Source: a virus
Reading direction: 5' to 3' (one strand)
Virus record (IMG/VR): IMGVR_UViG_3300027863_000019
Coordinates: 91,616 to 155,615 of that record
DNA length: 64,000 bases
A program made the position numbers and the translations under genes. The notes below the pieces were generated by a model. The model was not told where the DNA came from. It searched no databases and was given only the letters and a program-made list of their open reading frames with translations. Shown one piece after another: positions 1 through 64,000 of this stretch (the stretch's first letter is position 1; every line of letters begins with the position of its first letter).

Positions 1-2102
1 GTAAATATAAGAAGTATGCTGAAGCCCATCTTCTCGTTACCAGTAAACGTCTTGTTAGCGGCGCTGATCAGACATTTCAATACGATGTTGCTATTGAAGT
101 ACTTCCGACTGAAATGGATGAAGTTGATCAAAAATTCGTTTCGAAATATCATGATATGGATGTCATGGTTGTAGCGAGAACATTCAATACGAATGTTAAA
201 GCCGAGATTGGCGATATCATTACTGTCAAGTTTCACAACTTGTTTGTCCATAAGAATGACGAGGGTAAATACAAATTAGATATTTATGAACCTCGCGTCT
301 ATGAAAATCGTACCATCGCGAATCCTGAAGAAAAGCCCGATACTGTTACTACGATTATGAAGATTGGAATGGATGCTCAGATGCTTTCCTTTAAAGGAAT
401 GTTTACCGAGAATGATACTATTCCTTTCGAACTCGTTAAACAGATTGATCTTTTCTCTCAATATCCTAATGAGGACCAAATTCACAAGTTCATTATCCAT
501 CATCACTGGAGAGGTATGACAACTCATGGTGATCTTCGTATTGAGCATGTGAATAATCAAGTGCTCTTAGGATATACTTTAAATATTATGGCAGACAATG
601 TCGTGAAGGAACCAGTTTTAACATTGGCTGAAGCTGAAGCCTGGGCGAAGAAACCCGAGCTTTGGAAGTTTGATGTCCAGACTGGGAAGTTCCTTACGCG
701 CGAAACTCATGGTGGAACTAAGAAAGCAACATCAATCTTAGTTGAATTGAAAGAGCCTGAACCATTAGAGTGGCTTACCTTTGAAGGTGTTGTTGCTCCT
801 GGCAATGTAGGATCAACGAAACAGTACCCCGGAGTATTTTACATTGCATGTCAAGGCACCGCAGAATATGGTTTCAGAAATGGTTACTTCCAAGAGTATT
901 GGTTCCATGTACCTAGTTGGGATAGTGGTGGTCAACGCTTACTCTTCCGACAACTTTCGTCGAACTTGCAAGCCAACTTGCCCATCGAAAAGTTCCTACA
1001 ATGGGCTTTCGATGTTGAAAACGTGGTGGACGTTTATATCGTAGGTGGTGATTATATTACTTGTAAGTATGGCGATGTACAGATTCCTGATGGTGCAACT
1101 TTCAAGAATGATACTATATCATTTAAAGATGCTGTTCTTCCACCATCGGAAGGTGCTACAATTCGAACACCAACTATGTGGCTTTTGATTAAACCTAACG
1201 ATGATAAACCATATGTCTTATCTCATCGTGCTGTACAAAAACAAAGAATTACTCCTTATGGTGCTTCGGGGCTACCTAAGAAAATTAGAGATCAAATCCC
1301 TGCGGAGTTCCATTATTGGACTGTTAAAGATATTCCTACCCGATTAAAAGTTAGGGATGGTCTTGTAACAGCAATTAAACATCATCAAGTGAAAGTTGAT
1401 TACAGTGGGATCTATAAAAGCTTAGAGCTAATGAAAGCTTTAGATTGGAAGTCCTTGCATTGTGGAACGATCACGAAAGATGAAATCAAACAATACTGCA
1501 CTCGTTCTGATTGGCAGGATGTGCGTATTGAACTCAAAGGTAAAACTTTAGAAGAGAAGTTTAAAACCTTAAAGAATTGGTTGGAAAAACATAATCACTC
1601 AAGAGCTTCCCAAGTTCAAGTAACTAACTATATTAACGCTTTGGCAAGAAGTGGTTTGATTAGCCTAAAAGCAAAAGTGGATCGTAAGTTCGTTTTAAAT
1701 AGAAGGACTTGGAGAGGGCCAATTCACGTACGTATTGGTTTTAGTGCTGAGCTTTATGACCTTTGGATTGATGATGGTGATAGCGCCTACTTATGGACTT
1801 TCAATAGCAATCCAATTCTCTTTGAGTCTGCAACTGGTACATTTGAAAAGATTAAGAATAAAAAGCTAATGAATCAACTCGGACAAATAGCTCCTGGAAC
1901 TGACTTAAATCCAAATAAAGCTATTCCAGTTACCATCGAACGAGTGGCAGAAGGTGAATTGCTCTTGCTTATCGATGAAGACAATCTCAAGAAATTCCAA
2001 GTAAACACCAAGGAATGGAAAGGGTTATATCTTTTAGAGCAGGATGAAAATACCAACATTTGGACAATTCAAACCACAGGAAATGTTGGCGAAAAGATGT
2101 AA
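1..2102 (+). CDS. 3' part of a multidomain protein: ATP-dependent DNA ligase C-terminus (motif V + OB fold) followed by LigD 3'-phosphoesterase-like domain(s); 5'-truncated by window edge
   Basis: Frame is open from nt 3 (KYKKYAEAHLLV..., resembling ligase motif V xKxK). An OB-like segment follows (ARTFNT...GDIITVKF...PRV). KFIIHHHWRGMTTHGDLRIE resembles LigD PE FVVQxHxA..HYDFRLE, with a second degenerate copy KFVLNRRTWRG...YDLWID. Confidence 0.6.
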   Translation, partial: KYKKYAEAHLLVTSKRLVSGADQTFQYDVAIEVLPTEMDEVDQKFVSKYHDMDVMVVARTFNTNVKAEIGDIITVKFHNLFVHKNDEGKYKLDIYEPRVYENRTIANPEEKPDTVTTIMKIGMDAQMLSFKGMFTENDTIPFELVKQIDLFSQYPNEDQIHKFIIHHHWRGMTTHGDLRIEHVNNQVLLGYTLNIMADNVVKEPVLTLAEAEAWAKKPELWKFDVQTGKFLTRETHGGTKKATSILVELKEPEPLEWLTFEGVVAPGNVGSTKQYPGVFYIACQGTAEYGFRNGYFQEYWFHVPSWDSGGQRLLFRQLSSNLQANLPIEKFLQWAFDVENVVDVYIVGGDYITCKYGDVQIPDGATFKNDTISFKDAVLPPSEGATIRTPTMWLLIKPNDDKPYVLSHRAVQKQRITPYGASGLPKKIRDQIPAEFHYWTVKDIPTRLKVRDGLVTAIKHHQVKVDYSGIYKSLELMKALDWKSLHCGTITKDEIKQYCTRSDWQDVRIELKGKTLEEKFKTLKNWLEKHNHSRASQVQVTNYINALARSGLISLKAKVDRKFVLNRRTWRGPIHVRIGFSAELYDLWIDDGDSAYLWTFNSNPILFESATGTFEKIKNKKLMNQLGQIAPGTDLNPNKAIPVTIERVAEGELLLLIDEDNLKKFQVNTKEWKGLYLLEQDENTNIWTIQTTGNVGEKM

Positions 2103-2207
2103 GCTGGGGACTTCAAAGATAAAAATGTTCCCCCCTACATTGTTAGGAACAAAATAATTCTCGAACTAGGTGGGTCTGCGTTTTTAGTTCGAGCTTAGGA
2201 GAAAATC

Positions 2208-3422
2208 ATGAACGGAAACCTCGCGGTTAAAATTGAAGATGGTCAAGTTGCTTTTGATGATGCGATTTTCGAAATCAAGAAAGCCGCTGACACCTTCGAT
2301 GAAGAGGGCCAGCAAAAGAGAATCGTTACTGGCTACGCGGCGGTTGCCGATGTTGTTGATTCGCAGTATGAGTTGATTGCTCGCGAGGCTCTAGAGGCGG
2401 CCTCCAAAGACCTCCTCAAATATACAACTGTACTGTACAATCATGACCCGGACCGCCCAATTGGTAAAGTGCTGGAGGCGGCTCCACAGGGAAATGGACT
2501 TTTTGTTAAAGTCCAAATTTCGAACACTGAGACTGAGATCTGGGATAAGATCTGCGAAGGTATTATCTCGAAGTTCAGTTTCCGTGGTGTCATCACTGAG
2601 TATGACGAATCTTTTGATAAGAGCTTAAACCGTAACATTACGATAATCAAAGGATTTAAAATCTTCGAAATCTCCCTCGTGTCCGTTCCCGCAAATCCTG
2701 AAGCAAGGACTTTAAACTACTACCTATCCAAAGCACTCGAAGATCAAGTAGAACTACATCGGGAGACTCCTGGTAAAACCGATTCAAATACTACGGTGAA
2801 ACAACCTAGTAGTGACGTCGGTGTAGCTGGGGATCAAAACGATAATCCAAACATAGGAGGGTCTGATAACATGCCTAAGATGGACCCTGATGACAAAGAA
2901 AGGCTAAATGCGATCACCGCAATGTGTGATAAGCTACTCGCTGCCCTCCAGGATATGCCTCACGTGGACGAACGTGTTGTTGCTCTAGTAAAAAGAATCA
3001 AAGATATGGTTGCCGCTTTTGGTAAAGAGGAAGCTGCGGAAGGTGAAGGCGGGAAGCCAGCATCTGGATATCCTCAACCGACTGCAGACAATCTTGACTT
3101 GGAAAACTTTGATCCTGTACAAGAGAAAATGAAATCACGTATCTCCGCCGTTGAAGAGCAGTATGCCGCTCTCGAAAAGAAGTTGGAGGAACTCCCTGCC
3201 GCCCTTGAAGAGAAACTCATCGAGGCCGTAAAAGCCCTCGCGGAGCAGCAAATTACTGAAAAAATCGGCGAGATCGAAAAGAAGCTAGATGGCCAGACAG
3301 AAGTTGTAGCGGGACTAGCTGAATTGTTCGATCTACTTCGTCCAACGCTGGGTCTTCCTGTAGTTGAAAAGCAGCCGGAAGCGTCAGCTGACGATCCAAA
3401 TAATCAAGGGGGTGAATCCTAA
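2208..3422 (+). CDS. HK97-family prohead protease with C-terminal coiled-coil scaffold region
   Basis: Motifs VTGYA, VDSQYE, VLYNHD..PIGKV, FSFRG and EISLVSVPANPEA; acidic/coiled-coil C-terminus; AGGAG RBS; directly upstream of the capsid gene. Confidence 0.92.
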   Translation: MNGNLAVKIEDGQVAFDDAIFEIKKAADTFDEEGQQKRIVTGYAAVADVVDSQYELIAREALEAASKDLLKYTTVLYNHDPDRPIGKVLEAAPQGNGLFVKVQISNTETEIWDKICEGIISKFSFRGVITEYDESFDKSLNRNITIIKGFKIFEISLVSVPANPEARTLNYYLSKALEDQVELHRETPGKTDSNTTVKQPSSDVGVAGDQNDNPNIGGSDNMPKMDPDDKERLNAITAMCDKLLAALQDMPHVDERVVALVKRIKDMVAAFGKEEAAEGEGGKPASGYPQPTADNLDLENFDPVQEKMKSRISAVEEQYAALEKKLEELPAALEEKLIEAVKALAEQQITEKIGEIEKKLDGQTEVVAGLAELFDLLRPTLGLPVVEKQPEASADDPNNQGGES

Positions 3423-4810
3423 TGTCTAACGAACATCTCGAAAAGGCTAAACAACTTGTCGCCAGCTTAGTGCAAGATATGCACAAGAAAGGCGAAGAAG
3501 CCAAAGTTAATGAGATTGTTAGCAAAGCCCTGGATGAACTCAAGAAAGCCGATCCGGGAACCCGGAAGGGCCGGTTTGATACCAAAGACGCCCTCGACGT
3601 AATGAAGGCGTCAACCAATAAAGGTGAAGCAATCCAGAAACTGCTCACAACTCCATCAAGCGACGCGGCGATAAAGTCGTTCCAGCAAACCGCTGATACA
3701 GTTTACCTGTTATCTCAGATGCTGCACACTGACCCGCGCGAACTCAAATGTTTCAAATCACTGGTAGAACACCCAGTAGCTAAAACCGCTACCGATTCAT
3801 ATGGTGGTGAGGGCCCGGCGATGCCTACAGCCTCAACCCATTACGGAGCGGACTTTATTCCTCTGGGATTCTCTGCCGAGTTGATCGACTACGTTCGCCT
3901 GCAGCTGAAAGTAGCTGCGCTGCACAGGCGTATCGATATGCCGACTCCGCAGTACAAACTGCCTGTTCACGGTGGAACAGATATCACTGCGTATCTCGTG
4001 GGTGAGACTCTTACCACTTCTGCGCCGGAAGGGCGCCCAACAGCGTCACGTCCGACAACGACTGCCGTAACTCTGGATGCCAAGAAAATCGGTTCTTTGG
4101 TGTACTTCTCTGAGGAAATCACAGAAGACAGCATCATCCCGGTTGTGCCATTCTTGAAAGATAGCATGGCTCGCTCAATGGCATTCGCTCAGGAGAACGC
4201 CGTTGTTAATGGTCAAACTACGGCGACCATTGATACTGGTGACGCTCCTGCAGCTAGCGACGTTCGTAAAGCGTTTGACGGATATCGCAAGCTCGTTCAG
4301 CCTGCTGCGAAAACAGATCTTTCCAGTTGGACAGCCGGTGGAACTTATGCTCAAGGCGCTGGACTTCTTCGTAACATCCGTGCGAAAATGGGCAAATACG
4401 GAGTTGATCCTAGCAACCTTGCATGGGTAACTAGCATCTCCGGTTATCATCAAATGCTGGGAATCAATGAAGTATTGCGCCTCAATGAGTACGGTCCGAA
4501 CGCTACTATCCTCAATGGTGAGCTTGGAAAGTTTGACAACATTCCGATCATCGTCAGTGAGTTCGTACGTTCCGACTTGAACGCTTTGGGCGTCTATGAT
4601 GGCGTAACAACTAACAAGACCATCATCATGCTTGTACATACTCCTTCGTTCCTCTTCGGCGATCGTCGTGCGATCACTGTGAAAACTTGGGATATGCCGC
4701 AAGACGATGCACACTTGCTTGTGTGCCATCAAAGACTAGACTTCCAGCCCGTGTATGCACCGGCAACCAACTACATTGTATCTCTTGGATACAATCTAGC
4801 GCTTGTGTAA
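3422..4810 (+). CDS. Major capsid protein, HK97 fold, with N-terminal delta-like segment
   Basis: IP..FSAELI, LDAKKIGSLVYFSEEITEDS, ENAVVNG, G...NIPIIVSE; translationally coupled to the protease gene; followed by a terminator. Confidence 0.93.
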   Translation: MSNEHLEKAKQLVASLVQDMHKKGEEAKVNEIVSKALDELKKADPGTRKGRFDTKDALDVMKASTNKGEAIQKLLTTPSSDAAIKSFQQTADTVYLLSQMLHTDPRELKCFKSLVEHPVAKTATDSYGGEGPAMPTASTHYGADFIPLGFSAELIDYVRLQLKVAALHRRIDMPTPQYKLPVHGGTDITAYLVGETLTTSAPEGRPTASRPTTTAVTLDAKKIGSLVYFSEEITEDSIIPVVPFLKDSMARSMAFAQENAVVNGQTTATIDTGDAPAASDVRKAFDGYRKLVQPAAKTDLSSWTAGGTYAQGAGLLRNIRAKMGKYGVDPSNLAWVTSISGYHQMLGINEVLRLNEYGPNATILNGELGKFDNIPIIVSEFVRSDLNALGVYDGVTTNKTIIMLVHTPSFLFGDRRAITVKTWDMPQDDAHLLVCHQRLDFQPVYAPATNYIVSLGYNLALV

Positions 4811-4840
4811 GCTGACTGAGTCAGTGTAGTTAATTCCTCC

Positions 4841-4880
4841 CCCGCCCCTAGTATTCGTACTACGGGCGGGATTATTTTTT
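4841..4880 (+). terminator. Rho-independent terminator after capsid gene
   Basis: CCCGCCCcTAGTA-TTCG-TACTAcGGGCGGG stem-loop followed by ATTATTTTTT. Confidence 0.88.
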
Positions 4881-4910
4881 AAAGTTTCAAATTGAAGTTG
4901 AGGCCGAAGA

Positions 4911-5078
4911 ATGGAAAACTTTGAAGTATTGGATTTGGTTCTTGAAACTCAAGAAAGCGTTGAAGTTTATTTGAGTGCTCCACTAGCCTTAACCTTTACT
5001 CAAGAGTTACTCTCGACTTCCATTCAGTTAATTGCATCGGTTGCTGCTGAAGTTCAAATCAACAGTGAGACACTTTAA
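4911..5078 (+). CDS. Small hypothetical protein (55 aa), not in ORF track
   Basis: GAGG RBS then ATG 4911: MENFEVLDLVLETQESVEVYLSAPLALTFTQELLSTSIQLIASVAAEVQINSETL*. Confidence 0.5.
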   Translation: MENFEVLDLVLETQESVEVYLSAPLALTFTQELLSTSIQLIASVAAEVQINSETL

Positions 5079-5156
5079 TACGCCCTCGAGTCAAATTAAA
5101 GTAAGGTAACCCGACCGTCAGACGTTGGGTATTAAAATTCAACGGAGGAAAACGCC

Positions 5157-6842
5157 ATGGGAATTGCTTCAGATTTTAGTGTTGCTGTCAATGGCGATAT
5201 TCGGCACGTGTCGGGCTCAAGTCACTACACCGTGCTTGAACTTCATAGGTTCCTTCAAGACTTGGCTGATAACGCGTCGGCATCTGGGGATGACTTACTT
5301 GACATTACATCAAGTACGCCATCTGAACGATCAACCGACAACATTATCACTCTTTTAGGATCCTACAATATCGACGATACCGCAGCGCAATACTTCTACG
5401 GTGGTTCGATTAAGCAAGGCACAGGTGGAACCGAAACAATTTACTCGGGTCTTAAAGTACTGGGTGCGGTAAATAACTCGGCCACTCAAATTCAAGTAAT
5501 CCAAAATAATGCTCTTTGTGCTGGATTAACCCCATTCTGGGGAACGCAAGCAACCGGTGGTTACAATGGTGATGCTACCGCTGGTGTTCTCATGCGCGTA
5601 CTCATTAAATCGAGAGAAGCGGGAGCTGATATCGATGGTAAGAGAGTTCGAGTACAAGCAAGACACTGGGGGGATACGTACGACTTCTTCAATGTAACCC
5701 TCGGTGAAGGTGAGGCTGTAGCGGCTATTGGTACTACGCCTGATGCTCAAAATTCTACAGCTATTGGAATAGTACAGGGATGGACTGGAGATGACATCCC
5801 AACTAACACTGAAGGATATCAAACGATCAACCTCAACAATGGTAATGGCGCTCAGCCTTACTACTCAAAGTGGACTTACAATACCAATACTGCGAAGCTG
5901 AAAGCGATTTGGGAGAAAGTAAAATTACTCTCGAGTCAAGCATCCCCTGGAACCATCTATGGGATGAACGGCTTCCTATTCCTCGGTATCACTCACCAAG
6001 TAGCAATTAGTTCTCCATCGGGAACCTTTGTGCAAAATGAAATTGTTTCCTGGGGGTCAGGTTCAACTGCCGGTACTGGGGCGCTTCTTGCGATTGATAG
6101 TTTTACCGCTGGAACAAAGATGTGGATCCAGCTGTTAACTGGTGTTGCACCTGTTTCAGGTTCAATTACCGGTGCAGGTGGTGGATCTGCAACTATCGGT
6201 ACTGTAACAAGTAAAACTGTTCCTAAAGTTTTCCTCGGATCATACACCGGTACTTTGATTGGTGCGTATGGTGTTGGAGTTGATCCTGCATGTCTTACAG
6301 CTTCTGATACAATTCAGGACTTGCTCAATGTAACTCAAACTCCTCCGAACAATGTCACCTTTACAGTATCTGGTGTTGTACCGACCGAAGATTATGTACT
6401 CGTAGGACCAAAGGATACAGGCAGTGCAATCAAAATGAATCAGCTTACTTTGAAGACTTCTCTCACGGGTTTGGTTACTTCGGTTGTTTGCAACACCTCA
6501 ATCCCCGCAGATACTCCTGCAACTGGAACAATTCGCATCCAGTTAGATTCGGGTATCTATCGTAGAGTTGCATACACTTCATGGGCAACTGATACATTTA
6601 CGATTGGCTCAACTGACTTTTCATCTGATCATGCGACTGCAAATAACAACATCTTCATTTCGTACATCGACAAGGTCGCAGATGGAACTTCAGTATCCTT
6701 TACAACAATTTACAGCTCATCAAGAGATCTATATGTACGAGTAAGAGATGGTGGAAGTACTCCAATCAAAACCTTCGAATCTCCAGCTGTCCTTGGATCC
6801 GCTGGCGGAAGTGCTGTAGCGTCTCGAATCACAGACGCGTAA
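5157..6842 (+). CDS. Gly/Thr/Ser-rich virion structural protein (head/neck decoration or fibre base)
   Basis: 561 aa, strong GGAGG RBS, beta-rich composition, lies between capsid and adaptor genes. Confidence 0.6.
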   Translation: MGIASDFSVAVNGDIRHVSGSSHYTVLELHRFLQDLADNASASGDDLLDITSSTPSERSTDNIITLLGSYNIDDTAAQYFYGGSIKQGTGGTETIYSGLKVLGAVNNSATQIQVIQNNALCAGLTPFWGTQATGGYNGDATAGVLMRVLIKSREAGADIDGKRVRVQARHWGDTYDFFNVTLGEGEAVAAIGTTPDAQNSTAIGIVQGWTGDDIPTNTEGYQTINLNNGNGAQPYYSKWTYNTNTAKLKAIWEKVKLLSSQASPGTIYGMNGFLFLGITHQVAISSPSGTFVQNEIVSWGSGSTAGTGALLAIDSFTAGTKMWIQLLTGVAPVSGSITGAGGGSATIGTVTSKTVPKVFLGSYTGTLIGAYGVGVDPACLTASDTIQDLLNVTQTPPNNVTFTVSGVVPTEDYVLVGPKDTGSAIKMNQLTLKTSLTGLVTSVVCNTSIPADTPATGTIRIQLDSGIYRRVAYTSWATDTFTIGSTDFSSDHATANNNIFISYIDKVADGTSVSFTTIYSSSRDLYVRVRDGGSTPIKTFESPAVLGSAGGSAVASRITDA

Positions 6843-6846
6843 ACTC

Positions 6847-6881
6847 AATGTGGAGATGGAGAGGAACTCCATCTCCACATT
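6847..6881 (+). promoter_or_regulatory. Perfect 15-bp inverted repeat (intergenic stem-loop, no U-tract)
   Basis: AATGTGGAGATGGAG-aggaa-CTCCATCTCCACATT immediately after the 561-aa gene. Confidence 0.75.
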
Positions 6882-6894
6882 CTAAGGATGCTAC

Positions 6895-7347
6895 ATGGCG
6901 GCCCCAACTTATACGACCGATCTTAACATCCTTGACGATTGCGCTGATAGCACTGGTTGGGCTGAACCAACTGCTACTGGTTGGACTTCGCTCTTTGCTA
7001 TTACTAACGGTGAGACTGACTACTTTATTGAAGGTTCGGCATGCAATTCGGCTACTATTAGAGCTGGTGCTAGTGGAGTATCAATTCCAACTGATGGTGC
7101 TTTCCTTATCTGGATGTATTTTACCTCTCCGAACTTATTAGACACATATGCTAATGGTGGCATTCGAACTGTAATAGGTAGTGCTTTGAATGCCTTCTAT
7201 TGGGTTAAGCAGGGTGGTAAAGAAACTTATATATATGGCGGTTGGTAGTGTCTCGTGATGGCTGATCCTAGTGTAATTACAACTGAGACTGCTGTTGGAT
7301 CACCGACATCTACTCGAAGATATTTCGGGTTCAGTTTCAACTACTAG
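6895..7347 (+). pseudogene. Truncated virion structural protein with internal TAG
   Basis: Protein-like sequence continues in frame past TAG 7246-7248 (YGGW*CLVMADPSVITTETAVGSPTSTRRYFG) to TAG-TGA at 7345-7350. Confidence 0.5.
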
Positions 7348-7397
7348 TGATGTTACATTCACCGCAATTTTATCTGCGGATTCTTAAGGGGGAAAGT

Positions 7398-7658
7398 ATG
7401 TCAACATTGAAAGAAGATTTTGATGCCTTGAAACGACTTCATTTGTCTGCTAATGAGGCTAATGAGAAACTTCAAGAGGAAAATCGTGAACTCCGTGACG
7501 AGAACATTTTACTACTAAAGAAGTTACTCGATTGCCAAAACGCACTTGATATAAATAAAGAAATTATGCGGAACGCATTAACCATTCAAAATGAGATGAA
7601 AGATGCTTATACGCAAGAGATTAATAAGTTACGTGCACTAATTAAAACTCAAGGATAA
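7398..7658 (+). CDS. Small coiled-coil protein
   Basis: AGGGGG RBS before ATG 7398; heptad-rich sequence. Confidence 0.6.
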   Translation: MSTLKEDFDALKRLHLSANEANEKLQEENRELRDENILLLKKLLDCQNALDINKEIMRNALTIQNEMKDAYTQEINKLRALIKTQG

Positions 7659-7660
7659 CT

Positions 7661-8917
7661 ATGGCGATTACAATTGATTGGGGTAATAAAGTTATTAATA
7701 TTCCCCGAGACGATATGACTTTAGTTCAGGCCGCACCTCCAGTCGAGGTGCGCGAATTGAATTTGAATGAATTTCGCCTCGCCTTGAAATCACTTGAGGA
7801 TGGTGAAGAGGGAATGTGTTTTCCCGATACTCACCGACATAATACTGAAGTCTCCGTTGCTGGATTGGTTCTTGCTCGAGTGATTGAAATTATAAACGGT
7901 TACACAATTACCTTTGAAGATGGTCAATATGCCGTTAACTTGGTTGGTGCGAATAGTAATGTAGCTGACTGCGTTAACGCGAATCAAGTTTCGATTCGTT
8001 CACAAAACTCTGCTGGATTAATCACAAACTCATTGATTGAACATTCTTCATATCAAAACTGTGTAACGATTAATACAACATCTCCTTACGCTGGAGTTAT
8101 TCATCCGGTTGGAACCGATCAGCGTCCGGTAAATAACTTAGCCGATGCCCTCTTAATCGCTCAACAGAAGGGCTTTGATACTTTGCACTTACAGCACGAT
8201 CTAACGTTAGATGCAAGTATTGATGGCTATACAGTGACTGGTGAGAATAGAAGTATTTCTCTTTTCCTTCAACCTGGGTTTACATCAAACGGATGTTCCT
8301 TTAGAGATTTAAAACTAACTGGCGCCGCAAATGGTTCAGAGATGAGTATTGAAAGATGTGATCTCGAAAACGTTTCTGGTATTCAAGGTTTGATTTTAGA
8401 TTGTTCCTTAGCCGGTCAAGTAGTTTTAAAAGGCAGTAATACTAATATCATTGACTCCTATTCAGGTAGAAGATTAGGTTTGAATAGAACCGTAATTGAC
8501 ATGGATTCTGAACCTAAGAATCTTCAAGTACGCCGCTTTTCAGGTGGAATTAAACTTGTTAATTTTGCTTTCCCTGGCAAGCGCGTAGTAATGGATTTTG
8601 ATTCTGGAGTCTTAGAAATCGATCCCTCGTGTACTGCAGGTGAACTTGTTGTTCGTGGTGTTGGAGTAATAATAGATAATGGTGGTCCTAATTTAGTTCG
8701 CGACTTCGAGATGGTTAACCCCTTTTCAGTATCTGAGCAAACGCGAGTTGAACTCTCTACTGAATTAACCGAAATTAGCGATATCTTTAAAATTCATGGA
8801 TTAGATCCAGAATTTCCTTTGCATGTCAGTTCTATAGAGAGAACAGCTGGTGGAACATATATCGTTCAATTGATTGAAACCGCTCCTGAAGGTACGAGAG
8901 TGACGAGAACGATATGA
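7661..8917 (+). CDS. Putative virion structural protein with beta-helix-like central region
   Basis: 418 aa, co-directional in the head module; repetitive x-I/V-x-x-C/S strands. Confidence 0.55.
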   Translation: MAITIDWGNKVINIPRDDMTLVQAAPPVEVRELNLNEFRLALKSLEDGEEGMCFPDTHRHNTEVSVAGLVLARVIEIINGYTITFEDGQYAVNLVGANSNVADCVNANQVSIRSQNSAGLITNSLIEHSSYQNCVTINTTSPYAGVIHPVGTDQRPVNNLADALLIAQQKGFDTLHLQHDLTLDASIDGYTVTGENRSISLFLQPGFTSNGCSFRDLKLTGAANGSEMSIERCDLENVSGIQGLILDCSLAGQVVLKGSNTNIIDSYSGRRLGLNRTVIDMDSEPKNLQVRRFSGGIKLVNFAFPGKRVVMDFDSGVLEIDPSCTAGELVVRGVGVIIDNGGPNLVRDFEMVNPFSVSEQTRVELSTELTEISDIFKIHGLDPEFPLHVSSIERTAGGTYIVQLIETAPEGTRVTRTI

Positions 8918-9099
8918 CAGTAAATCATTTAGCAATAGCAGTAGATGGGATTGGATTTCCTCACTTAACTCTAGCAACCGAAGGGTTCATCTGGATTTCT
9001 GAACTCGTCCAGTTACGGGGTGTCAAATTACTTATTGAAATGCTGCCCCAACTATCATTTCAGGTTTCTGTGGAACCTAAAATTAACTTGGAGCTCTAA
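8914..9099 (+). CDS. Small hypothetical protein
   Basis: 61 aa; ATGA overlap with the previous gene and abuts the next. Confidence 0.55.
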   Translation: MTVNHLAIAVDGIGFPHLTLATEGFIWISELVQLRGVKLLIEMLPQLSFQVSVEPKINLEL

Positions 9100-9438
9100 A
9101 TGTCAACACCTACTGTAACATTAAAGCAAGGTGAAGCAAAGCCGCTAGTACTAACGGTGAGAGATGCCAATGGCGCTCTTATGGATCTAACTAATGCGGA
9201 TTTGCTTTTAGGAGTAAAACAGAATAAGGCGGACACGTCGTACTTATTTAGTAAGGCAACTGTTGACTTTGATATTACTCAAGCATCAACCGGAGTTGTC
9301 TCAGTTATGTTGACTTCTGCAGACACTGAGACTTCTGGAAAGTTTTTTGGTGAGTTGAAAGTGTCTTGGGGCCTTTCAGGAATTGTTGAAAAAAGTTCGG
9401 ATTTTATACTTAAAATCGATGCGGCGGTGACAACATAA
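9100..9438 (+). CDS. BppU-N/Ig-like small structural protein
   Basis: LKQGE..PLVLTVRDANG..MDLTNA...G.VSV.LTSADT..SG.F.GEL pattern. Confidence 0.6.
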   Translation: MSTPTVTLKQGEAKPLVLTVRDANGALMDLTNADLLLGVKQNKADTSYLFSKATVDFDITQASTGVVSVMLTSADTETSGKFFGELKVSWGLSGIVEKSSDFILKIDAAVTT

Positions 9439-10022
9439 TGTTAGCTGAAATTGATGATCTGAAAGCCTATCTTGGCTTTACTGATGTCACGAGTGAAGAT
9501 GATACACTCGATCTAATTATAGTTGGTGCCGATGCTTGGATACGAACTTATTGCGGAAGAGAGTTTGAATCAAGGCGTAGAACTCTTCGAGTAGATGCTA
9601 CAGATTATTACACTTGTTGGGTTCCAGATATGCCATTAACTCAAGTTTATGCAGTTACCGCATTTACTAATATCATTGATACTGTTGGATTACCTATCGA
9701 CTTAACTCGAGTTAGATACTATCAAAAAGGAATGATTTGGTCTGAACAAGCATTATTTGTTCCATCTGTGCCTAAAAGTGTTCTCGTTGACTATACTGCA
9801 GGATATGCGGCTGATGCTACTGAATTGAAAACATTAAAATGGGTTTGTTTAGAAGTAGCCGCACAAATGTATCGTAATCGTGGAATCTTTAATCTCGACG
9901 ACTATAACGCAGGTGGTGTGCAGTATCAGAAATACTCTTCCGATATTTGGCCTTTACTTGGTCCGGAAGTGATGGCGATTCTTGCGTCTTTTAAATCAGT
10001 TGGTCCGAGAGAAGATCTATAA
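9438..10022 (+). CDS. Head-tail adaptor (gp6/gp15-like)
   Basis: LAEIDDLKAYLG, D..L..II..A..WIRTYCGREF, V.VDYTAGY, AAQMYRNRG. Confidence 0.85.
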   Translation: MLAEIDDLKAYLGFTDVTSEDDTLDLIIVGADAWIRTYCGREFESRRRTLRVDATDYYTCWVPDMPLTQVYAVTAFTNIIDTVGLPIDLTRVRYYQKGMIWSEQALFVPSVPKSVLVDYTAGYAADATELKTLKWVCLEVAAQMYRNRGIFNLDDYNAGGVQYQKYSSDIWPLLGPEVMAILASFKSVGPREDL

Positions 10023-10595
10023 ATGCAATTTAACGATAAAGCATACTTCACTCGAAAGTCTGAGACCCTTGTTGATGCGTGGTCTCAAAGTTCGAGGTTA
10101 GCACTTCTACAACCTAACTTACCTGCTTTCCTTTCTGTGGAAGCTGTAATTCCAAGTGCTGGAACTTTAAACGTTACTGGTTTAAGTTCAGCTGGAGTAA
10201 CAGTTACTGAAAGTATTTCATTTGATGAAAGTAGTATTAGGCTTTCAAATAATGAATATAAGTCGATTTTAACGTTAACTCCATCATGGTCGACTTACAA
10301 AATTACTATCAAAGCGGAGGATAAACAAGGTCAACCAATTCAGGCTGCAACTTCGTTTGGGCCTTTTCCGGTAAGCGTAGTTAACTTATCATCACAAAGA
10401 CAAAGGGATAATGTCAATGTTCAAGGTTGGGAAAAAGATCAGTGGTTAATTGTTTATATTCAATCTTTCCAGCCGGAGACAAACGACGAGGTTCGAACAA
10501 CGAGGGGTTGGTCGGGCTGGGCTCAAGATGTTATTCCTGCTGCGCACATCAATTTCCCTGCAGGCTGGCAATTCTTTTTAAACATCAGCAAATAA
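10023..10595 (+). CDS. Putative head closure/neck protein
   Basis: Position directly after the adaptor; 190 aa beta-rich. Confidence 0.45.
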   Translation: MQFNDKAYFTRKSETLVDAWSQSSRLALLQPNLPAFLSVEAVIPSAGTLNVTGLSSAGVTVTESISFDESSIRLSNNEYKSILTLTPSWSTYKITIKAEDKQGQPIQAATSFGPFPVSVVNLSSQRQRDNVNVQGWEKDQWLIVYIQSFQPETNDEVRTTRGWSGWAQDVIPAAHINFPAGWQFFLNISK

Positions 10596-10613
10596 TCAAA
10601 TCGTGGAGGATCT

Positions 10614-12923
10614 ATGAATCCTAAAGTTTCATTGATTTTGCCCGTTAAAAACGGGCTTCGTTACACTTTGGAGTGTTTAGAGTCTTTAAAAAATTCCAAA
10701 CATATCCCTTTTGAAATCATTGTATGTGGTACTGGAACTGATGGTACTATTGCGATGATGATGGAGTGGGAACTCTTATACAATAATATCCATTTTATTT
10801 TGAATGAATCAGGAGATACCTCATTTGGTGCAAACGTTAATATGGGCGCAGCAAAAGCGGTAGGTGATTACATTTGTGTTTTAAATAATGACACGATTGT
10901 ACCTCCTAACTGGTTAGCTTACATGGTCACTTGTTTTGAGTCTCTGGAGAAAGCTCCTGATAGACCAACTCCTCCGCCCGCGGTTGTTTCGCCAGTAAGT
11001 AACTACGTGATGTCACACCAATCAATCCAGCTTCCAGCAGATTTCCGTTTGGATATGCTCAATGAGTTCGCAGATCATGTCGCCACTGAAAATAGGGGTA
11101 AATGGATTTATTCAGCCATCGTTTCAGGTTTCTGCATGCTCATTAAAAAATCCATCTGGAATCAATTGGGTGGATTCAATACTAAACTTCGCAATGGAAA
11201 TGAGGATGTTGAGTTCTGCTGCCGCGTGAATGAAGCGGGTTACTCTTGTTGGGTTGATAGGAGTACTTTCGTTTTTCATCATGGATCTAAATCGTTAGCT
11301 GAAGAGGAAGATCAAGGAACTCACAATCGAATCGATTGTATTAAGTTGACTTGTGGTGCTGAGGCAACTGAAAAGAAAATTTCTCTAAACGCTCGCGTGA
11401 AGTGTTCACAAGAAGAGCTCAAGGCGTGGCTGGATCGTCATTATCATATGTTCGATATTGTGAATATCGTTGATGATGGCAGTGGATGGGACATGGAGAC
11501 CTTTCTAAAGGATGGCTATCCTAAGAGCACATATCTAAACATGTCCGGTGAAATTGAGGTTGTACAGCGCGAGAAAGCATATGAATACTCGCTTGCTCAA
11601 GGAATGGATTGGATGGTGACTCTAGATCATGATGAGTTCCTCGAAGAGAAAATCGATCGTGAGTATCTGCAAAGATTAGCGAACACTCCAATTCCAGGAT
11701 GTTATTCGTTTATCGGGCGTTGGATTCATCTTTGGAATTCTCCAAACACTTATCATGTCTCGTATCCACCTCAAAATGGAATCTTCATGACTCGCGTTTT
11801 AAAAGGTATGAGACACTTTCAAGGTTCTCCAGGAACCTCATTGCATTGTAGTAGAATGCCAAACGTTCCTTCAGTCAGCACTGCGCCAGTGAATGTTCAT
11901 ATCCTTCATTATGGATATATCGATCCTGTGAGACGCGAAGAGAAACGCCAGTGGTATGAAAAGCTCGATCCAAATCCGGTTGAGTCTTTAGTTGGTGGTG
12001 TAGACTACTCTCACCTGACCAATCAAACTCACATCGTTCTTTCAGAGTGGTTCGGATCTAATAAGTACACGATCTCCCTTAATGCTCTAGCTGGATCTGA
12101 GCAGGAGCATAAAGTTCAAATGTTCCTTGAATCAATCGGTACAGTTGTTGATGAGATCGTTTTCAGGGTAGAACCTGGTCGCGAAGATTTAAAGTGGTTA
12201 ATTAGTCGTTGGGGTGGTAAAGCTTATGAGAAGGAATGGTCTGATGATTATTCTGACATGAGAAACTACCTCATCAATAAATCTTCGTCCGCGTATATTC
12301 TCGTGCTAGATATGGATGAGCAATATACTAAGCCACCTGATATCATCACGATGATCGAATCTCAGCCAACTGCAATTATGTTTGGTGTGAACAATCTTCA
12401 ACGTGGTAGACCTGATGTCTTCACTGAAGTTATGAGAATGTTTCAAAATCGTCCTGACATTCGTTTCTCTGGAGTCATTCATGAAACGATTGAAGACGCG
12501 ATTGGGAAAATCAAAAACAAGGTTGTCATCCGTGCGAAGGGTATCATAAACCATTTTGGGTTCTTGAACCCTGAATTACCGGACAAACTTAAAAAGTACA
12601 TCAAGCTCAATAAGAAGGCAATGCACCGTGATCCAAAAGATCCAAAGCCATACTTCAACCTTGCATTGCACTATATTGAGGATGGAGACGTGAAAGAGGG
12701 AATTAAGAATCTTGAGAAGGCAATTATGCTCATGCCCAATTTCACGCTCGCCAAGATTGAATTGGCGAAACTTTATCTGAGATTTGCGAGGGCGCTGTTC
12801 TCGAGCAGCATGGGCGATATTCCGGAGAGTCATCCTTTGAAAAAGCCAGTAACAGAATTAGAGGGATATCTTAAACGTCTCGTACCGGATAAGAATTTGC
12901 TCTTCCCTCCGCTGGATAGGTAA
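10614..12923 (+). CDS. Multidomain glycosyltransferase: three GT2 domains plus C-terminal TPR
   Basis: Domain 1: KVSLILPV, VLNNDT, EDVEFC.R. Domain 2: IVDDGS, TLDHDEF, ILHYGY. Domain 3: VLDMDE, RFSGVIHE, INHFGF. TPR: YFNLA.HY...G...EG...LEKAI.L.PN. Confidence 0.88.
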   Translation: MNPKVSLILPVKNGLRYTLECLESLKNSKHIPFEIIVCGTGTDGTIAMMMEWELLYNNIHFILNESGDTSFGANVNMGAAKAVGDYICVLNNDTIVPPNWLAYMVTCFESLEKAPDRPTPPPAVVSPVSNYVMSHQSIQLPADFRLDMLNEFADHVATENRGKWIYSAIVSGFCMLIKKSIWNQLGGFNTKLRNGNEDVEFCCRVNEAGYSCWVDRSTFVFHHGSKSLAEEEDQGTHNRIDCIKLTCGAEATEKKISLNARVKCSQEELKAWLDRHYHMFDIVNIVDDGSGWDMETFLKDGYPKSTYLNMSGEIEVVQREKAYEYSLAQGMDWMVTLDHDEFLEEKIDREYLQRLANTPIPGCYSFIGRWIHLWNSPNTYHVSYPPQNGIFMTRVLKGMRHFQGSPGTSLHCSRMPNVPSVSTAPVNVHILHYGYIDPVRREEKRQWYEKLDPNPVESLVGGVDYSHLTNQTHIVLSEWFGSNKYTISLNALAGSEQEHKVQMFLESIGTVVDEIVFRVEPGREDLKWLISRWGGKAYEKEWSDDYSDMRNYLINKSSSAYILVLDMDEQYTKPPDIITMIESQPTAIMFGVNNLQRGRPDVFTEVMRMFQNRPDIRFSGVIHETIEDAIGKIKNKVVIRAKGIINHFGFLNPELPDKLKKYIKLNKKAMHRDPKDPKPYFNLALHYIEDGDVKEGIKNLEKAIMLMPNFTLAKIELAKLYLRFARALFSSSMGDIPESHPLKKPVTELEGYLKRLVPDKNLLFPPLDR

Positions 12924-12924
12924 A

Positions 12925-13281
12925 ATGCCAGGATTAGAAGAATACGTCCGTAAGTGGGCAGAAGTCGCTAAGCAAGAGCACGCTGCTCGAACTGAAGCAA
13001 TCGTTGAGAAAATCTATACGGAAGCTAAAGACTTAGCGACTTCTGCCCCTGGGCTAAAGAATGCTGAATCTGGATTAGGTATGAGAACGGGTACTTTACT
13101 TCGTTCGATTTCGAAAAGGCGGATTATTGAACCTGATGGCTCAGTAGCGTTTGAAATTTACTACGATAAAAATATTTGTAATTATGCGGAGTATATTGAA
13201 AACGGTACTCGAAAGATGAGACCATTCAAGATTTTGGCTTCAGCATACGATAACATTCTAGGTGAGGGAAGAAATAAATAG
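12925..13281 (+). CDS. HK97 gp10-like neck/tail-completion protein
   Basis: RTGTLLRSI, YAEYIENGTRKM.PF.L..A. Confidence 0.85.
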   Translation: MPGLEEYVRKWAEVAKQEHAARTEAIVEKIYTEAKDLATSAPGLKNAESGLGMRTGTLLRSISKRRIIEPDGSVAFEIYYDKNICNYAEYIENGTRKMRPFKILASAYDNILGEGRNK

Positions 13282-13412
13282 TGGGTAGCTGATCGGTTTT
13301 TGTGGTAATTTATTTACCATGATTCGAATCAATAGTGAAATTAGTCAACATAGAAACGGTTGCTTTCAAATTGTATTCATGGGTGTACGAATTTTTCAAG
13401 CGGTTTTTACTT

Positions 13413-13508
13413 ATGTTTAAAACATACAAATACCGGATTTTCCCTATCAAAAAACAGACTGCCTCTCTTGAGACCGTTCTGGAGGTGTGCTATCGGATAT
13501 CTAGATGA
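13413..13508 (+). pseudogene. 5' fragment of tnpB (31-codon mini-ORF)
   Basis: 13413-13485 is 70/73 nt identical to the tnpB start 14245-14317; reads MFKTYKYRIFPIKKQTASLETVLEVCYRISR*. Confidence 0.85.
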
Positions 13509-13902
13509 TATTGATGCGACATTACGTCGTACATTAGTTAATAATACAAATATTTCTAAGCTAGTTGGGACTCGAGTTCACCCGACTTACTTAGCAGCGA
13601 TTAAAGATCCTAAGTATCCGCTTATTTGTTTTATGCGCGTTTCACAAACTCGTGACTATCGTTACACAAAAAGAGTTTCTCCAGCTTATGATATGTATAT
13701 TTACTCATCTCTTAATTATTCTGAGACCGACCAAATTTTTGATTATGTAAGACTTGCCTTAGATAATGAGTTCTTTCCCACCCCAGATGGTTCGGGAAGA
13801 ATACAATTTAGAATTGTTCAAAATCCATCACAAAGTATGGATCCAGATGCCCTACTTTATTATGGTTTATTTCGAATTCAAGTAGTCGCGTTTTTTAAAT
13901 AA
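13492..13902 (+). CDS. Tail terminator/completion protein (DUF3168/gp17-like); start codon uncertain
   Basis: IDATLRRTL...ISKLVGTRVHP...P.YPLI.F...YDMYIYS..Y.E...I...VR.ALD. The ORF-track N-terminus (13360-13491) is off-frame tnpB remnant plus spacer. Confidence 0.75.
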   Translation: MGYLDDIDATLRRTLVNNTNISKLVGTRVHPTYLAAIKDPKYPLICFMRVSQTRDYRYTKRVSPAYDMYIYSSLNYSETDQIFDYVRLALDNEFFPTPDGSGRIQFRIVQNPSQSMDPDALLYYGLFRIQVVAFFK

Positions 13903-13927
13903 AAGGAAGCCCTTCGGAGGTTCTGTA

Positions 13928-14128
13928 ATGGCTGATGATGTGAAGGATCTAGCTTGGAAGTGCCCGAGTTGTGAAGCAGTATTAGGTTATGTTACTCCCG
14001 ATCTCAAGATGCTACGGATGAAATATAAAGATCATTACGTTTATATTGAGGAGGCTGTAACAATAACAACGTTATGTAGGCGTTGTGGTAAAGAATGTTT
14101 CCTTAGGCAAAAGAAATCGGATGCATAA
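13928..14128 (+). CDS. Mu Com-like zinc-ribbon protein
   Basis: WKCPSC..VLG ... LCRRCG, 66 aa, GGAGG RBS. Confidence 0.6.
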   Translation: MADDVKDLAWKCPSCEAVLGYVTPDLKMLRMKYKDHYVYIEEAVTITTLCRRCGKECFLRQKKSDA

Positions 14129-14130
14129 GT

Positions 14131-15387
14131 TTGATTATTGTGACGAGCAAGAGTGTTATATTCATACTCTTGTTTACGCCCATTGTCAGAATCCCTTCAC
14201 TTATATCTCGAAGGGATTCTTGATTTTAAGTTTAGGTTAACCAAATGCTTAAAACATTCAAATACCGGATTTTCCCTACCAAAAAACAGACTGCCTCTCT
14301 TGAGACCGTTCTGGAGGAATGTCGGTATCTTTACAACCGCTTGCTGGAGCAGCGCAAATACGCTTGGGATATTCAGGGAGTTTCATTGGGATATTACCAG
14401 CAAGCCCGTATGCTACCTGGTATCAAAACAGCCCGGAATCTCCATCTGGCTTACTCTCAGGTCTTGCAAAACGTGGCAGTGCGGGTTGACCTAGCCTTCA
14501 AGGCTTTCTTCCGTCGTGTCAAAGCTGGAGAGAAACCCGGCTTTCCCCGGTTCAAGGGCAAAGGCTGGTACGATTCCATCACCTTCCCGCAGGTGCCCTT
14601 CGGTTGCTGCATCAAAGACAATAGGCTGTCGGTATCCAAGGTCGGCCACATCAAGATCGTCATGCACCGGGAGATGTACGGTAAGCCAAAGACGGCCACC
14701 ATTAAGCGTTCTTCCACTGGTAAATGGTATGTGACCTTTGCTTGCGAAATTGAAGCTCAGCGCCTCCTAACTACCGATTCCTCTGCAGGAATTGACGTGG
14801 GTCTGCACACCTTTGCTATGCTTTCCAATGGCATGGCCATTGAAAATCCTCGGTTCTTCCGGGAAGAAGAAAAGGCCCTGGCTAAGGCCCAACGAAAACT
14901 GAGCAAAGCAGCTAAGGGAACGCCAGAGAGAGCTAAACAGCGCAAGGTCGTGGCTCGGGTGCATGAACGGTTAACTTGCCGCCGGAATAACTTTGCTCAT
15001 CAGGAATCTCGTAAGATCGTCAATAACTACGGAACCATTTGCGTTGAAGATTTGACCGTCAACCGTATGGTTCATAACCATTGTCTCGCTAAAAGCATTG
15101 CGGACGCAGCTTGGTCCGGATTCTTCTCCATGCTCTCCTATAAGGCTGAAAGCGCCGGTAGGAAGCTGGTCAAAGTCAACCCGGCCTACACGACGCAGGA
15201 CTGCCATAGGTGCGGATACCGACAAAAACTCAATCTTGCCGACCGTATCTACGCCTGTCCATGTTGTGGCTTGCATATTGACCGTGACCTCAATGCGGCT
15301 AAAAATATCCTGGCCCTGGGAATGCAGGGCTTGAGGCTGGATTCATCCGGTTCTCTAGAAGCCCTTTAAAGCCGTGGGAGCATTCAC
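14131..15387 (+). mobile_element. IS200/IS605-family (IS1341-type, tnpB-only) element
   Basis: tnpB is noticeably more GC-rich than its flanks. Right end is GAAGCCC..AGCCGTGGGAGCATTCAC (TTCAC 15383-15387). The left flank has TTGAT (14131 and 14220) and two hairpins. No tnpA in the window. Left boundary uncertain. Confidence 0.75.
14245..15369 (+). CDS. tnpB: RNA-guided endonuclease TnpB
   Basis: KTFKYRIFP N-terminus; RuvC GIDVG / VEDL / DRDLNAA all intact; zinc finger CHRC...CPCC. Confidence 0.95.
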   Translation: MLKTFKYRIFPTKKQTASLETVLEECRYLYNRLLEQRKYAWDIQGVSLGYYQQARMLPGIKTARNLHLAYSQVLQNVAVRVDLAFKAFFRRVKAGEKPGFPRFKGKGWYDSITFPQVPFGCCIKDNRLSVSKVGHIKIVMHREMYGKPKTATIKRSSTGKWYVTFACEIEAQRLLTTDSSAGIDVGLHTFAMLSNGMAIENPRFFREEEKALAKAQRKLSKAAKGTPERAKQRKVVARVHERLTCRRNNFAHQESRKIVNNYGTICVEDLTVNRMVHNHCLAKSIADAAWSGFFSMLSYKAESAGRKLVKVNPAYTTQDCHRCGYRQKLNLADRIYACPCCGLHIDRDLNAAKNILALGMQGLRLDSSGSLEAL

Positions 15388-15407
15388 AAATGTGGACAAT
15401 ATTTAAA
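15230..15407 (+). ncRNA. Predicted TnpB omegaRNA (reRNA): scaffold overlapping tnpB 3' end, guide from 15388 (AAATGTGGACAATATTTAAA)
   Basis: Established TnpB architecture: the guide is the flank immediately after the right-end TTCAC. 5' boundary is approximate. Confidence 0.5.
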
Positions 15408-15445
15408 ACGAGCCTCGCAAGACTCTTAAAAGGGGGTTAGCAGAT

Positions 15446-16018
15446 ATGCCCTACAATCTTCCAAGTTATGACACCAATAGACTCTCGATTGGTCCTTGCA
15501 TTCTTTACATTGGGCCAGCGGGAACAACTCCTACAGTCGATGTAGGAGCCGTTGAGGTTGGTGCTGACCTTTCTACGACACGTACCAAAGAAGAAGTTTA
15601 TCAGGGGTTCCCCAAAACCTTGATCGCGCAGTTTGCGACTCAAGAGACCGCGGTCCTGAAGATCTCTGGTATTGAGTGGAATGTTAACAATTTCATGTAT
15701 GCGTTGGGTGCTGGTATCACTTCAAGTGCTACTAACACTGAAGTCTTAGATTTCGGTGGGCAAATCAGTTTCACCAACGTTGCTTTGAAGCTTGTGCACC
15801 AAACTCCGTACGGGTGGACTATCAACGTGTACATCTGGAATGCTCAGGGGGATGGAACCGTTTCCTTGGCGTTTACTGATACTCACCACAAGCTGCCTTA
15901 CACCTTCCATGCAATGATTCCTTGGAACAACTCAACCAAGCTTTGCACGGACTGGGCTGGCAACACGCTTCCGATGGGTAAACAGTTGTTCAAAGTTGAA
16001 ATCCAAAAAGCAGCATAA
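15446..16018 (+). CDS. Major tail tube protein
   Basis: Position between terminator and chaperones/tape measure; LSIGP..LYIG...DVGA...G..L....T beta pattern; strong AGGGGG RBS. Confidence 0.8.
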   Translation: MPYNLPSYDTNRLSIGPCILYIGPAGTTPTVDVGAVEVGADLSTTRTKEEVYQGFPKTLIAQFATQETAVLKISGIEWNVNNFMYALGAGITSSATNTEVLDFGGQISFTNVALKLVHQTPYGWTINVYIWNAQGDGTVSLAFTDTHHKLPYTFHAMIPWNNSTKLCTDWAGNTLPMGKQLFKVEIQKAA

Positions 16019-16029
16019 AGACAACAAAT

Positions 16030-16269
16030 CTGAAATAGAGGTTCCGGAAGCCTTGTATTATGTTAAATCAAACGTTTTTTGCTGATGGCTGTATTACAAC
16101 TCAATCTAGAATTGCGTTGAATCTCCAGGAAAAAGATAGAGCACATATTGATCGATTTGCTCAAATCTTTAATCGTGTGTATTACTCGTTTATTGATGAC
16201 GCTGGCAATCGTAAGTATTCAGTTCGTTTAAACAGTCCTCGACTTTGGGATTCCTTGTTCCGGTGTTAA
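16030..16269 (+). pseudogene. LAGLIDADG homing endonuclease remnant
   Basis: FFADGCI...L.LQEKDRAHIDRFAQIF...LWDSLF aligns with the 57466-58180 protein (FYADG...IKETDRSHIEKFAFIF...VWDALF); second LAGLIDADG half is missing. Confidence 0.75.
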
Positions 16270-16314
16270 TCATCCCATTATCCATTCACTTAGAGGTCAA
16301 AGGAGGCCTTTCAC

Positions 16315-16773
16315 ATGTCTGATATTTCAACCCTTAAAATCGTTGACATCGATGGCAATGAGAAAACTATTAGCACTAAACTTCCTTGGGGGCGAGAACG
16401 TAAGGTTCTCAAAATTGTTGGCGATCTTCTCACCGAAATTCCAGCCGATATTTTAGGTGGGGGTGATAAAACTCCAGGAGCAGCCCTCCTCGAATTTATT
16501 ACTACTCAGGCACCCGAACGCGTAACCGAGATTGTTGCTATTATCCTTAGTTGTTCAAATGAGGATGTTGACAACAAGTATGATGGCGACGCAGTCTTCG
16601 CGTTTATTATCCCGTTTATTTCTCAGTACGCTGAGAAGTGGAATATGCGCCTACAGCAAGTTCCCGCGGGAATGATTCCTGGTGTAAATATTCCAGGAGC
16701 CCCGATAGGCGAAACTGCAGCTCCTGAAGTGCCAGAAGCTCAACCTGAAGGAACTGCTACGGTTGGGGAATAG
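16315..16773 (+). CDS. Tail assembly chaperone (gpG-like)
   Basis: Position after the tube gene; AGGAGG RBS; acidic/Pro-rich tail. Confidence 0.7.
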   Translation: MSDISTLKIVDIDGNEKTISTKLPWGRERKVLKIVGDLLTEIPADILGGGDKTPGAALLEFITTQAPERVTEIVAIILSCSNEDVDNKYDGDAVFAFIIPFISQYAEKWNMRLQQVPAGMIPGVNIPGAPIGETAAPEVPEAQPEGTATVGE

Positions 16774-17393
16774 TGGCTATTTCATGGCGCGCATTTCTAA
16801 CCCAAACTAAAACCTACACCGACGTTAATGGCGTTGAGTTAACTGTCACTCTGCCCCCTTCTTGGCTTATCGAGCTTCAACTTTGGGAGATCCTCGAAGA
16901 GTCACTTTTCGATTCATTCGGTAAAACTTTGGGAGACCCTGATTCTGTTATCCAGGCTCTCTCTTTCTTTACCGGCCTTTCTATACAAGAAATCGAAGAT
17001 AGATTTTCTGGCGATGTAATCGAGCAGATGTTTATCGATCTGTGGGATTCAATTAAGCCTGAAACTCAAGAGATTCAGGCTGCACAAAAAGCCGAGAAAT
17101 CTTTACTGGAACATGAGGTAGATTTATTTACCCATTCACTCGCAATGTTTGCTGTGGAGTGTGGATGGACTCCAATGATAGTATTATCGATGCCAAAAAG
17201 ACAAATTAATTTATTAGGATCCGCGGTGTCAGATTATGTTGCAAGTAGGCTCAAATTTCATGCAGCTATCCATGGAGCTGAGATCGAGGGTGAGCCTGGT
17301 GCCCAAAGCGCACAAAATGTAACTCAACTGGGGGATGATGTTGATATTCTGAAACAGCTTCAGTCCCAAGGGTTACCAATTGAGGTACGATAG
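16773..17393 (+). CDS. Tail assembly chaperone (gpGT-like; paralog of upstream gene plus gpT-like C-terminus)
   Basis: N-terminal half aligns to the upstream chaperone; C-terminal AVECGWTP..VLSMP is typical of gpT; abuts the tape measure gene. Confidence 0.65.
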   Translation: MAISWRAFLTQTKTYTDVNGVELTVTLPPSWLIELQLWEILEESLFDSFGKTLGDPDSVIQALSFFTGLSIQEIEDRFSGDVIEQMFIDLWDSIKPETQEIQAAQKAEKSLLEHEVDLFTHSLAMFAVECGWTPMIVLSMPKRQINLLGSAVSDYVASRLKFHAAIHGAEIEGEPGAQSAQNVTQLGDDVDILKQLQSQGLPIEVR

Positions 17394-20300
17394 ATGCCCG
17401 ACGATAGCCCCTTTATTTTAAAGGTAGACAATTCGGCACTCGATCAAACTATCGAGAAAGCCAAGAAGACCGCTACCGAACTTACCAACGCTCTTAGTAA
17501 AGCAAGTGATAGCGTAAAGGCCTCGCTCGCAAAGGCTTTTGCACCAAACCAGATTAATACCTGGATGTCTGGGATTCAAAGTAAGCTTGCTGAGCTACAA
17601 AGCAGTTCAAGCCTAAAGACTACCTTCACTGTTGATGTGTCACAAGTTGGTGCAGCTCAAACAGCAATGAAGGCATTAGAGTCTCAAGTTGCTGCAATTC
17701 AATATTCCGCAAAACAAGCCGCATCTGCATTAGAAGATAATATTGTTAGAGCCGTAAAAAGATCCGTACAGCAAATAAAACTCCTTGGCGAAGAGCAAAA
17801 GAAGGTTCAAGAGAGTCTTGCTAGCGCTACTTCCCCTGCGGCCGGAGTTACAATCTTTCCTGAATATAGGCGAGAGCTACAAGCTCAACGCCGAGCGATT
17901 GAAAAAGAAGTAGTTCAGACTAAAACTGTCTTACAACAATTACAAAACCTTTATAGAGAGTTCGTTAAGGTTCAAAATTCTGTTGATAGTATCGCAGTTG
18001 AAGTAAGTAACTCACCAACAATGGCGAAAGCCATTCAAAAGGTTTCTAAGAATTTCGGTGAAGGCGTTCAAATGGCTTTGCCGAAAGGTGAAATTGCTAA
18101 GGACCTTAGAGACTACGTTTTATGGCACCAAGAGCAAACTAATAAAGCTCGAGATGATATTACCAAACATCTCGAGAATATGGAACATGCAATTGGTGGT
18201 CGTTTAAGATCCCTTCCAGATCCTCTTACTTCTGATCTTCCACGCAAGCGTGCAGAAGAGTTAAAGAAGACTAAAAAAGAACTCGAGGCGCTTTATAATG
18301 AAGTTGCTGGTTTAAGAAACAAATCTGGAACTCCACACGATATTATTGGAGCTCTTGAAGGTCCCGCTCTTGGTAAGATGTATGAACAATTCTTAAAAGG
18401 TCTTGTTGGAGTTGATGAACTTAACGCTCAGATTGTTTCAAGGATTGATGCCTACACTGCAAAGAGTCGTGAGATTACTTCAAAGTATCTCCACCTTATG
18501 GAAGCCTTTCCAGAGCACATTAAAGCTGGTGGAGAAAGAATCGTTCCTGGACTTTCTGGTCAAGCCCAAATTCCGGTTACTATTGTTGATCCAACCCCAG
18601 CTGAAATCAAGGGGTTACAAAATAGAATTGCCCTTCTCCAAGGTCTTTCAGTACAGTCTGAAAAGACGAAACAAGAGATTGCGAGTTTACAAGCTCAGTT
18701 AGCTTACTTTGAACGTGGAGGTAAAATTACTCAAGTTCCCGAACTTCAGGAAGGAGTGACTCCTAACGTTCGTCACGTTACTCACGGTTATAGAGAACAC
18801 GAATTTACTCCTGAAGCTTTAATGTCGGGCGAGTCAGTAGAGAAACTCGAAGAGTATCGTCAAGCTCTCGCCGGTCTCGATATAGCTTATAGATCTTCCG
18901 CTGACTCCGAAGAATTATTTGCGGATCGTATGAGAAACCTTGGAACCATTATTGGTTTCACTGATTCGAAAGATAAACTTCTTTTGGAGTACTTCCAACA
19001 GAACGAACAAATCGCGATGAGAGCGAGAAGGTTATTTGATGGCGTAAAACAAAGCGCTACCGATATGCCTTCCGTAGCAGAGAAGATTAAAGAGATTTCA
19101 GGAGTCGCACGCGAGTCGTTAATGAAGCCTGGATTCGAAACGTTTGATCTCTCTGAAAAGTTGAAAGGAAGTATTGGAAACGCTACTGGATATGTAAGAA
19201 GAGAGTTTGCCGATACAACTAAGAGTGCACACGAAAGTTTACTCAAGCTCAAAATGATCTCTGAAATTTTTGGTGAAGAGATTACTGCTCCATTTAAGAG
19301 CGTAATAAATTATATTCGTGGTTACAAAGATGAAGCTGGTGTAAGTCAAGGCATTGGTCCGAAGTTTAATATGACTGCAGCTGGACCTTTTGGAACTCTA
19401 GAACCAGTCTTTAAAAACTTCGAAGACAGAATGCAACGCATCAACGCTTTGATGATGCAGTTCGATACCCGCCCCGCAGAGACTGCTCCTAAACTCGAGA
19501 GTGAACTTCTTGGCATGTCAAACCTTCTTACTGGTGTTGCTGGTAAATATAAAGATATTCGTAATGAAGCTTCAGATATGGCTAGCGCGTTTCGAATTCA
19601 ACCAATCATGTCTGAGATTCAAGCGATATTTAATAATCCGGCGCTTTCAAGTCAGAATTTAATTCAAGCCCAAGTAGCAGTTGCAAAGTTGAATGAAAAG
19701 TTTGATCAGATGGTTAAGTATGCTCCAGAGCTTGAACCTTTGCGTCAAAAGATTCGTCAGATCACTGACGAGTTCATTAGTACTAAAGCTATCACAGTTA
19801 CTGAGCACCCTCAAGTTAAACAGTGGACAGCAGAAGCTGAAGCACTGAAAGCTCAAATGGAAAGACTCAAAGAGCAGAAACCTAAAGGAATTGCCGTTGC
19901 TCCCGGTCTAGCCGCTGAAGCAGATGAAGCTCAAAACCGCCGCGCAGTAGATTTATGGAAGCGTGAGATGGAATCCGTCGAGACGATGTATAATGAACGT
20001 ATGCAATGGATTGCACGTCAACGCGGAACGCCAATTGAAATCGATGAAGCTGGAGTTCGGGCGGCGTTTACAAAATTCGATACTCAATTACAGCCTTTTA
20101 AACGTCAATTAAATTTTAGTCAGATAATTGGTGATGCATTAACAAACCTTTCGCGTTTAGGTCGGGAAGCTGGAGACGTTGGAAGTAATGCTTCAATGAT
20201 GCTTGATAAGATTTTCAAGCTTGTTGAGATGGTTAGCGTTGCAACTAAAACTGGTCTAGTCAAGAGTGAGAGTGAAGAGCTTCAAAAAATGATGGCAGAG

Positions 20301-23300
20301 ATGAATCAATATACGGTTCATCTTAAATCTGAACACTTACCTGTCGTTGAAGCTTTAGGAAAAGAGTATCAAAGATTTGGTGATAAGGTTCAAACCGTTA
20401 TTGGCGGATTCCTATCAAAAACTGAGCGTGGTGCTCTACCAAATATTATTCGCGAAAAATTTGCTCCACCTGAATTCGATGAAGCAATGCCTTTGGAAGA
20501 ATGGTTAGGAAGCTTATCTGGAGGTCATCGCTTCTTCAAACCGATCGGAGGTGAACACGATAAATCTTTTATCGAGCAATTCGCTCCCCCAGGATCCGAA
20601 CGTGGTAAACAGTTAACCGTAGCTGATATGTTTGGAACTGGACGTCTTGAGTTAATTGATCAAGCAACTGGAAAACAAACTCAATTTGGAAAAGCTGTTG
20701 AGTTTGTTAAAAGTCAATTAAGGGAGCCAGGCAAGTTTGAATCTTTCTATCAACCCGCGATGCAGTATACTCAACGGTTAACCCATTACATTCAAACTTT
20801 ACGTGCTGAAATAATTGAAACCGCTAAATCTGATCCTAAAATGGCATCAATGGTTTTAGCGTTAGATACCGCACAATCAAAAGTTTTTCATACCACTGAA
20901 TCGTTTAAGGCTCTAAAACGTTCAATCGAAGGTATTGGCCCAACTCAAGGTGCATTCTCACCGAATATGTCCCTCATTGGTAGGGAGTTAGCAGCTGTTA
21001 CAGATGCGGCTACTAAATCGATTGACTCGCACGTTCAACAATTTCAAGAACGTTTAAAAGGTATTCTTCAAAAAGGCGGACCGCAAGAGATTTATGGTGC
21101 TATTAAAGAGGCCATGAAGCTTCCTGTTGGATCTTTTGATCAACCTATTTCTTCTCAGGGTATTGGTCAAATCCTCTTTGGTGGTGGTAATGAATCCCTA
21201 ATAAGGGGTATGAGCTTTGAACGTCTTACTCAAATCAAAGCAGGTCTCGGTGAGTACTTCCAAGAAGTCGTCGAATCAGGTTGGGGTGCTGGAGCGATTA
21301 AACGTGCTCAGGCTATTATTAAGAGATTGTATACCGGTATTAATGAGGAGATGCACACTCAACGTGCTGAGCTTTTAAGTAAGGGCGAGCAACTTCCGAC
21401 ACTTTCTGATGAGACTATTCTGCCTTCAAGATGGGCTCAGGAGCCAACAGAGAAATTTTCAAAGCAAATGAAGAGTGCAACAAGAGCTGTTATGGAAGCT
21501 CTTGTTGCCGCAGATACTGAAACTTTCCCAGATACTGCACCATTCGTTCAAAAGATTTCGACTTGGTCTGTAGGTCAAATCGATAAGATTATCAAGACCT
21601 TAAAACAAAAGACCTCACAGAAAAGTCAAGAGTTTGCAAAAGCTCTTGTACCTGGAGAGTTAGCAGAATCACCTGAACAAGAGAAAATGCTTATCCAGAT
21701 GATGAACTGGGAACGTGCGATTGCTTCAGCCGAGAAAGTTAAACAAGGCAAGCTGGATGAACTGCGTAGAAAAAGAACGGCTGCCGCGAAGGATGTGGGA
21801 GTTGAGGGTGAAGATGTTCTAACAAGTGAAGCTATCTCAATTGCTGAAGCCGCACCTGGTGCTGGACGAAAGATTGTTGAAAGCATTGATAGCGTAACTG
21901 CGCAGAAAGTAGCCGCACTCAAACGCCAGATCGCTCAAATGAAGGGAGCTGGTGGAGCTGCTGCACTAGTTGATTATGAAAAGGGAATGGCTGAAGGAAT
22001 TAAACAGCCGGGATTCCTTGAAACTGTTTTAGGACCTACTCAAATCGATCCAGTTAAACAAAGACTGTCGAATCTTATAAATCCATTTGTTCAAATCAAT
22101 GCTGAGCTTGAAAACCTTGGAATGGTATTTAGTCGTCAAGGTAGGCCAGTTGCAGCTTGGAGCGAGTTACTAAAAGCTGGTCAAACCACTATCATGGACT
22201 TAATCAAGGAAGTTGCTAAAGTCAGTCCAGCAACTGATACCCTTGATGAGCATATCATGAAGTTTAATGCGACAGCGTCTGATGAAAAGAAAGTAATGAC
22301 CTTCGCGTCATTATTAGAAATGATTCAGTCAATCAAGATCGCTCTTTCAGTCGCGATTCCAGAATACCAGAAATTGGTAGATACTGGTGACTTTACTGGC
22401 GCTGCTGCAAAGCGAGAAGATCTCGTATCTACTACGAGACTGTTAACAACCTTGATGCAGGAACTCGCGCGTTCTGAATCTGCGGTAGTTAGTAACGAAT
22501 TTCTAATTGAAGATTTACGTCGTCGTGAAATTACTACCCTTCGTGAGTTAGGTCAAGCATATCGAATTCATAAACTTGAAGCTCAAGAAAGTATTGGACC
22601 TTTAGCTTCTGCAAGTAGAGCCGAACAAGCTAAAGCCGCGCTTGCTGGTCGAGACATCCTTAGACAATCAGTTATCTCTGCTCAATGGAGAGGTGAGAAA
22701 ACTACTGAGCCTGGTGGACCATTTGAAGGTATTGGTGAACCAGTTGGAACTATTGCTGATGTTTCAGAGAAGATGCTTGGTAGATGGGATCAACTTGCGA
22801 ATATGCGGAAAGGTATTGTTGATGTTATCAATACTTATCGTACAGCAAACAAAGAATTTGAGTATGGAGTTGCTGAGCCGAAGAATTTAGATGACTTGAT
22901 TGCGAAGCTTATGAAGTTCAATCGAATTCTAGAAGAAGGAAAAAATCTTCCTCCGACGTGGCAAAAGTCTTACGAGAATGCTTTTAAGGGAGTCCAACCA
23001 TTTTTACAAGGCGTTTTAGAAGCAGCTAATAAAGCAAGCACAAGTGCGGGTAGAACTAGCTTTGCTGAGAAGTGGGCTGGAGATATTCAGAAAGCTCGTG
23101 ATGAAGCAGCGCATTTAATTATTGAAATGCAAGAGCTGACCAAGCTTATGCAGTCAACGCCACGCGGTGCTGAAACGCAACAAAAACGTATTGCACAATC
23201 TGAAAGAGCTGGCGAACTTTTAGAGCGGGCCGGTGTAGTCCAGCTTGAAATGAGTAAGGATTCTCATACTCCCTCTGAAGAGATGAGGCTGGCTGCTGCT

Positions 23301-26300
23301 GCCACCCAAGAGTTAAAAGCAGCTTCAAGTGGTAACTTATCGCTTTGGGAACGTATTACTAATACAGTTAAAACAACTCGCAATAACTTCGCCGACTTAT
23401 TCATGTACCAAGTTCGTTGGTATACTTCTATGATGATTTTCTGGGGCGTATTCAATAAAGTGGGAGAAACATTTAAAGCCCTTGTTGAAACGCAACACCA
23501 AATCCAACGTGCTGTAAGAGCCATGCGTGAAGAGTCTGGTGAGATTGTTCAACACTGGGCGCGCCTAGAGCACGTCGCTCAAGCTAATATTTTCGAGAAT
23601 ATGGTTAAGTGGGCCACTGATGCTAAACAAGCTGGTGAGGTTTTATGGCAGTTAGGTTCTGCCGGTCTTAACGCTTCCGAGTCTCTTGCAGCTCTTGGAC
23701 CAGTCCTAGGCTTGATTAGAGCTTCTGAAGGTGATACCACAGAAACTACTAAAATTGTTGCTGGTGTATTTAACGTTCTGCAAGATTCAATTGAAGGTGC
23801 CGCACAAGCCGGAACCAAGTTTAGAATTATTACCGACGTTATAGCGAAGGTGTTTAGAGATCACCAGGTCGAACTTTCTGAGTTGAACCAAGGTTATCGT
23901 TTCGCTATTTCATCTGCTGATACTGCTGGTTTAAGTTTCTATGAATTATCCGCCATGTTGGGTGTCCTTAATGATAATATGATTAAGGGTTCTCGGGCTG
24001 GGCGTGGCTTACAACAAGTTTTGGTTCACATCGCTAAAGACCCCTACGAGATCGTCGCTTCATTCATTGAACTTGCTAAGCACATGAATGTTCCTCTTGA
24101 GGTCTACGAGAAGTTACAGAAGCCAATTGCGAATATGTCAACAATGGAGCTCATGCGAGAGTTTAGTAATATTGTCAAAGCTTCAGGAAAAAGTTTGGAA
24201 GCTCTTAGTCGTGAGATGGATAAGTTTGGAATGATTGGTGGACGTACTCTTGCACCGCTTCTTTTGAATTTCGATAAAGTTGATACGACCGTTCAACAAT
24301 TAATTTTACATTCAACCGGATCTACTCAACAGATGGCGCAGCATATAACCACTACTATCGCTGCGAACCTCCGCCGTGTCGCTTCATATTTTGAGCAGTA
24401 CATGTATCCAGTTATTACTGGCCTAAATACTATTTTTAGTGCTACACTAATTGGTTTTGTTAAACTTGCTGGAGCGATGGAAGGCATTCAGTCCAAAGTA
24501 ATTTCAGGTAGTTTCGGTTCAATTGGAATGCCTGGTGTTGGTGGAACTATTGATGCATTTCTTAAAGCTGCAACTTTGATCGGTTCGATTTCAATTCTTT
24601 CTGCCCAACTGCCTGATAAGTTTAACCTCGTTAATAAAGCTTTAGAGTGGATGGGTAATAGGGGTGCTGCTGGCTTTGAAAAGCTGGGAGCTGGATTTTT
24701 AAATTTACTTGCAAGTACTGGACCTCTTGCACGAGCCTGGGGATCGATTGTTTCAGGATTTCAAGCTGGACTTAGCGCACTCTCAGCTGGGTTTGAATTA
24801 CTAAAAACAACGTTGATTAGTGTTAATGCGTCTATCCAGTCTATCGGTGTAGGCGCTACATTAATGAAACCGTTACAGGCTGGATTAACAGCAGCGTCGG
24901 CAGCTGCATTATACCTCTATGATTCGATTAAGCTCGTAGGTCTTGGTCGTACAATAATGGATGGTTTAATTACTGTAACGCTTGCTTTGGGAACCGCGCT
25001 TAAAGCAGTCGGAGCGGCAATGTGGGCACATCCTGTTCTTGCAGCCATTGGTTTAATCGCAGGCGCTTTTGCAATCGCTTATGCTTATGTAAAGATCTGG
25101 AAAAAAAGTGTGGATGATGTAGTTGCGGAGTCGATTGAATCTGCTGCGAAATATCAAGAAAAATTGACAGAGCTAGAACAAAAGTCAATTCAAGCTCATC
25201 ATGCGTTATCTAACATTAAAGAAAACAAGGAAGCATATAGGGCATTAATTTCTGGTGCCGAGGATTCCGCTACTGCTACAGATAAGCAAAGAAAGGCTTT
25301 CGATGACTTAATGAGATCTGCCGGTATTGAAAGTAATACCATGAAGGATAATACAATTACCGTTGGCGAACTCAAACAGCGATTTAGTGAGCTAACTCCT
25401 GAAGTGCAAGAAAATGTGAGAGCCCTTAACGCACATTATAATGCTGTGTTAAGTAATAAAGAACTTCAAGAAAAATTTATTGAAAGTCTTCGCAAGCAAG
25501 TCGAAGCGATGGAAGCTACCGCTGAGGCAGCTAAAAAAGCTAAACAAGAGTTAGCTGGTGGCTTCATGTTCAAGTCACAAGATAGTGAAGTGTCGGCAAA
25601 GAACTTCACTAACTGGATTCGTACGATTTTCATGAGTAAAGAAGAAAGATTAGCTTTCTATGAAGAACAGCGAGCGGCGGTGAAGGATGCAGAGAATTCG
25701 GCTAGGGAAGCCCGCAACCAAATCGCTAAGAGTTTTGAGTCTATTGGAACTTTACATATCTCGAATCCAATGAAAGATTATGTTAAGGAGTTGATGGGAA
25801 AAGGTAAAGATGAAACAGAGATTAGAGATGCGTTAGAAAAAGCTTTCATGCCTCCGAAGAATTTGAGCTTTAAAGATTGGAAGCCAAATATTGAAGGCTT
25901 TGATTATGACGTTGCATTGAGACGCATCTTTCCAGACAATGCAGTACTCGAGAAGATTTTTAAAGAGGGTGCTACCGCTGAAATCTTTGGCGCGAAGGCC
26001 GCCAAAGAAATTGAAAAGATTGATACTAGTAAAGCATCTGGAATGGCTGAAGCTAAACGAATCGCGTTCGCTGCATTGCTTAATAAAATCTTCCCAAGTC
26101 TGTCTGATAAGACTTTAGAATCCGCTGGCGTTAAATTAGGTCCAGAGGCTATGAATAAGTATTTAGACGCCTTAAATCGCGCACATGAACAATTCTTAAA
26201 GACTTTAGGGGCGCATGAACAAGAAGTTAACCAGTTCTACCTTAAAGCGGGTGAGTCTGCTGTTGGAGCGATGAAGCAAGGTTATGATGCTCAAGCGTTT

Positions 26301-29300
26301 GCAACAGAAGCGTTTGGAATGGAAATGACCCGCTTGAATCAAGACTATATTCGTACACAACAAGAGTTTGCCGAGAAACGTCAGATTATTGAACGTAAGC
26401 ATGCAGAGACTGGACGCGAAGTTCCCAAGGTTGAAATGGATACCTTGAATATTGAGGAACAAACTGCACTACTTAAAGTGCGTCAACAACAATTCGAACT
26501 CGCAAAGAAGATTGGTGACCTTACAGCTAAGGCATGGCAAGAAGGTGCTGGCGAAGTATTGAAGTATCAGTACTCAATGAAGAACTTAGAAGCCAAACAA
26601 AAAGAACTTCAAGCTACTGAAAAACTTTCTGAGATTGAAAAGAAACTTGCCGAGAATGTTCGCGTCAGTATGCAAGAGGCCGAAGAAGCTCACCGCTTAA
26701 AGATGGAGTACCTCAAACTAGAAGCGGAAGGTAAAAAACTTGAAATCGAGTACAATAAGACCTCCGAAGAGATGAAGTTGAATGCGGTCATTCGCGAATC
26801 TCAAATGCTCCTCGCAAAGGATGCAGTTGAGAAGGATGAACGTTTGAAATTAACTGATGTACAAAAGCAAATGGTTAATAATCAGATTGCGATGGCCGAA
26901 CGTCAATTATCACAATTAAGTTCCTTAATGGGTATGCAGATGGCTGTTGCCCAGCAAGAAATGAATACGAAGGTGAAACAGGAAGACGAACGCGCGTGGC
27001 AGGAACGTGGAAAGATTGCTATTCATAATCTTCGTACAATGCTTGAAGGTCAAGCCGCAGTAGTCGGTGAATTCTATCGTACACAAATGCCAACCGGTGC
27101 TTCTGGTGGAGATAGTGGAACTTCTAAGTACTTTGAGAGGGGTGTTCACGGTTCTGAAGCTAAAGCTGAACATATTGTGGGAAGGCTTGAAGGTCTTGAT
27201 CCTGAGTTCATGAAACGTTTGAAAGGCCTTGCAGACGAGTATTATCAGATTACTGGCAAGGTCATGCGTGTTTCAGATGCTTTCCGTTCATATCAAGAAC
27301 AGGTTGATTTAAAGAAAAGAAAGCCAACTTTGGCTGCAACTCCTGGCTACTCAATGCATGGGTATGGATTAGCCGTTGATATTGATACTGCTCAAGCTAA
27401 TGAAATGGCTACGATGGGTCTACTTGAGAAATGGAATATCTATCGTCCAATGCTTGGTCAGGGTGGTGGTAAGAATGAGCCTTGGCATTTACAACCAACT
27501 GGAATGAGAGCAGAAACTGTTAAAGTTCCAATGAATATTGCAGTTGATTATAGTGCTGAGAAAATTCCACCCGCATCAGTGGAAAAAGCAAAACTTTCTC
27601 TTGCCGGAGAGATGCAGGCCGCTATTGATGAAATGCTCAAGATGTTGAAAGAACGCGGAGAGAAAGCCCAACCTCAAATCAAGAAAGGGATCACAGAATT
27701 ATTCAATACCTTAAAGGACCTTCACATTGATCCTAAAGATATTGATTTATATTCTAAGTTCTTCGATTCATTAAAGAATGTTGCAATCGCGGCTGGCATG
27801 CCTGTTAAGAAAATTGCTGACCTTATTACTGAAGCATATAAGAAGCAGTTTGATCAAGGCGTAGTATTTGATGTTCCTCTCCTTGTAAAATATACCGCTG
27901 AAGCTCGTGCGGCTGGTGGAACAGATGAACAGGTTCGTAAACGCGTTCAAGAAACCTTTAGAGTAGCCTTCGAGCACGAAGAGAACTGGACGAAAGATAG
28001 ATTCCAAGGAATGATGGATTTCATTTCTAATGGAGTCACTGAAACTGGCATCTCTGGTAAGAAAGTGTTCGCCCAATTAATGACGGACATCTTTACTCCT
28101 TCTAAGCTCCAGATCATGTTGGATAGCGATATTGATCTTATCGATATGTTCTATCAACAGATCGCTAATCTTGGAAGGAAACTTACGAATAGTGATGTAA
28201 CACCTACCAAGATTGGTAGAACCTTTGAGACCGCTATTCGTGGTATTATTTCTTCTGGGGAAGAATTAGCTCCTGAGAAATATGAGAAACTCGTTAACGC
28301 CCTTTCACAGATTCCTAGAATCAATCTGAAAGAAGCAGCATCGGATGTTGAGAAGTATTGGCAAGCAATTGGTAACACTCGAGCATTGTCAATGCCCGAT
28401 CTTGGAACGATGCAACGCGATATGATGCGGTTCGGTTCTACTTCAGATGAAGTTTGGAAAGCGATTGGTGATGTCGCCGATGTTCAGATTCGTCGTATGT
28501 ATGCTTCGTGGGAAAAAGGCTCCGAACAAATGAAGGGTGACTTTAGCACCTTGAAAGAGTTAAGTGGTGCCTTCTGGTTAGGAATGCTTAAAGGTGTTGC
28601 TGACTACGCTTCTAAACTTAAAGACCCGATCAGACGTCTTGCCGGTGAGATCACCGAGATTCTCAATTCGATGCAGTCATCTCTTGAATCGATTATTAGT
28701 GATACTCTCAAGGGTGACTTTAAAGGATGGAATGAGTACCTCACTAAGTTCGGTGAGAACTTAATTAACATTGCTTCTAAGAACATGTCAGAAATGATCA
28801 TGCAATCGTTGACTAGCTGGGTTGGCGATGCGATGGGAATTAAGAAACCGAGACCTGGTGAAATGTCTCAAAAAGAAGCTGAAAGTTTTGGTGCGAAAGA
28901 AGGCGAACGTCAGTCAAGAGCTAACATTGAACAGACCATGCAGCATACTGAGAAGATCAAGACTGGTCAAGAAAAGGTTATTGAAAATACAAAAAGAATC
29001 GCTGATAACGTTGCTGAGCTTATCGATGTAGTGAAACAAAAAGGCGGAGAACATCCAAGCGAAACTAGATCAGGAACTACTGGCGGAGAAAGAACTTCTG
29101 AATCTGGTGAGAGAGTTGGTGGTATTTCAGGCGGTGGTGGTGAAACTGGAGTAGGTCCTATCGAATCTGGGGCTTCGGAAGTCGCTGCTGTAATGCCAAG
29201 CTCGAAAACATCTGGAGCGGTTGAAAGGGCAGAAGAGAAACCTTTAGTCGGTTATGAAACAGAAGGTTGGGATGCAGGTCTTTCGAAAACTGAAATTGAG

Positions 29301-31430
29301 GAATATAAAGCAAGAGGGATTCCAGTTCTATCTGAAGATGCGGGTGTAACTGGAGAAATTAAAGAAGAGACTAGACCTGATTTCGGTTTCTTAAATCCTC
29401 TTGTCGATTATTTCTATAGACCTGAACAACCATTTATTTTCCATTCAGGTGGCATTGTTCCGGGATCTGGAGATGTTCCAGCAATCTTAGAAGGTGGCGA
29501 AGGTGTTATCTCTAAGAGCGCAATGAAGAAGTTTGCTGAAGGTGGAGAAGTTGAAAATCCTCTGCAAGGTTTGATGAGCGGTATTGGTCAAATGGTTCAA
29601 GGAATGTTGGCCCCAATTACTGACTCTATAAAAAGCCCACGTCAACAACAAATCGCGCAAATAGGTGAGGGTAATTACGCTGACACCTTCATGAATCAAG
29701 TCCAGTATGAGAAAGCTTTCCAGCAAGAAAGAGATATGTATCGCCAGATTGATGCACAAAAGTATGCTCAATCACAACAGCAACAATTGCAACAATGGAT
29801 GCAGGGTGGTCCAATTAGTAGTATGTTTGGTCTTGGTGGTGGTGGTGGATTGGGTGGAGTAATTGGTGGTGGGCTTGGTTTACTTTCAAAGATTGGTATG
29901 TTCTTTGCTGAGGGCGGCCTTGTACCAGCAATTCAATGGTTAGCAAGTGGTGGACCAATCCTACAGAAGAATATTAATTATTCTTTATACTCATCAACCG
30001 TCGGACAGTCTAATTGGCCAACATCTACTACGACTAAAGAATCTTGGTTTGCGAAGTACTTCCCATATCTTGCAATTCCAATGATGTTAATGCTTTCTTA
30101 TGGTCTTAGCGGTAGGAATAAAAAGCAGGCTGCAGCTCAGGCTGATACTGATGCGTTTGTTAAGAGAATGCAGCAGAAGCTTGAAAGTGTTAAAACGCCC
30201 GAAGAAGCTTTCGCAGGTAAAGACTTACTTAGCACTGGACTTCCTGGAGCGCCAAGCCTATTTCAAAAACCATCTCTGTTTAGTCAAGGGTTGTTCAAGA
30301 CTCCAGATTTAAGTTCTTCCATTGCAGATAACATTTTTGGTGAAGAGTTTGCTAAGGGTGGACTTGTTCAATACTTTGCATCCGGTGGAAATGTTTTAAC
30401 AACTCGTTCTGCAGCGGAAACTAGTTGGCAGAATATGGGGCATACTGAAACGGTTTATACTGACGTTCCTTCTGCATGGCAGATGATCATTCCTGGATTA
30501 ATGTTAACTCTTCTACTTCCAATGTTGATGAAGAAGAAACGGGTGGGAGAGCAGTCTACTGATGTAACTGATCTCAAAAAGAAGTATACTGAGATGGTGG
30601 GCAAATCGCCTGACTTGAAACCTAAATCTATTGGAGATTTGTGGAAAGAAAGAGATAGTGGTAAGTCAATGTTTGATATGCTCGGAAATGGTGTGAAGCT
30701 TAATCCTGAACTTACCGGCATATCCGACTTACAAGCAAAACTTGATGCAGCTAAAGCAATTCCATCCGGATCTTCGGGAGGCTTCCTTAATACCTTAATA
30801 GGAGGTCCTTCAAGGTGGTTAGAAGGATTACAAGGAGTTGGAAGTTCTCTATGGAGCGGCATTTCTGGAATCGGCAGTTCTCTATGGAGCGGTATCTCAA
30901 GTATTGGAAGTGGAATCGGTAGCCTGTTCTCAGGAATTGGAAGCTGGTTTGGTAGCTTATTTAATAGAGGAGGTTTGGTTAGAAAGCTAGCTGGTGGTGG
31001 ATATATCGCAGATTGGGGTGTTAGTAGATATTCTAATGGTGGTCCTATCGGTGGAGCTGGAACAACCGATACCGTACCCGCAATGTTAACTCCTGGAGAG
31101 TTCGTTGTTAATCGTCAAACAGTTGGAATGTTTGGACCCCAATTCTTCCATGCGTTACAAGATATGGCGAAGTTTAAAGGCGTTGCATCACCCGAGTCAG
31201 TACTTGCAGGAATGAGTGGAACATTAAAATTTGCTGCCGGTGGAGCAGTTCCAATTCCGAAACTTCCTAATGTTGCTGTACCAACAACTGAGCATAAAAT
31301 TACAGTGGCGAACGTTATGGACGAAGAGTCCGTTGGTCAATTTCTTAATACGAAAAAGTATGGAGAAGTTCTTGTCAATAAGCTTGGCGGCGGAGTTTCT
31401 CAACGCCTGTTGAGAGGTCAAGGAGTTTAA
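17394..31430 (+). CDS. Tail tape measure protein (4678 aa) with TP901-type core and M15 peptidase domain
   Basis: Helical Ala/Glu/Lys-rich. TP901 core near 23400-24450 (LGSAGL...GVLNDNMIKGSRAGRGL). M15 motif RSYQEQ..ATPGYSMHGYGLAVDI..EPWH at about 27180-27500. C-terminal DTVPAMLTPGEFVVN. Confidence 0.93.
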   Translation: MPDDSPFILKVDNSALDQTIEKAKKTATELTNALSKASDSVKASLAKAFAPNQINTWMSGIQSKLAELQSSSSLKTTFTVDVSQVGAAQTAMKALESQVAAIQYSAKQAASALEDNIVRAVKRSVQQIKLLGEEQKKVQESLASATSPAAGVTIFPEYRRELQAQRRAIEKEVVQTKTVLQQLQNLYREFVKVQNSVDSIAVEVSNSPTMAKAIQKVSKNFGEGVQMALPKGEIAKDLRDYVLWHQEQTNKARDDITKHLENMEHAIGGRLRSLPDPLTSDLPRKRAEELKKTKKELEALYNEVAGLRNKSGTPHDIIGALEGPALGKMYEQFLKGLVGVDELNAQIVSRIDAYTAKSREITSKYLHLMEAFPEHIKAGGERIVPGLSGQAQIPVTIVDPTPAEIKGLQNRIALLQGLSVQSEKTKQEIASLQAQLAYFERGGKITQVPELQEGVTPNVRHVTHGYREHEFTPEALMSGESVEKLEEYRQALAGLDIAYRSSADSEELFADRMRNLGTIIGFTDSKDKLLLEYFQQNEQIAMRARRLFDGVKQSATDMPSVAEKIKEISGVARESLMKPGFETFDLSEKLKGSIGNATGYVRREFADTTKSAHESLLKLKMISEIFGEEITAPFKSVINYIRGYKDEAGVSQGIGPKFNMTAAGPFGTLEPVFKNFEDRMQRINALMMQFDTRPAETAPKLESELLGMSNLLTGVAGKYKDIRNEASDMASAFRIQPIMSEIQAIFNNPALSSQNLIQAQVAVAKLNEKFDQMVKYAPELEPLRQKIRQITDEFISTKAITVTEHPQVKQWTAEAEALKAQMERLKEQKPKGIAVAPGLAAEADEAQNRRAVDLWKREMESVETMYNERMQWIARQRGTPIEIDEAGVRAAFTKFDTQLQPFKRQLNFSQIIGDALTNLSRLGREAGDVGSNASMMLDKIFKLVEMVSVATKTGLVKSESEELQKMMAEMNQYTVHLKSEHLPVVEALGKEYQRFGDKVQTVIGGFLSKTERGALPNIIREKFAPPEFDEAMPLEEWLGSLSGGHRFFKPIGGEHDKSFIEQFAPPGSERGKQLTVADMFGTGRLELIDQATGKQTQFGKAVEFVKSQLREPGKFESFYQPAMQYTQRLTHYIQTLRAEIIETAKSDPKMASMVLALDTAQSKVFHTTESFKALKRSIEGIGPTQGAFSPNMSLIGRELAAVTDAATKSIDSHVQQFQERLKGILQKGGPQEIYGAIKEAMKLPVGSFDQPISSQGIGQILFGGGNESLIRGMSFERLTQIKAGLGEYFQEVVESGWGAGAIKRAQAIIKRLYTGINEEMHTQRAELLSKGEQLPTLSDETILPSRWAQEPTEKFSKQMKSATRAVMEALVAADTETFPDTAPFVQKISTWSVGQIDKIIKTLKQKTSQKSQEFAKALVPGELAESPEQEKMLIQMMNWERAIASAEKVKQGKLDELRRKRTAAAKDVGVEGEDVLTSEAISIAEAAPGAGRKIVESIDSVTAQKVAALKRQIAQMKGAGGAAALVDYEKGMAEGIKQPGFLETVLGPTQIDPVKQRLSNLINPFVQINAELENLGMVFSRQGRPVAAWSELLKAGQTTIMDLIKEVAKVSPATDTLDEHIMKFNATASDEKKVMTFASLLEMIQSIKIALSVAIPEYQKLVDTGDFTGAAAKREDLVSTTRLLTTLMQELARSESAVVSNEFLIEDLRRREITTLRELGQAYRIHKLEAQESIGPLASASRAEQAKAALAGRDILRQSVISAQWRGEKTTEPGGPFEGIGEPVGTIADVSEKMLGRWDQLANMRKGIVDVINTYRTANKEFEYGVAEPKNLDDLIAKLMKFNRILEEGKNLPPTWQKSYENAFKGVQPFLQGVLEAANKASTSAGRTSFAEKWAGDIQKARDEAAHLIIEMQELTKLMQSTPRGAETQQKRIAQSERAGELLERAGVVQLEMSKDSHTPSEEMRLAAAATQELKAASSGNLSLWERITNTVKTTRNNFADLFMYQVRWYTSMMIFWGVFNKVGETFKALVETQHQIQRAVRAMREESGEIVQHWARLEHVAQANIFENMVKWATDAKQAGEVLWQLGSAGLNASESLAALGPVLGLIRASEGDTTETTKIVAGVFNVLQDSIEGAAQAGTKFRIITDVIAKVFRDHQVELSELNQGYRFAISSADTAGLSFYELSAMLGVLNDNMIKGSRAGRGLQQVLVHIAKDPYEIVASFIELAKHMNVPLEVYEKLQKPIANMSTMELMREFSNIVKASGKSLEALSREMDKFGMIGGRTLAPLLLNFDKVDTTVQQLILHSTGSTQQMAQHITTTIAANLRRVASYFEQYMYPVITGLNTIFSATLIGFVKLAGAMEGIQSKVISGSFGSIGMPGVGGTIDAFLKAATLIGSISILSAQLPDKFNLVNKALEWMGNRGAAGFEKLGAGFLNLLASTGPLARAWGSIVSGFQAGLSALSAGFELLKTTLISVNASIQSIGVGATLMKPLQAGLTAASAAALYLYDSIKLVGLGRTIMDGLITVTLALGTALKAVGAAMWAHPVLAAIGLIAGAFAIAYAYVKIWKKSVDDVVAESIESAAKYQEKLTELEQKSIQAHHALSNIKENKEAYRALISGAEDSATATDKQRKAFDDLMRSAGIESNTMKDNTITVGELKQRFSELTPEVQENVRALNAHYNAVLSNKELQEKFIESLRKQVEAMEATAEAAKKAKQELAGGFMFKSQDSEVSAKNFTNWIRTIFMSKEERLAFYEEQRAAVKDAENSAREARNQIAKSFESIGTLHISNPMKDYVKELMGKGKDETEIRDALEKAFMPPKNLSFKDWKPNIEGFDYDVALRRIFPDNAVLEKIFKEGATAEIFGAKAAKEIEKIDTSKASGMAEAKRIAFAALLNKIFPSLSDKTLESAGVKLGPEAMNKYLDALNRAHEQFLKTLGAHEQEVNQFYLKAGESAVGAMKQGYDAQAFATEAFGMEMTRLNQDYIRTQQEFAEKRQIIERKHAETGREVPKVEMDTLNIEEQTALLKVRQQQFELAKKIGDLTAKAWQEGAGEVLKYQYSMKNLEAKQKELQATEKLSEIEKKLAENVRVSMQEAEEAHRLKMEYLKLEAEGKKLEIEYNKTSEEMKLNAVIRESQMLLAKDAVEKDERLKLTDVQKQMVNNQIAMAERQLSQLSSLMGMQMAVAQQEMNTKVKQEDERAWQERGKIAIHNLRTMLEGQAAVVGEFYRTQMPTGASGGDSGTSKYFERGVHGSEAKAEHIVGRLEGLDPEFMKRLKGLADEYYQITGKVMRVSDAFRSYQEQVDLKKRKPTLAATPGYSMHGYGLAVDIDTAQANEMATMGLLEKWNIYRPMLGQGGGKNEPWHLQPTGMRAETVKVPMNIAVDYSAEKIPPASVEKAKLSLAGEMQAAIDEMLKMLKERGEKAQPQIKKGITELFNTLKDLHIDPKDIDLYSKFFDSLKNVAIAAGMPVKKIADLITEAYKKQFDQGVVFDVPLLVKYTAEARAAGGTDEQVRKRVQETFRVAFEHEENWTKDRFQGMMDFISNGVTETGISGKKVFAQLMTDIFTPSKLQIMLDSDIDLIDMFYQQIANLGRKLTNSDVTPTKIGRTFETAIRGIISSGEELAPEKYEKLVNALSQIPRINLKEAASDVEKYWQAIGNTRALSMPDLGTMQRDMMRFGSTSDEVWKAIGDVADVQIRRMYASWEKGSEQMKGDFSTLKELSGAFWLGMLKGVADYASKLKDPIRRLAGEITEILNSMQSSLESIISDTLKGDFKGWNEYLTKFGENLINIASKNMSEMIMQSLTSWVGDAMGIKKPRPGEMSQKEAESFGAKEGERQSRANIEQTMQHTEKIKTGQEKVIENTKRIADNVAELIDVVKQKGGEHPSETRSGTTGGERTSESGERVGGISGGGGETGVGPIESGASEVAAVMPSSKTSGAVERAEEKPLVGYETEGWDAGLSKTEIEEYKARGIPVLSEDAGVTGEIKEETRPDFGFLNPLVDYFYRPEQPFIFHSGGIVPGSGDVPAILEGGEGVISKSAMKKFAEGGEVENPLQGLMSGIGQMVQGMLAPITDSIKSPRQQQIAQIGEGNYADTFMNQVQYEKAFQQERDMYRQIDAQKYAQSQQQQLQQWMQGGPISSMFGLGGGGGLGGVIGGGLGLLSKIGMFFAEGGLVPAIQWLASGGPILQKNINYSLYSSTVGQSNWPTSTTTKESWFAKYFPYLAIPMMLMLSYGLSGRNKKQAAAQADTDAFVKRMQQKLESVKTPEEAFAGKDLLSTGLPGAPSLFQKPSLFSQGLFKTPDLSSSIADNIFGEEFAKGGLVQYFASGGNVLTTRSAAETSWQNMGHTETVYTDVPSAWQMIIPGLMLTLLLPMLMKKKRVGEQSTDVTDLKKKYTEMVGKSPDLKPKSIGDLWKERDSGKSMFDMLGNGVKLNPELTGISDLQAKLDAAKAIPSGSSGGFLNTLIGGPSRWLEGLQGVGSSLWSGISGIGSSLWSGISSIGSGIGSLFSGIGSWFGSLFNRGGLVRKLAGGGYIADWGVSRYSNGGPIGGAGTTDTVPAMLTPGEFVVNRQTVGMFGPQFFHALQDMAKFKGVASPESVLAGMSGTLKFAAGGAVPIPKLPNVAVPTTEHKITVANVMDEESVGQFLNTKKYGEVLVNKLGGGVSQRLLRGQGV

Positions 31431-31637
31431 ATGTTTATTCCCAAACCCATAACAATGGCAATCATCACTTTCCTTTTTCCAATGGCAACATCTGTCGGTT
31501 ACTGGCTTAAAGTGACTACAGTTGGTGAAGTTGGAATCGCTTGGCAGATCTCAATTCTCGCGTTTCAGATTCAGAAATACTTTTGGAGCGAAACTGATTA
31601 TCGTGAAGTAAAGCACTTCTTATTTAGGGGGAAGTAA
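31431..31637 (+). pseudogene. Collapsed distal-tail (Dit)-like gene remnant at the canonical post-tape-measure position
   Basis: LAFQIQKYFWSETDYREVKHFLFRGK aligns with LAFQVEWYCHNAADWKTVRDFFLAARGK in the 1640-aa protein; only 68 aa long. Confidence 0.5.
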
Positions 31638-32440
31638 TGCAAGTCCATTTGTTCGGCTTCACTCTAAATCAAGCTTCGCTTTATGTCACGAATGATAACG
31701 TCCAACACGTTTATAGTGGCATCACATATAATGCAAGTGCTATAACGTGTAAGGAATATATTTATGACCTTAAAGAGGTTATGGGTGAAGCCAATATTAA
31801 CATTCCGTTTGCTCAAAGTGGCTTCCTCGCTGGTGCTGCTTCACGTTCAATTGAAGGACCTGTTAGAGTAGAAGTGTATGAATATGATACAATTAACGAT
31901 GATGCGACGCTAATTTTTCGTGGATTTGTAAACGTATTTAAAGTATCTAAAGCTGCTCTCGATATGCAATGTGTATCATTTGTTGAGCACGCACGAGATA
32001 ATTATGCGAGACTTCAATTGTCGCGCGTATGTCAGCATCGACTTTATAGTCCTCTCTGTGGAGTTAATGAAGCGAATTACAAAGTTGCTGGAACTATTTC
32101 TGGCTTCTCAGTTGATAGAGTTACTATTGAGATTAATGGAATTAATAATACGAGTGGATACTTTACTTATGGTTGGGTTGAATGGAAAGGAGTATATCGC
32201 CATATTGTAAATGATGTTTGGAATGGTACTTCACGTTTTGTTGATTTACTGCACTTCGCACCCACATCGTGGCAGAAAGATCAGCAAATAACTTTAGTTG
32301 CTGGGTGCGATAAACATTCAGATACTTGTAAGAGTAAGTTTGGGAACTTTGCGAATTTTATGGGATTCCCTTATGCACCATATGAATCCATTAGATATAC
32401 GGGATTAAGGCAACAATCTATTAGTAGGTCGAAAAAATAA
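31637..32440 (+). CDS. Tail tip hub protein, BR0599/DUF2163 (lambda gpL-like, Fe-S Cys motif)
   Basis: CQHRLYSPLCG ... GYFTYG ... AGCDK...TCKSKFGNFANFMGFPY. Confidence 0.9.
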   Translation: MQVHLFGFTLNQASLYVTNDNVQHVYSGITYNASAITCKEYIYDLKEVMGEANINIPFAQSGFLAGAASRSIEGPVRVEVYEYDTINDDATLIFRGFVNVFKVSKAALDMQCVSFVEHARDNYARLQLSRVCQHRLYSPLCGVNEANYKVAGTISGFSVDRVTIEINGINNTSGYFTYGWVEWKGVYRHIVNDVWNGTSRFVDLLHFAPTSWQKDQQITLVAGCDKHSDTCKSKFGNFANFMGFPYAPYESIRYTGLRQQSISRSKK

Positions 32441-32889
32441 TGAGTGTGTTACAAAATTTCATTGATGAAGTAGAATCTTGGGTTGGTACACCCTATTTTA
32501 CTGAAGGATGTACTAAGGGTCCTAAAGGTGGGACTAATTGTGGTCATTGGCTTGTCGCAGCTATAACATCAACAATACCAAATTCCGAAGCAGTGTTAGA
32601 GGGTTATGAATGGTCACACATTAGATACTTTAAAACTTGCACAGACATTATGCCAGCAATAATAGAGAAAGTTGCGGTTGAAATAACTCTCGATGAAATA
32701 ACGGTAGGAGATGTTACGTTTACTACATATAGACGAATCGCTTCCATTCCAGCAGTTTATGTTGGTGATGGAATGTATGTCTATTGTAATGTATCTCAAC
32801 GACAGATAGTAAAGATGCCTTTATTAGAGAATTATTTGAACAAGCTTTCACATGTTTATCGTTTTAAATATTTTATGGAGGGTCATTAA
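32440..32889 (+). CDS. NlpC/P60-like tail assembly protein, probably catalytically degenerate
   Basis: SWVGTPY...GTNC and GDV.F...AVYVGDG, but no His at the catalytic position. Confidence 0.8.
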   Translation: MSVLQNFIDEVESWVGTPYFTEGCTKGPKGGTNCGHWLVAAITSTIPNSEAVLEGYEWSHIRYFKTCTDIMPAIIEKVAVEITLDEITVGDVTFTTYRRIASIPAVYVGDGMYVYCNVSQRQIVKMPLLENYLNKLSHVYRFKYFMEGH

Positions 32890-33150
32890 ATGGGGCTCTT
32901 GAGTTTTGCAAATCCGGCGATGTGGTTAGTGAATATTGGAATTGCGGGATTGGGTTATCTTTTATATAAACCAAAACGTAATCAAAAAACTAAACCGCCT
33001 GACATGGAATTTAAAATGAGTGCTGTAAAGATTGGTACTCCCATTCCAGTCGTGTTAGGTTACGCTAAAGTAGGTGGCCTAATTATTGAATGGGGTGATT
33101 GGACTGTTGTGGCGCATAAGAAACGTATAAAAGGTGGTAAAGCCTTCTAA
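32890..33150 (+). CDS. Tail assembly protein (gpI-like N-terminal piece of the tip)
   Basis: Hydrophobic N-terminus, then GTPIPVVLGYAKVGG.IIEWGD. Confidence 0.75.
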   Translation: MGLLSFANPAMWLVNIGIAGLGYLLYKPKRNQKTKPPDMEFKMSAVKIGTPIPVVLGYAKVGGLIIEWGDWTVVAHKKRIKGGKAF

Positions 33151-35216
33151 TGGGAATTGGAAGTCAAATCAAAATTACAACTTATACGTATCGCATTCGA
33201 ACTGCGTATGCGATTACGTATGGTCCTATCGATGAATTCATTCGATTTGATTATAATAGTGACTACAAAACATACTATGCCGCACGTTCTGGATCCGTTC
33301 TCAATCTAAATACTTCCGAGAACGTTCTTTCAGGTCAAATCTGGTGGGGTAATGCTAGCCAAGGTACTAGTCCAAACCTTTCTGTTATGCATGAGGGGAT
33401 GAACTATAATAATATTTGCTATGGTGACTTCCATCTTGATCTAGGTTCCTCCCCCGCAATGCCGGCTGTTGCGTTTACTGTTACACGATACTATGCACCC
33501 GATCTTCCGGAAGGTTATAGTTGGGGAAGTATAACTGGATCATCGAGTGGCATGAATCCCGCCGTAATGCTTTATGATTTATTGACGAATCAGGTATATG
33601 GCTATGGTTTGAGTGCTGATGATATCTATATTGATTCATTTGTTGGAGCTTCTAATCAATTGGCGAACGAAGATTTAACTTGTAGTACTGTAATTGATAC
33701 CGCTGAAGTGTATGCCGTTGTTCGCGCGGTACTTGATTGGATCGATGGAGAGTTAATCTATCGTGAGGATGTTGGAAAGATTGCTCTTCGTTTAAGAAGA
33801 AAAGATTATACGCTTGATCAACTAGTTCAAGTGACAGCATCCGATATTCGAGCTCAAACTTTTGATTTACAGCGTCCAAGTTGGTATGCAACTAAGAACG
33901 TAGTTTACGTTAACTTTAATGATATAAATCGTGAATGCGATCAAAACTTAGTGTATGCTGAAGATTTAGCAAACTACAATATGACGGGCAACCAACGAGT
34001 TCAAGAGTTTAACTTTAATATTTTCACTGAAGGTTCGATGGCTCAAAAGGTTGCGACTCGTCAATTGCATAGACACTCATATCCTTGGGCTAAAGTTACC
34101 TTTGAGTGTTTCGCAGATAAAGGAGATGCACTAAAAGTTTTCGAACCCTTTTGGCTGCAACACGATTACTACGGCGTAGCGGCAGTATTTAGGATTACAG
34201 AGAAACGCCGTCAAGGACCGAACATTTGGAAAATTGAATGTGTCGAGGAATGCTTTTGTGCTAACTCCGCTTTTGCTGCAGGAGTTGATGAACCGTATCC
34301 AATTGTTCCTTATGTAACTCCTCAATCGATCGATTGGGATTATCGAATTCTTAATTCATATTATCGTGGATATCTTGTACTTGGATATTCTAACGACCAG
34401 ACAACCGATGTTATCTTAGATAGTTTCGTGGTAGAGTCGGATGTTGGACTTTCAACCTGTGATTACGCATGTGTTGGTAGGCTCGTTAATCCCGTTACTT
34501 CAGGTCATGATGCTACGTTATATGTTCAAAAGGATAAACACTTTCAAGATGACTTCTCGACCGTTGGTTACGTTCTAATTGATGACGAGATCATGAAGAT
34601 TGACTCTGCATCAGAGACTACCGATCAAGTAACGTATCTTTCAAGTAATGCTCATCGTGCATTGGAGGAAACAACTCAAGCGAATCATTCTGTCGGTGCT
34701 AAAGTATTTGCCCTAGATTGTCGAGCTTTCGTTGCATCGAATATGATTCCTGGGCATACGTATACGATGTCTATCACAGCACATTATATGTATCCTATTC
34801 TTTGGTTTGATTCTGATGATGCCGTAACGTATGAGATCGTTTGGGAACCTCTTACTGATATGCCAAAGGATCCCGTGATTCAATCACACAGTAGTGACGA
34901 TTATTTACAGGATATTACTTTTACTTGGAAGGCTCAAAATAGAGTCGCACCAATTCCAACACCATGTTCTGGACTTACTGCATATCCCCAAACCGACTCG
35001 GTCGATCAAATTTTAGGATATAAGATATGTCAGTGTAATCAAGGGGCGGGAACGACAAGTTTGTTAACGACTTACATTGATCCTGGTACAACTTCATACA
35101 CAAGTACGCGTGCCGAAAGAATTGCGGCAGGAATTTGTACGTCCTTTAGATTTGAAGTTTATTCTCGTGGAGTGAAAGGTTTTGATTCACTTCCCGCTAC
35201 GATCGATATAGGATAA
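33150..35216 (+). CDS. Central tail tip/baseplate hub protein (Phage-tail_3, gpJ-like)
   Basis: MNPAVMLYDLLTN..YGYG, IDSF..A...L..E, GKI.LRL.R.DY, N.V.V.F.D, A.KVA.R.L. Confidence 0.88.
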   Translation: MGIGSQIKITTYTYRIRTAYAITYGPIDEFIRFDYNSDYKTYYAARSGSVLNLNTSENVLSGQIWWGNASQGTSPNLSVMHEGMNYNNICYGDFHLDLGSSPAMPAVAFTVTRYYAPDLPEGYSWGSITGSSSGMNPAVMLYDLLTNQVYGYGLSADDIYIDSFVGASNQLANEDLTCSTVIDTAEVYAVVRAVLDWIDGELIYREDVGKIALRLRRKDYTLDQLVQVTASDIRAQTFDLQRPSWYATKNVVYVNFNDINRECDQNLVYAEDLANYNMTGNQRVQEFNFNIFTEGSMAQKVATRQLHRHSYPWAKVTFECFADKGDALKVFEPFWLQHDYYGVAAVFRITEKRRQGPNIWKIECVEECFCANSAFAAGVDEPYPIVPYVTPQSIDWDYRILNSYYRGYLVLGYSNDQTTDVILDSFVVESDVGLSTCDYACVGRLVNPVTSGHDATLYVQKDKHFQDDFSTVGYVLIDDEIMKIDSASETTDQVTYLSSNAHRALEETTQANHSVGAKVFALDCRAFVASNMIPGHTYTMSITAHYMYPILWFDSDDAVTYEIVWEPLTDMPKDPVIQSHSSDDYLQDITFTWKAQNRVAPIPTPCSGLTAYPQTDSVDQILGYKICQCNQGAGTTSLLTTYIDPGTTSYTSTRAERIAAGICTSFRFEVYSRGVKGFDSLPATIDIG

Positions 35217-35220
35217 GAAA

Positions 35221-35772
35221 ATGCCAATTAATTTACCCGCATATGATATACAACGGCTTTCGATAGGCCCTGCAGTAATTTATTTTGGTGCTGCTGGAAT
35301 TACTCCTACTATCGATTTTGGAGCAATTCATGGTGCTGATCTAAAGATTGCGATTGAGACTACTAAGTTTTTAGTTGGAATGCCTGCTGTCCCATCTTGG
35401 TATCGTTTTAAATCAGTTGATGTAACCTTAACAGTCAAGGGTCTTGAATGGAATTTAAATAAAGTTAAACAAGCGATTGGTGGTTGGTTTTTAGATACAA
35501 CGCAAGGAAGTTTACATACGGAAACTCTATACGGAAACTTTGAGTATGTAGATCCTTTATCGTTACGTTTAGTTCACGTAACACCATATGGCGCAACATT
35601 GATGGTAGATATCTATCAAGCACTCCCCGGAGGAGCAGATCAATTTTCCTTCCAATGGAATCTTCACGAGATTCCATACACCTTTCATGCAGTCTCGACT
35701 CAGTATGACTGGGGTGGAAATGCTCTCCCTCCAAATACGCCATATAAAATTACTTTCCAACAAACGGTGTAA
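35221..35772 (+). CDS. Second tail-tube-like protein (paralog of 15446-16018)
   Basis: MPINLPAYDIQRLSIGP vs MPYNLPSYDTNRLSIGP; shared G.EWN, LVH.TPYG, PYTFHA and DW.GN.LP. Confidence 0.85.
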   Translation: MPINLPAYDIQRLSIGPAVIYFGAAGITPTIDFGAIHGADLKIAIETTKFLVGMPAVPSWYRFKSVDVTLTVKGLEWNLNKVKQAIGGWFLDTTQGSLHTETLYGNFEYVDPLSLRLVHVTPYGATLMVDIYQALPGGADQFSFQWNLHEIPYTFHAVSTQYDWGGNALPPNTPYKITFQQTV

Positions 35773-35774
35773 GT

Positions 35775-36806
35775 ATGGCGAATATCTTTATGACTGGTTT
35801 TGAGTGGGGAACTTTGTATGAAGTTTCCTGGTGGGATGCATGGAACTTTTGTTCTATTGCAACTGATGTCGTTCGTTCAGGAAACTACTCGATACGTTTA
35901 TATGGAGCGTATGCTTCCTTCGCCATTTTTCTTCCTGGAGCTAAGAATGAAATTTTCGTCCAGTTTGCGTACTACACCGATGGGGCTTTTGGGAGCATTG
36001 GTTCAGTATTGTTAAACTGGTATGGTTTAAGTGGCGATAGACGTATTGGATATATTTCAACCTCTGAATCGGGGCAGATCCGTATCTATACCGTAACTCA
36101 TCCTGATGGAGTAAATGAAAGTGCGACGCTGAGGGCTCAAGGAAATGTTCGTTTAAAAACGAATCGTTGGTATGTTATTGAAATGCGAATCAAAGCCGAT
36201 CCGAACTTTGGCGCCTTAGAAGTTCGAGTTGATGGTGTTCCAGATTGTAGTTTTTGGGGACCAACTACAGAATATAATCCTGGAACAATTGATTCCGTCA
36301 GGTGGGGTCAGTTTAGTTGTTGGATTGATGATATTGTAATCAATGATACGACTGGAACTCATAATAATTCATGGCCGGGCTGTTTGAAAGTAGTTCTATT
36401 GAAACCTCAATCGGATGGTGCTTATGTCGAATGGACTAAGTCTGATGAAGGACATAATTATGATATGGTTAATGAAGTACCATTTGATCCCACACGATAT
36501 GTCTATACATCAGGTATTGGTCTGAGAGATCTATATAATATCGAAAATCTTCCTGCGGAGGCTGGTGAAGTATCAATAGTTCGAGGTGATGCCTGGTGTT
36601 TTAAGGATAGTGGTAGCTCCGCACAAAATCGAACGATTACATTTTCGGTAATGCCAGGGGTAACAATTACTGACTCAGCCGCACAGGATATCACTCTCTC
36701 ATATCAGTTAGTTCATTGTCCCTTTGATTATAATCCGGATACCGGCGAAATTTGGTCTAAAGAGGAAGTTAATTCTATGCAGGCGGGGATCAAATCAAGC
36801 TCGTAA
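35775..36806 (+). CDS. Tail adhesion jelly-roll protein, paralog 1 of 5
   Basis: F.TGFE.G ... WYVIE ... DDIVINDTTG..NNSWPG ... L.P..DG ... VNE.P ... DLY ... NP.TG..W...EVN. Confidence 0.65.
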   Translation: MANIFMTGFEWGTLYEVSWWDAWNFCSIATDVVRSGNYSIRLYGAYASFAIFLPGAKNEIFVQFAYYTDGAFGSIGSVLLNWYGLSGDRRIGYISTSESGQIRIYTVTHPDGVNESATLRAQGNVRLKTNRWYVIEMRIKADPNFGALEVRVDGVPDCSFWGPTTEYNPGTIDSVRWGQFSCWIDDIVINDTTGTHNNSWPGCLKVVLLKPQSDGAYVEWTKSDEGHNYDMVNEVPFDPTRYVYTSGIGLRDLYNIENLPAEAGEVSIVRGDAWCFKDSGSSAQNRTITFSVMPGVTITDSAAQDITLSYQLVHCPFDYNPDTGEIWSKEEVNSMQAGIKSSS

Positions 36807-36818
36807 TAGGTACTCCCC

Positions 36819-38534
36819 TTGATAAATAGATTTTATGATGACTACACTTGCAAAGCAGTATATCGATTTGAAACCGACGCAATCAATGTCGATTCTCAAC
36901 ATACCAATCATCTCGTAAATTCCGGCGTTACAAACAATCTTACTGACTATCAAGAAGGTTATGCCTCCGCTCAATTTAATGGTAGCGCGAGGTTTTCGCT
37001 TGCGGATACGAGCCTCTCCGCTGGATTCCCTTTAAAGTGGATTGAAAATCCTGTTGATCGTGAAGAGAACCCATCTATCATTTCGGCAGCATTCTGGATC
37101 AAGTTTACCGATGTAATTGGAATGCAGGCGATTGTTGCAAAACACGATCCAACGAATGATGCTCGTTGTTGGATGATCTATGTCGATTCTGGAGTTCTTA
37201 AAGTAGCTTGGGGTATCAATGGAGGTATTGATCAAAAGACTATTTCATCACAAACTACTTTAGTTGCAAATAGGTGGTACCATATTGGGGTATCATGTTC
37301 GAGCGTCGAATTGTTATGCCAGTTTTATATTTGGGATTCAGTTGTTGGCAATATCATTTGCAATAAGTTGTATCAAGCCTTAAACGATCCCATGACAACC
37401 TGTACCGCCGACTTTACTATTGGTTCAGACCATGCAGGAGATTATAAACTTTCGGCAACTCTTGATGAGCTTGTTATCTTCAATACGTATAAGAAACCGA
37501 ATGAATACGATCAAATCCGTAAACAAGAGTATGTCGGTCCTCTAAAGAATAGTTTAATTGATGACCCTTCATGTAAAGCTTGGTTTGATTTTGAACCTGA
37601 TCAGATGTTATTTGATTGGCAGAATGGTCACGTTCTAACCGATGTTAATACTATCTCTCCAAGTCAAACCTTTTTCAAGTGCAATAAGCAGGCTGTTTAT
37701 TTTAATAAGATAAATAAAGAGTATGCTTATATTTCGGATTCATCCCTTCAATCTGGATTCCCATTAAAGCTTAATGATTCTGATTGTGCATTTACATTTG
37801 CATTCTGGGTGCGTTTAGATGATGATATAGGTGGAACTATTGTTAGTAAGTCTGCAAATACTAATGGGCAGAAGAGTCTTGTACTTTATTTTTCGGGAAC
37901 TACCTTCCAAGTTCGATGGGGATATGGAACCGACTTTCAAACGTTTAGTACAATTCACTTTACGACTCACCGTTGGTATCATGTTGCCGTTGCAGGGCAT
38001 GGAACTCAAAAGATTCTCACTATTCGAATTTGGGATGACGTTCAACAGTCAGTAGTGTATTTTAATCTACTTCACCCAACGAATAGTTTAATTGCTGGAG
38101 CTGGACCTTTTTCGATTGGATATCATTCAGGCGTGACTGAATACTTCGCGGGATGGTTAGATGAACTTTTAATTTTTAATCAACCTAAGTCTTTAGAAGA
38201 AACTGATTTGATGCGTAAAGGATTATACCATCGGCCTTTACTTTACGCATGTGTTGAATCGGTTTGTGCTCAGCCAACTTATTGGCTACCTGATGGTCTC
38301 AAAGTTGTTTCTGTAGGAGTTCAACCAACTTTTATACCAGTCGCAATGGTAAAGACCTGTGCTTGTGGTATGATGGTTCAGTACTACGCTACGAATCGAT
38401 TCACGGCAAACAATATGCATTTAGATCCTGATTGTGTCGCTGCGTACAGTTTTGAATCTGGTTCAATGTTTTTAAGTGACTCAATTGGTGGGAATGATTT
38501 AACCGACCATGGAACGATTGATCCAGTACAATAA
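36819..38534 (+). CDS. LamG/concanavalin A-like tandem-domain tail protein (2 full modules + start of a third)
   Basis: C.A.Y.FE...DS...N.L ... GFPLK ... FW ... RWYH ... F.IG ... LDEL.IFN twice; ends in a partial module (…SDSIGGNDLTDHGTIDPVQ*). Confidence 0.8.
   Translation: MINRFYDDYTCKAVYRFETDAINVDSQHTNHLVNSGVTNNLTDYQEGYASAQFNGSARFSLADTSLSAGFPLKWIENPVDREENPSIISAAFWIKFTDVIGMQAIVAKHDPTNDARCWMIYVDSGVLKVAWGINGGIDQKTISSQTTLVANRWYHIGVSCSSVELLCQFYIWDSVVGNIICNKLYQALNDPMTTCTADFTIGSDHAGDYKLSATLDELVIFNTYKKPNEYDQIRKQEYVGPLKNSLIDDPSCKAWFDFEPDQMLFDWQNGHVLTDVNTISPSQTFFKCNKQAVYFNKINKEYAYISDSSLQSGFPLKLNDSDCAFTFAFWVRLDDDIGGTIVSKSANTNGQKSLVLYFSGTTFQVRWGYGTDFQTFSTIHFTTHRWYHVAVAGHGTQKILTIRIWDDVQQSVVYFNLLHPTNSLIAGAGPFSIGYHSGVTEYFAGWLDELLIFNQPKSLEETDLMRKGLYHRPLLYACVESVCAQPTYWLPDGLKVVSVGVQPTFIPVAMVKTCACGMMVQYYATNRFTANNMHLDPDCVAAYSFESGSMFLSDSIGGNDLTDHGTIDPVQ
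38520..38532 (+). repeat. Left junction repeat GATCCAGTACAAT
   Basis: Matches 41468-41481 (GATCCAAGTACAAT) with a single 1-nt indel; both GAT CCA are in frame. Confidence 0.7.
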
Positions 38535-38584
38535 ATTAATAGAAGGTGTTTCGTATTTTCAAGGAGTGAGTGGCTATATAATCT

Positions 38585-41500
38585 ATGAGCACAACATTCA
38601 AAAAGTATTGGTTTCGCGGCAAGCCACTCAAGCAACTCCAACCTAATTCTAAGTTCTTTAAGTATTGGCTCAACGGCTCGCCCTTTGATTGTTTTTATCA
38701 GTTGGGTGGGCCGCCCCAAATTGTAACTCTTTCTGAAACTCTACATCTAACATTAACGCAATATGCTCCAACGATTAACTTTGGATATTGCGTTACGCCT
38801 TCCTGCTTACACCTAACGTTAACTCAATATGCCCCCGCTTGCTCTGCTGGAACTGTTGATGGAGCAAATGTCGAGGCGTTAGATGTTCGAGTCATTTATT
38901 CAGAACCTGAGCAACTCAACGTTGAAGCTGTAGATGTTCGAGTCATTTATTCAGAACCTGAGCAACTCAACGTTGAAGCTGTAGATGTTCGAGTCATATA
39001 CGCTGTAGAGAATGTTAAAGTTTCGCAAGTTATTGGTCAGGTTGAATATAATGTAGCGTGTACTTGTTATCCTGAGACCCTACACCTTACATTTATTTTA
39101 CATGGCTTGCCAACTGTTGTTGCAATATCAACGACTTTAAGTTTAACTTTTACATCTCACGAGCCGACCTTCTTTGCTTCTGCTCACGTAGCTGTTGAGA
39201 CTCTTCACTTAACGTTTGCTCAATATGCTCCCGATGTACCATCTACGATGGTACTCACGATGTCAACGCTTCATCTGTCGCTTGTTCAGCACCCTGTCTC
39301 GGTTCAATGCGAATGTAAAATAACGCCAGAATTACGGTCACTTAATTTAACCCTGTATACTCCATTAGTTTTAATTGGGGCCAAGCTCTCTGAGACGCTA
39401 CACGCGGTTTTAAGCCTATATTCTCCGACTATTAAAACCGGATGGACAGTAGCAATATTGTTCGCACAACATCTCGCTGTCAATCAATATGCACCAACGA
39501 TTAAGTTTGGTTGCAGATATATCATTTCAGCTGTCCAAAGTTTAACGCTTACACTTCATGAGCCGACCATTAAATCGGGAGTTTTTCTTCCTGAAACTCT
39601 ACGTCTAACATTAACACAATATGCTCCAACGATTAACTTTGGATATCGCGTAACGACTATAGTCCAGCATTTAACGTTAGCACATCATGCTCCAACGATT
39701 AAGTTTGGAAGTAATCAACTTGTCGGACTTCAATCGTTAACGCTTTCGTTGCATGATCCAATAATTAGTACTGGAGTTTATCTCCAAGAAACTCTACACC
39801 TAACACTAGCTCAATCTAATCCAACAATTAAATATGATTATGTTGTTGCCTTATCGACTGCTCAACACTTAACGCTAGCTCTATATGCTCCTACATTAAG
39901 AGCCTCACAATCTATTTCTGTTGGACTACAATCATTAACGTTAACGTTACATGATCCAACAATTAACATTGGTGTTCGGATCTATGAAACTGTTCATTTA
40001 ACGTTAGCTCAATATGCTCCAACAGCTAAGTTTGGATACGTTGTTGCAATTTCGGTTGCATTTCACTTAACGTTAAACAAGTATAGTCCATCTATTAAAA
40101 CAGATCAACACTTAGCGTTAAGTACAACTCAATCGTTAACATTAACGTTACATGAACCTTATATTCAAATTGGTGCTTGTGTTCATGAAACTCTTGGCTT
40201 AACCTTCGCGTTACATAAACCAACTATTGATTTTAGTTATATCGTAGTTCCTTCTACTTTACATTTAGTACTTACTCAATACGCTCCAACTATTAAGTTT
40301 GGTTTTACTATTCCTGTTGGATTACAATCATTAACGTTATCATTACATAATCCAGTTATCAATACTGGTGTTACTTTATATGATACGTTACATTTGAGTC
40401 TCGCTCAATACTCACCAACACTTAAGTATGGATATACTGTAGCACTCTCGACGCTTCATTTAACGTTAAACAAGTATGCTCCGACAATTAAGTTTGGATA
40501 TATTGTTCCAATTGACTTACAATCATTAACGTTAACGTTACATGATCCAACAATTAACATTGGTGTTCGGATCTATGAAACTGTTCATTTAAGTTTAAGT
40601 CAACGCGCTCCATCAATTTTCTATAGTTATGCAGTTGTACCTTCAACTGTCCACTTAGTGAGTGCACTGCACGCTCCCTTCATTCAAACAGATCAACACT
40701 TATCATTGAGTCAAGTCTTACATGCTACGCTTTCACTAAGTGATCCTGACGTTATTAGTGGTGTACGTATTTATGAAACACTGCATCTAGTTGGTACTCT
40801 TTACGCTCCGACGATTAACTTTGATTATGAAGTTGATCTTGCGACGGTTCAACATTTAAAGTTAGCATTATATAGCCCGACAATTTGCTTTGACTATGCC
40901 GTACCGCTCGATCTACAATCACTAACGTTTACAGCTCCAGATGTTCAAGTATGGACTGGTGTACGTTTGTTTGAGACTGTTCATTTAAGTTTAAGTCAAA
41001 GTGCTCCATCAATTTTCTATGGTTATACGGTTAAACCTTCAACAGTTCATTTACATTTCGCTTTAAAAGGTTTAACAATTCGTACTACTTGGACTGTTAG
41101 ATATCTCGCGCCTTGCCAACACTTATTACTTTCAGCACCTGATATTAATGTAACAACTGGTGCGACGATTCATGAAACATCAAACCTTTACTTGACTCAA
41201 TACAGCCCCGAAATTATAACGTTTGCGTTGATGGTTCCTAATACTCAATCATTAGTTGCAACGCTTCACGCACCACTCATTAAGATTTCACATGCGACTC
41301 AAGTTGAGACATTGTCATTAACTTTCACTAGCTACGACGCAGTGATCTTTATTGGTTCTAATATTAGAGAGTGCGCACACTTAACGTTCCATCAATATAC
41401 TGAAATTGATTTATTCTATGATTGGACTCAAGAGGTTGAAACCTTACATCTAACCTTTAGACTACACGATCCAAGTACAATTGGAATTCTACCGTTTTAT

Positions 41501-43507
41501 GAATACGATTTAGATCCATTACATAAGGAACGTGAATGGGCTTCAGAGTATACTCCAGGTGAAGCTACCTATGGAAGTAGACCTGGGTCTGCTTTAAGTT
41601 CGAACTTTCCATTGCGGAGTGATGACACTGATAAACAATTAACTGTTTGTTTCTGGCTACGTCTCAGAGATTCAGGTGGTTATCAACTTATATTTGCTAA
41701 AATGCAAGACGATGCAACCAATACTCCAGTAATTGGTCTTCAACGTCTGCACGGTCAATTAACTTTATTGTGGGCTTATAAAGAAAACGATGCTCAAGGA
41801 TGGCCAAGTCTTGACTTCAAGTTTTCACTCGTAAATGAGAGATGGTATCATATTGGTCTCGCAGTTGACGGTAAGAATAAAACTGTCTACATGCAAGTCT
41901 GGGATGACTACTTAAAAACAAAGCAAGCGGAAATCTGGAATGGTATCTATCAACCAACCATTAATAGCTCACTAGTTTGCGGCGATGGTTCATTCCAAAT
42001 TGGATACATGCATGGACTCTATGGTAAAGGTGAAATGTTCCTTGATGGTTATCTCGATGAGTTTCTTGTATTTAATAAACTTAAATCGCCATTTGAAATG
42101 GATCAAATTCGCAAAGGTACCTTCCGTGGACAAGAGGGCGGCCAGACTGTAGGCGACTTTGGATTGACAACAGCTTATGATCCGCAAGGAAAGATAACTG
42201 TCTATGATTATGCCACGATGGCAGCTTACAGTCCAAGTGGTAAAATTACCGTTGCTGACTTTGGAGTTTCAATTGGTTACAAAGTTCCTATTGAACTTCC
42301 CCCCGGGTTATTTCCAGTGATTTCTGGATTCCCATCTCAAAACACTGGTTCGGGGTCATACGTGTTTTGTAACTTAAAGTATAAATTTAAGAGTGATATC
42401 TCTTCGTTCGATTGGCAAACCAATAGAGAGTCTCGTTTTTCTGAGTATACTTATCCGATTAGGGAACTTGAAACTGAGATTGGTGTTGCTGATGAGTCTG
42501 CATTCCTGAGAGTTTGGGAGACCTTACAGTCAGGCGTGACGATTTACTCGGTACCTATTTGGGGACTGCGCACTGAACTAACTCGTAATGCACATGCTGG
42601 ATATACTGAATTCGTTGTGGATGACGTGTCAAATCTTTACGTTGGTGAGAAGGTTTTATTAGTGAGAGCTAATGATGCTGATCTTTATGATCTCTGTGAC
42701 ATAACGAGTATCGCTGGAAATACTGTTCATGTTGAATTGCCATTGACTCGACACTATCATAAATATCAAATGATTACAAATGATGTCTGGTATGATGAGC
42801 GAAGTGCTTATGTTGTACCATGCTTAACCGGATTCATTGATACTGAGGATCTTGAACTACATGGCACTGGAAAGTCAACCTTCTTTGTTAAGGCTAAAGT
42901 TAATGGTGGAGCCTGGACTCATATGGGAAACCCAGAGATGCCAGCCAAAGTTCCTGTTCCTGCTGAGGCTAGTTATATAAGTCCAAAGATGGAGAGAGTT
43001 GCTTTAGGAACTGAGAATGGTATTCTTTCTTTAATGTCATCTCTTTCAACCGGAAAGCTCGCCTTCCAGGTTGAATGGTACTGCCATAACGCTGCTGATT
43101 GGAAAACCGTTCGAGACTTCTTCTTGGCTGCTCGCGGAAAGTATTTAGCCTTCTACTTTCCAACGTATTGCTTTGAACTTAGAGCAATCCAAAGTAGCTC
43201 CATCGGTCAAACAGTAATTAGATTGACTAAAGGGTTTAGTGCTCTATGGCAACGATTCCCAAGGCTTTATGTCTTTCCAATTCAAGGCGGAGATCCTTTT
43301 CCAATTCAAATCACCGGTTGTCACATTGAAGGTGCTCCAGATTTTGTTGAAAGTTTTACTTGTGAACCTTTGACTGGTAACCTCACAGCTGGAGACAAAA
43401 TTAGTTTATATCCGTTAGTTAGATTTATTGAGGATGAATTGGTGTTTGAGTTCCTTTACTATAATGAATGCAAAATAAAAGCTTCGTTCATCGAAATTTT
43501 AGGATAA
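38585..43507 (+). CDS. Chimeric tail fibre protein: ~39 beta-strand repeats + C-terminal part of a LamG module + Dit-like domain
   Basis: 21-23-aa (E/S)T/Q-(L/H/S)-L-T-L-xxx-x-P repeats to aa ~963, then LSSNFPLRSDD..CFW..RWYH..LDEFLVFN, then FFLAARGKY.AF.FPT ... VRFIEDEL (DUF2460/Dit-like). Confidence 0.75.
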   Translation: MSTTFKKYWFRGKPLKQLQPNSKFFKYWLNGSPFDCFYQLGGPPQIVTLSETLHLTLTQYAPTINFGYCVTPSCLHLTLTQYAPACSAGTVDGANVEALDVRVIYSEPEQLNVEAVDVRVIYSEPEQLNVEAVDVRVIYAVENVKVSQVIGQVEYNVACTCYPETLHLTFILHGLPTVVAISTTLSLTFTSHEPTFFASAHVAVETLHLTFAQYAPDVPSTMVLTMSTLHLSLVQHPVSVQCECKITPELRSLNLTLYTPLVLIGAKLSETLHAVLSLYSPTIKTGWTVAILFAQHLAVNQYAPTIKFGCRYIISAVQSLTLTLHEPTIKSGVFLPETLRLTLTQYAPTINFGYRVTTIVQHLTLAHHAPTIKFGSNQLVGLQSLTLSLHDPIISTGVYLQETLHLTLAQSNPTIKYDYVVALSTAQHLTLALYAPTLRASQSISVGLQSLTLTLHDPTINIGVRIYETVHLTLAQYAPTAKFGYVVAISVAFHLTLNKYSPSIKTDQHLALSTTQSLTLTLHEPYIQIGACVHETLGLTFALHKPTIDFSYIVVPSTLHLVLTQYAPTIKFGFTIPVGLQSLTLSLHNPVINTGVTLYDTLHLSLAQYSPTLKYGYTVALSTLHLTLNKYAPTIKFGYIVPIDLQSLTLTLHDPTINIGVRIYETVHLSLSQRAPSIFYSYAVVPSTVHLVSALHAPFIQTDQHLSLSQVLHATLSLSDPDVISGVRIYETLHLVGTLYAPTINFDYEVDLATVQHLKLALYSPTICFDYAVPLDLQSLTFTAPDVQVWTGVRLFETVHLSLSQSAPSIFYGYTVKPSTVHLHFALKGLTIRTTWTVRYLAPCQHLLLSAPDINVTTGATIHETSNLYLTQYSPEIITFALMVPNTQSLVATLHAPLIKISHATQVETLSLTFTSYDAVIFIGSNIRECAHLTFHQYTEIDLFYDWTQEVETLHLTFRLHDPSTIGILPFYEYDLDPLHKEREWASEYTPGEATYGSRPGSALSSNFPLRSDDTDKQLTVCFWLRLRDSGGYQLIFAKMQDDATNTPVIGLQRLHGQLTLLWAYKENDAQGWPSLDFKFSLVNERWYHIGLAVDGKNKTVYMQVWDDYLKTKQAEIWNGIYQPTINSSLVCGDGSFQIGYMHGLYGKGEMFLDGYLDEFLVFNKLKSPFEMDQIRKGTFRGQEGGQTVGDFGLTTAYDPQGKITVYDYATMAAYSPSGKITVADFGVSIGYKVPIELPPGLFPVISGFPSQNTGSGSYVFCNLKYKFKSDISSFDWQTNRESRFSEYTYPIRELETEIGVADESAFLRVWETLQSGVTIYSVPIWGLRTELTRNAHAGYTEFVVDDVSNLYVGEKVLLVRANDADLYDLCDITSIAGNTVHVELPLTRHYHKYQMITNDVWYDERSAYVVPCLTGFIDTEDLELHGTGKSTFFVKAKVNGGAWTHMGNPEMPAKVPVPAEASYISPKMERVALGTENGILSLMSSLSTGKLAFQVEWYCHNAADWKTVRDFFLAARGKYLAFYFPTYCFELRAIQSSSIGQTVIRLTKGFSALWQRFPRLYVFPIQGGDPFPIQITGCHIEGAPDFVESFTCEPLTGNLTAGDKISLYPLVRFIEDELVFEFLYYNECKIKASFIEILG
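38880..38997 (+). repeat. Perfect 51-nt tandem repeat (2.3 copies) encoding DVRVIYSEPEQLNVEAV
   Basis: TAGATGTTCGAGTCATTTATTCAGAACCTGAGCAACTCAACGTTGAAGCTG at 38880 and 38931, partial at 38982. Confidence 0.95.
41468..41481 (+). repeat. Right junction repeat GATCCAAGTACAAT
   Basis: Sits exactly where the fibre repeats end and the LamG C-terminal part begins; a second similar site (ACGATTtaGATCCA) is at 41505-41518. Confidence 0.7.
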
Positions 43508-43508
43508 A

Positions 43509-43657
43509 ATGATTCACTCTGGAATTTACATTATTGAAAATTTGATAAAACAAAAAAGGAAAAAGGTTTGCGTGCTGGATCCAAAAATTCAATGTACGGA
43601 CGAACCCATTCAGAAGAAACAAGAAGAAAAATTAGTGAAGCGAAAAAAAAAAAGTAA
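43509..43657 (+). pseudogene. GIY-YIG/NUMOD3 homing endonuclease remnant
   Basis: MIHSGIYIIENLIK, then a frameshift into NSMYGRTHSEETRRKISEAKKK (NUMOD3); catalytic core deleted. Confidence 0.75.
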
Positions 43658-43685
43658 AGGCATCCTTTATTGAGGTATTGGATTA

Positions 43686-44843
43686 ATGGCAATTCTTTTA
43701 TGGGGAGTTCCAACTGGTGATGACTTCACTTGGGATATGACCTACAAGTTTAAAACCGAGGAATGCACTCTTGATGCGACGGGAGCAACGACTGCGTTTG
43801 CGACCTACTCACATCCAACTCGAGAGATTAAGTTTGCACTTGGTGCTACTCGCGATGAAGCTTATGATAGATTATCCGCCTTTCTTCGTGCAGGTGCTGA
43901 CTTTGTAACTGTTCCTTTATGGTTTCTTAGAACTTCTCTCATGGACGCAGCCTACGCTGGAAGTCAAGAATTTTTAGTTAGCGATACCTCAGAACTATTT
44001 CCCGGAGATCAAGCTCTATTAATGAAGGCTAATCAACCCGCTACAGCAGAACTCATCACGATTTCTGCAATAGCAGGTTCAACCGTTTACACCACAACCC
44101 CTATCACAAACTACTATAGTCCAACCTTCTTTGATTTGATGTCTGTTTACAATACATCCTTCGCATATTTTATTCCAGTTCTCACTGGAATCTTGGACTA
44201 TGAGGGTTTGGACTTTATCGATGGCTTACCCGGCGTTGCTTTGAAAGCAAAGGTTGATGGAGGCGCTTGGAGTAACTATTCAATCCCAGCCTTACCAACT
44301 TTCAATGATGTAGCGATGGATGCAAAGTATAATTCTCCAAAGATGACTCGAGACTTACTTGGAGTAGATAATGGTGTCCTTGTTCTTTATCCTTATGGGA
44401 CTTCATCTAAACTCACCTTCGAGTGCACTTGGAACTTTAAAGACTCAAATTGGAAGACACTAAGAGATTTGTTTTTTGCAGCACATGGCAAAGCGGAAGT
44501 TTTTAATATTTCAACGTTCATGTACGAAGTAAGAACTACTCGTGGAGCGGACCAAGGATCTACAACGATTTTTCTTAATGCGAGTTATCAATACTTATAT
44601 AAACGTTTTCCTTTCTTAAAAGTCTATTCTCGAAGAACTGGTGATCAGTTTATAGTGCATGTAACAGATTATGTAATGGGGGAACAATTCACCTGTGATG
44701 CTTTACCTCATGAAGTTTATGATGGCGACTTAGTGTGCTTTTATCCATCCGTAAGATTCAATACAGATGAACTGACTTTTAGCTTTAAAGGTGTTAATAT
44801 GTGTACTGTGAAGGCAACGTTCGTTGAGGAGTGGCAAGATTAA
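43686..44843 (+). CDS. Distal-tail (Dit/DUF2460)-like protein, paralog of the C-terminus of 38585-43507
   Basis: Full-length similarity: YKFK, Y..P.RE, VP.W.LRT, KAKV.GGAW, SPKM.R..LG..NG.L, WKT.RD.F.AA.GK, VRF..DEL.F. Confidence 0.7.
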   Translation: MAILLWGVPTGDDFTWDMTYKFKTEECTLDATGATTAFATYSHPTREIKFALGATRDEAYDRLSAFLRAGADFVTVPLWFLRTSLMDAAYAGSQEFLVSDTSELFPGDQALLMKANQPATAELITISAIAGSTVYTTTPITNYYSPTFFDLMSVYNTSFAYFIPVLTGILDYEGLDFIDGLPGVALKAKVDGGAWSNYSIPALPTFNDVAMDAKYNSPKMTRDLLGVDNGVLVLYPYGTSSKLTFECTWNFKDSNWKTLRDLFFAAHGKAEVFNISTFMYEVRTTRGADQGSTTIFLNASYQYLYKRFPFLKVYSRRTGDQFIVHVTDYVMGEQFTCDALPHEVYDGDLVCFYPSVRFNTDELTFSFKGVNMCTVKATFVEEWQD

Positions 44844-45907
44844 TGGCAACAGTATATATGAATGGTTTTGAGTGGAGATCGTTCTACGAAAATATTTTAT
44901 CGTGGGATGGACTCAACACTGGAATTGTTAGCGCTTCTACAACGACTGGACGTGGACATACTACACAGCCTCGCTCGGGAAACTACTGCTTATGCATTTG
45001 GGGCTCTGATAGTTTTGTTAGGTGGCAAACTACTCCCCTGAATGAATTTTATATTCAAATCGCTGTGAAAATTAATAGTAGCTATGCGGAAAGTAACCTA
45101 TTAAGATGGACTTCACCTACTCCAAACATTTTAGGATGCCTCACATTTAATCCAACGAATCAAACAATGTCAGTTTGGACTGGAGATATGTCAACGCGTT
45201 TAGGAACTTCATCAACACAATTGTTATACGGGAAGTGGTATTTAATTGAAATTTATGTGAAGCTTGCTACATCAGGAGGAACTATTGAGTTACGAATTGA
45301 TGGTCAAACTCAATTTACCTTTACAGGAGCAACAACTCCGAACGATACTACAGCCGCCTTATTCTATCTTGTTGGAAACGTTAAGTCAAGTGGTTCCATC
45401 TATGCTGATGGAACCCATTTCTGGGCTGATGATGTTGTTATTAATGATACAACGGGTGACTTTAATAATTCGTGGCCAAACGGGTCGCAGATTGTTTTAT
45501 TAATGCCGAACGGTAAGGGTGACATTACTGAGTGGAGTAGAATTACTGGTCTAGATAATTACTATGACGTTGCACAACTTCCAGTTCTAGATCCTTCGAT
45601 GTATAACTATACCGAACATACAGCGATGAGAGATCTGTATCTATTACAAGACCTTCCTGATGATGCTTACGCCGTAGGTGCAGTTAGAGTAGATGCTTGG
45701 GCATTAAAGAACAGTGGTTCAGATATTATGCTCAAACTCGCTTTACTTACCGCAGGACTCACATTTTACTCATCGGATATGGAACTCGGAATTTCATATA
45801 ACTTATCCCAGTGGCTACATCAGCTTAATCCTGGGACGTGTGCTGCGTGGACTGTTGATGATGTTAAGTACTTGCAGGGAGGAATTAATTCGAACGTTCC
45901 TGAATAA
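44843..45907 (+). CDS. Tail adhesion jelly-roll protein, paralog 2 of 5
   Basis: YMNGFEW ... WYLIE ... DDVVINDTTGDFNNSWP ... RDLY; ATG 44843 overlaps the upstream stop. Confidence 0.65.
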   Translation: MATVYMNGFEWRSFYENILSWDGLNTGIVSASTTTGRGHTTQPRSGNYCLCIWGSDSFVRWQTTPLNEFYIQIAVKINSSYAESNLLRWTSPTPNILGCLTFNPTNQTMSVWTGDMSTRLGTSSTQLLYGKWYLIEIYVKLATSGGTIELRIDGQTQFTFTGATTPNDTTAALFYLVGNVKSSGSIYADGTHFWADDVVINDTTGDFNNSWPNGSQIVLLMPNGKGDITEWSRITGLDNYYDVAQLPVLDPSMYNYTEHTAMRDLYLLQDLPDDAYAVGAVRVDAWALKNSGSDIMLKLALLTAGLTFYSSDMELGISYNLSQWLHQLNPGTCAAWTVDDVKYLQGGINSNVPE

Positions 45908-45975
45908 CTGTTCAGGGATGTAAAATTTAAAACAATTTAATAGGTTGAACTCTCAAAAAACTTGGAGGAACTCAA

Positions 45976-46392
45976 ATGGCTTCAGTAATTTATGATGCAT
46001 TTAAACAAAAAGTAATGGACGCCGAGGCTGACCTGGATTCAGGAACGTTTTATGTTGCCTTGCTTTCTAACGCTTATTCACCAAACGCTAAGACTCATGC
46101 CGTTTGGAGTGATATCAGTGGGAGTGAAATCTCCGGCACAGGTTATGTTGCTGGTGGAACTCTGTTAGCGGGAATGACCGTTACATTGAATACAACCACT
46201 GATAAAGCTATCCTAAGTGCGAACAATGTAACGTGGCCGAATAGTACGATTACCGCGAGGTATTGTGCTATTTATAAGTATACTGCTCCTCAATGGCTTG
46301 TATGTGCATTTGACTTTGGAGCGGATAAAGCGTCTAACAATGGTGACTTTACCATTCAATGGAATGCTTCGGGGATTTTAGACCTAACTTAA
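45976..46392 (+). CDS. Small abundant-type virion fibre subunit (138 aa)
   Basis: Strong GGAGG RBS; VALL...EISGTGYVAGG..L...W..STITARY..IY...DFG.D...GDFTIQWNASGI pattern seen in phage structural proteins. Confidence 0.6.
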   Translation: MASVIYDAFKQKVMDAEADLDSGTFYVALLSNAYSPNAKTHAVWSDISGSEISGTGYVAGGTLLAGMTVTLNTTTDKAILSANNVTWPNSTITARYCAIYKYTAPQWLVCAFDFGADKASNNGDFTIQWNASGILDLT

Positions 46393-46396
46393 AGAG

Positions 46397-47389
46397 GTGA
46401 TTCCATTGGCAATCTTATTCGCTACGGGAGGTGAACTTGGTATACCCGAGTTCACCTCTTATGACATCAAAGGTATCTATTGTTCTACCAATTATAAACG
46501 AACCGGTTCGTATAGTATTTGCTGTTATTCTGGGAGCGCGTCTCAAGTTATCCCCCCAACAACCGAACTTTATATTTCGGGGTGGTTCTATTTCACCTCG
46601 ATTGCAAATACAACTAATGACCGGTTGATCGAATTAAGAGGTAGTGGAACTGCTAATGTTGTGTTAGAGACGGGTTATTTTGGCTACCCCCTTTTGCTAT
46701 ATTCTCCTAATACTTATTCAACCCTTGCAAGGGGATCAACTGCGATAATGTTGAATACTTGGTACTTAATCGAGTTACACATTAGAATTGGAGTTAACGG
46801 TTTAGTTGAATGCCGTTTAAATGGCTTACCCGAATTTTCATACTCTGGTAATACTACAACTACCTCATTTATTGATGGAGTTTACATGGATTCATCGTAT
46901 GTGATCTATTACTTAGATGATTTTATTATTAACGATACAACTGGACCTATAAATAATTCTTGGATGGGTGGATGTAAGATAGTCACTTTAAGACCAATAG
47001 GTGCTGGAAGTTCAACGCAATGGATTCCATCTGCAGGTTCAAACTGGGATTGCGTTGATGAAACGCCGCCATCAGCTACAGATTATATTTCTTCGACAAC
47101 AGCTGGTGCATTAGATTTATATGATATTGCACCACTGCCTGGTGGGGTTAGCTCGTCAGCAACTATTAGATCTGTTACTGTTACTGCATATGCTCAAAGA
47201 GCTGGACTTACGACTTCGAACTTTTATGATGTGATTCGGATTAATGGTTCAAATTACTTTTCACCGCAATTTGGGGCGGGAGCTGTATATTCGCCATATT
47301 CCTATATTATGGATTTAAATCCAGCAACTGGAGTTACATGGTTGTTTTCAGAAGTAAATACGATTGAAGCAGGAGTGAAACTTTTCTAA
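46397..47389 (+). CDS. Tail adhesion jelly-roll protein, paralog 3 of 5
   Basis: LFATGGELG ... WYLIE ... DDFIINDTTGPINNSW ... GAGSSTQW ... CVDETPP ... DLY. Confidence 0.65.
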   Translation: MIPLAILFATGGELGIPEFTSYDIKGIYCSTNYKRTGSYSICCYSGSASQVIPPTTELYISGWFYFTSIANTTNDRLIELRGSGTANVVLETGYFGYPLLLYSPNTYSTLARGSTAIMLNTWYLIELHIRIGVNGLVECRLNGLPEFSYSGNTTTTSFIDGVYMDSSYVIYYLDDFIINDTTGPINNSWMGGCKIVTLRPIGAGSSTQWIPSAGSNWDCVDETPPSATDYISSTTAGALDLYDIAPLPGGVSSSATIRSVTVTAYAQRAGLTTSNFYDVIRINGSNYFSPQFGAGAVYSPYSYIMDLNPATGVTWLFSEVNTIEAGVKLF

Positions 47390-49197
47390 TGTCAATGGTC
47401 TTCGCAAGCGGTTGGGAAACTAACTTGTCTAGAGATGGAGGTAACTGGACGAGCGGGAATCTCTCTGGAAGTTCTGGAGTAACGAATGCTATTCGTCGTG
47501 GTCCTAACTATTCAATGAACTTTGCAACCGCTGGAGATAATATTAGAAAAGTGTTGAACACTTCCGCCGATGAGATCTTTCTCCAGTCATGTTTTTATTG
47601 GTCGGGGACTCCAAGCTCTAGTGCGGGTAGATTACTTAGAATGGCAAGAAATAGTAATGTTTATTTCTCTATAGTCTTAGATGCAAATGGATGTTTGAAT
47701 ATTTATACGGGTGATAGTGCAACTCTAGTCGCTACTGGAACTACAACCTTATTGATTAATAGATGGTATGTCATTGAAGTTCATTTTAAATATCATGCAA
47801 CTGCCGGAACAATTGAAGTAAGACTCGATGGTAGTTCTGAATGTTCGTGGAGTGGCGATACTACTTTGGGAATCTCAACTGGATTCACAACAACTGCTAA
47901 AGCAAGAATGAAGTTTACACCCGGAGCTTTAACTGTTGATTCTTTGGGAAATTTACCAAACTGGTCTCAAACCGGAAGCCCAGTCGCCTCAACAACATTG
48001 CCAGTACTCGAAGGTGGAACTTCCTTATATTGTGATAACACTTCCCGGTTAACAATTACTGACGCTAACTTGCCAGCCGGGTTTCCTTTAAAGTCAGGAG
48101 ATATAACGCAACTTGGAACTTGGATGTATTGGTTCCGACTTTCAAATTACTTAACCGCCGGATTTTTCCAGGAAACGATTTCTAAATTTGATAAGACTAA
48201 TAGTAAATTAACAATTGAACATGTTTTACATGATGCGGCAACTACATTTAGAGTTGGTTGGGGTTATGGTAGTACAGATTCTCAGAACCAAGAAACCTGG
48301 GATACACTTAACATGGTTCCAGGTAATTGGTATCATATTGCTTTTACTTATAATGGTCCCGGTAAGACCGCATACTTAAGAATTTTTGATTTGTTTAATG
48401 GAACAACATATACTTATAGTAAGACTTGGTCAAATGCTTTACGGACAAATGCTGGGAGTCCATGGGTTATTGGAAATAATGCGACTATAACTAACAATGG
48501 TGGATATTCGTGGATCGCTGATTATCTCATTTTTAATTCACAGCTTTCCGAATTTACGATTGATTGTTTCCGTTCTATTTATCACGACTCAACTTTTTCC
48601 GGCTCCGACCCATATTCTGTTATGCAGTCTAACTGGTGCTTGGAAATCTATTCAGCTGGAACTGGAATGTATGTTGATGATGTAATCGTTAATGATACGA
48701 ATGGTACAGTAAATAATTCGTGGGTTGATCAAGCTCATATAACATTAATGAAAACTATTGGTCCAGGTTCATATGGGGACTTCACTCCCAGCGATTCAAC
48801 ACCAACGAATGGTTGGAATTTCTTAAATACTCTTCCCTTATCGTCAGTGAATTGCGTGTTTTCGAATACGCCCGGCACATGTCATTCATGTTTAATGACC
48901 AACGTTCCTTTTCAAACCGTTGAAGTTGATGCAATTATTGGTTCAGCTCGAATTTGGAAAACACCTAGTGCTGCCGCCACGACGGTGAATTTGTTAATCG
49001 TTGCTGGAAGTACTGTATTCCAATCTCCCAATGCTGCTATTCCAAGTCGAATGTTAAGTTATTCAGGAAGCTATTCGACGAACTCTGCAGTTATTACACC
49101 CTACTGTACAAATTTTTTACTAGAACCACCCTCATCTAATCCATTCTCAAGAAGTGAGTTAGATGGAATTTTAGAAATAGGATTAAAGATTTCATAA
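47389..49197 (+). CDS. Tail adhesion jelly-roll protein, paralog 4 of 5, with an inserted LamG module
   Basis: VFASGWE ... WYVIE ... [LPAGFPLKSGD..WYH..FN] ... DDVIVNDTNG..NNSW. Confidence 0.65.
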   Translation: MSMVFASGWETNLSRDGGNWTSGNLSGSSGVTNAIRRGPNYSMNFATAGDNIRKVLNTSADEIFLQSCFYWSGTPSSSAGRLLRMARNSNVYFSIVLDANGCLNIYTGDSATLVATGTTTLLINRWYVIEVHFKYHATAGTIEVRLDGSSECSWSGDTTLGISTGFTTTAKARMKFTPGALTVDSLGNLPNWSQTGSPVASTTLPVLEGGTSLYCDNTSRLTITDANLPAGFPLKSGDITQLGTWMYWFRLSNYLTAGFFQETISKFDKTNSKLTIEHVLHDAATTFRVGWGYGSTDSQNQETWDTLNMVPGNWYHIAFTYNGPGKTAYLRIFDLFNGTTYTYSKTWSNALRTNAGSPWVIGNNATITNNGGYSWIADYLIFNSQLSEFTIDCFRSIYHDSTFSGSDPYSVMQSNWCLEIYSAGTGMYVDDVIVNDTNGTVNNSWVDQAHITLMKTIGPGSYGDFTPSDSTPTNGWNFLNTLPLSSVNCVFSNTPGTCHSCLMTNVPFQTVEVDAIIGSARIWKTPSAAATTVNLLIVAGSTVFQSPNAAIPSRMLSYSGSYSTNSAVITPYCTNFLLEPPSSNPFSRSELDGILEIGLKIS

Positions 49198-52100
49198 ATG
49201 GCCAACAATTTTGCAAATGATGCTAACTGTGTAGCTCTATATAGATTTGAAAATGGAGCTTTAACGACTGACTCAGGTCCAGTTGGTACTAATACTTTAA
49301 ATCCAAACAATAGTCCTTCAGCTGATATTGTTAATTTTAAAGAAGGTTCCGGATCTACTAGTCTTGTCGCTGCTTCCACACAATTCTATAACCTTACTGA
49401 TAGCAATCAAAGCTCTGGCTTTCCTTTAAAGAGCGGTACCACAAATAAGTTAATGAGTATTTGTGGTTGGTTCAAGCTTGGAACGACATCCAATAATAGA
49501 GGTTTATTCGGTAAAGTTAATCAGTCCGGAAGTGTTGGTTGCGGTTTATACGTTTACAATAGTAGTTTGTATATTAGTTATAACGGCGGTTGGCAGAACA
49601 CCGGCCTTTCAGTTTCCGCGAATATTTGGTATCATGTTGGGATGATTTACAATGGAACGAATGGTCAGGCAACAGTTCGGTTATTTAAATCAGATGATAG
49701 TACTTTACAATCAGCCAGTTTTGGACTTGGAGCTTTAAATGTTGGAGCTGTTGATTTTGTCGTTGGTACTTTCAGCGACAACACTTCTTGGATGGCTGAT
49801 AGCAATTTTGATGAAGTGGTTGTTTTCAATAGACTTCTCGTGCCAGGTGAGATTGATTCAATTAGAACTGGAATCTTTCCAACTATTACACCTCAATCTC
49901 ACTACACAAGTAATAACTTTACCGGCGATCCAAATTGCATTTCAGTGTATCGATTTGAGAATGGAGCTTTAACAACCGATTCATTTGGAACTAACACCTT
50001 AACTGCGGTTAATGCTCCGACATGTGATACAAATGATAACATTGAAGGTTCAGGAAGTACTGCGTTAGCTTATGCAAGCAAACAGTTTTATAAGATTACT
50101 GATGCAAACCTTTCGAGTAGCTTTCCCTTAAAGTCTGGCGACTCAGTAATGCTAGGAACGTTTGCGTGTTGGTTTAAATTAAGTTCAACGGGGGGCAACG
50201 TTCCCGCAATCATTGGTAAAGGTGCTTATGGTGGAGCTGGATTAAATCTTTATCATAATGCTGGATCACTTCAAGTGAGCTGGAATGGTACCGCATGTAC
50301 TGCATTAACAAATTTAAGCACTGGAATTTGGTATCACGCAGCGATAGTATTTAATGGTAAGTCACGTACTTGTTACGTTCGACTTTATAATTCATCTACA
50401 GGATCTGCGACGACATATATTGTTAGTGGTATACCTGCTTCTGATTTAATCTTGACTGCTGAGTTTCGTGTTGGAGCTTGGTCTGGAACTGATACTGATA
50501 GAACCTTTGATGGTAAGATTGATGAGGTAGTTGTATTTAATCGTGGATTATCTGTAAATGAAATAGATGCGATTCGTCAAGGTACTTACAGCTATGTATC
50601 TCCAATCATGGCAACCTCTAATGATTTCTCAAGAGATAAGACTTGTGTAAATCAATATTTATTTGAACCCGGAGCATTGACAACAGATACGAAAGGGTTT
50701 GTGACTCTTAATGCATCAACTAGCGCGCCGACTTCTTATACAACCGAGTATAAGCAAGGAAGTGGTTGTGTTATGATGCAGAGCGGCTATAATCAATACT
50801 TCTATGTTACGGATGCAAATTTACCGACTGGGGCTTTTTGCAAGTCAGCCGACGCCGACGTAAATTTATTTACTATTTGTTGTTGGTTAAAGCGTTTTGA
50901 TTATGGGCAAAGAACTATTCTCGGCAAGTGGGTTAGCGGTCAGTATGTTTTTATACTTTACACTGATCCAACATCACATAATATTAAAATGGGAATGGGA
51001 ACTGCATCATATAGTCAGTGGACTTGGGATACTGGAATTCAATTATTACCTAATGAATGGTATCATTTAGCGCTAAGTTTTGACTGGGGTGCTAGTAAGA
51101 ACACGATGATTCGTCTTTATCAAGCTTCTACTAACAAAGTGTATGGAAACTATTATCAAGGTTATCTATCTTCTAGTTCGTTTTGGATTTCTGGAACTGC
51201 CGATTTTAGAATTGGCAGTAATCAAGATTCGACGACCAATAGTTGGAATGGATTGATGGATGAGTTCTTAATCTTCTATCGATTCTTAAATATTGAAGAG
51301 ATTGATGCAATCCGCTCCGGAACCTATACTGGACCAATGGTGCCACAACTTTTAACCGCCTCACAAATTTTTCCTGGGCTTTCTTTTGCTGCAGCTGTTA
51401 ATAATCCGACACTAAACTTTTCTCATGGTGGTGATGCTGTTTGGTCCATTCATAATAATGAAACTCACGATCTTGGTTTTAGCGTTAAAAGTGGTACGAT
51501 TGGTTTAAACCAAGAGTCGTGGTTTTCAACTACTGTTAAAGGTCCTGGTAAATTAATTTTTTGGTGGGCCGTTGACTCTACTGCTAACCACCACTATTTA
51601 CAATTTCAAATTGATGGGGTAGCTCAAGATAGTATTAGTGGTCCAAATAATCCAGGAGTGTGGGTAAAGAAGTCTTATTCGATCGCGGCTGGAACTCATA
51701 CTTTAAAATGGAGATACTATACAGACGGCACCGCAGCCTCAGGTCGCAATGCTGGTTATGTTGATGAAATTTCATTTGGCCCTGGAAATGATTTCACTAA
51801 TGATTCTAATTGCATTTCTGTTTATAAAGGTGATTCTATTCATCCCGGTTTTGACTCCAAGGGAACTAATCATTTAAGAAATGGTCATGGTGTTAGATTT
51901 CAAGGATTCACAAATCAAATAAGAAAGAGTGGCTACCTTTATCCTTATTATTCAAGAGGTGCATCACAATATTTAACACTTGATGATTCAAGTTTAAGTG
52001 CATCATTTCCATTAAAAAGCACTGACACGTCAAAGGTAGGAACTTTCTGTTTCTGGTTTTTGTTGAATAACTCTTCTAGCTACACATATTTTGATTTGCT

Positions 52101-54846
52101 CTCTAAAGGAACTATATCGGCTCGCTGCTTTGGTATTTATTTCTATTCGGGTTATGGTTTATATGTTAACTGGGGTTACTCGGGTGGAAACCAAGATATT
52201 AAAATAGCTGACTACACTTTATTTTCTGTGAACCATTGGTACCATATTTGCGTTTCATTTGATGGAGTCAATAAACGTTTGTATTGTAGAGTTTGGGATG
52301 ATGAAGCCCAAAAAATTATTGTGGATCAAACATGGACTCCAACAAACGCTATGGTCGTACAAACCGGTGGATTCACGGTTGGTGCAAATCTGGGATGTTC
52401 GAATACTTGGGATGGTTATATTGATGAAGTCGTTGTTTTCAATAAGCAATTAACTATTTCGCAAATGGATGCAGTACGTAAAGGTGTATACTCTGGTACT
52501 GGACCAACAAGTGGCAATGATTTTTCAAGTGACTCAACATGTAAAGCCCTTTGGAGGTTTGAAAGCGGTCAGAAGACAACCGATAGTAAGAGTACCAATA
52601 CCTTAACTGATCACGGTACAGTTCAAATAACAAACGTTGCTAATACGACAAGAGAAGGTTCGGGATGCGTTCAAACAACTTATTCTGGACCTACTTGGTT
52701 ACATATAGCTGATTCAAATCTTGCTTCAGGATTTCCTTTAAAGAGTGATGACACAACGAAAGTTGCTTCAATTTGTTGTTGGTTCCGTCCACTTGAAAAT
52801 AATCAGAACTACAGACATCTAATGGCAAAGATGGCCAACAATACTACTGGGACTTTCATGCTCTATACGAATAGTGCTACAGCATTAGTATTTCGTTGGT
52901 ACTATGGAACTGGCAATACATATCAAGAGTTCATATTAGGTTACTTACCAAATACTTATGCATGGTACCATCTTGGATTGACAATTGATGGAGTGAATCA
53001 GAAAGTAACGTCTCGACTTTATAATAGCTTTAATGAGACCTCAACCTGTTATGAATTCTATCCTGGAGAGCCTTTGCAGATTTGTTCCGCGGATTTAACT
53101 ATCAGTGGTGCTCAAGGTGCTACATCGGGTACCTTACTCGCAAGTACAGGATGGAATGGTTATATTGATGAAGTAGTTATCTTTAATAGAATCTTGAACT
53201 TCTTAGAGATTGATGCTATTCGTTTAGGAACTTATTCTGGAACTGGTAAGTCTGGTGCAGCGACAGACTTACTTTATGCTACCATTGTTTATAAAACAAT
53301 TGACCATAAGACATACTTTTGCGTTGATCCAGACCGAGGAAGAGATTGTTATGGTGGATTAAACTTTCAACAACCTATGAGGAATTTTAGAGGTAAATAC
53401 TTTGGTCCTGGTGATGTAATAACATTCGCTAAGACTTATGAAAACCAAATGTATGGGACCGCGAGTGTTACTTCAGGAAGTACAACAGTAACAGTTAATA
53501 CGAGATTAGATGGAGCTCTCTACGCTGGAATGGTTATCAGATTTGGAAGTGATACGGTTTATTATACTGTTCAATCTTTTTCTGTATCTGAAACTAATAC
53601 AACTCTAACTCTCTATCGCCCTTATAGAGGCTCAACAGCTTCAGGAGTAAATTACTATGTAGCTTTTGGTACATGGATGAACTGGTATCTCTGGAACACT
53701 TATGGGTTGACAAGTTACGCTGATAAGCCTGTTCAATTTATTGGAGGATATGATAGAGATACTCAACAAGCCACTGGCATTCCAACTATATTTGAGCAGT
53801 ATGGTAATTATGGTTGGATGGGTGCTTGTGACTTCATAGTTTTTAAAAAGATTGGTTTCACGAATTGGAGCAACTATGGAATCAATATTGGAGGTCGTGG
53901 AGCCGTTTTCGAAGATATTTTTCTTTCAGCTTATTTCATGGGCAGTTATCCGCCTAATGGAACTCTTGCCGTAAGTTATAATTCACGCTTCGATCGATTT
54001 ATATTTGAAGCGCAGGCTTGGGCTGATTTAACTAACGGAATGTTTAATTGCGAGTTTAATGATTGGGAGTTTTTTCCAAATTCTAATTACCCAATTCAAC
54101 TTGGAGTTATGAAGAATGTCGTTTTCAATAGATTTAGAACCGGGGGAGGATCATATTCTCTAGCGCTAAATAGTTCATTTGAGAACACCGTTTTCTATGA
54201 TCCAATTTTTGATGAAGGCTCTGCCGTGTCAGTTGGTAGATTTTACATGACTAATTCTACACAACTTTTGGGAAACATTGCTTTTATTAATGCATCCCTT
54301 AATCCAAGTGTTCCGCTTTTTTACTTTTATTCAACTGCTGGATACTACGTTGGCGACGTTTGTTTTGAACATTATAATCAAACTCAGAATGACGATAGAG
54401 TTTATATTTTTAATGGTGCATATAATAATTATGCGGCAGTTCAATATCGAGACACGACTACTTTCAGAACCAGTGCTCCCTCTTTACGCCTTGAGTTTAC
54501 TGGAGTTAGTCCTGTAAGTGTTATGCCAGTCACTAGAACTTTTTATCTTCCCGCGGATCAAGGCGTTGCAACGACCGTGTCGGCTTACGTGAGAGTGAAT
54601 CCTGCTTACTTTATGGCTGGTAGATATCTATTACCGACTATGACTGTAAGAGTTATCCAAGGTTCAGCTCCAAACTTTACTTGGTCGACTCCCTCTGTAT
54701 CGATCACGAAGACTTCTAATCAGTGGTTGCAATTAACTCAACAGGTAACGCCATCTACTGATGCTGTCTTAGAAGTAACGTTTACCTTTTTATCATCAAA
54801 TCCATCTGCCATTGCATGGTTAGATGAGATTGAAAAAACGCCTTAG
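49198..54846 (+). CDS. Giant tail fibre/adhesin: five LamG modules, an inserted galactose-binding-like domain and a beta-helix-like C-terminus
   Basis: Five N.F..D..C...Y.FE.G ... FPLKS.D ... WYH ... DEVV.FNR.L...ID.IR.G units. Confidence 0.8.
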   Translation: MANNFANDANCVALYRFENGALTTDSGPVGTNTLNPNNSPSADIVNFKEGSGSTSLVAASTQFYNLTDSNQSSGFPLKSGTTNKLMSICGWFKLGTTSNNRGLFGKVNQSGSVGCGLYVYNSSLYISYNGGWQNTGLSVSANIWYHVGMIYNGTNGQATVRLFKSDDSTLQSASFGLGALNVGAVDFVVGTFSDNTSWMADSNFDEVVVFNRLLVPGEIDSIRTGIFPTITPQSHYTSNNFTGDPNCISVYRFENGALTTDSFGTNTLTAVNAPTCDTNDNIEGSGSTALAYASKQFYKITDANLSSSFPLKSGDSVMLGTFACWFKLSSTGGNVPAIIGKGAYGGAGLNLYHNAGSLQVSWNGTACTALTNLSTGIWYHAAIVFNGKSRTCYVRLYNSSTGSATTYIVSGIPASDLILTAEFRVGAWSGTDTDRTFDGKIDEVVVFNRGLSVNEIDAIRQGTYSYVSPIMATSNDFSRDKTCVNQYLFEPGALTTDTKGFVTLNASTSAPTSYTTEYKQGSGCVMMQSGYNQYFYVTDANLPTGAFCKSADADVNLFTICCWLKRFDYGQRTILGKWVSGQYVFILYTDPTSHNIKMGMGTASYSQWTWDTGIQLLPNEWYHLALSFDWGASKNTMIRLYQASTNKVYGNYYQGYLSSSSFWISGTADFRIGSNQDSTTNSWNGLMDEFLIFYRFLNIEEIDAIRSGTYTGPMVPQLLTASQIFPGLSFAAAVNNPTLNFSHGGDAVWSIHNNETHDLGFSVKSGTIGLNQESWFSTTVKGPGKLIFWWAVDSTANHHYLQFQIDGVAQDSISGPNNPGVWVKKSYSIAAGTHTLKWRYYTDGTAASGRNAGYVDEISFGPGNDFTNDSNCISVYKGDSIHPGFDSKGTNHLRNGHGVRFQGFTNQIRKSGYLYPYYSRGASQYLTLDDSSLSASFPLKSTDTSKVGTFCFWFLLNNSSSYTYFDLLSKGTISARCFGIYFYSGYGLYVNWGYSGGNQDIKIADYTLFSVNHWYHICVSFDGVNKRLYCRVWDDEAQKIIVDQTWTPTNAMVVQTGGFTVGANLGCSNTWDGYIDEVVVFNKQLTISQMDAVRKGVYSGTGPTSGNDFSSDSTCKALWRFESGQKTTDSKSTNTLTDHGTVQITNVANTTREGSGCVQTTYSGPTWLHIADSNLASGFPLKSDDTTKVASICCWFRPLENNQNYRHLMAKMANNTTGTFMLYTNSATALVFRWYYGTGNTYQEFILGYLPNTYAWYHLGLTIDGVNQKVTSRLYNSFNETSTCYEFYPGEPLQICSADLTISGAQGATSGTLLASTGWNGYIDEVVIFNRILNFLEIDAIRLGTYSGTGKSGAATDLLYATIVYKTIDHKTYFCVDPDRGRDCYGGLNFQQPMRNFRGKYFGPGDVITFAKTYENQMYGTASVTSGSTTVTVNTRLDGALYAGMVIRFGSDTVYYTVQSFSVSETNTTLTLYRPYRGSTASGVNYYVAFGTWMNWYLWNTYGLTSYADKPVQFIGGYDRDTQQATGIPTIFEQYGNYGWMGACDFIVFKKIGFTNWSNYGINIGGRGAVFEDIFLSAYFMGSYPPNGTLAVSYNSRFDRFIFEAQAWADLTNGMFNCEFNDWEFFPNSNYPIQLGVMKNVVFNRFRTGGGSYSLALNSSFENTVFYDPIFDEGSAVSVGRFYMTNSTQLLGNIAFINASLNPSVPLFYFYSTAGYYVGDVCFEHYNQTQNDDRVYIFNGAYNNYAAVQYRDTTTFRTSAPSLRLEFTGVSPVSVMPVTRTFYLPADQGVATTVSAYVRVNPAYFMAGRYLLPTMTVRVIQGSAPNFTWSTPSVSITKTSNQWLQLTQQVTPSTDAVLEVTFTFLSSNPSAIAWLDEIEKTP

Positions 54847-54859
54847 AGGTGAATGCATT

Positions 54860-55129
54860 ATGTTTTACTTTCGTTTATTCTTCCGGTGTGAGAACTGTTT
54901 GAAGATATCAACACGTGTGATCAAACTTAACACTCGTAGCAAGTTTGATGCTAGAGAAAGGATTGGACCTATAGGATGTCATCAGTGTACAAACCCAAGT
55001 GAACTAACGTTCTTAGAGATCGAAGAATTGGACCTTGCCCATCTCGAAGAATTCATTCGATGGTCGTCAAATGAGTCAAAATTAATAAATGAAAGCCACC
55101 CGACCGTAGCACATCAAAGTTCCAAGTGA
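54860..55129 (+). CDS. Small Zn-ribbon-like protein
   Basis: CENC...CHQC; GAGGT RBS before ATG 54860. Confidence 0.5.
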   Translation: MFYFRLFFRCENCLKISTRVIKLNTRSKFDARERIGPIGCHQCTNPSELTFLEIEELDLAHLEEFIRWSSNESKLINESHPTVAHQSSK

Positions 55130-55166
55130 AGGCTTAATTTAAATTTGAAGGGACAAATTTAAAAGA

Positions 55167-55454
55167 ATGGGAACGAGTAACGAATATAATATCTGGCAAC
55201 TGTTTGCAAGTGTGTCTTTAACTGCAGCATTAACGTTTTGTGGCTTTTATGTTCGTTCCCTTCTATCTCGAGTGAATGAAGCTAACCAACAACTTTTAAC
55301 TTTTAGGGCGGAAGTGTTTGGACAGATTGAGAAATTAAAAACTGACGAAGAGTCCCGTTGTGTACGTTGCAGGCAGAGTCAATATGAATTCGAGAAGGAT
55401 GTGCTGCAACGCATTTCCCGTCTTGAAGAGAAGGCTGGTTCGGTAATGAAATGA
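55167..55454 (+). CDS. Single-TM + coiled-coil protein, holin/antiholin-like
   Basis: N-terminal hydrophobic helix, C-terminal RISRLEEK; lies after the tail genes. Confidence 0.45.
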   Translation: MGTSNEYNIWQLFASVSLTAALTFCGFYVRSLLSRVNEANQQLLTFRAEVFGQIEKLKTDEESRCVRCRQSQYEFEKDVLQRISRLEEKAGSVMK

Positions 55455-55690
55455 ATGAGATAAATCTTATTAGCACTTTTTTATGTTTTGTTCCTGCGAC
55501 ATACTTAGCTGTTAATTTCTTTCAAATTCATAAAGAAATTAACACCTATATCCAACAAGTTCAAGAAATCAATAGCTCACCAGCTGAAACTCGGACGACT
55601 ACCTCAAGACCTAATCTTACAGTAGTTAGATGTCAACGATGTTCCGATCCTGAATCAGTCGAACAATTCCCCAAAGCGGCAGCCCAATAA
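55451..55690 (+). CDS. Small membrane protein
   Basis: N-terminal hydrophobic helix; ATGA overlap with the upstream gene. Confidence 0.5.
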   Translation: MNEINLISTFLCFVPATYLAVNFFQIHKEINTYIQQVQEINSSPAETRTTTSRPNLTVVRCQRCSDPESVEQFPKAAAQ

Positions 55691-55726
55691 GTTTTACTTA
55701 CTCCACCCATGTGACAAATTTGAAGT

Positions 55727-55909
55727 ATGGGTGAAATAGTTCCTTTCAAACACACTAACTACACTATCTTGAAACAGATTAAACGGGAAGCCTTACGTGA
55801 GTATAGTTTACTTGTTAAGGCAACCGTTGGCTTTTATTACCCTGAGTGGGTGGTTCTTCCAGATAAAAACATCCGCGAACTTTTTGAAATGGGAATCATC
55901 GAACTTTAA
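55727..55909 (+). CDS. Small hypothetical protein
   Basis: 60-aa ORF, co-directional with neighbours. Confidence 0.4.
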   Translation: MGEIVPFKHTNYTILKQIKREALREYSLLVKATVGFYYPEWVVLPDKNIRELFEMGIIEL

Positions 55910-55917
55910 GAGTTAGC

Positions 55918-56913
55918 ATGGCGAGAGTCTTTATAGAAGGTTTTGAGAGTGGAGATCTAAGTCTTTGGGATGGCGTTGCCAATCCTTCAAACGCTTACAT
56001 TCAGACTCCTCCTCCCGGGTTTGGTTCTGGAAATTATTGTTATTATTCTACTTTCGCTACAACGGGTGGAATTCAAAAGTTTCTTCCAAGTTCACCTGTT
56101 TATTTTATGGCAGTTACTTATCGATCAAGTAATACTGGGATTACCGCCCTTTTTTCATTCAATGGGGGTAGAGGATCTACAACTCTTTTAAAAATTGGAA
56201 AGGATTCCACGACTCAATTTTTAAAAGCAACGACAGCAGGAGGGACTTTACTTGGGACTGGAACTCAGGCGTGTAATGTTGGTCAAAGTCGATTAATCGA
56301 AGTTTATTATGTACCCCATCTAACGAATGGGCAGTTAATTGTTAAGGTGGATGGCTATACTGATATTTCAGTAAGTGGAGCTAAGACTAGTGATTCCACC
56401 ATGAATATTGATACACTTTGCCTTGGCGATTATGCGAATTCTACAGGTGGAGGTTATTATGATAACCTGGTTATAGATAACTCTGAATGGATCGGTCAAA
56501 CCTTTATCGCGCCACTAATTGTGAGTGGGGCAGGATCTTCGACGCAGTGGACTCCATCCACTGGTTTAAACTATCAATGTGTCGATGAAGTTCCTCCTAG
56601 CGACACAGATTTTGTTTCTACGATAACTCCAAGCGCACTCGATCTGTATCTTACTTCAGGTATCACAACTACGGTGGGTGTTATCAAAGCCGTTCAGATT
56701 CAAGGTAGATGTTGGAAGGAAGGCATTTTGACTGACAAGACTATTTCATTAGCCTTGAAGTCAGGATTAACAACTTCACTCTCTCCTGCTATTACAATCG
56801 GGTTTGCAGCAACCCCTCTAAAGACTTACCTTTGGCAATCTAATCCTTCAACTGGGAATGCATTCACGCAAAGTGAAATTAATAGTTTACAGTTTGGGAT
56901 TGAACTCCTTTAA
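55918..56913 (+). CDS. Tail adhesion jelly-roll protein, paralog 5 of 5
   Basis: VFIEGFESG ... LIEVYY ... GAGSSTQWTPS ... CVDEVPP ... DLY ... NPSTG..FT.SEIN. Confidence 0.65.
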   Translation: MARVFIEGFESGDLSLWDGVANPSNAYIQTPPPGFGSGNYCYYSTFATTGGIQKFLPSSPVYFMAVTYRSSNTGITALFSFNGGRGSTTLLKIGKDSTTQFLKATTAGGTLLGTGTQACNVGQSRLIEVYYVPHLTNGQLIVKVDGYTDISVSGAKTSDSTMNIDTLCLGDYANSTGGGYYDNLVIDNSEWIGQTFIAPLIVSGAGSSTQWTPSTGLNYQCVDEVPPSDTDFVSTITPSALDLYLTSGITTTVGVIKAVQIQGRCWKEGILTDKTISLALKSGLTTSLSPAITIGFAATPLKTYLWQSNPSTGNAFTQSEINSLQFGIELL

Positions 56914-56971
56914 ACAAATTAATTAAAAGATGGGCCACTATGAACAGAGGTACTACTATGGAGATTGAGCG

Positions 56972-57181
56972 ATGGGGTTTAGCCGACGCGAAAAGCTCCA
57001 TATCATTTCTGAGATTAGATCACTTCATCGTGCAAGACGGTCTCGTGGACTCAAGCTCTCTGTTCAAGACATTGAACAATTAATTTGGGATTTAGAAAGC
57101 TCGCGATTAGAAAGATTCTTTAATTGGTTTAATGAGTTAATGACCTGCGTACAAGGTAATAAGAAAGTGGAATCAAAATAG
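56972..57181 (+). CDS. Small hypothetical protein
   Basis: 69 aa, GGAG RBS, last gene before the terminator. Confidence 0.5.
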   Translation: MGFSRREKLHIISEIRSLHRARRSRGLKLSVQDIEQLIWDLESSRLERFFNWFNELMTCVQGNKKVESK

Positions 57182-57226
57182 TCGAAGGTCTTGACCCCAG
57201 TCGCTACCCTAGGATCAAGAAAAGAG

Positions 57227-57261
57227 AGAAGGCCGTTCTAATGAACGGCCTTCTGGTTTTT
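57227..57261 (+). terminator. Rho-independent terminator ending the structural operon (possibly bidirectional)
   Basis: AGAAGGCCGTTC-taat-GAACGGCCTTCT then GGTTTTT; A-rich 5' flank. Confidence 0.85.
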
Positions 57262-57465
57262 AACTATATGAATTGTTTCATGTTTATTTTGACCTTATTT
57301 TCACCTTTTTGTTTCCTTTGTAATAAGGACCAAGAATCAAAAACGCTACGTTTTATACCGTATAGGGCACGTTCCTAAAGCTCGATAAGAGGGGCGTTTT
57401 TGTCTGGGTAGGATGAATTACGACCTAGATGTTCCGCAATCAATTCTTATAATCAAATTCTAAGT

Positions 57466-58180
57466 ATGTTTACGAGAGACAATTTACGTTGGAAGAAAGC
57501 TGTAAGACAGGCATGGAGAAAGAAGGGAAGAAAAAAACCCGGAGCCACCTTTTTTGATAAGATTGATTGTGAAGCTAAAGCGTATTGGCTCGGATTCTTT
57601 TTATGCAGATGGAACTATGAATTCAAATAAGCGTAGAGTTTCTTTATTTATTAAAGAAACTGATCGATCTCATATTGAAAAGTTTGCCTTTATCTTTAAA
57701 AAAGAAGTTAAAGACTATGTGCAATCTTGCTTAATGTCTGGAGTGCATATTGATAACGTTTATGTTTGGGATGCACTATTTAAATTAGGAATGATTCCGA
57801 GAAAATCTTGGGAAGACTCTACTAAAGTGTTTGATAACATTCCTGACCATTTAATGAATCATTTTCTTCGTGGTTTATTTGACGGTGATGGATGGGTAAG
57901 TTTTAATACTAGTCGTAATACTTACAAGGGTAAAGTGTATAAAGCAACCAAAAGTTTGACTTTAGGATTTACTGGAACTTTCTTTGCGATGCAAAAAGTC
58001 TCATCAATCCTTTCTGAGAAGCTTTCAATCAAACTTGTGACTCCAAGAATTAATTCGGGAAAAGGTTTTAAAGTAGCTTGGGGTGGTAATAAGCAAATAA
58101 AAAATATAGTTGCTCCATGGTTATATAAAGGAGCAACTATATTTTTAGAACGAAAAGCATTAATTATTTCAACGACCTAG
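57466..58180 (+). pseudogene. Free-standing double-motif LAGLIDADG homing endonuclease with a single frameshift
   Basis: The ATG 57466 frame gives FFDKIDCEAKAYWLGFF. One extra T in the T5 run (57598-57602) shifts to YADG...HFLRGLFDGDG...YKGATIFLERK. Confidence 0.8.
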
Positions 58181-60960
58181 CCGCACCTCGAGAAACCGCA
58201 GTCAATACATTCCGAACAGCCTTCCTTATGAATGTATCTTCCATGTCTGCAGTTAGGGCATTCATCATACTCAGCTGCAATCGTTTCTCTTTGGGGATCT
58301 ATATACTCGTCCCAAAGAACTCTCGCGAGAGCATCGTAGATGGATAGAACTTTCTTACCTTCATCCCAAGCAATGTCGCGTCCAGCAATTCCAACCAGTT
58401 GATCATACACTTGCTGAACAGAACATCCCATCTGGAATAAGAGGCTTACCATTCTTCCCAACGCTTCCGCATCAGCCTTCTTATTGTTTCCACTCTTGCC
58501 AATCTCAACGAAGCATTCAATTGGTCTTCCCTCATGTTCGTTGATAGTGATATACATATGTCCGAGTGCTGTCTTCACGCATACAGTATTGCCTTGGAGT
58601 TTCCTTGGACGTTTGAATCTCCTTACTTCTGGAACAGCCCCTCCGAAAGTAATTGGTTGATTGGTCTTACTTCCGTCACGATAGACTGTAACACCCTTAA
58701 GACCTTGTTCGTAAGCAAAAAGGATTAATTGATAGACATCATCAACAGAAGCACCGTTAGGTAGATTCACTGTAGAGCTGATTGAACTTGTAACAGCCTT
58801 CTGCAGTTCGGCTTGCATTAACACTCTATCCATCCATTGAATGTCATGAGCTGTCTTCCAAAGACGTTTTACATCAGGAGGAACTTTAGTTACTTTTTGT
58901 AAGGTACCACCCCTACGTTTGATCTCGTTAATGAGTTGGGCATCATACCATGGCTCACGTCCATATCTTCTTTCGAACTCTGGATGTACGAATGTCATGA
59001 TGTCACCTGTATCAGTGATATTCTTTTCATACACGATAGCGAACAAAGGTTCCATACCACTCGAACACTCACACGAGATTGATACAGTTCCTGTAGGAGC
59101 AATCGTTGTCACCTGAGAGTTACGAACTGGTTCATCAATTCCCCACAGCGACGAGATTCGATCTTTGTTCTCTTCCCATAAAGGAAATGGTCCGACTTCC
59201 TTTGCAAGCTCGATTGATTCCGACCACGCAGTAGCAGTTACAAAGTTCATTACTTGTGATGCGAACTCTCTGGCTTGAGATGAATCATATGGTAGGTTTA
59301 ACATAAGTAAAGTATCTGCTAAACCCATTATCCCAAGTCCAATGTTTCTTGTTTGCATCGATACGCGTTTGAAGTTATCAGTTGGGAACTCAGCAGCATC
59401 TAACATTCCATCTAGCATGCGAACAGCAGCACGAACTGTTTTCTCTAGATCTTCCCAATTGATCTTCTGCCCATCAACGTGTGCCCCAATGTTAATACTA
59501 CCCAAGTCACAGCTTTGATATGCGTGCAATGGTTGTTCACCACACTGTGGGGTGATAATTCCGCTATGCTTTGGTTGCAAGCCTTTTGAAGTTTTTGCAT
59601 TCGCATTCGTTACATATGCAACTGTGTGGAATTCGTCAACGGTTATATTGTAAACGTCTTCAACTCCGTCTGGTTCAACTGAAGCCACTTTATGATTGAA
59701 GTTGGTGCTTAGTTCTGCAGACTCTTTTTTATCTTTACTTAATCTTTGTTTACCTTCTTGAGGTTGTTCATAGTATGAAAGAATCATTTGATGTTCCATG
59801 AAATGGTTTCTTTCACCAATCTGTTTTTTTGGATTTTTGATTTTCCAGTAAGACTTTGTACCATTCTTTTGTTGATAACGACTGAATGGCATCAAAGACA
59901 TTCCAGCTTGTAAATCCTTTGCTTCGATTTTCTCCCCACTCCTCAACAAAAACTTATGATCATAAGTAGTACGAATGCTGCTACCATCATCAAGAGTAAC
60001 CTTTAAGACTGGAACTTGTTCTCTCGTCTTCCTTGGTTTTCTTCCCATTCTTACATACGCTTTTCCAGTCTTGGGGTCACAGCAATGTACGAGTACATCT
60101 TTTCCTTCCTCAGCAAGCTGTTGTATAGATATACAACCTCTACCGTCAGCAACGGCAACTAAAGTTTCACCCGTTACACATGGATTCGTACTACGAATAG
60201 GTCCAAGAGAAGGTGTTGTATCCCAATTGTTAATTCGATCTAGGAACACGACTCCTGGATCTCCACATGCATGTGAACTCTCGGCAATGGCTGTCATGAT
60301 GTCGCGAGCTTTGATTTTAGTTTTTACCTGCCCATCCTTAAACCCCTTCGTTTCCCAAATGCCATCCATCTGTAGACACTGTAGAAAGTCTTCGGTTAGG
60401 TTGATAGAGATATTAATGTTAGATAAGTCCTCTTGAGTCTTTAACCGAATGACATCCATAACGTCTGGATGGGATACATCGAACACAACCATAGCTGCCG
60501 CACGTCGGGTCTTTCCTCCTGACTTAATAGTGCCACCTAAACTATTTAAGTGTCTGATGAATGCGATAGGTCCAGATGAACTTCCGCCTGTAGTAAGTGA
60601 TGCTTTGTTTTCTCTAAGGTCTGAGAAGTTTGCGCCGATGCCAGCTCCAGCTAAAAAGACTTCTGTGGCGTCATCATAGAAGCGTTTGATCTCTTCCATA
60701 CTGTCTTGTAGATTACCAACGAAGCAAGCGCTCGCAATCTGTCGACGGTTACAGCCGAGGTTCATGTAGCATGGAGTGTTGACTCTGAAACGGTTTTCAT
60801 TTTGAATTCGAATGAATTCATCTTTGTAGGGTTCAAGATCTGGCCGTACTTTGATTACCGCATTGGTTACTCGACGAAAGGTTTGAACTGGTTTCGTTTC
60901 TCCCTCATCTAGATAGAGGCGACGAAAGACCCACATTGCATTTTCGGATAACTTCGACAT
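58177..60960 (-). CDS. nrdJ: Class II (B12-dependent) ribonucleotide reductase with intein and C-terminal TSCPD/Zn-ribbon
   Basis: ASACFV, GAGIG.NFS.LR, GG.TRRAA.M, TNPC[intein]CGEQPL, TTIAPTGT.S, SGMEP, ISSTVNLP, KGVTVYRDGSK, C-terminal CPNC...CIDC. Confidence 0.93.
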   Translation of the reverse strand: MSKLSENAMWVFRRLYLDEGETKPVQTFRRVTNAVIKVRPDLEPYKDEFIRIQNENRFRVNTPCYMNLGCNRRQIASACFVGNLQDSMEEIKRFYDDATEVFLAGAGIGANFSDLRENKASLTTGGSSSGPIAFIRHLNSLGGTIKSGGKTRRAAAMVVFDVSHPDVMDVIRLKTQEDLSNINISINLTEDFLQCLQMDGIWETKGFKDGQVKTKIKARDIMTAIAESSHACGDPGVVFLDRINNWDTTPSLGPIRSTNPCVTGETLVAVADGRGCISIQQLAEEGKDVLVHCCDPKTGKAYVRMGRKPRKTREQVPVLKVTLDDGSSIRTTYDHKFLLRSGEKIEAKDLQAGMSLMPFSRYQQKNGTKSYWKIKNPKKQIGERNHFMEHQMILSYYEQPQEGKQRLSKDKKESAELSTNFNHKVASVEPDGVEDVYNITVDEFHTVAYVTNANAKTSKGLQPKHSGIITPQCGEQPLHAYQSCDLGSINIGAHVDGQKINWEDLEKTVRAAVRMLDGMLDAAEFPTDNFKRVSMQTRNIGLGIMGLADTLLMLNLPYDSSQAREFASQVMNFVTATAWSESIELAKEVGPFPLWEENKDRISSLWGIDEPVRNSQVTTIAPTGTVSISCECSSGMEPLFAIVYEKNITDTGDIMTFVHPEFERRYGREPWYDAQLINEIKRRGGTLQKVTKVPPDVKRLWKTAHDIQWMDRVLMQAELQKAVTSSISSTVNLPNGASVDDVYQLILFAYEQGLKGVTVYRDGSKTNQPITFGGAVPEVRRFKRPRKLQGNTVCVKTALGHMYITINEHEGRPIECFVEIGKSGNNKKADAEALGRMVSLLFQMGCSVQQVYDQLVGIAGRDIAWDEGKKVLSIYDALARVLWDEYIDPQRETIAAEYDECPNCRHGRYIHKEGCSECIDCGFSRCG
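59545..60180 (-). mobile_element. Mini-intein (212 aa) in the RNR active-site NP/CGE motif, ending in Gln
   Basis: Block A CVTGETLV, block B IRTTYDHKFL, block F EDVYNITVDEFH, end GIITPQ followed by +1 Cys. Confidence 0.9.
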
Positions 60961-60989
60961 TTAGTTGTTCTCCTATTTAAATATTTTAT

Positions 60990-61330
60990 TGTAGTGTGTT
61001 TTTACTTCGGTGTGGCTTGTTGAAAGGCTTTTTTTCGATTGCATTTCATTTGCGGATTATCTCATTCCAACCTTTAAACGTTTAACATTAATTCTATGTT
61101 AAATTTGTTTCTTTTCTTGATTGCTTCACTTATCTTTTGCCTAGTCTCTTGAGTTTGTTTATGATTTGGTTTTTTCCTTTCTATGCGACACTCATCCTTT
61201 GTTTTGTTTTTGTAGTATGTTCGTGGCCAATTTTGAAATATGAACATTTCGTCTACAACGAAAATTTAAAGCTGAACCAATATAGACTTTATGGTTTATT
61301 AGATTTTCAATGATGTAAATTGAAGCATAA
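60990..61330 (-). pseudogene. GIY-YIG/NUMOD3 homing endonuclease remnant
   Basis: Minus strand ASIYIIENLINHKVYIGSALNF, then frameshifted NUMOD3 pieces GHEHTTKTKQRMS and HKQTQETRQKISEA. Confidence 0.75.
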
Positions 61331-61337
61331 TTTTAGT

Positions 61338-62255
61338 TTACTTTGGTACTGCTCTTTGGAAGGCTGCTGATACTTGATCCCACTTTCTGATTACTTCCAT
61401 GAATCCTTTAAACGCCGCATAATGTCTTGCCTCATTAGAATTAAAACTCGTGGGTTGCATAAGAAATGATTCAGCTTTCATTAAATCATTTTCATTTATA
61501 ACTTCGCCTAACTTCATGATTTTCCAATTCCTTCTAAGCACTTCCGATTGATCGATCACGCACAACATCCACTTATCATCTTCATCCTCTACTTCCATTC
61601 CAGCGATGAGGGCTAACAGCTTTTGACTCTTTTCGATCCATAACTGTTTCGCTCTACTCCAGCCAATCCCAGTAACGCCTTTGATGTTGTCGCTAGTATC
61701 TCCTACCAAAGCTTTTTGTACCATCATTGCTTGTACGCTTCCATACTTATCTCTTACGTGCTTGAGATCGAACTCTGCCTTTTTCCTTGGCGACCAAACT
61801 CGTACGCTATCATTACAACACTGTAACAGATCTTCATCTCCACTAAGGATAAGTCCACCTACTTGTTGAGTCCAACACCATAATAGATCATCAGCTTCCA
61901 GTCCATCGATCATTCCTTGTCTAACAGGAAGATACTTTAGACTTTCCTTTACCTCTTTAAGTACTTGAGGTCTGGCAACTGCCCAATGAGCATTGCCACT
62001 AGTGGCACGATTACCTTTGTAGTCAGGATACTCTACTCTTCGCCTACATGCCATTTCAGTCTTTGTTCCTTTAGTATAAACGCAGTCCCAGGCAACGGCT
62101 ACTTGAGCAAGGTTATAGCCTTGCATTAGGTCGGCAATGTATAACCATACTTGTGAAGCAGTAGGAAGGTTGGGGTTGCGAAACCATAAATAAGTCACAA
62201 GACTGTTGCCATCAACGAGCAACCAACGATTTTCTATATTCATATGTACACTCAT
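61338..62255 (-). CDS. 5'-3' exonuclease / flap endonuclease (PolA N-terminal, T5 D15-like)
   Basis: LLVDGNSL, VAWD, RR.EYPDYKGNR, GLEADD, ILSGDEDLLQ, ALVGDTSDNIKGVTGIG; likely start 62255 or 62243. Confidence 0.92.
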   Translation of the reverse strand: MSVHMNIENRWLLVDGNSLVTYLWFRNPNLPTASQVWLYIADLMQGYNLAQVAVAWDCVYTKGTKTEMACRRRVEYPDYKGNRATSGNAHWAVARPQVLKEVKESLKYLPVRQGMIDGLEADDLLWCWTQQVGGLILSGDEDLLQCCNDSVRVWSPRKKAEFDLKHVRDKYGSVQAMMVQKALVGDTSDNIKGVTGIGWSRAKQLWIEKSQKLLALIAGMEVEDEDDKWMLCVIDQSEVLRRNWKIMKLGEVINENDLMKAESFLMQPTSFNSNEARHYAAFKGFMEVIRKWDQVSAAFQRAVPK

Positions 62256-62502
62256 CGAATTCAGCGTGTCTTTTGTTGCAGGAATCTTTGTAGGGGCACT
62301 CATCGCAACAAGAGAATCGCACAATCTTTTTTAGTTCCAGAGTTTCTTTTCTCATCTGGGCGATGTAACGATCGATTTTCCGCAGACGAATAAAAATTAA
62401 TAGGACGATACTCAATCCCATAACGGTTAACGTTAAAGGATACTTACTAAGGATGACTTGGCACGGTTCGCCACATAGATTAATTAATTCGATGACTGTC
62501 AT
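62212..62502 (-). CDS. Small membrane protein with Cys-rich C-terminus
   Basis: One TM helix, then RLRKIDRYI and CCDECPYKDSC. Confidence 0.55.
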   Translation of the reverse strand: MTVIELINLCGEPCQVILSKYPLTLTVMGLSIVLLIFIRLRKIDRYIAQMRKETLELKKIVRFSCCDECPYKDSCNKRHAEFDECTYEYRKSLVAR

Positions 62503-62644
62503 CTTTCTTTTTATCCTTTCTGTGATCGATGTAACTATTCAGTTTGCGAAGCTGATAAAGGATATAGAAAGTGATGAACAGATCTGCGAGCGTCCAATAT
62601 CGGTGCCACACATTATTATAGAATTCTGTAATCCAATCGATCAT
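62480..62644 (-). CDS. Small membrane protein (54 aa), not in ORF track
   Basis: GAGGT RBS; MIDWITEFYNNVWHRYWTLADLFITFYILYQLRKLNSYIDHRKDKKKDDSHRIN*. Confidence 0.5.
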   Translation of the reverse strand: MIDWITEFYNNVWHRYWTLADLFITFYILYQLRKLNSYIDHRKDKKKDDSHRIN

Positions 62645-62800
62645 TTCTCTTTACCTCTAAAAGCTAATTTGTCATTGATAGTCTTTCTCTTTCTTCATCC
62701 AGTACTCATCCAAGTAATCAGCTATCAAAAACCAAAGTGTTCAAATCTCGTCGATGAGTAAACTTGCTTTCCAACTTTCTCTTTGAGAGCTTTGTAGAGC

Positions 62801-62824
62801 AAAAAAAAAAAAAAAAAAAAAAAA
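62801..62824. repeat. A24 homopolymer
   Basis: 24 consecutive A between divergent genes. Confidence 0.9.
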
Positions 62825-62940
62825 CTTGGATTTGCTCTTATGAACAAATATTTCCATTTGTTTTTACCATAGTCCCTTTGACCTTTAGTTTTTACAAATT
62901 ACTCTATGATATAAACACAAACACAAGGAGAACTTTATGG

Positions 62941-63294
62941 ATGATGACTACTTCAGTCCTCGGTTCACACAAACAAAAGATCGTGTTCTCCTGTCGTGGT
63001 ATCCTTCCTGCTACTAAAGCTCGACGCTTCGCCAAACACTTCATCAGACTCGCAGGTATGACTCCAGCACGTAAAGGTCGTATCGATTCCTATCCTTTCA
63101 ACCATGGCGGTGGTTTCGGGTTCACTGGTTTCTTTCCATTGATAGAATCTTATTTAATGATTGATGTATACACAGACTTGAACGAAACCGAGATTCTGCT
63201 TTCTACTTGTAAACCAGAAAAACTCGACCTTCCCAAACTTCGTCGCTACCTTTCTAAACAAATTGGACCGATCTTCAAAGAAGGTTGTCTTTAA
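62941..63294 (+). CDS. S-adenosylmethionine decarboxylase (SpeD)-like protein, divergent
   Basis: AGMT...GFGFTGFFPLIES.....VY......LLSTCKP matches the prokaryotic AdoMetDC pattern; AGGAG RBS upstream. The ORF-track extension from 62764 runs through the polyA tract. Confidence 0.6.
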   Translation: MMTTSVLGSHKQKIVFSCRGILPATKARRFAKHFIRLAGMTPARKGRIDSYPFNHGGGFGFTGFFPLIESYLMIDVYTDLNETEILLSTCKPEKLDLPKLRRYLSKQIGPIFKEGCL

Positions 63295-63444
63295 TTTTCT
63301 TTCTCTCTTCCAAACTCTCCAAAAAAACCCTTCCAGTTTCCGAAAATCCAATTTACTATATATAGAGACTCATTTAGTACATATATAAATCTATAAATAA
63401 ATCTATAAATAAATAACTATATAAAGGAAGTCTATTTACTCTAA

Positions 63445-63801
63445 CTAGCTCCACATACAAGGTAGCAACAATATCGTTGCTCTCACCAGAGTGAAGTCAT
63501 CTTCTATCCTTGCTAAACCACGCCAAAGAGGACGATAGTACGAAATGTCATTCTGCGCCAACTTACGAGTGTACATTCGAATATCATTGGCGTACGGGGA
63601 GAGTAAAGATTCATCACCAAGTCTTTGGGATTGTTTAATAAGGCTTTCAAGGAAACGTCTAATAGGTTTAGAATCATCATTGGTAGGTCGGCTAGGATGC
63701 TTAGGTGATGGTTTGTACTTATACTGTAGTCCCCACTTCTCCGCTAGTTCTAAAAAATCCCATCCCTTAAAGTCATTCACCTTTCCTTCAGTCATCATCA
63801 T
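63445..63801 (-). CDS. Hypothetical protein
   Basis: 118 aa, AGGA RBS upstream. Confidence 0.55.
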   Translation of the reverse strand: MMMTEGKVNDFKGWDFLELAEKWGLQYKYKPSPKHPSRPTNDDSKPIRRFLESLIKQSQRLGDESLLSPYANDIRMYTRKLAQNDISYYRPLWRGLARIEDDFTLVRATILLLPCMWS

Positions 63802-63805
63802 AGTA

Positions 63806-63915
63806 TTCCTTCTATATATATATATAGACGATCTATCATCTATCAGAATCCATCAGAATCCATCAGAGTAATTCCTTCTATATATATATGTATGTATGTA
63901 GACGATCCTTCATCC
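63806..63915. repeat. AT-rich direct repeats
   Basis: TTCCTTCTATATATATAT...TAGACGATC twice, separated by tandem ATCAGAATCC. Confidence 0.8.
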
Positions 63916-64000
63916 ATTAGCCTGCATGATTGAATTTTTACTATAAATATAGTATAATCAATTATAGATGATTTTGTAAGTCTCCTTTGAAACGACCTAA

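Follow-up and report, generated by a model that had tools for sequence, protein, structure and literature searches.

In the baseplate of the Lactococcus siphophage Tuc2009, a C-terminal beta-hairpin of BppU (about 25 residues) completes one beta-sheet in a beta-sandwich domain of the carbohydrate-binding accessory protein BppA in the crystal structure, and the resulting BppU-BppA composite is a full Ig-like (titin-like) domain (PMC4742702). This is the closest solved case to the locus described here, which comprises two adjacent phage tail genes whose products are referred to as P0001 (upstream) and P0002 (downstream). Both systems have a C-terminal piece of two strands, a strand-deficient sandwich in the partner protein, and an attached lectin module. 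In Tuc2009 the scaffold protein BppU acts as donor and the composite is a small sandwich of the Ig-like type, whereas in the joint proposed here the lectin-bearing P0001 would be the donor and the composite would be a LamG jelly roll of about 225 residues. There is no sequence relationship between the two pairs, the joint described here is modelled only, and the halves carried by P0001 and P0002 still read as parts of one sequence module, unlike those of the Tuc2009 joint.

The general principle is donor-strand complementation, as in chaperone-usher pili (Fim, Pap), where an incomplete beta-sandwich without its edge strand is completed by a strand of another polypeptide, and the non-covalent joint so formed is very stable. 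In pilins a single C-terminal strand is missing, a chaperone is used and the subunits polymerise, whereas P0001 and P0002 would share two N-terminal LamG strands contributed by a single specific partner, and nothing points to a chaperone or to chaining.

Two further systems were considered for comparison. Phage tail and receptor-binding proteins with several LamG modules (PF13385) are built from the same module family, with the same N-terminal motif in each module; one example is a 1882-aa protein encoded at 49198-54846 of the sequence analysed, which has 5 complete LamG modules and, after them, a long C-terminal region (no family match for this region in the family scans made). In such proteins the modules are contiguous in one chain, and only the P0001/P0002 module is divided between two genes. 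In Campbell-type cassettes and shufflons, short direct near-repeats flank a segment whose removal restores an open reading frame, and such a configuration is also present here; the locus differs from them in that the repeats are not conserved, no empty site is seen in relatives, and the segment is vertically inherited and integral to the gene family. No description of a split LamG joint was found in the literature searched.

Gene context and the two pieces of one LamG module

The window (the whole stretch of viral DNA that was analysed, 64,000 nucleotides) corresponds to the structural region of a siphovirus-like phage. It contains a tape measure gene (17394-31430, 4678 aa), a hub-like gene (31637-32440, PF09931/PF09356) and a J-like gene (33150-35216, PF13550) followed by a run of tail-tip genes. 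The J-like protein has matches in cultured siphophages at only about 24%, and neither a DNA nor a protein match to the P0001 and P0002 genes was obtained among GenBank phages. The tape measures of relatives are 5067 and 5207 aa long and carry PF10145 and a Peptidase_M23 domain; the tape measure lengths imply tails of roughly 0.7 micrometre. The phages that share the arrangement described below form an uncultured, siphovirus-like clade whose tape measures have about 4700-5200 aa. Interspersed with the LamG genes lie four paralogues of PHROG 2448, a family of unassigned function, at 35775-36806, 44831-45907, 46397-47389 and 47389-49197 (in the N-terminal part of the latter product), and this interleaving suggests repeated cassettes in the tail-tip region.

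P0001 is encoded at 36819..38534 (+ strand, as are all features of the two genes given below) from a TTG start, and is a protein of 571 aa made of 2 complete LamG modules, a 65-aa linker and a head-only LamG piece. P0002 is encoded at 38585..43507 and is a protein of 1640 aa made of a conserved leader, a repeat region, a headless LamG module and a C-terminal domain. The spacer between the genes (38535..38584, 50 nt) contains an AAGGAG motif 18 nt 5' of the ATG. Its length is also 50 nt in the relative contig L001, is 17 nt in L002, and is replaced in L003 by an overlap of stop and start. Fusion of P0001 and P0002 by read-through or frameshift was ruled out, given that the frames differ, that the spacer has stops and that the spacer length is variable among relatives.

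Using Pfam, two Laminin_G_3 domains (PF13385; 75.7 bits for a cut-off of 27.6) were detected in P0001 and one in P0002 (31.9 bits, same cut-off). The Pfam Laminin_G_3 model misses the first strands of these modules, and a dedicated HMM of 225 positions was therefore built from 27 complete modules, taken from P0001, its relatives and the five-module protein at 49198-54846. Positions 1-225 of this HMM were matched twice by P0001, and the end of the same protein matched positions 3-33 (E 2.7e-9), while P0002 matched positions 49-225 (E 5e-45). Positions 34-48 were matched by neither half. The head-only piece (38424..38531, P0001 aa 536-571) corresponds to the first two strands of a third module and ends at the stop codon; the headless module (41549..42115, P0002 aa 989-1177) follows the repeats. 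An earlier note on this DNA had read the locus in this way, with P0001 stopping a few residues into a third LamG module and the remainder resuming in P0002, and the HMM matches bear this out. No single polypeptide contains the whole domain, since it begins at position 49 of 225 in P0002 and positions 3-33 terminate P0001.

Whether the halves form one domain was also examined by joining them in silico, and each join gave one domain match covering positions 3-225 (166 and 173 bits). When the window was searched in six frames, 8 complete LamG modules were found, and besides these a single head-only piece (38424-38519) and a single headless module (41549-42115). When P0002 residues 940-1190 were modelled on their own with AF2, a confident jelly-roll core was obtained from about residue 1006 (core pLDDT 80-93), with residues 940-1005 disordered, and the core matched pentraxin, laminin-G and neurexin LNS structures (Foldseek probability 1.00, TM by target 0.5-0.59). 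The complementary HMM matches, the single-domain joins, the module count in the window and the AF2 core together confirm that one LamG module is divided between P0001 and P0002, and that the two halves are complementary.

Relatives, near-repeats and the repeat region

Ten relatives of P0001 were found (38-62% identity, 572-584 aa), and all ten have their C-terminus at the same tail residues. For nine of them a separate HMM match was obtained at positions 2-33 or 2-34, and the tail of the tenth (P0022) is recognisable by eye. For P0002, a search with the 681 C-terminal residues gave 9 relatives of 1080-1305 aa. These were considered as candidates for an unsplit gene, given that their length fits, and were rejected because all nine have the P0002 leader and repeats like those of P0002. 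Searching the C-terminal domain against 1.8 billion representatives brought in 5 distant members (31-45% identity), each with the leader, the repeats, a headless LamG that opens with an invariant or near-invariant motif, and the C-terminal domain; a search of IMG/VR with the C-terminal part of P0002 gave no relative. The resulting 14 relatives of P0002 (31-59% identity) have the same leader, repeats and headless LamG, and their LamG match starts in every case at HMM positions 40-51. All nine close relatives keep the DPLHKE motif at the opening of the headless module unchanged, and several positions of P0002 residues 963-988 are invariant among relatives. The leader itself (38585-38710) shows an internal duplication of a short Lys/Trp/Gly-Pro motif that is kept in relatives at 31% identity, and may be a true anchoring or assembly element of P0002.

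An unsplit gene joining three LamG modules to the C-terminal domain, which the earlier note had proposed to look for, was found in none of the 10 relatives of P0001 and 14 relatives of P0002. All of them share the split arrangement and the gene ends, an outcome that the same note had named as evidence against a switch, and that fits the other explanation it offered, namely a fixed evolutionary event. Contigs from different samples (at least five, besides one identical contig) carry the two genes in the same order, and in the most distant relative contig, L003, a P0001-type tail is directly followed by a gene with the same leader and repeats. The identical contig, L005, comes from an independent assembly and is 100% identical over 18.9 kb including both junctions, with one 51-bp repeat unit as the only difference. 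These contigs bear on the possibility of an assembly artefact, in which a LamG gene would have received a repeat gene through a chimeric join. Repeats are abundant in the region and the 51-bp unit does differ between two assemblies, but the same order and junctions recur in L005 and in the five or more contigs from other samples, and an artefact can be given a practically negligible probability.

The 36-residue tail of P0001 (aa 536-571) is the best-conserved part of the protein, with 75-89% identity in the nine close relatives, as compared with 55-62% for the two LamG modules (aa 1-470) and 34-52% for the linker before the tail in the same nine. In the distant P0022 these values are 47% for the tail, 38% for the LamG modules and 29% for the linker. 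In the comparison with L001, 20 codons of the tail differ, 13 of them by synonymous and 7 by non-synonymous changes. The high identity of the tail and the mostly synonymous codon change indicate purifying selection on the tail peptide. It is very unlikely, given these values, that an old rearrangement left the tail as a neutral relic without a function of its own: gene fissions do leave remnants, which is all that speaks for this explanation, whereas conservation of the tail exceeds that of the functional LamG modules of P0001, codon changes in the tail are mostly synonymous, and its exact C-terminus is kept in all relatives, no tail-less or frameshifted relative having been seen.

The breakpoints of the split carry near-repeats that the earlier note had taken for att-like sites, and its coordinates and frames were correct. 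The left copy (38520..38532) encodes Asp-Pro-Val-Gln-stop, its GATCCA corresponding to P0001 codons 568-569 (Asp-Pro) in frame. The right copy (41468..41481) falls on the His-Asp-Pro motif of the final repeat unit, and this copy is not conserved among relatives; a second Asp-Pro site (41505..41518) is placed directly before the DPLHKE motif; the GATCCA at 41468 and at 41513 are P0002 codons 962-963 and 977-978 respectively, both in frame. The left and right copies match at 13 of 14 nt with one indel, 2948 bp apart. A crossover between them would give hypothetical products of 1246 aa and 965 aa, and this arithmetic of the earlier note holds.

From these near-repeats the earlier note had derived a Campbell-type integration of a circular module and, possibly, a reversible lectin/fibre switch. 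According to this reading, a circular 2.95-kb module integrated at the Asp-Pro repeats and is still excisable, so that the locus would alternate between a gene joining three LamG modules to the C-terminal domain and a repeat-fibre gene. In its favour, the 13/14-nt match occurs nowhere else in the window on either strand and was produced by only 3 of 20000 shuffles of the 120-nt junction zone (a test made post hoc), and a crossover at the match would be in frame and would restore a full LamG. Against it, the match is absent at the equivalent repeat-to-LamG boundary of L001 and L002 (the two relatives with readable DNA), and its right copy falls within a normal repeat unit, the final one among 21 copies of the repeat core. 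His-Asp/Glu-Pro is a standard motif there, and the match overlaps a motif found in most repeat units. A scan of metagenome contigs for the left flank plus core gave just one contig, unrelated and of high GC, and favours neither side. The "occupied" state is moreover present in all relatives, down to 31-38% identity, and no "empty" form was seen; L005 shows no difference at either junction; and a scan of twelve gene products, from genes located between 31637 and 49197 (the 86-aa open reading frame at 32890-33150 lying outside the scan), matched no recombinase family. As an account of the origin of the arrangement, the switch is already largely refuted, and we regard it as extremely improbable. 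By comparison of the sequences, the arrangement is not supported as a switch and appears to be neither that nor a recent insertion, the split being apparently old and fixed in all relatives sampled. A likeness between the end of the P0001 tail (Asp-Pro-Val-Gln) and the start of the headless module (Asp-Pro-Leu-His) is found in the window and in L001, and its few residues do not allow a duplication relic to be distinguished from coincidence.

The repeat region (38714..41475) is formed by about 40 units of a 21-23-aa (typically 22-residue) repeat, predicted to be all-beta, with super-periods of 66 and 132 aa. It extends over about 965 aa before the headless LamG in P0002, and the whole stretch before the LamG core, of 989 residues in P0002, is of 333-697 residues in relatives. 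Recent duplicates are visible at the DNA level, including a perfect 51-bp tandem repeat (38880..38997, 17 aa per unit, 2.3 copies) of which the otherwise identical L005 has one copy fewer (positions 7296-7362). This difference reflects either real copy-number variation in the fibre gene or a collapse in assembly. Since the length varies among relatives, internal DNA repeats are present and the 51-bp unit differs between assemblies, the repeat region is clearly growing in place by tandem duplication, an ongoing process. An AF2 model of 372 aa of the region was all-beta at low confidence (pLDDT 49). The GC skew is negative over the repeat region (window positions 38000-42000), which is most simply explained as an effect of the Thr/Leu/His/Pro-rich repeats; a recent foreign origin of the segment, considered from this skew, was rejected because the G+C content is like that of the flanks and the segment is inherited with the family.

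Predicted completion of the domain in trans

As in strand complementation, the acceptor (P0002) is without its edge strands and the missing strands are located at the terminus of the other protein (P0001). Because a conserved head piece adjoins a conserved headless domain, completion in trans is the simplest function that can be proposed for the arrangement. A complex of P0002 residues 950-1190 and P0001 residues 515-571 was modelled, and gave an ipSAE of 0.78 (0.74, 0.84 and 0.78 in the individual runs), as compared with 0.00 for the best of 3 controls. The calibrated ipSAE mark is reached by 58 of 80 solved complexes and by 2 of 110 mismatched pairs. The runs agreed in at least 66% of contacts, with a partner pLDDT of at least 59; the model concerns one pair and was obtained from shallow alignments (10-11 rows). 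In this model, P0001 residues 538-545 are placed antiparallel to P0002 residues 1159-1165, which form the last LamG strand, and P0001 residues 557-565 contact P0002 residues 994-1009. The site beside the last LamG strand is the place of the first two strands in a complete LamG. The score of 0.78 may represent the memory that the predictor has of the LamG fold, as the halves of a split domain tend to pass such a test.

The reading that we consider probable is that of an old, fixed split of one LamG (concanavalin-like) domain that is kept as a plug-and-socket joint, in which the tail of P0001 completes the LamG of P0002 in trans. The first two LamG strands would be provided by the C-terminal tail of P0001, which bears two LamG modules (the proposed donor, or plug), and the remaining strands by P0002, between its beta-repeat region and its C-terminal domain (the proposed acceptor, or socket). 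The tail would insert into the strand-deficient LamG, and one loop of the rebuilt domain would be shorter than usual or otherwise altered, as HMM positions 34-48 are found in neither half. Such a joint would mount the two lectin-type modules of P0001 at the junction of the repeat fibre and the C-terminal domain of P0002, that is, at the base of the fibre.

The split could also be real and fixed while the LamG of P0002 closes on itself (residues 963-1005) or tolerates an open edge, the tail of P0001 then binding another baseplate component or folding back on P0001. This is consistent with the several invariant positions of P0002 residues 963-988, which might supply substitute strands in cis, and with the HMM positions that neither half matches, and the complex score could come from fold memory. 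We nevertheless consider it unlikely, as the window has exactly one head-only piece and one headless module, which are in adjacent genes, the pairing of head and headless pieces is found in every relative, P0002 residues 940-1005 are without a confident fold when modelled alone, and all controls of the complex model scored 0.00.

For the split LamG joint completed in trans, the best reading is that of a predicted variant of a known assembly principle, namely strand complementation on a jelly-roll fold. The chances are about even that a LamG lectin domain is used here as a two-chain joint, acting as a connector and possibly also as a binding module.

C-terminal domain, origin and meaning of the arrangement

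The C-terminal domain of P0002 (42360..43504, about 380 aa) is possibly Dit-like. A stand-alone paralogue of 385 aa is encoded downstream (43686..44843, + strand; 37% identity, E 2e-78), and among relatives both a stand-alone form (about 385 aa, common) and a fused form occur. The earlier note had called this domain a Dit. The evidence obtained consists of a match to DUF2460 (the RcGTA g12 type of Dit) that is below threshold (E 0.2, 11.5 bits for a cut-off of 30.4), of feature-only leads to the DTP domains of T5 pb9 (0.90-0.92) and of an assignment to phrog_1082 ("tail assembly protein"), and a profile search of the PDB by sequence gave no match; the Dit label is kept as a lead that rests on weak evidence. 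No Dit-sized gene is found at 31431-31636, between the tape measure gene and the hub-like gene, where relatives have only a 68-aa open reading frame, and the usual distal tail protein may have been displaced or replaced.

Concerning the origin of the arrangement, a continuous third LamG module was evidently interrupted before the sampled family diverged, and the two genes could be the result of a fission of a once-continuous gene in which three LamG modules were followed by the C-terminal domain. The repeats could have been acquired by insertion of a ready-made repeat gene, or the gene could have been cut first and a new N-terminus then grown by tandem duplication.

If the joint is real, it would represent an intra-domain gene fission that has persisted over a very long period, with homologues diverged to about 31-38% identity, and in which the domain that was cut became the glue between two virion proteins. 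The presence of a head-only piece beside a headless domain would then provide a rule for predicting the binding partners of tail proteins in uncultured phages, and the two proteins would offer a natural plug-and-socket, a possible mount for receptor-binding modules.
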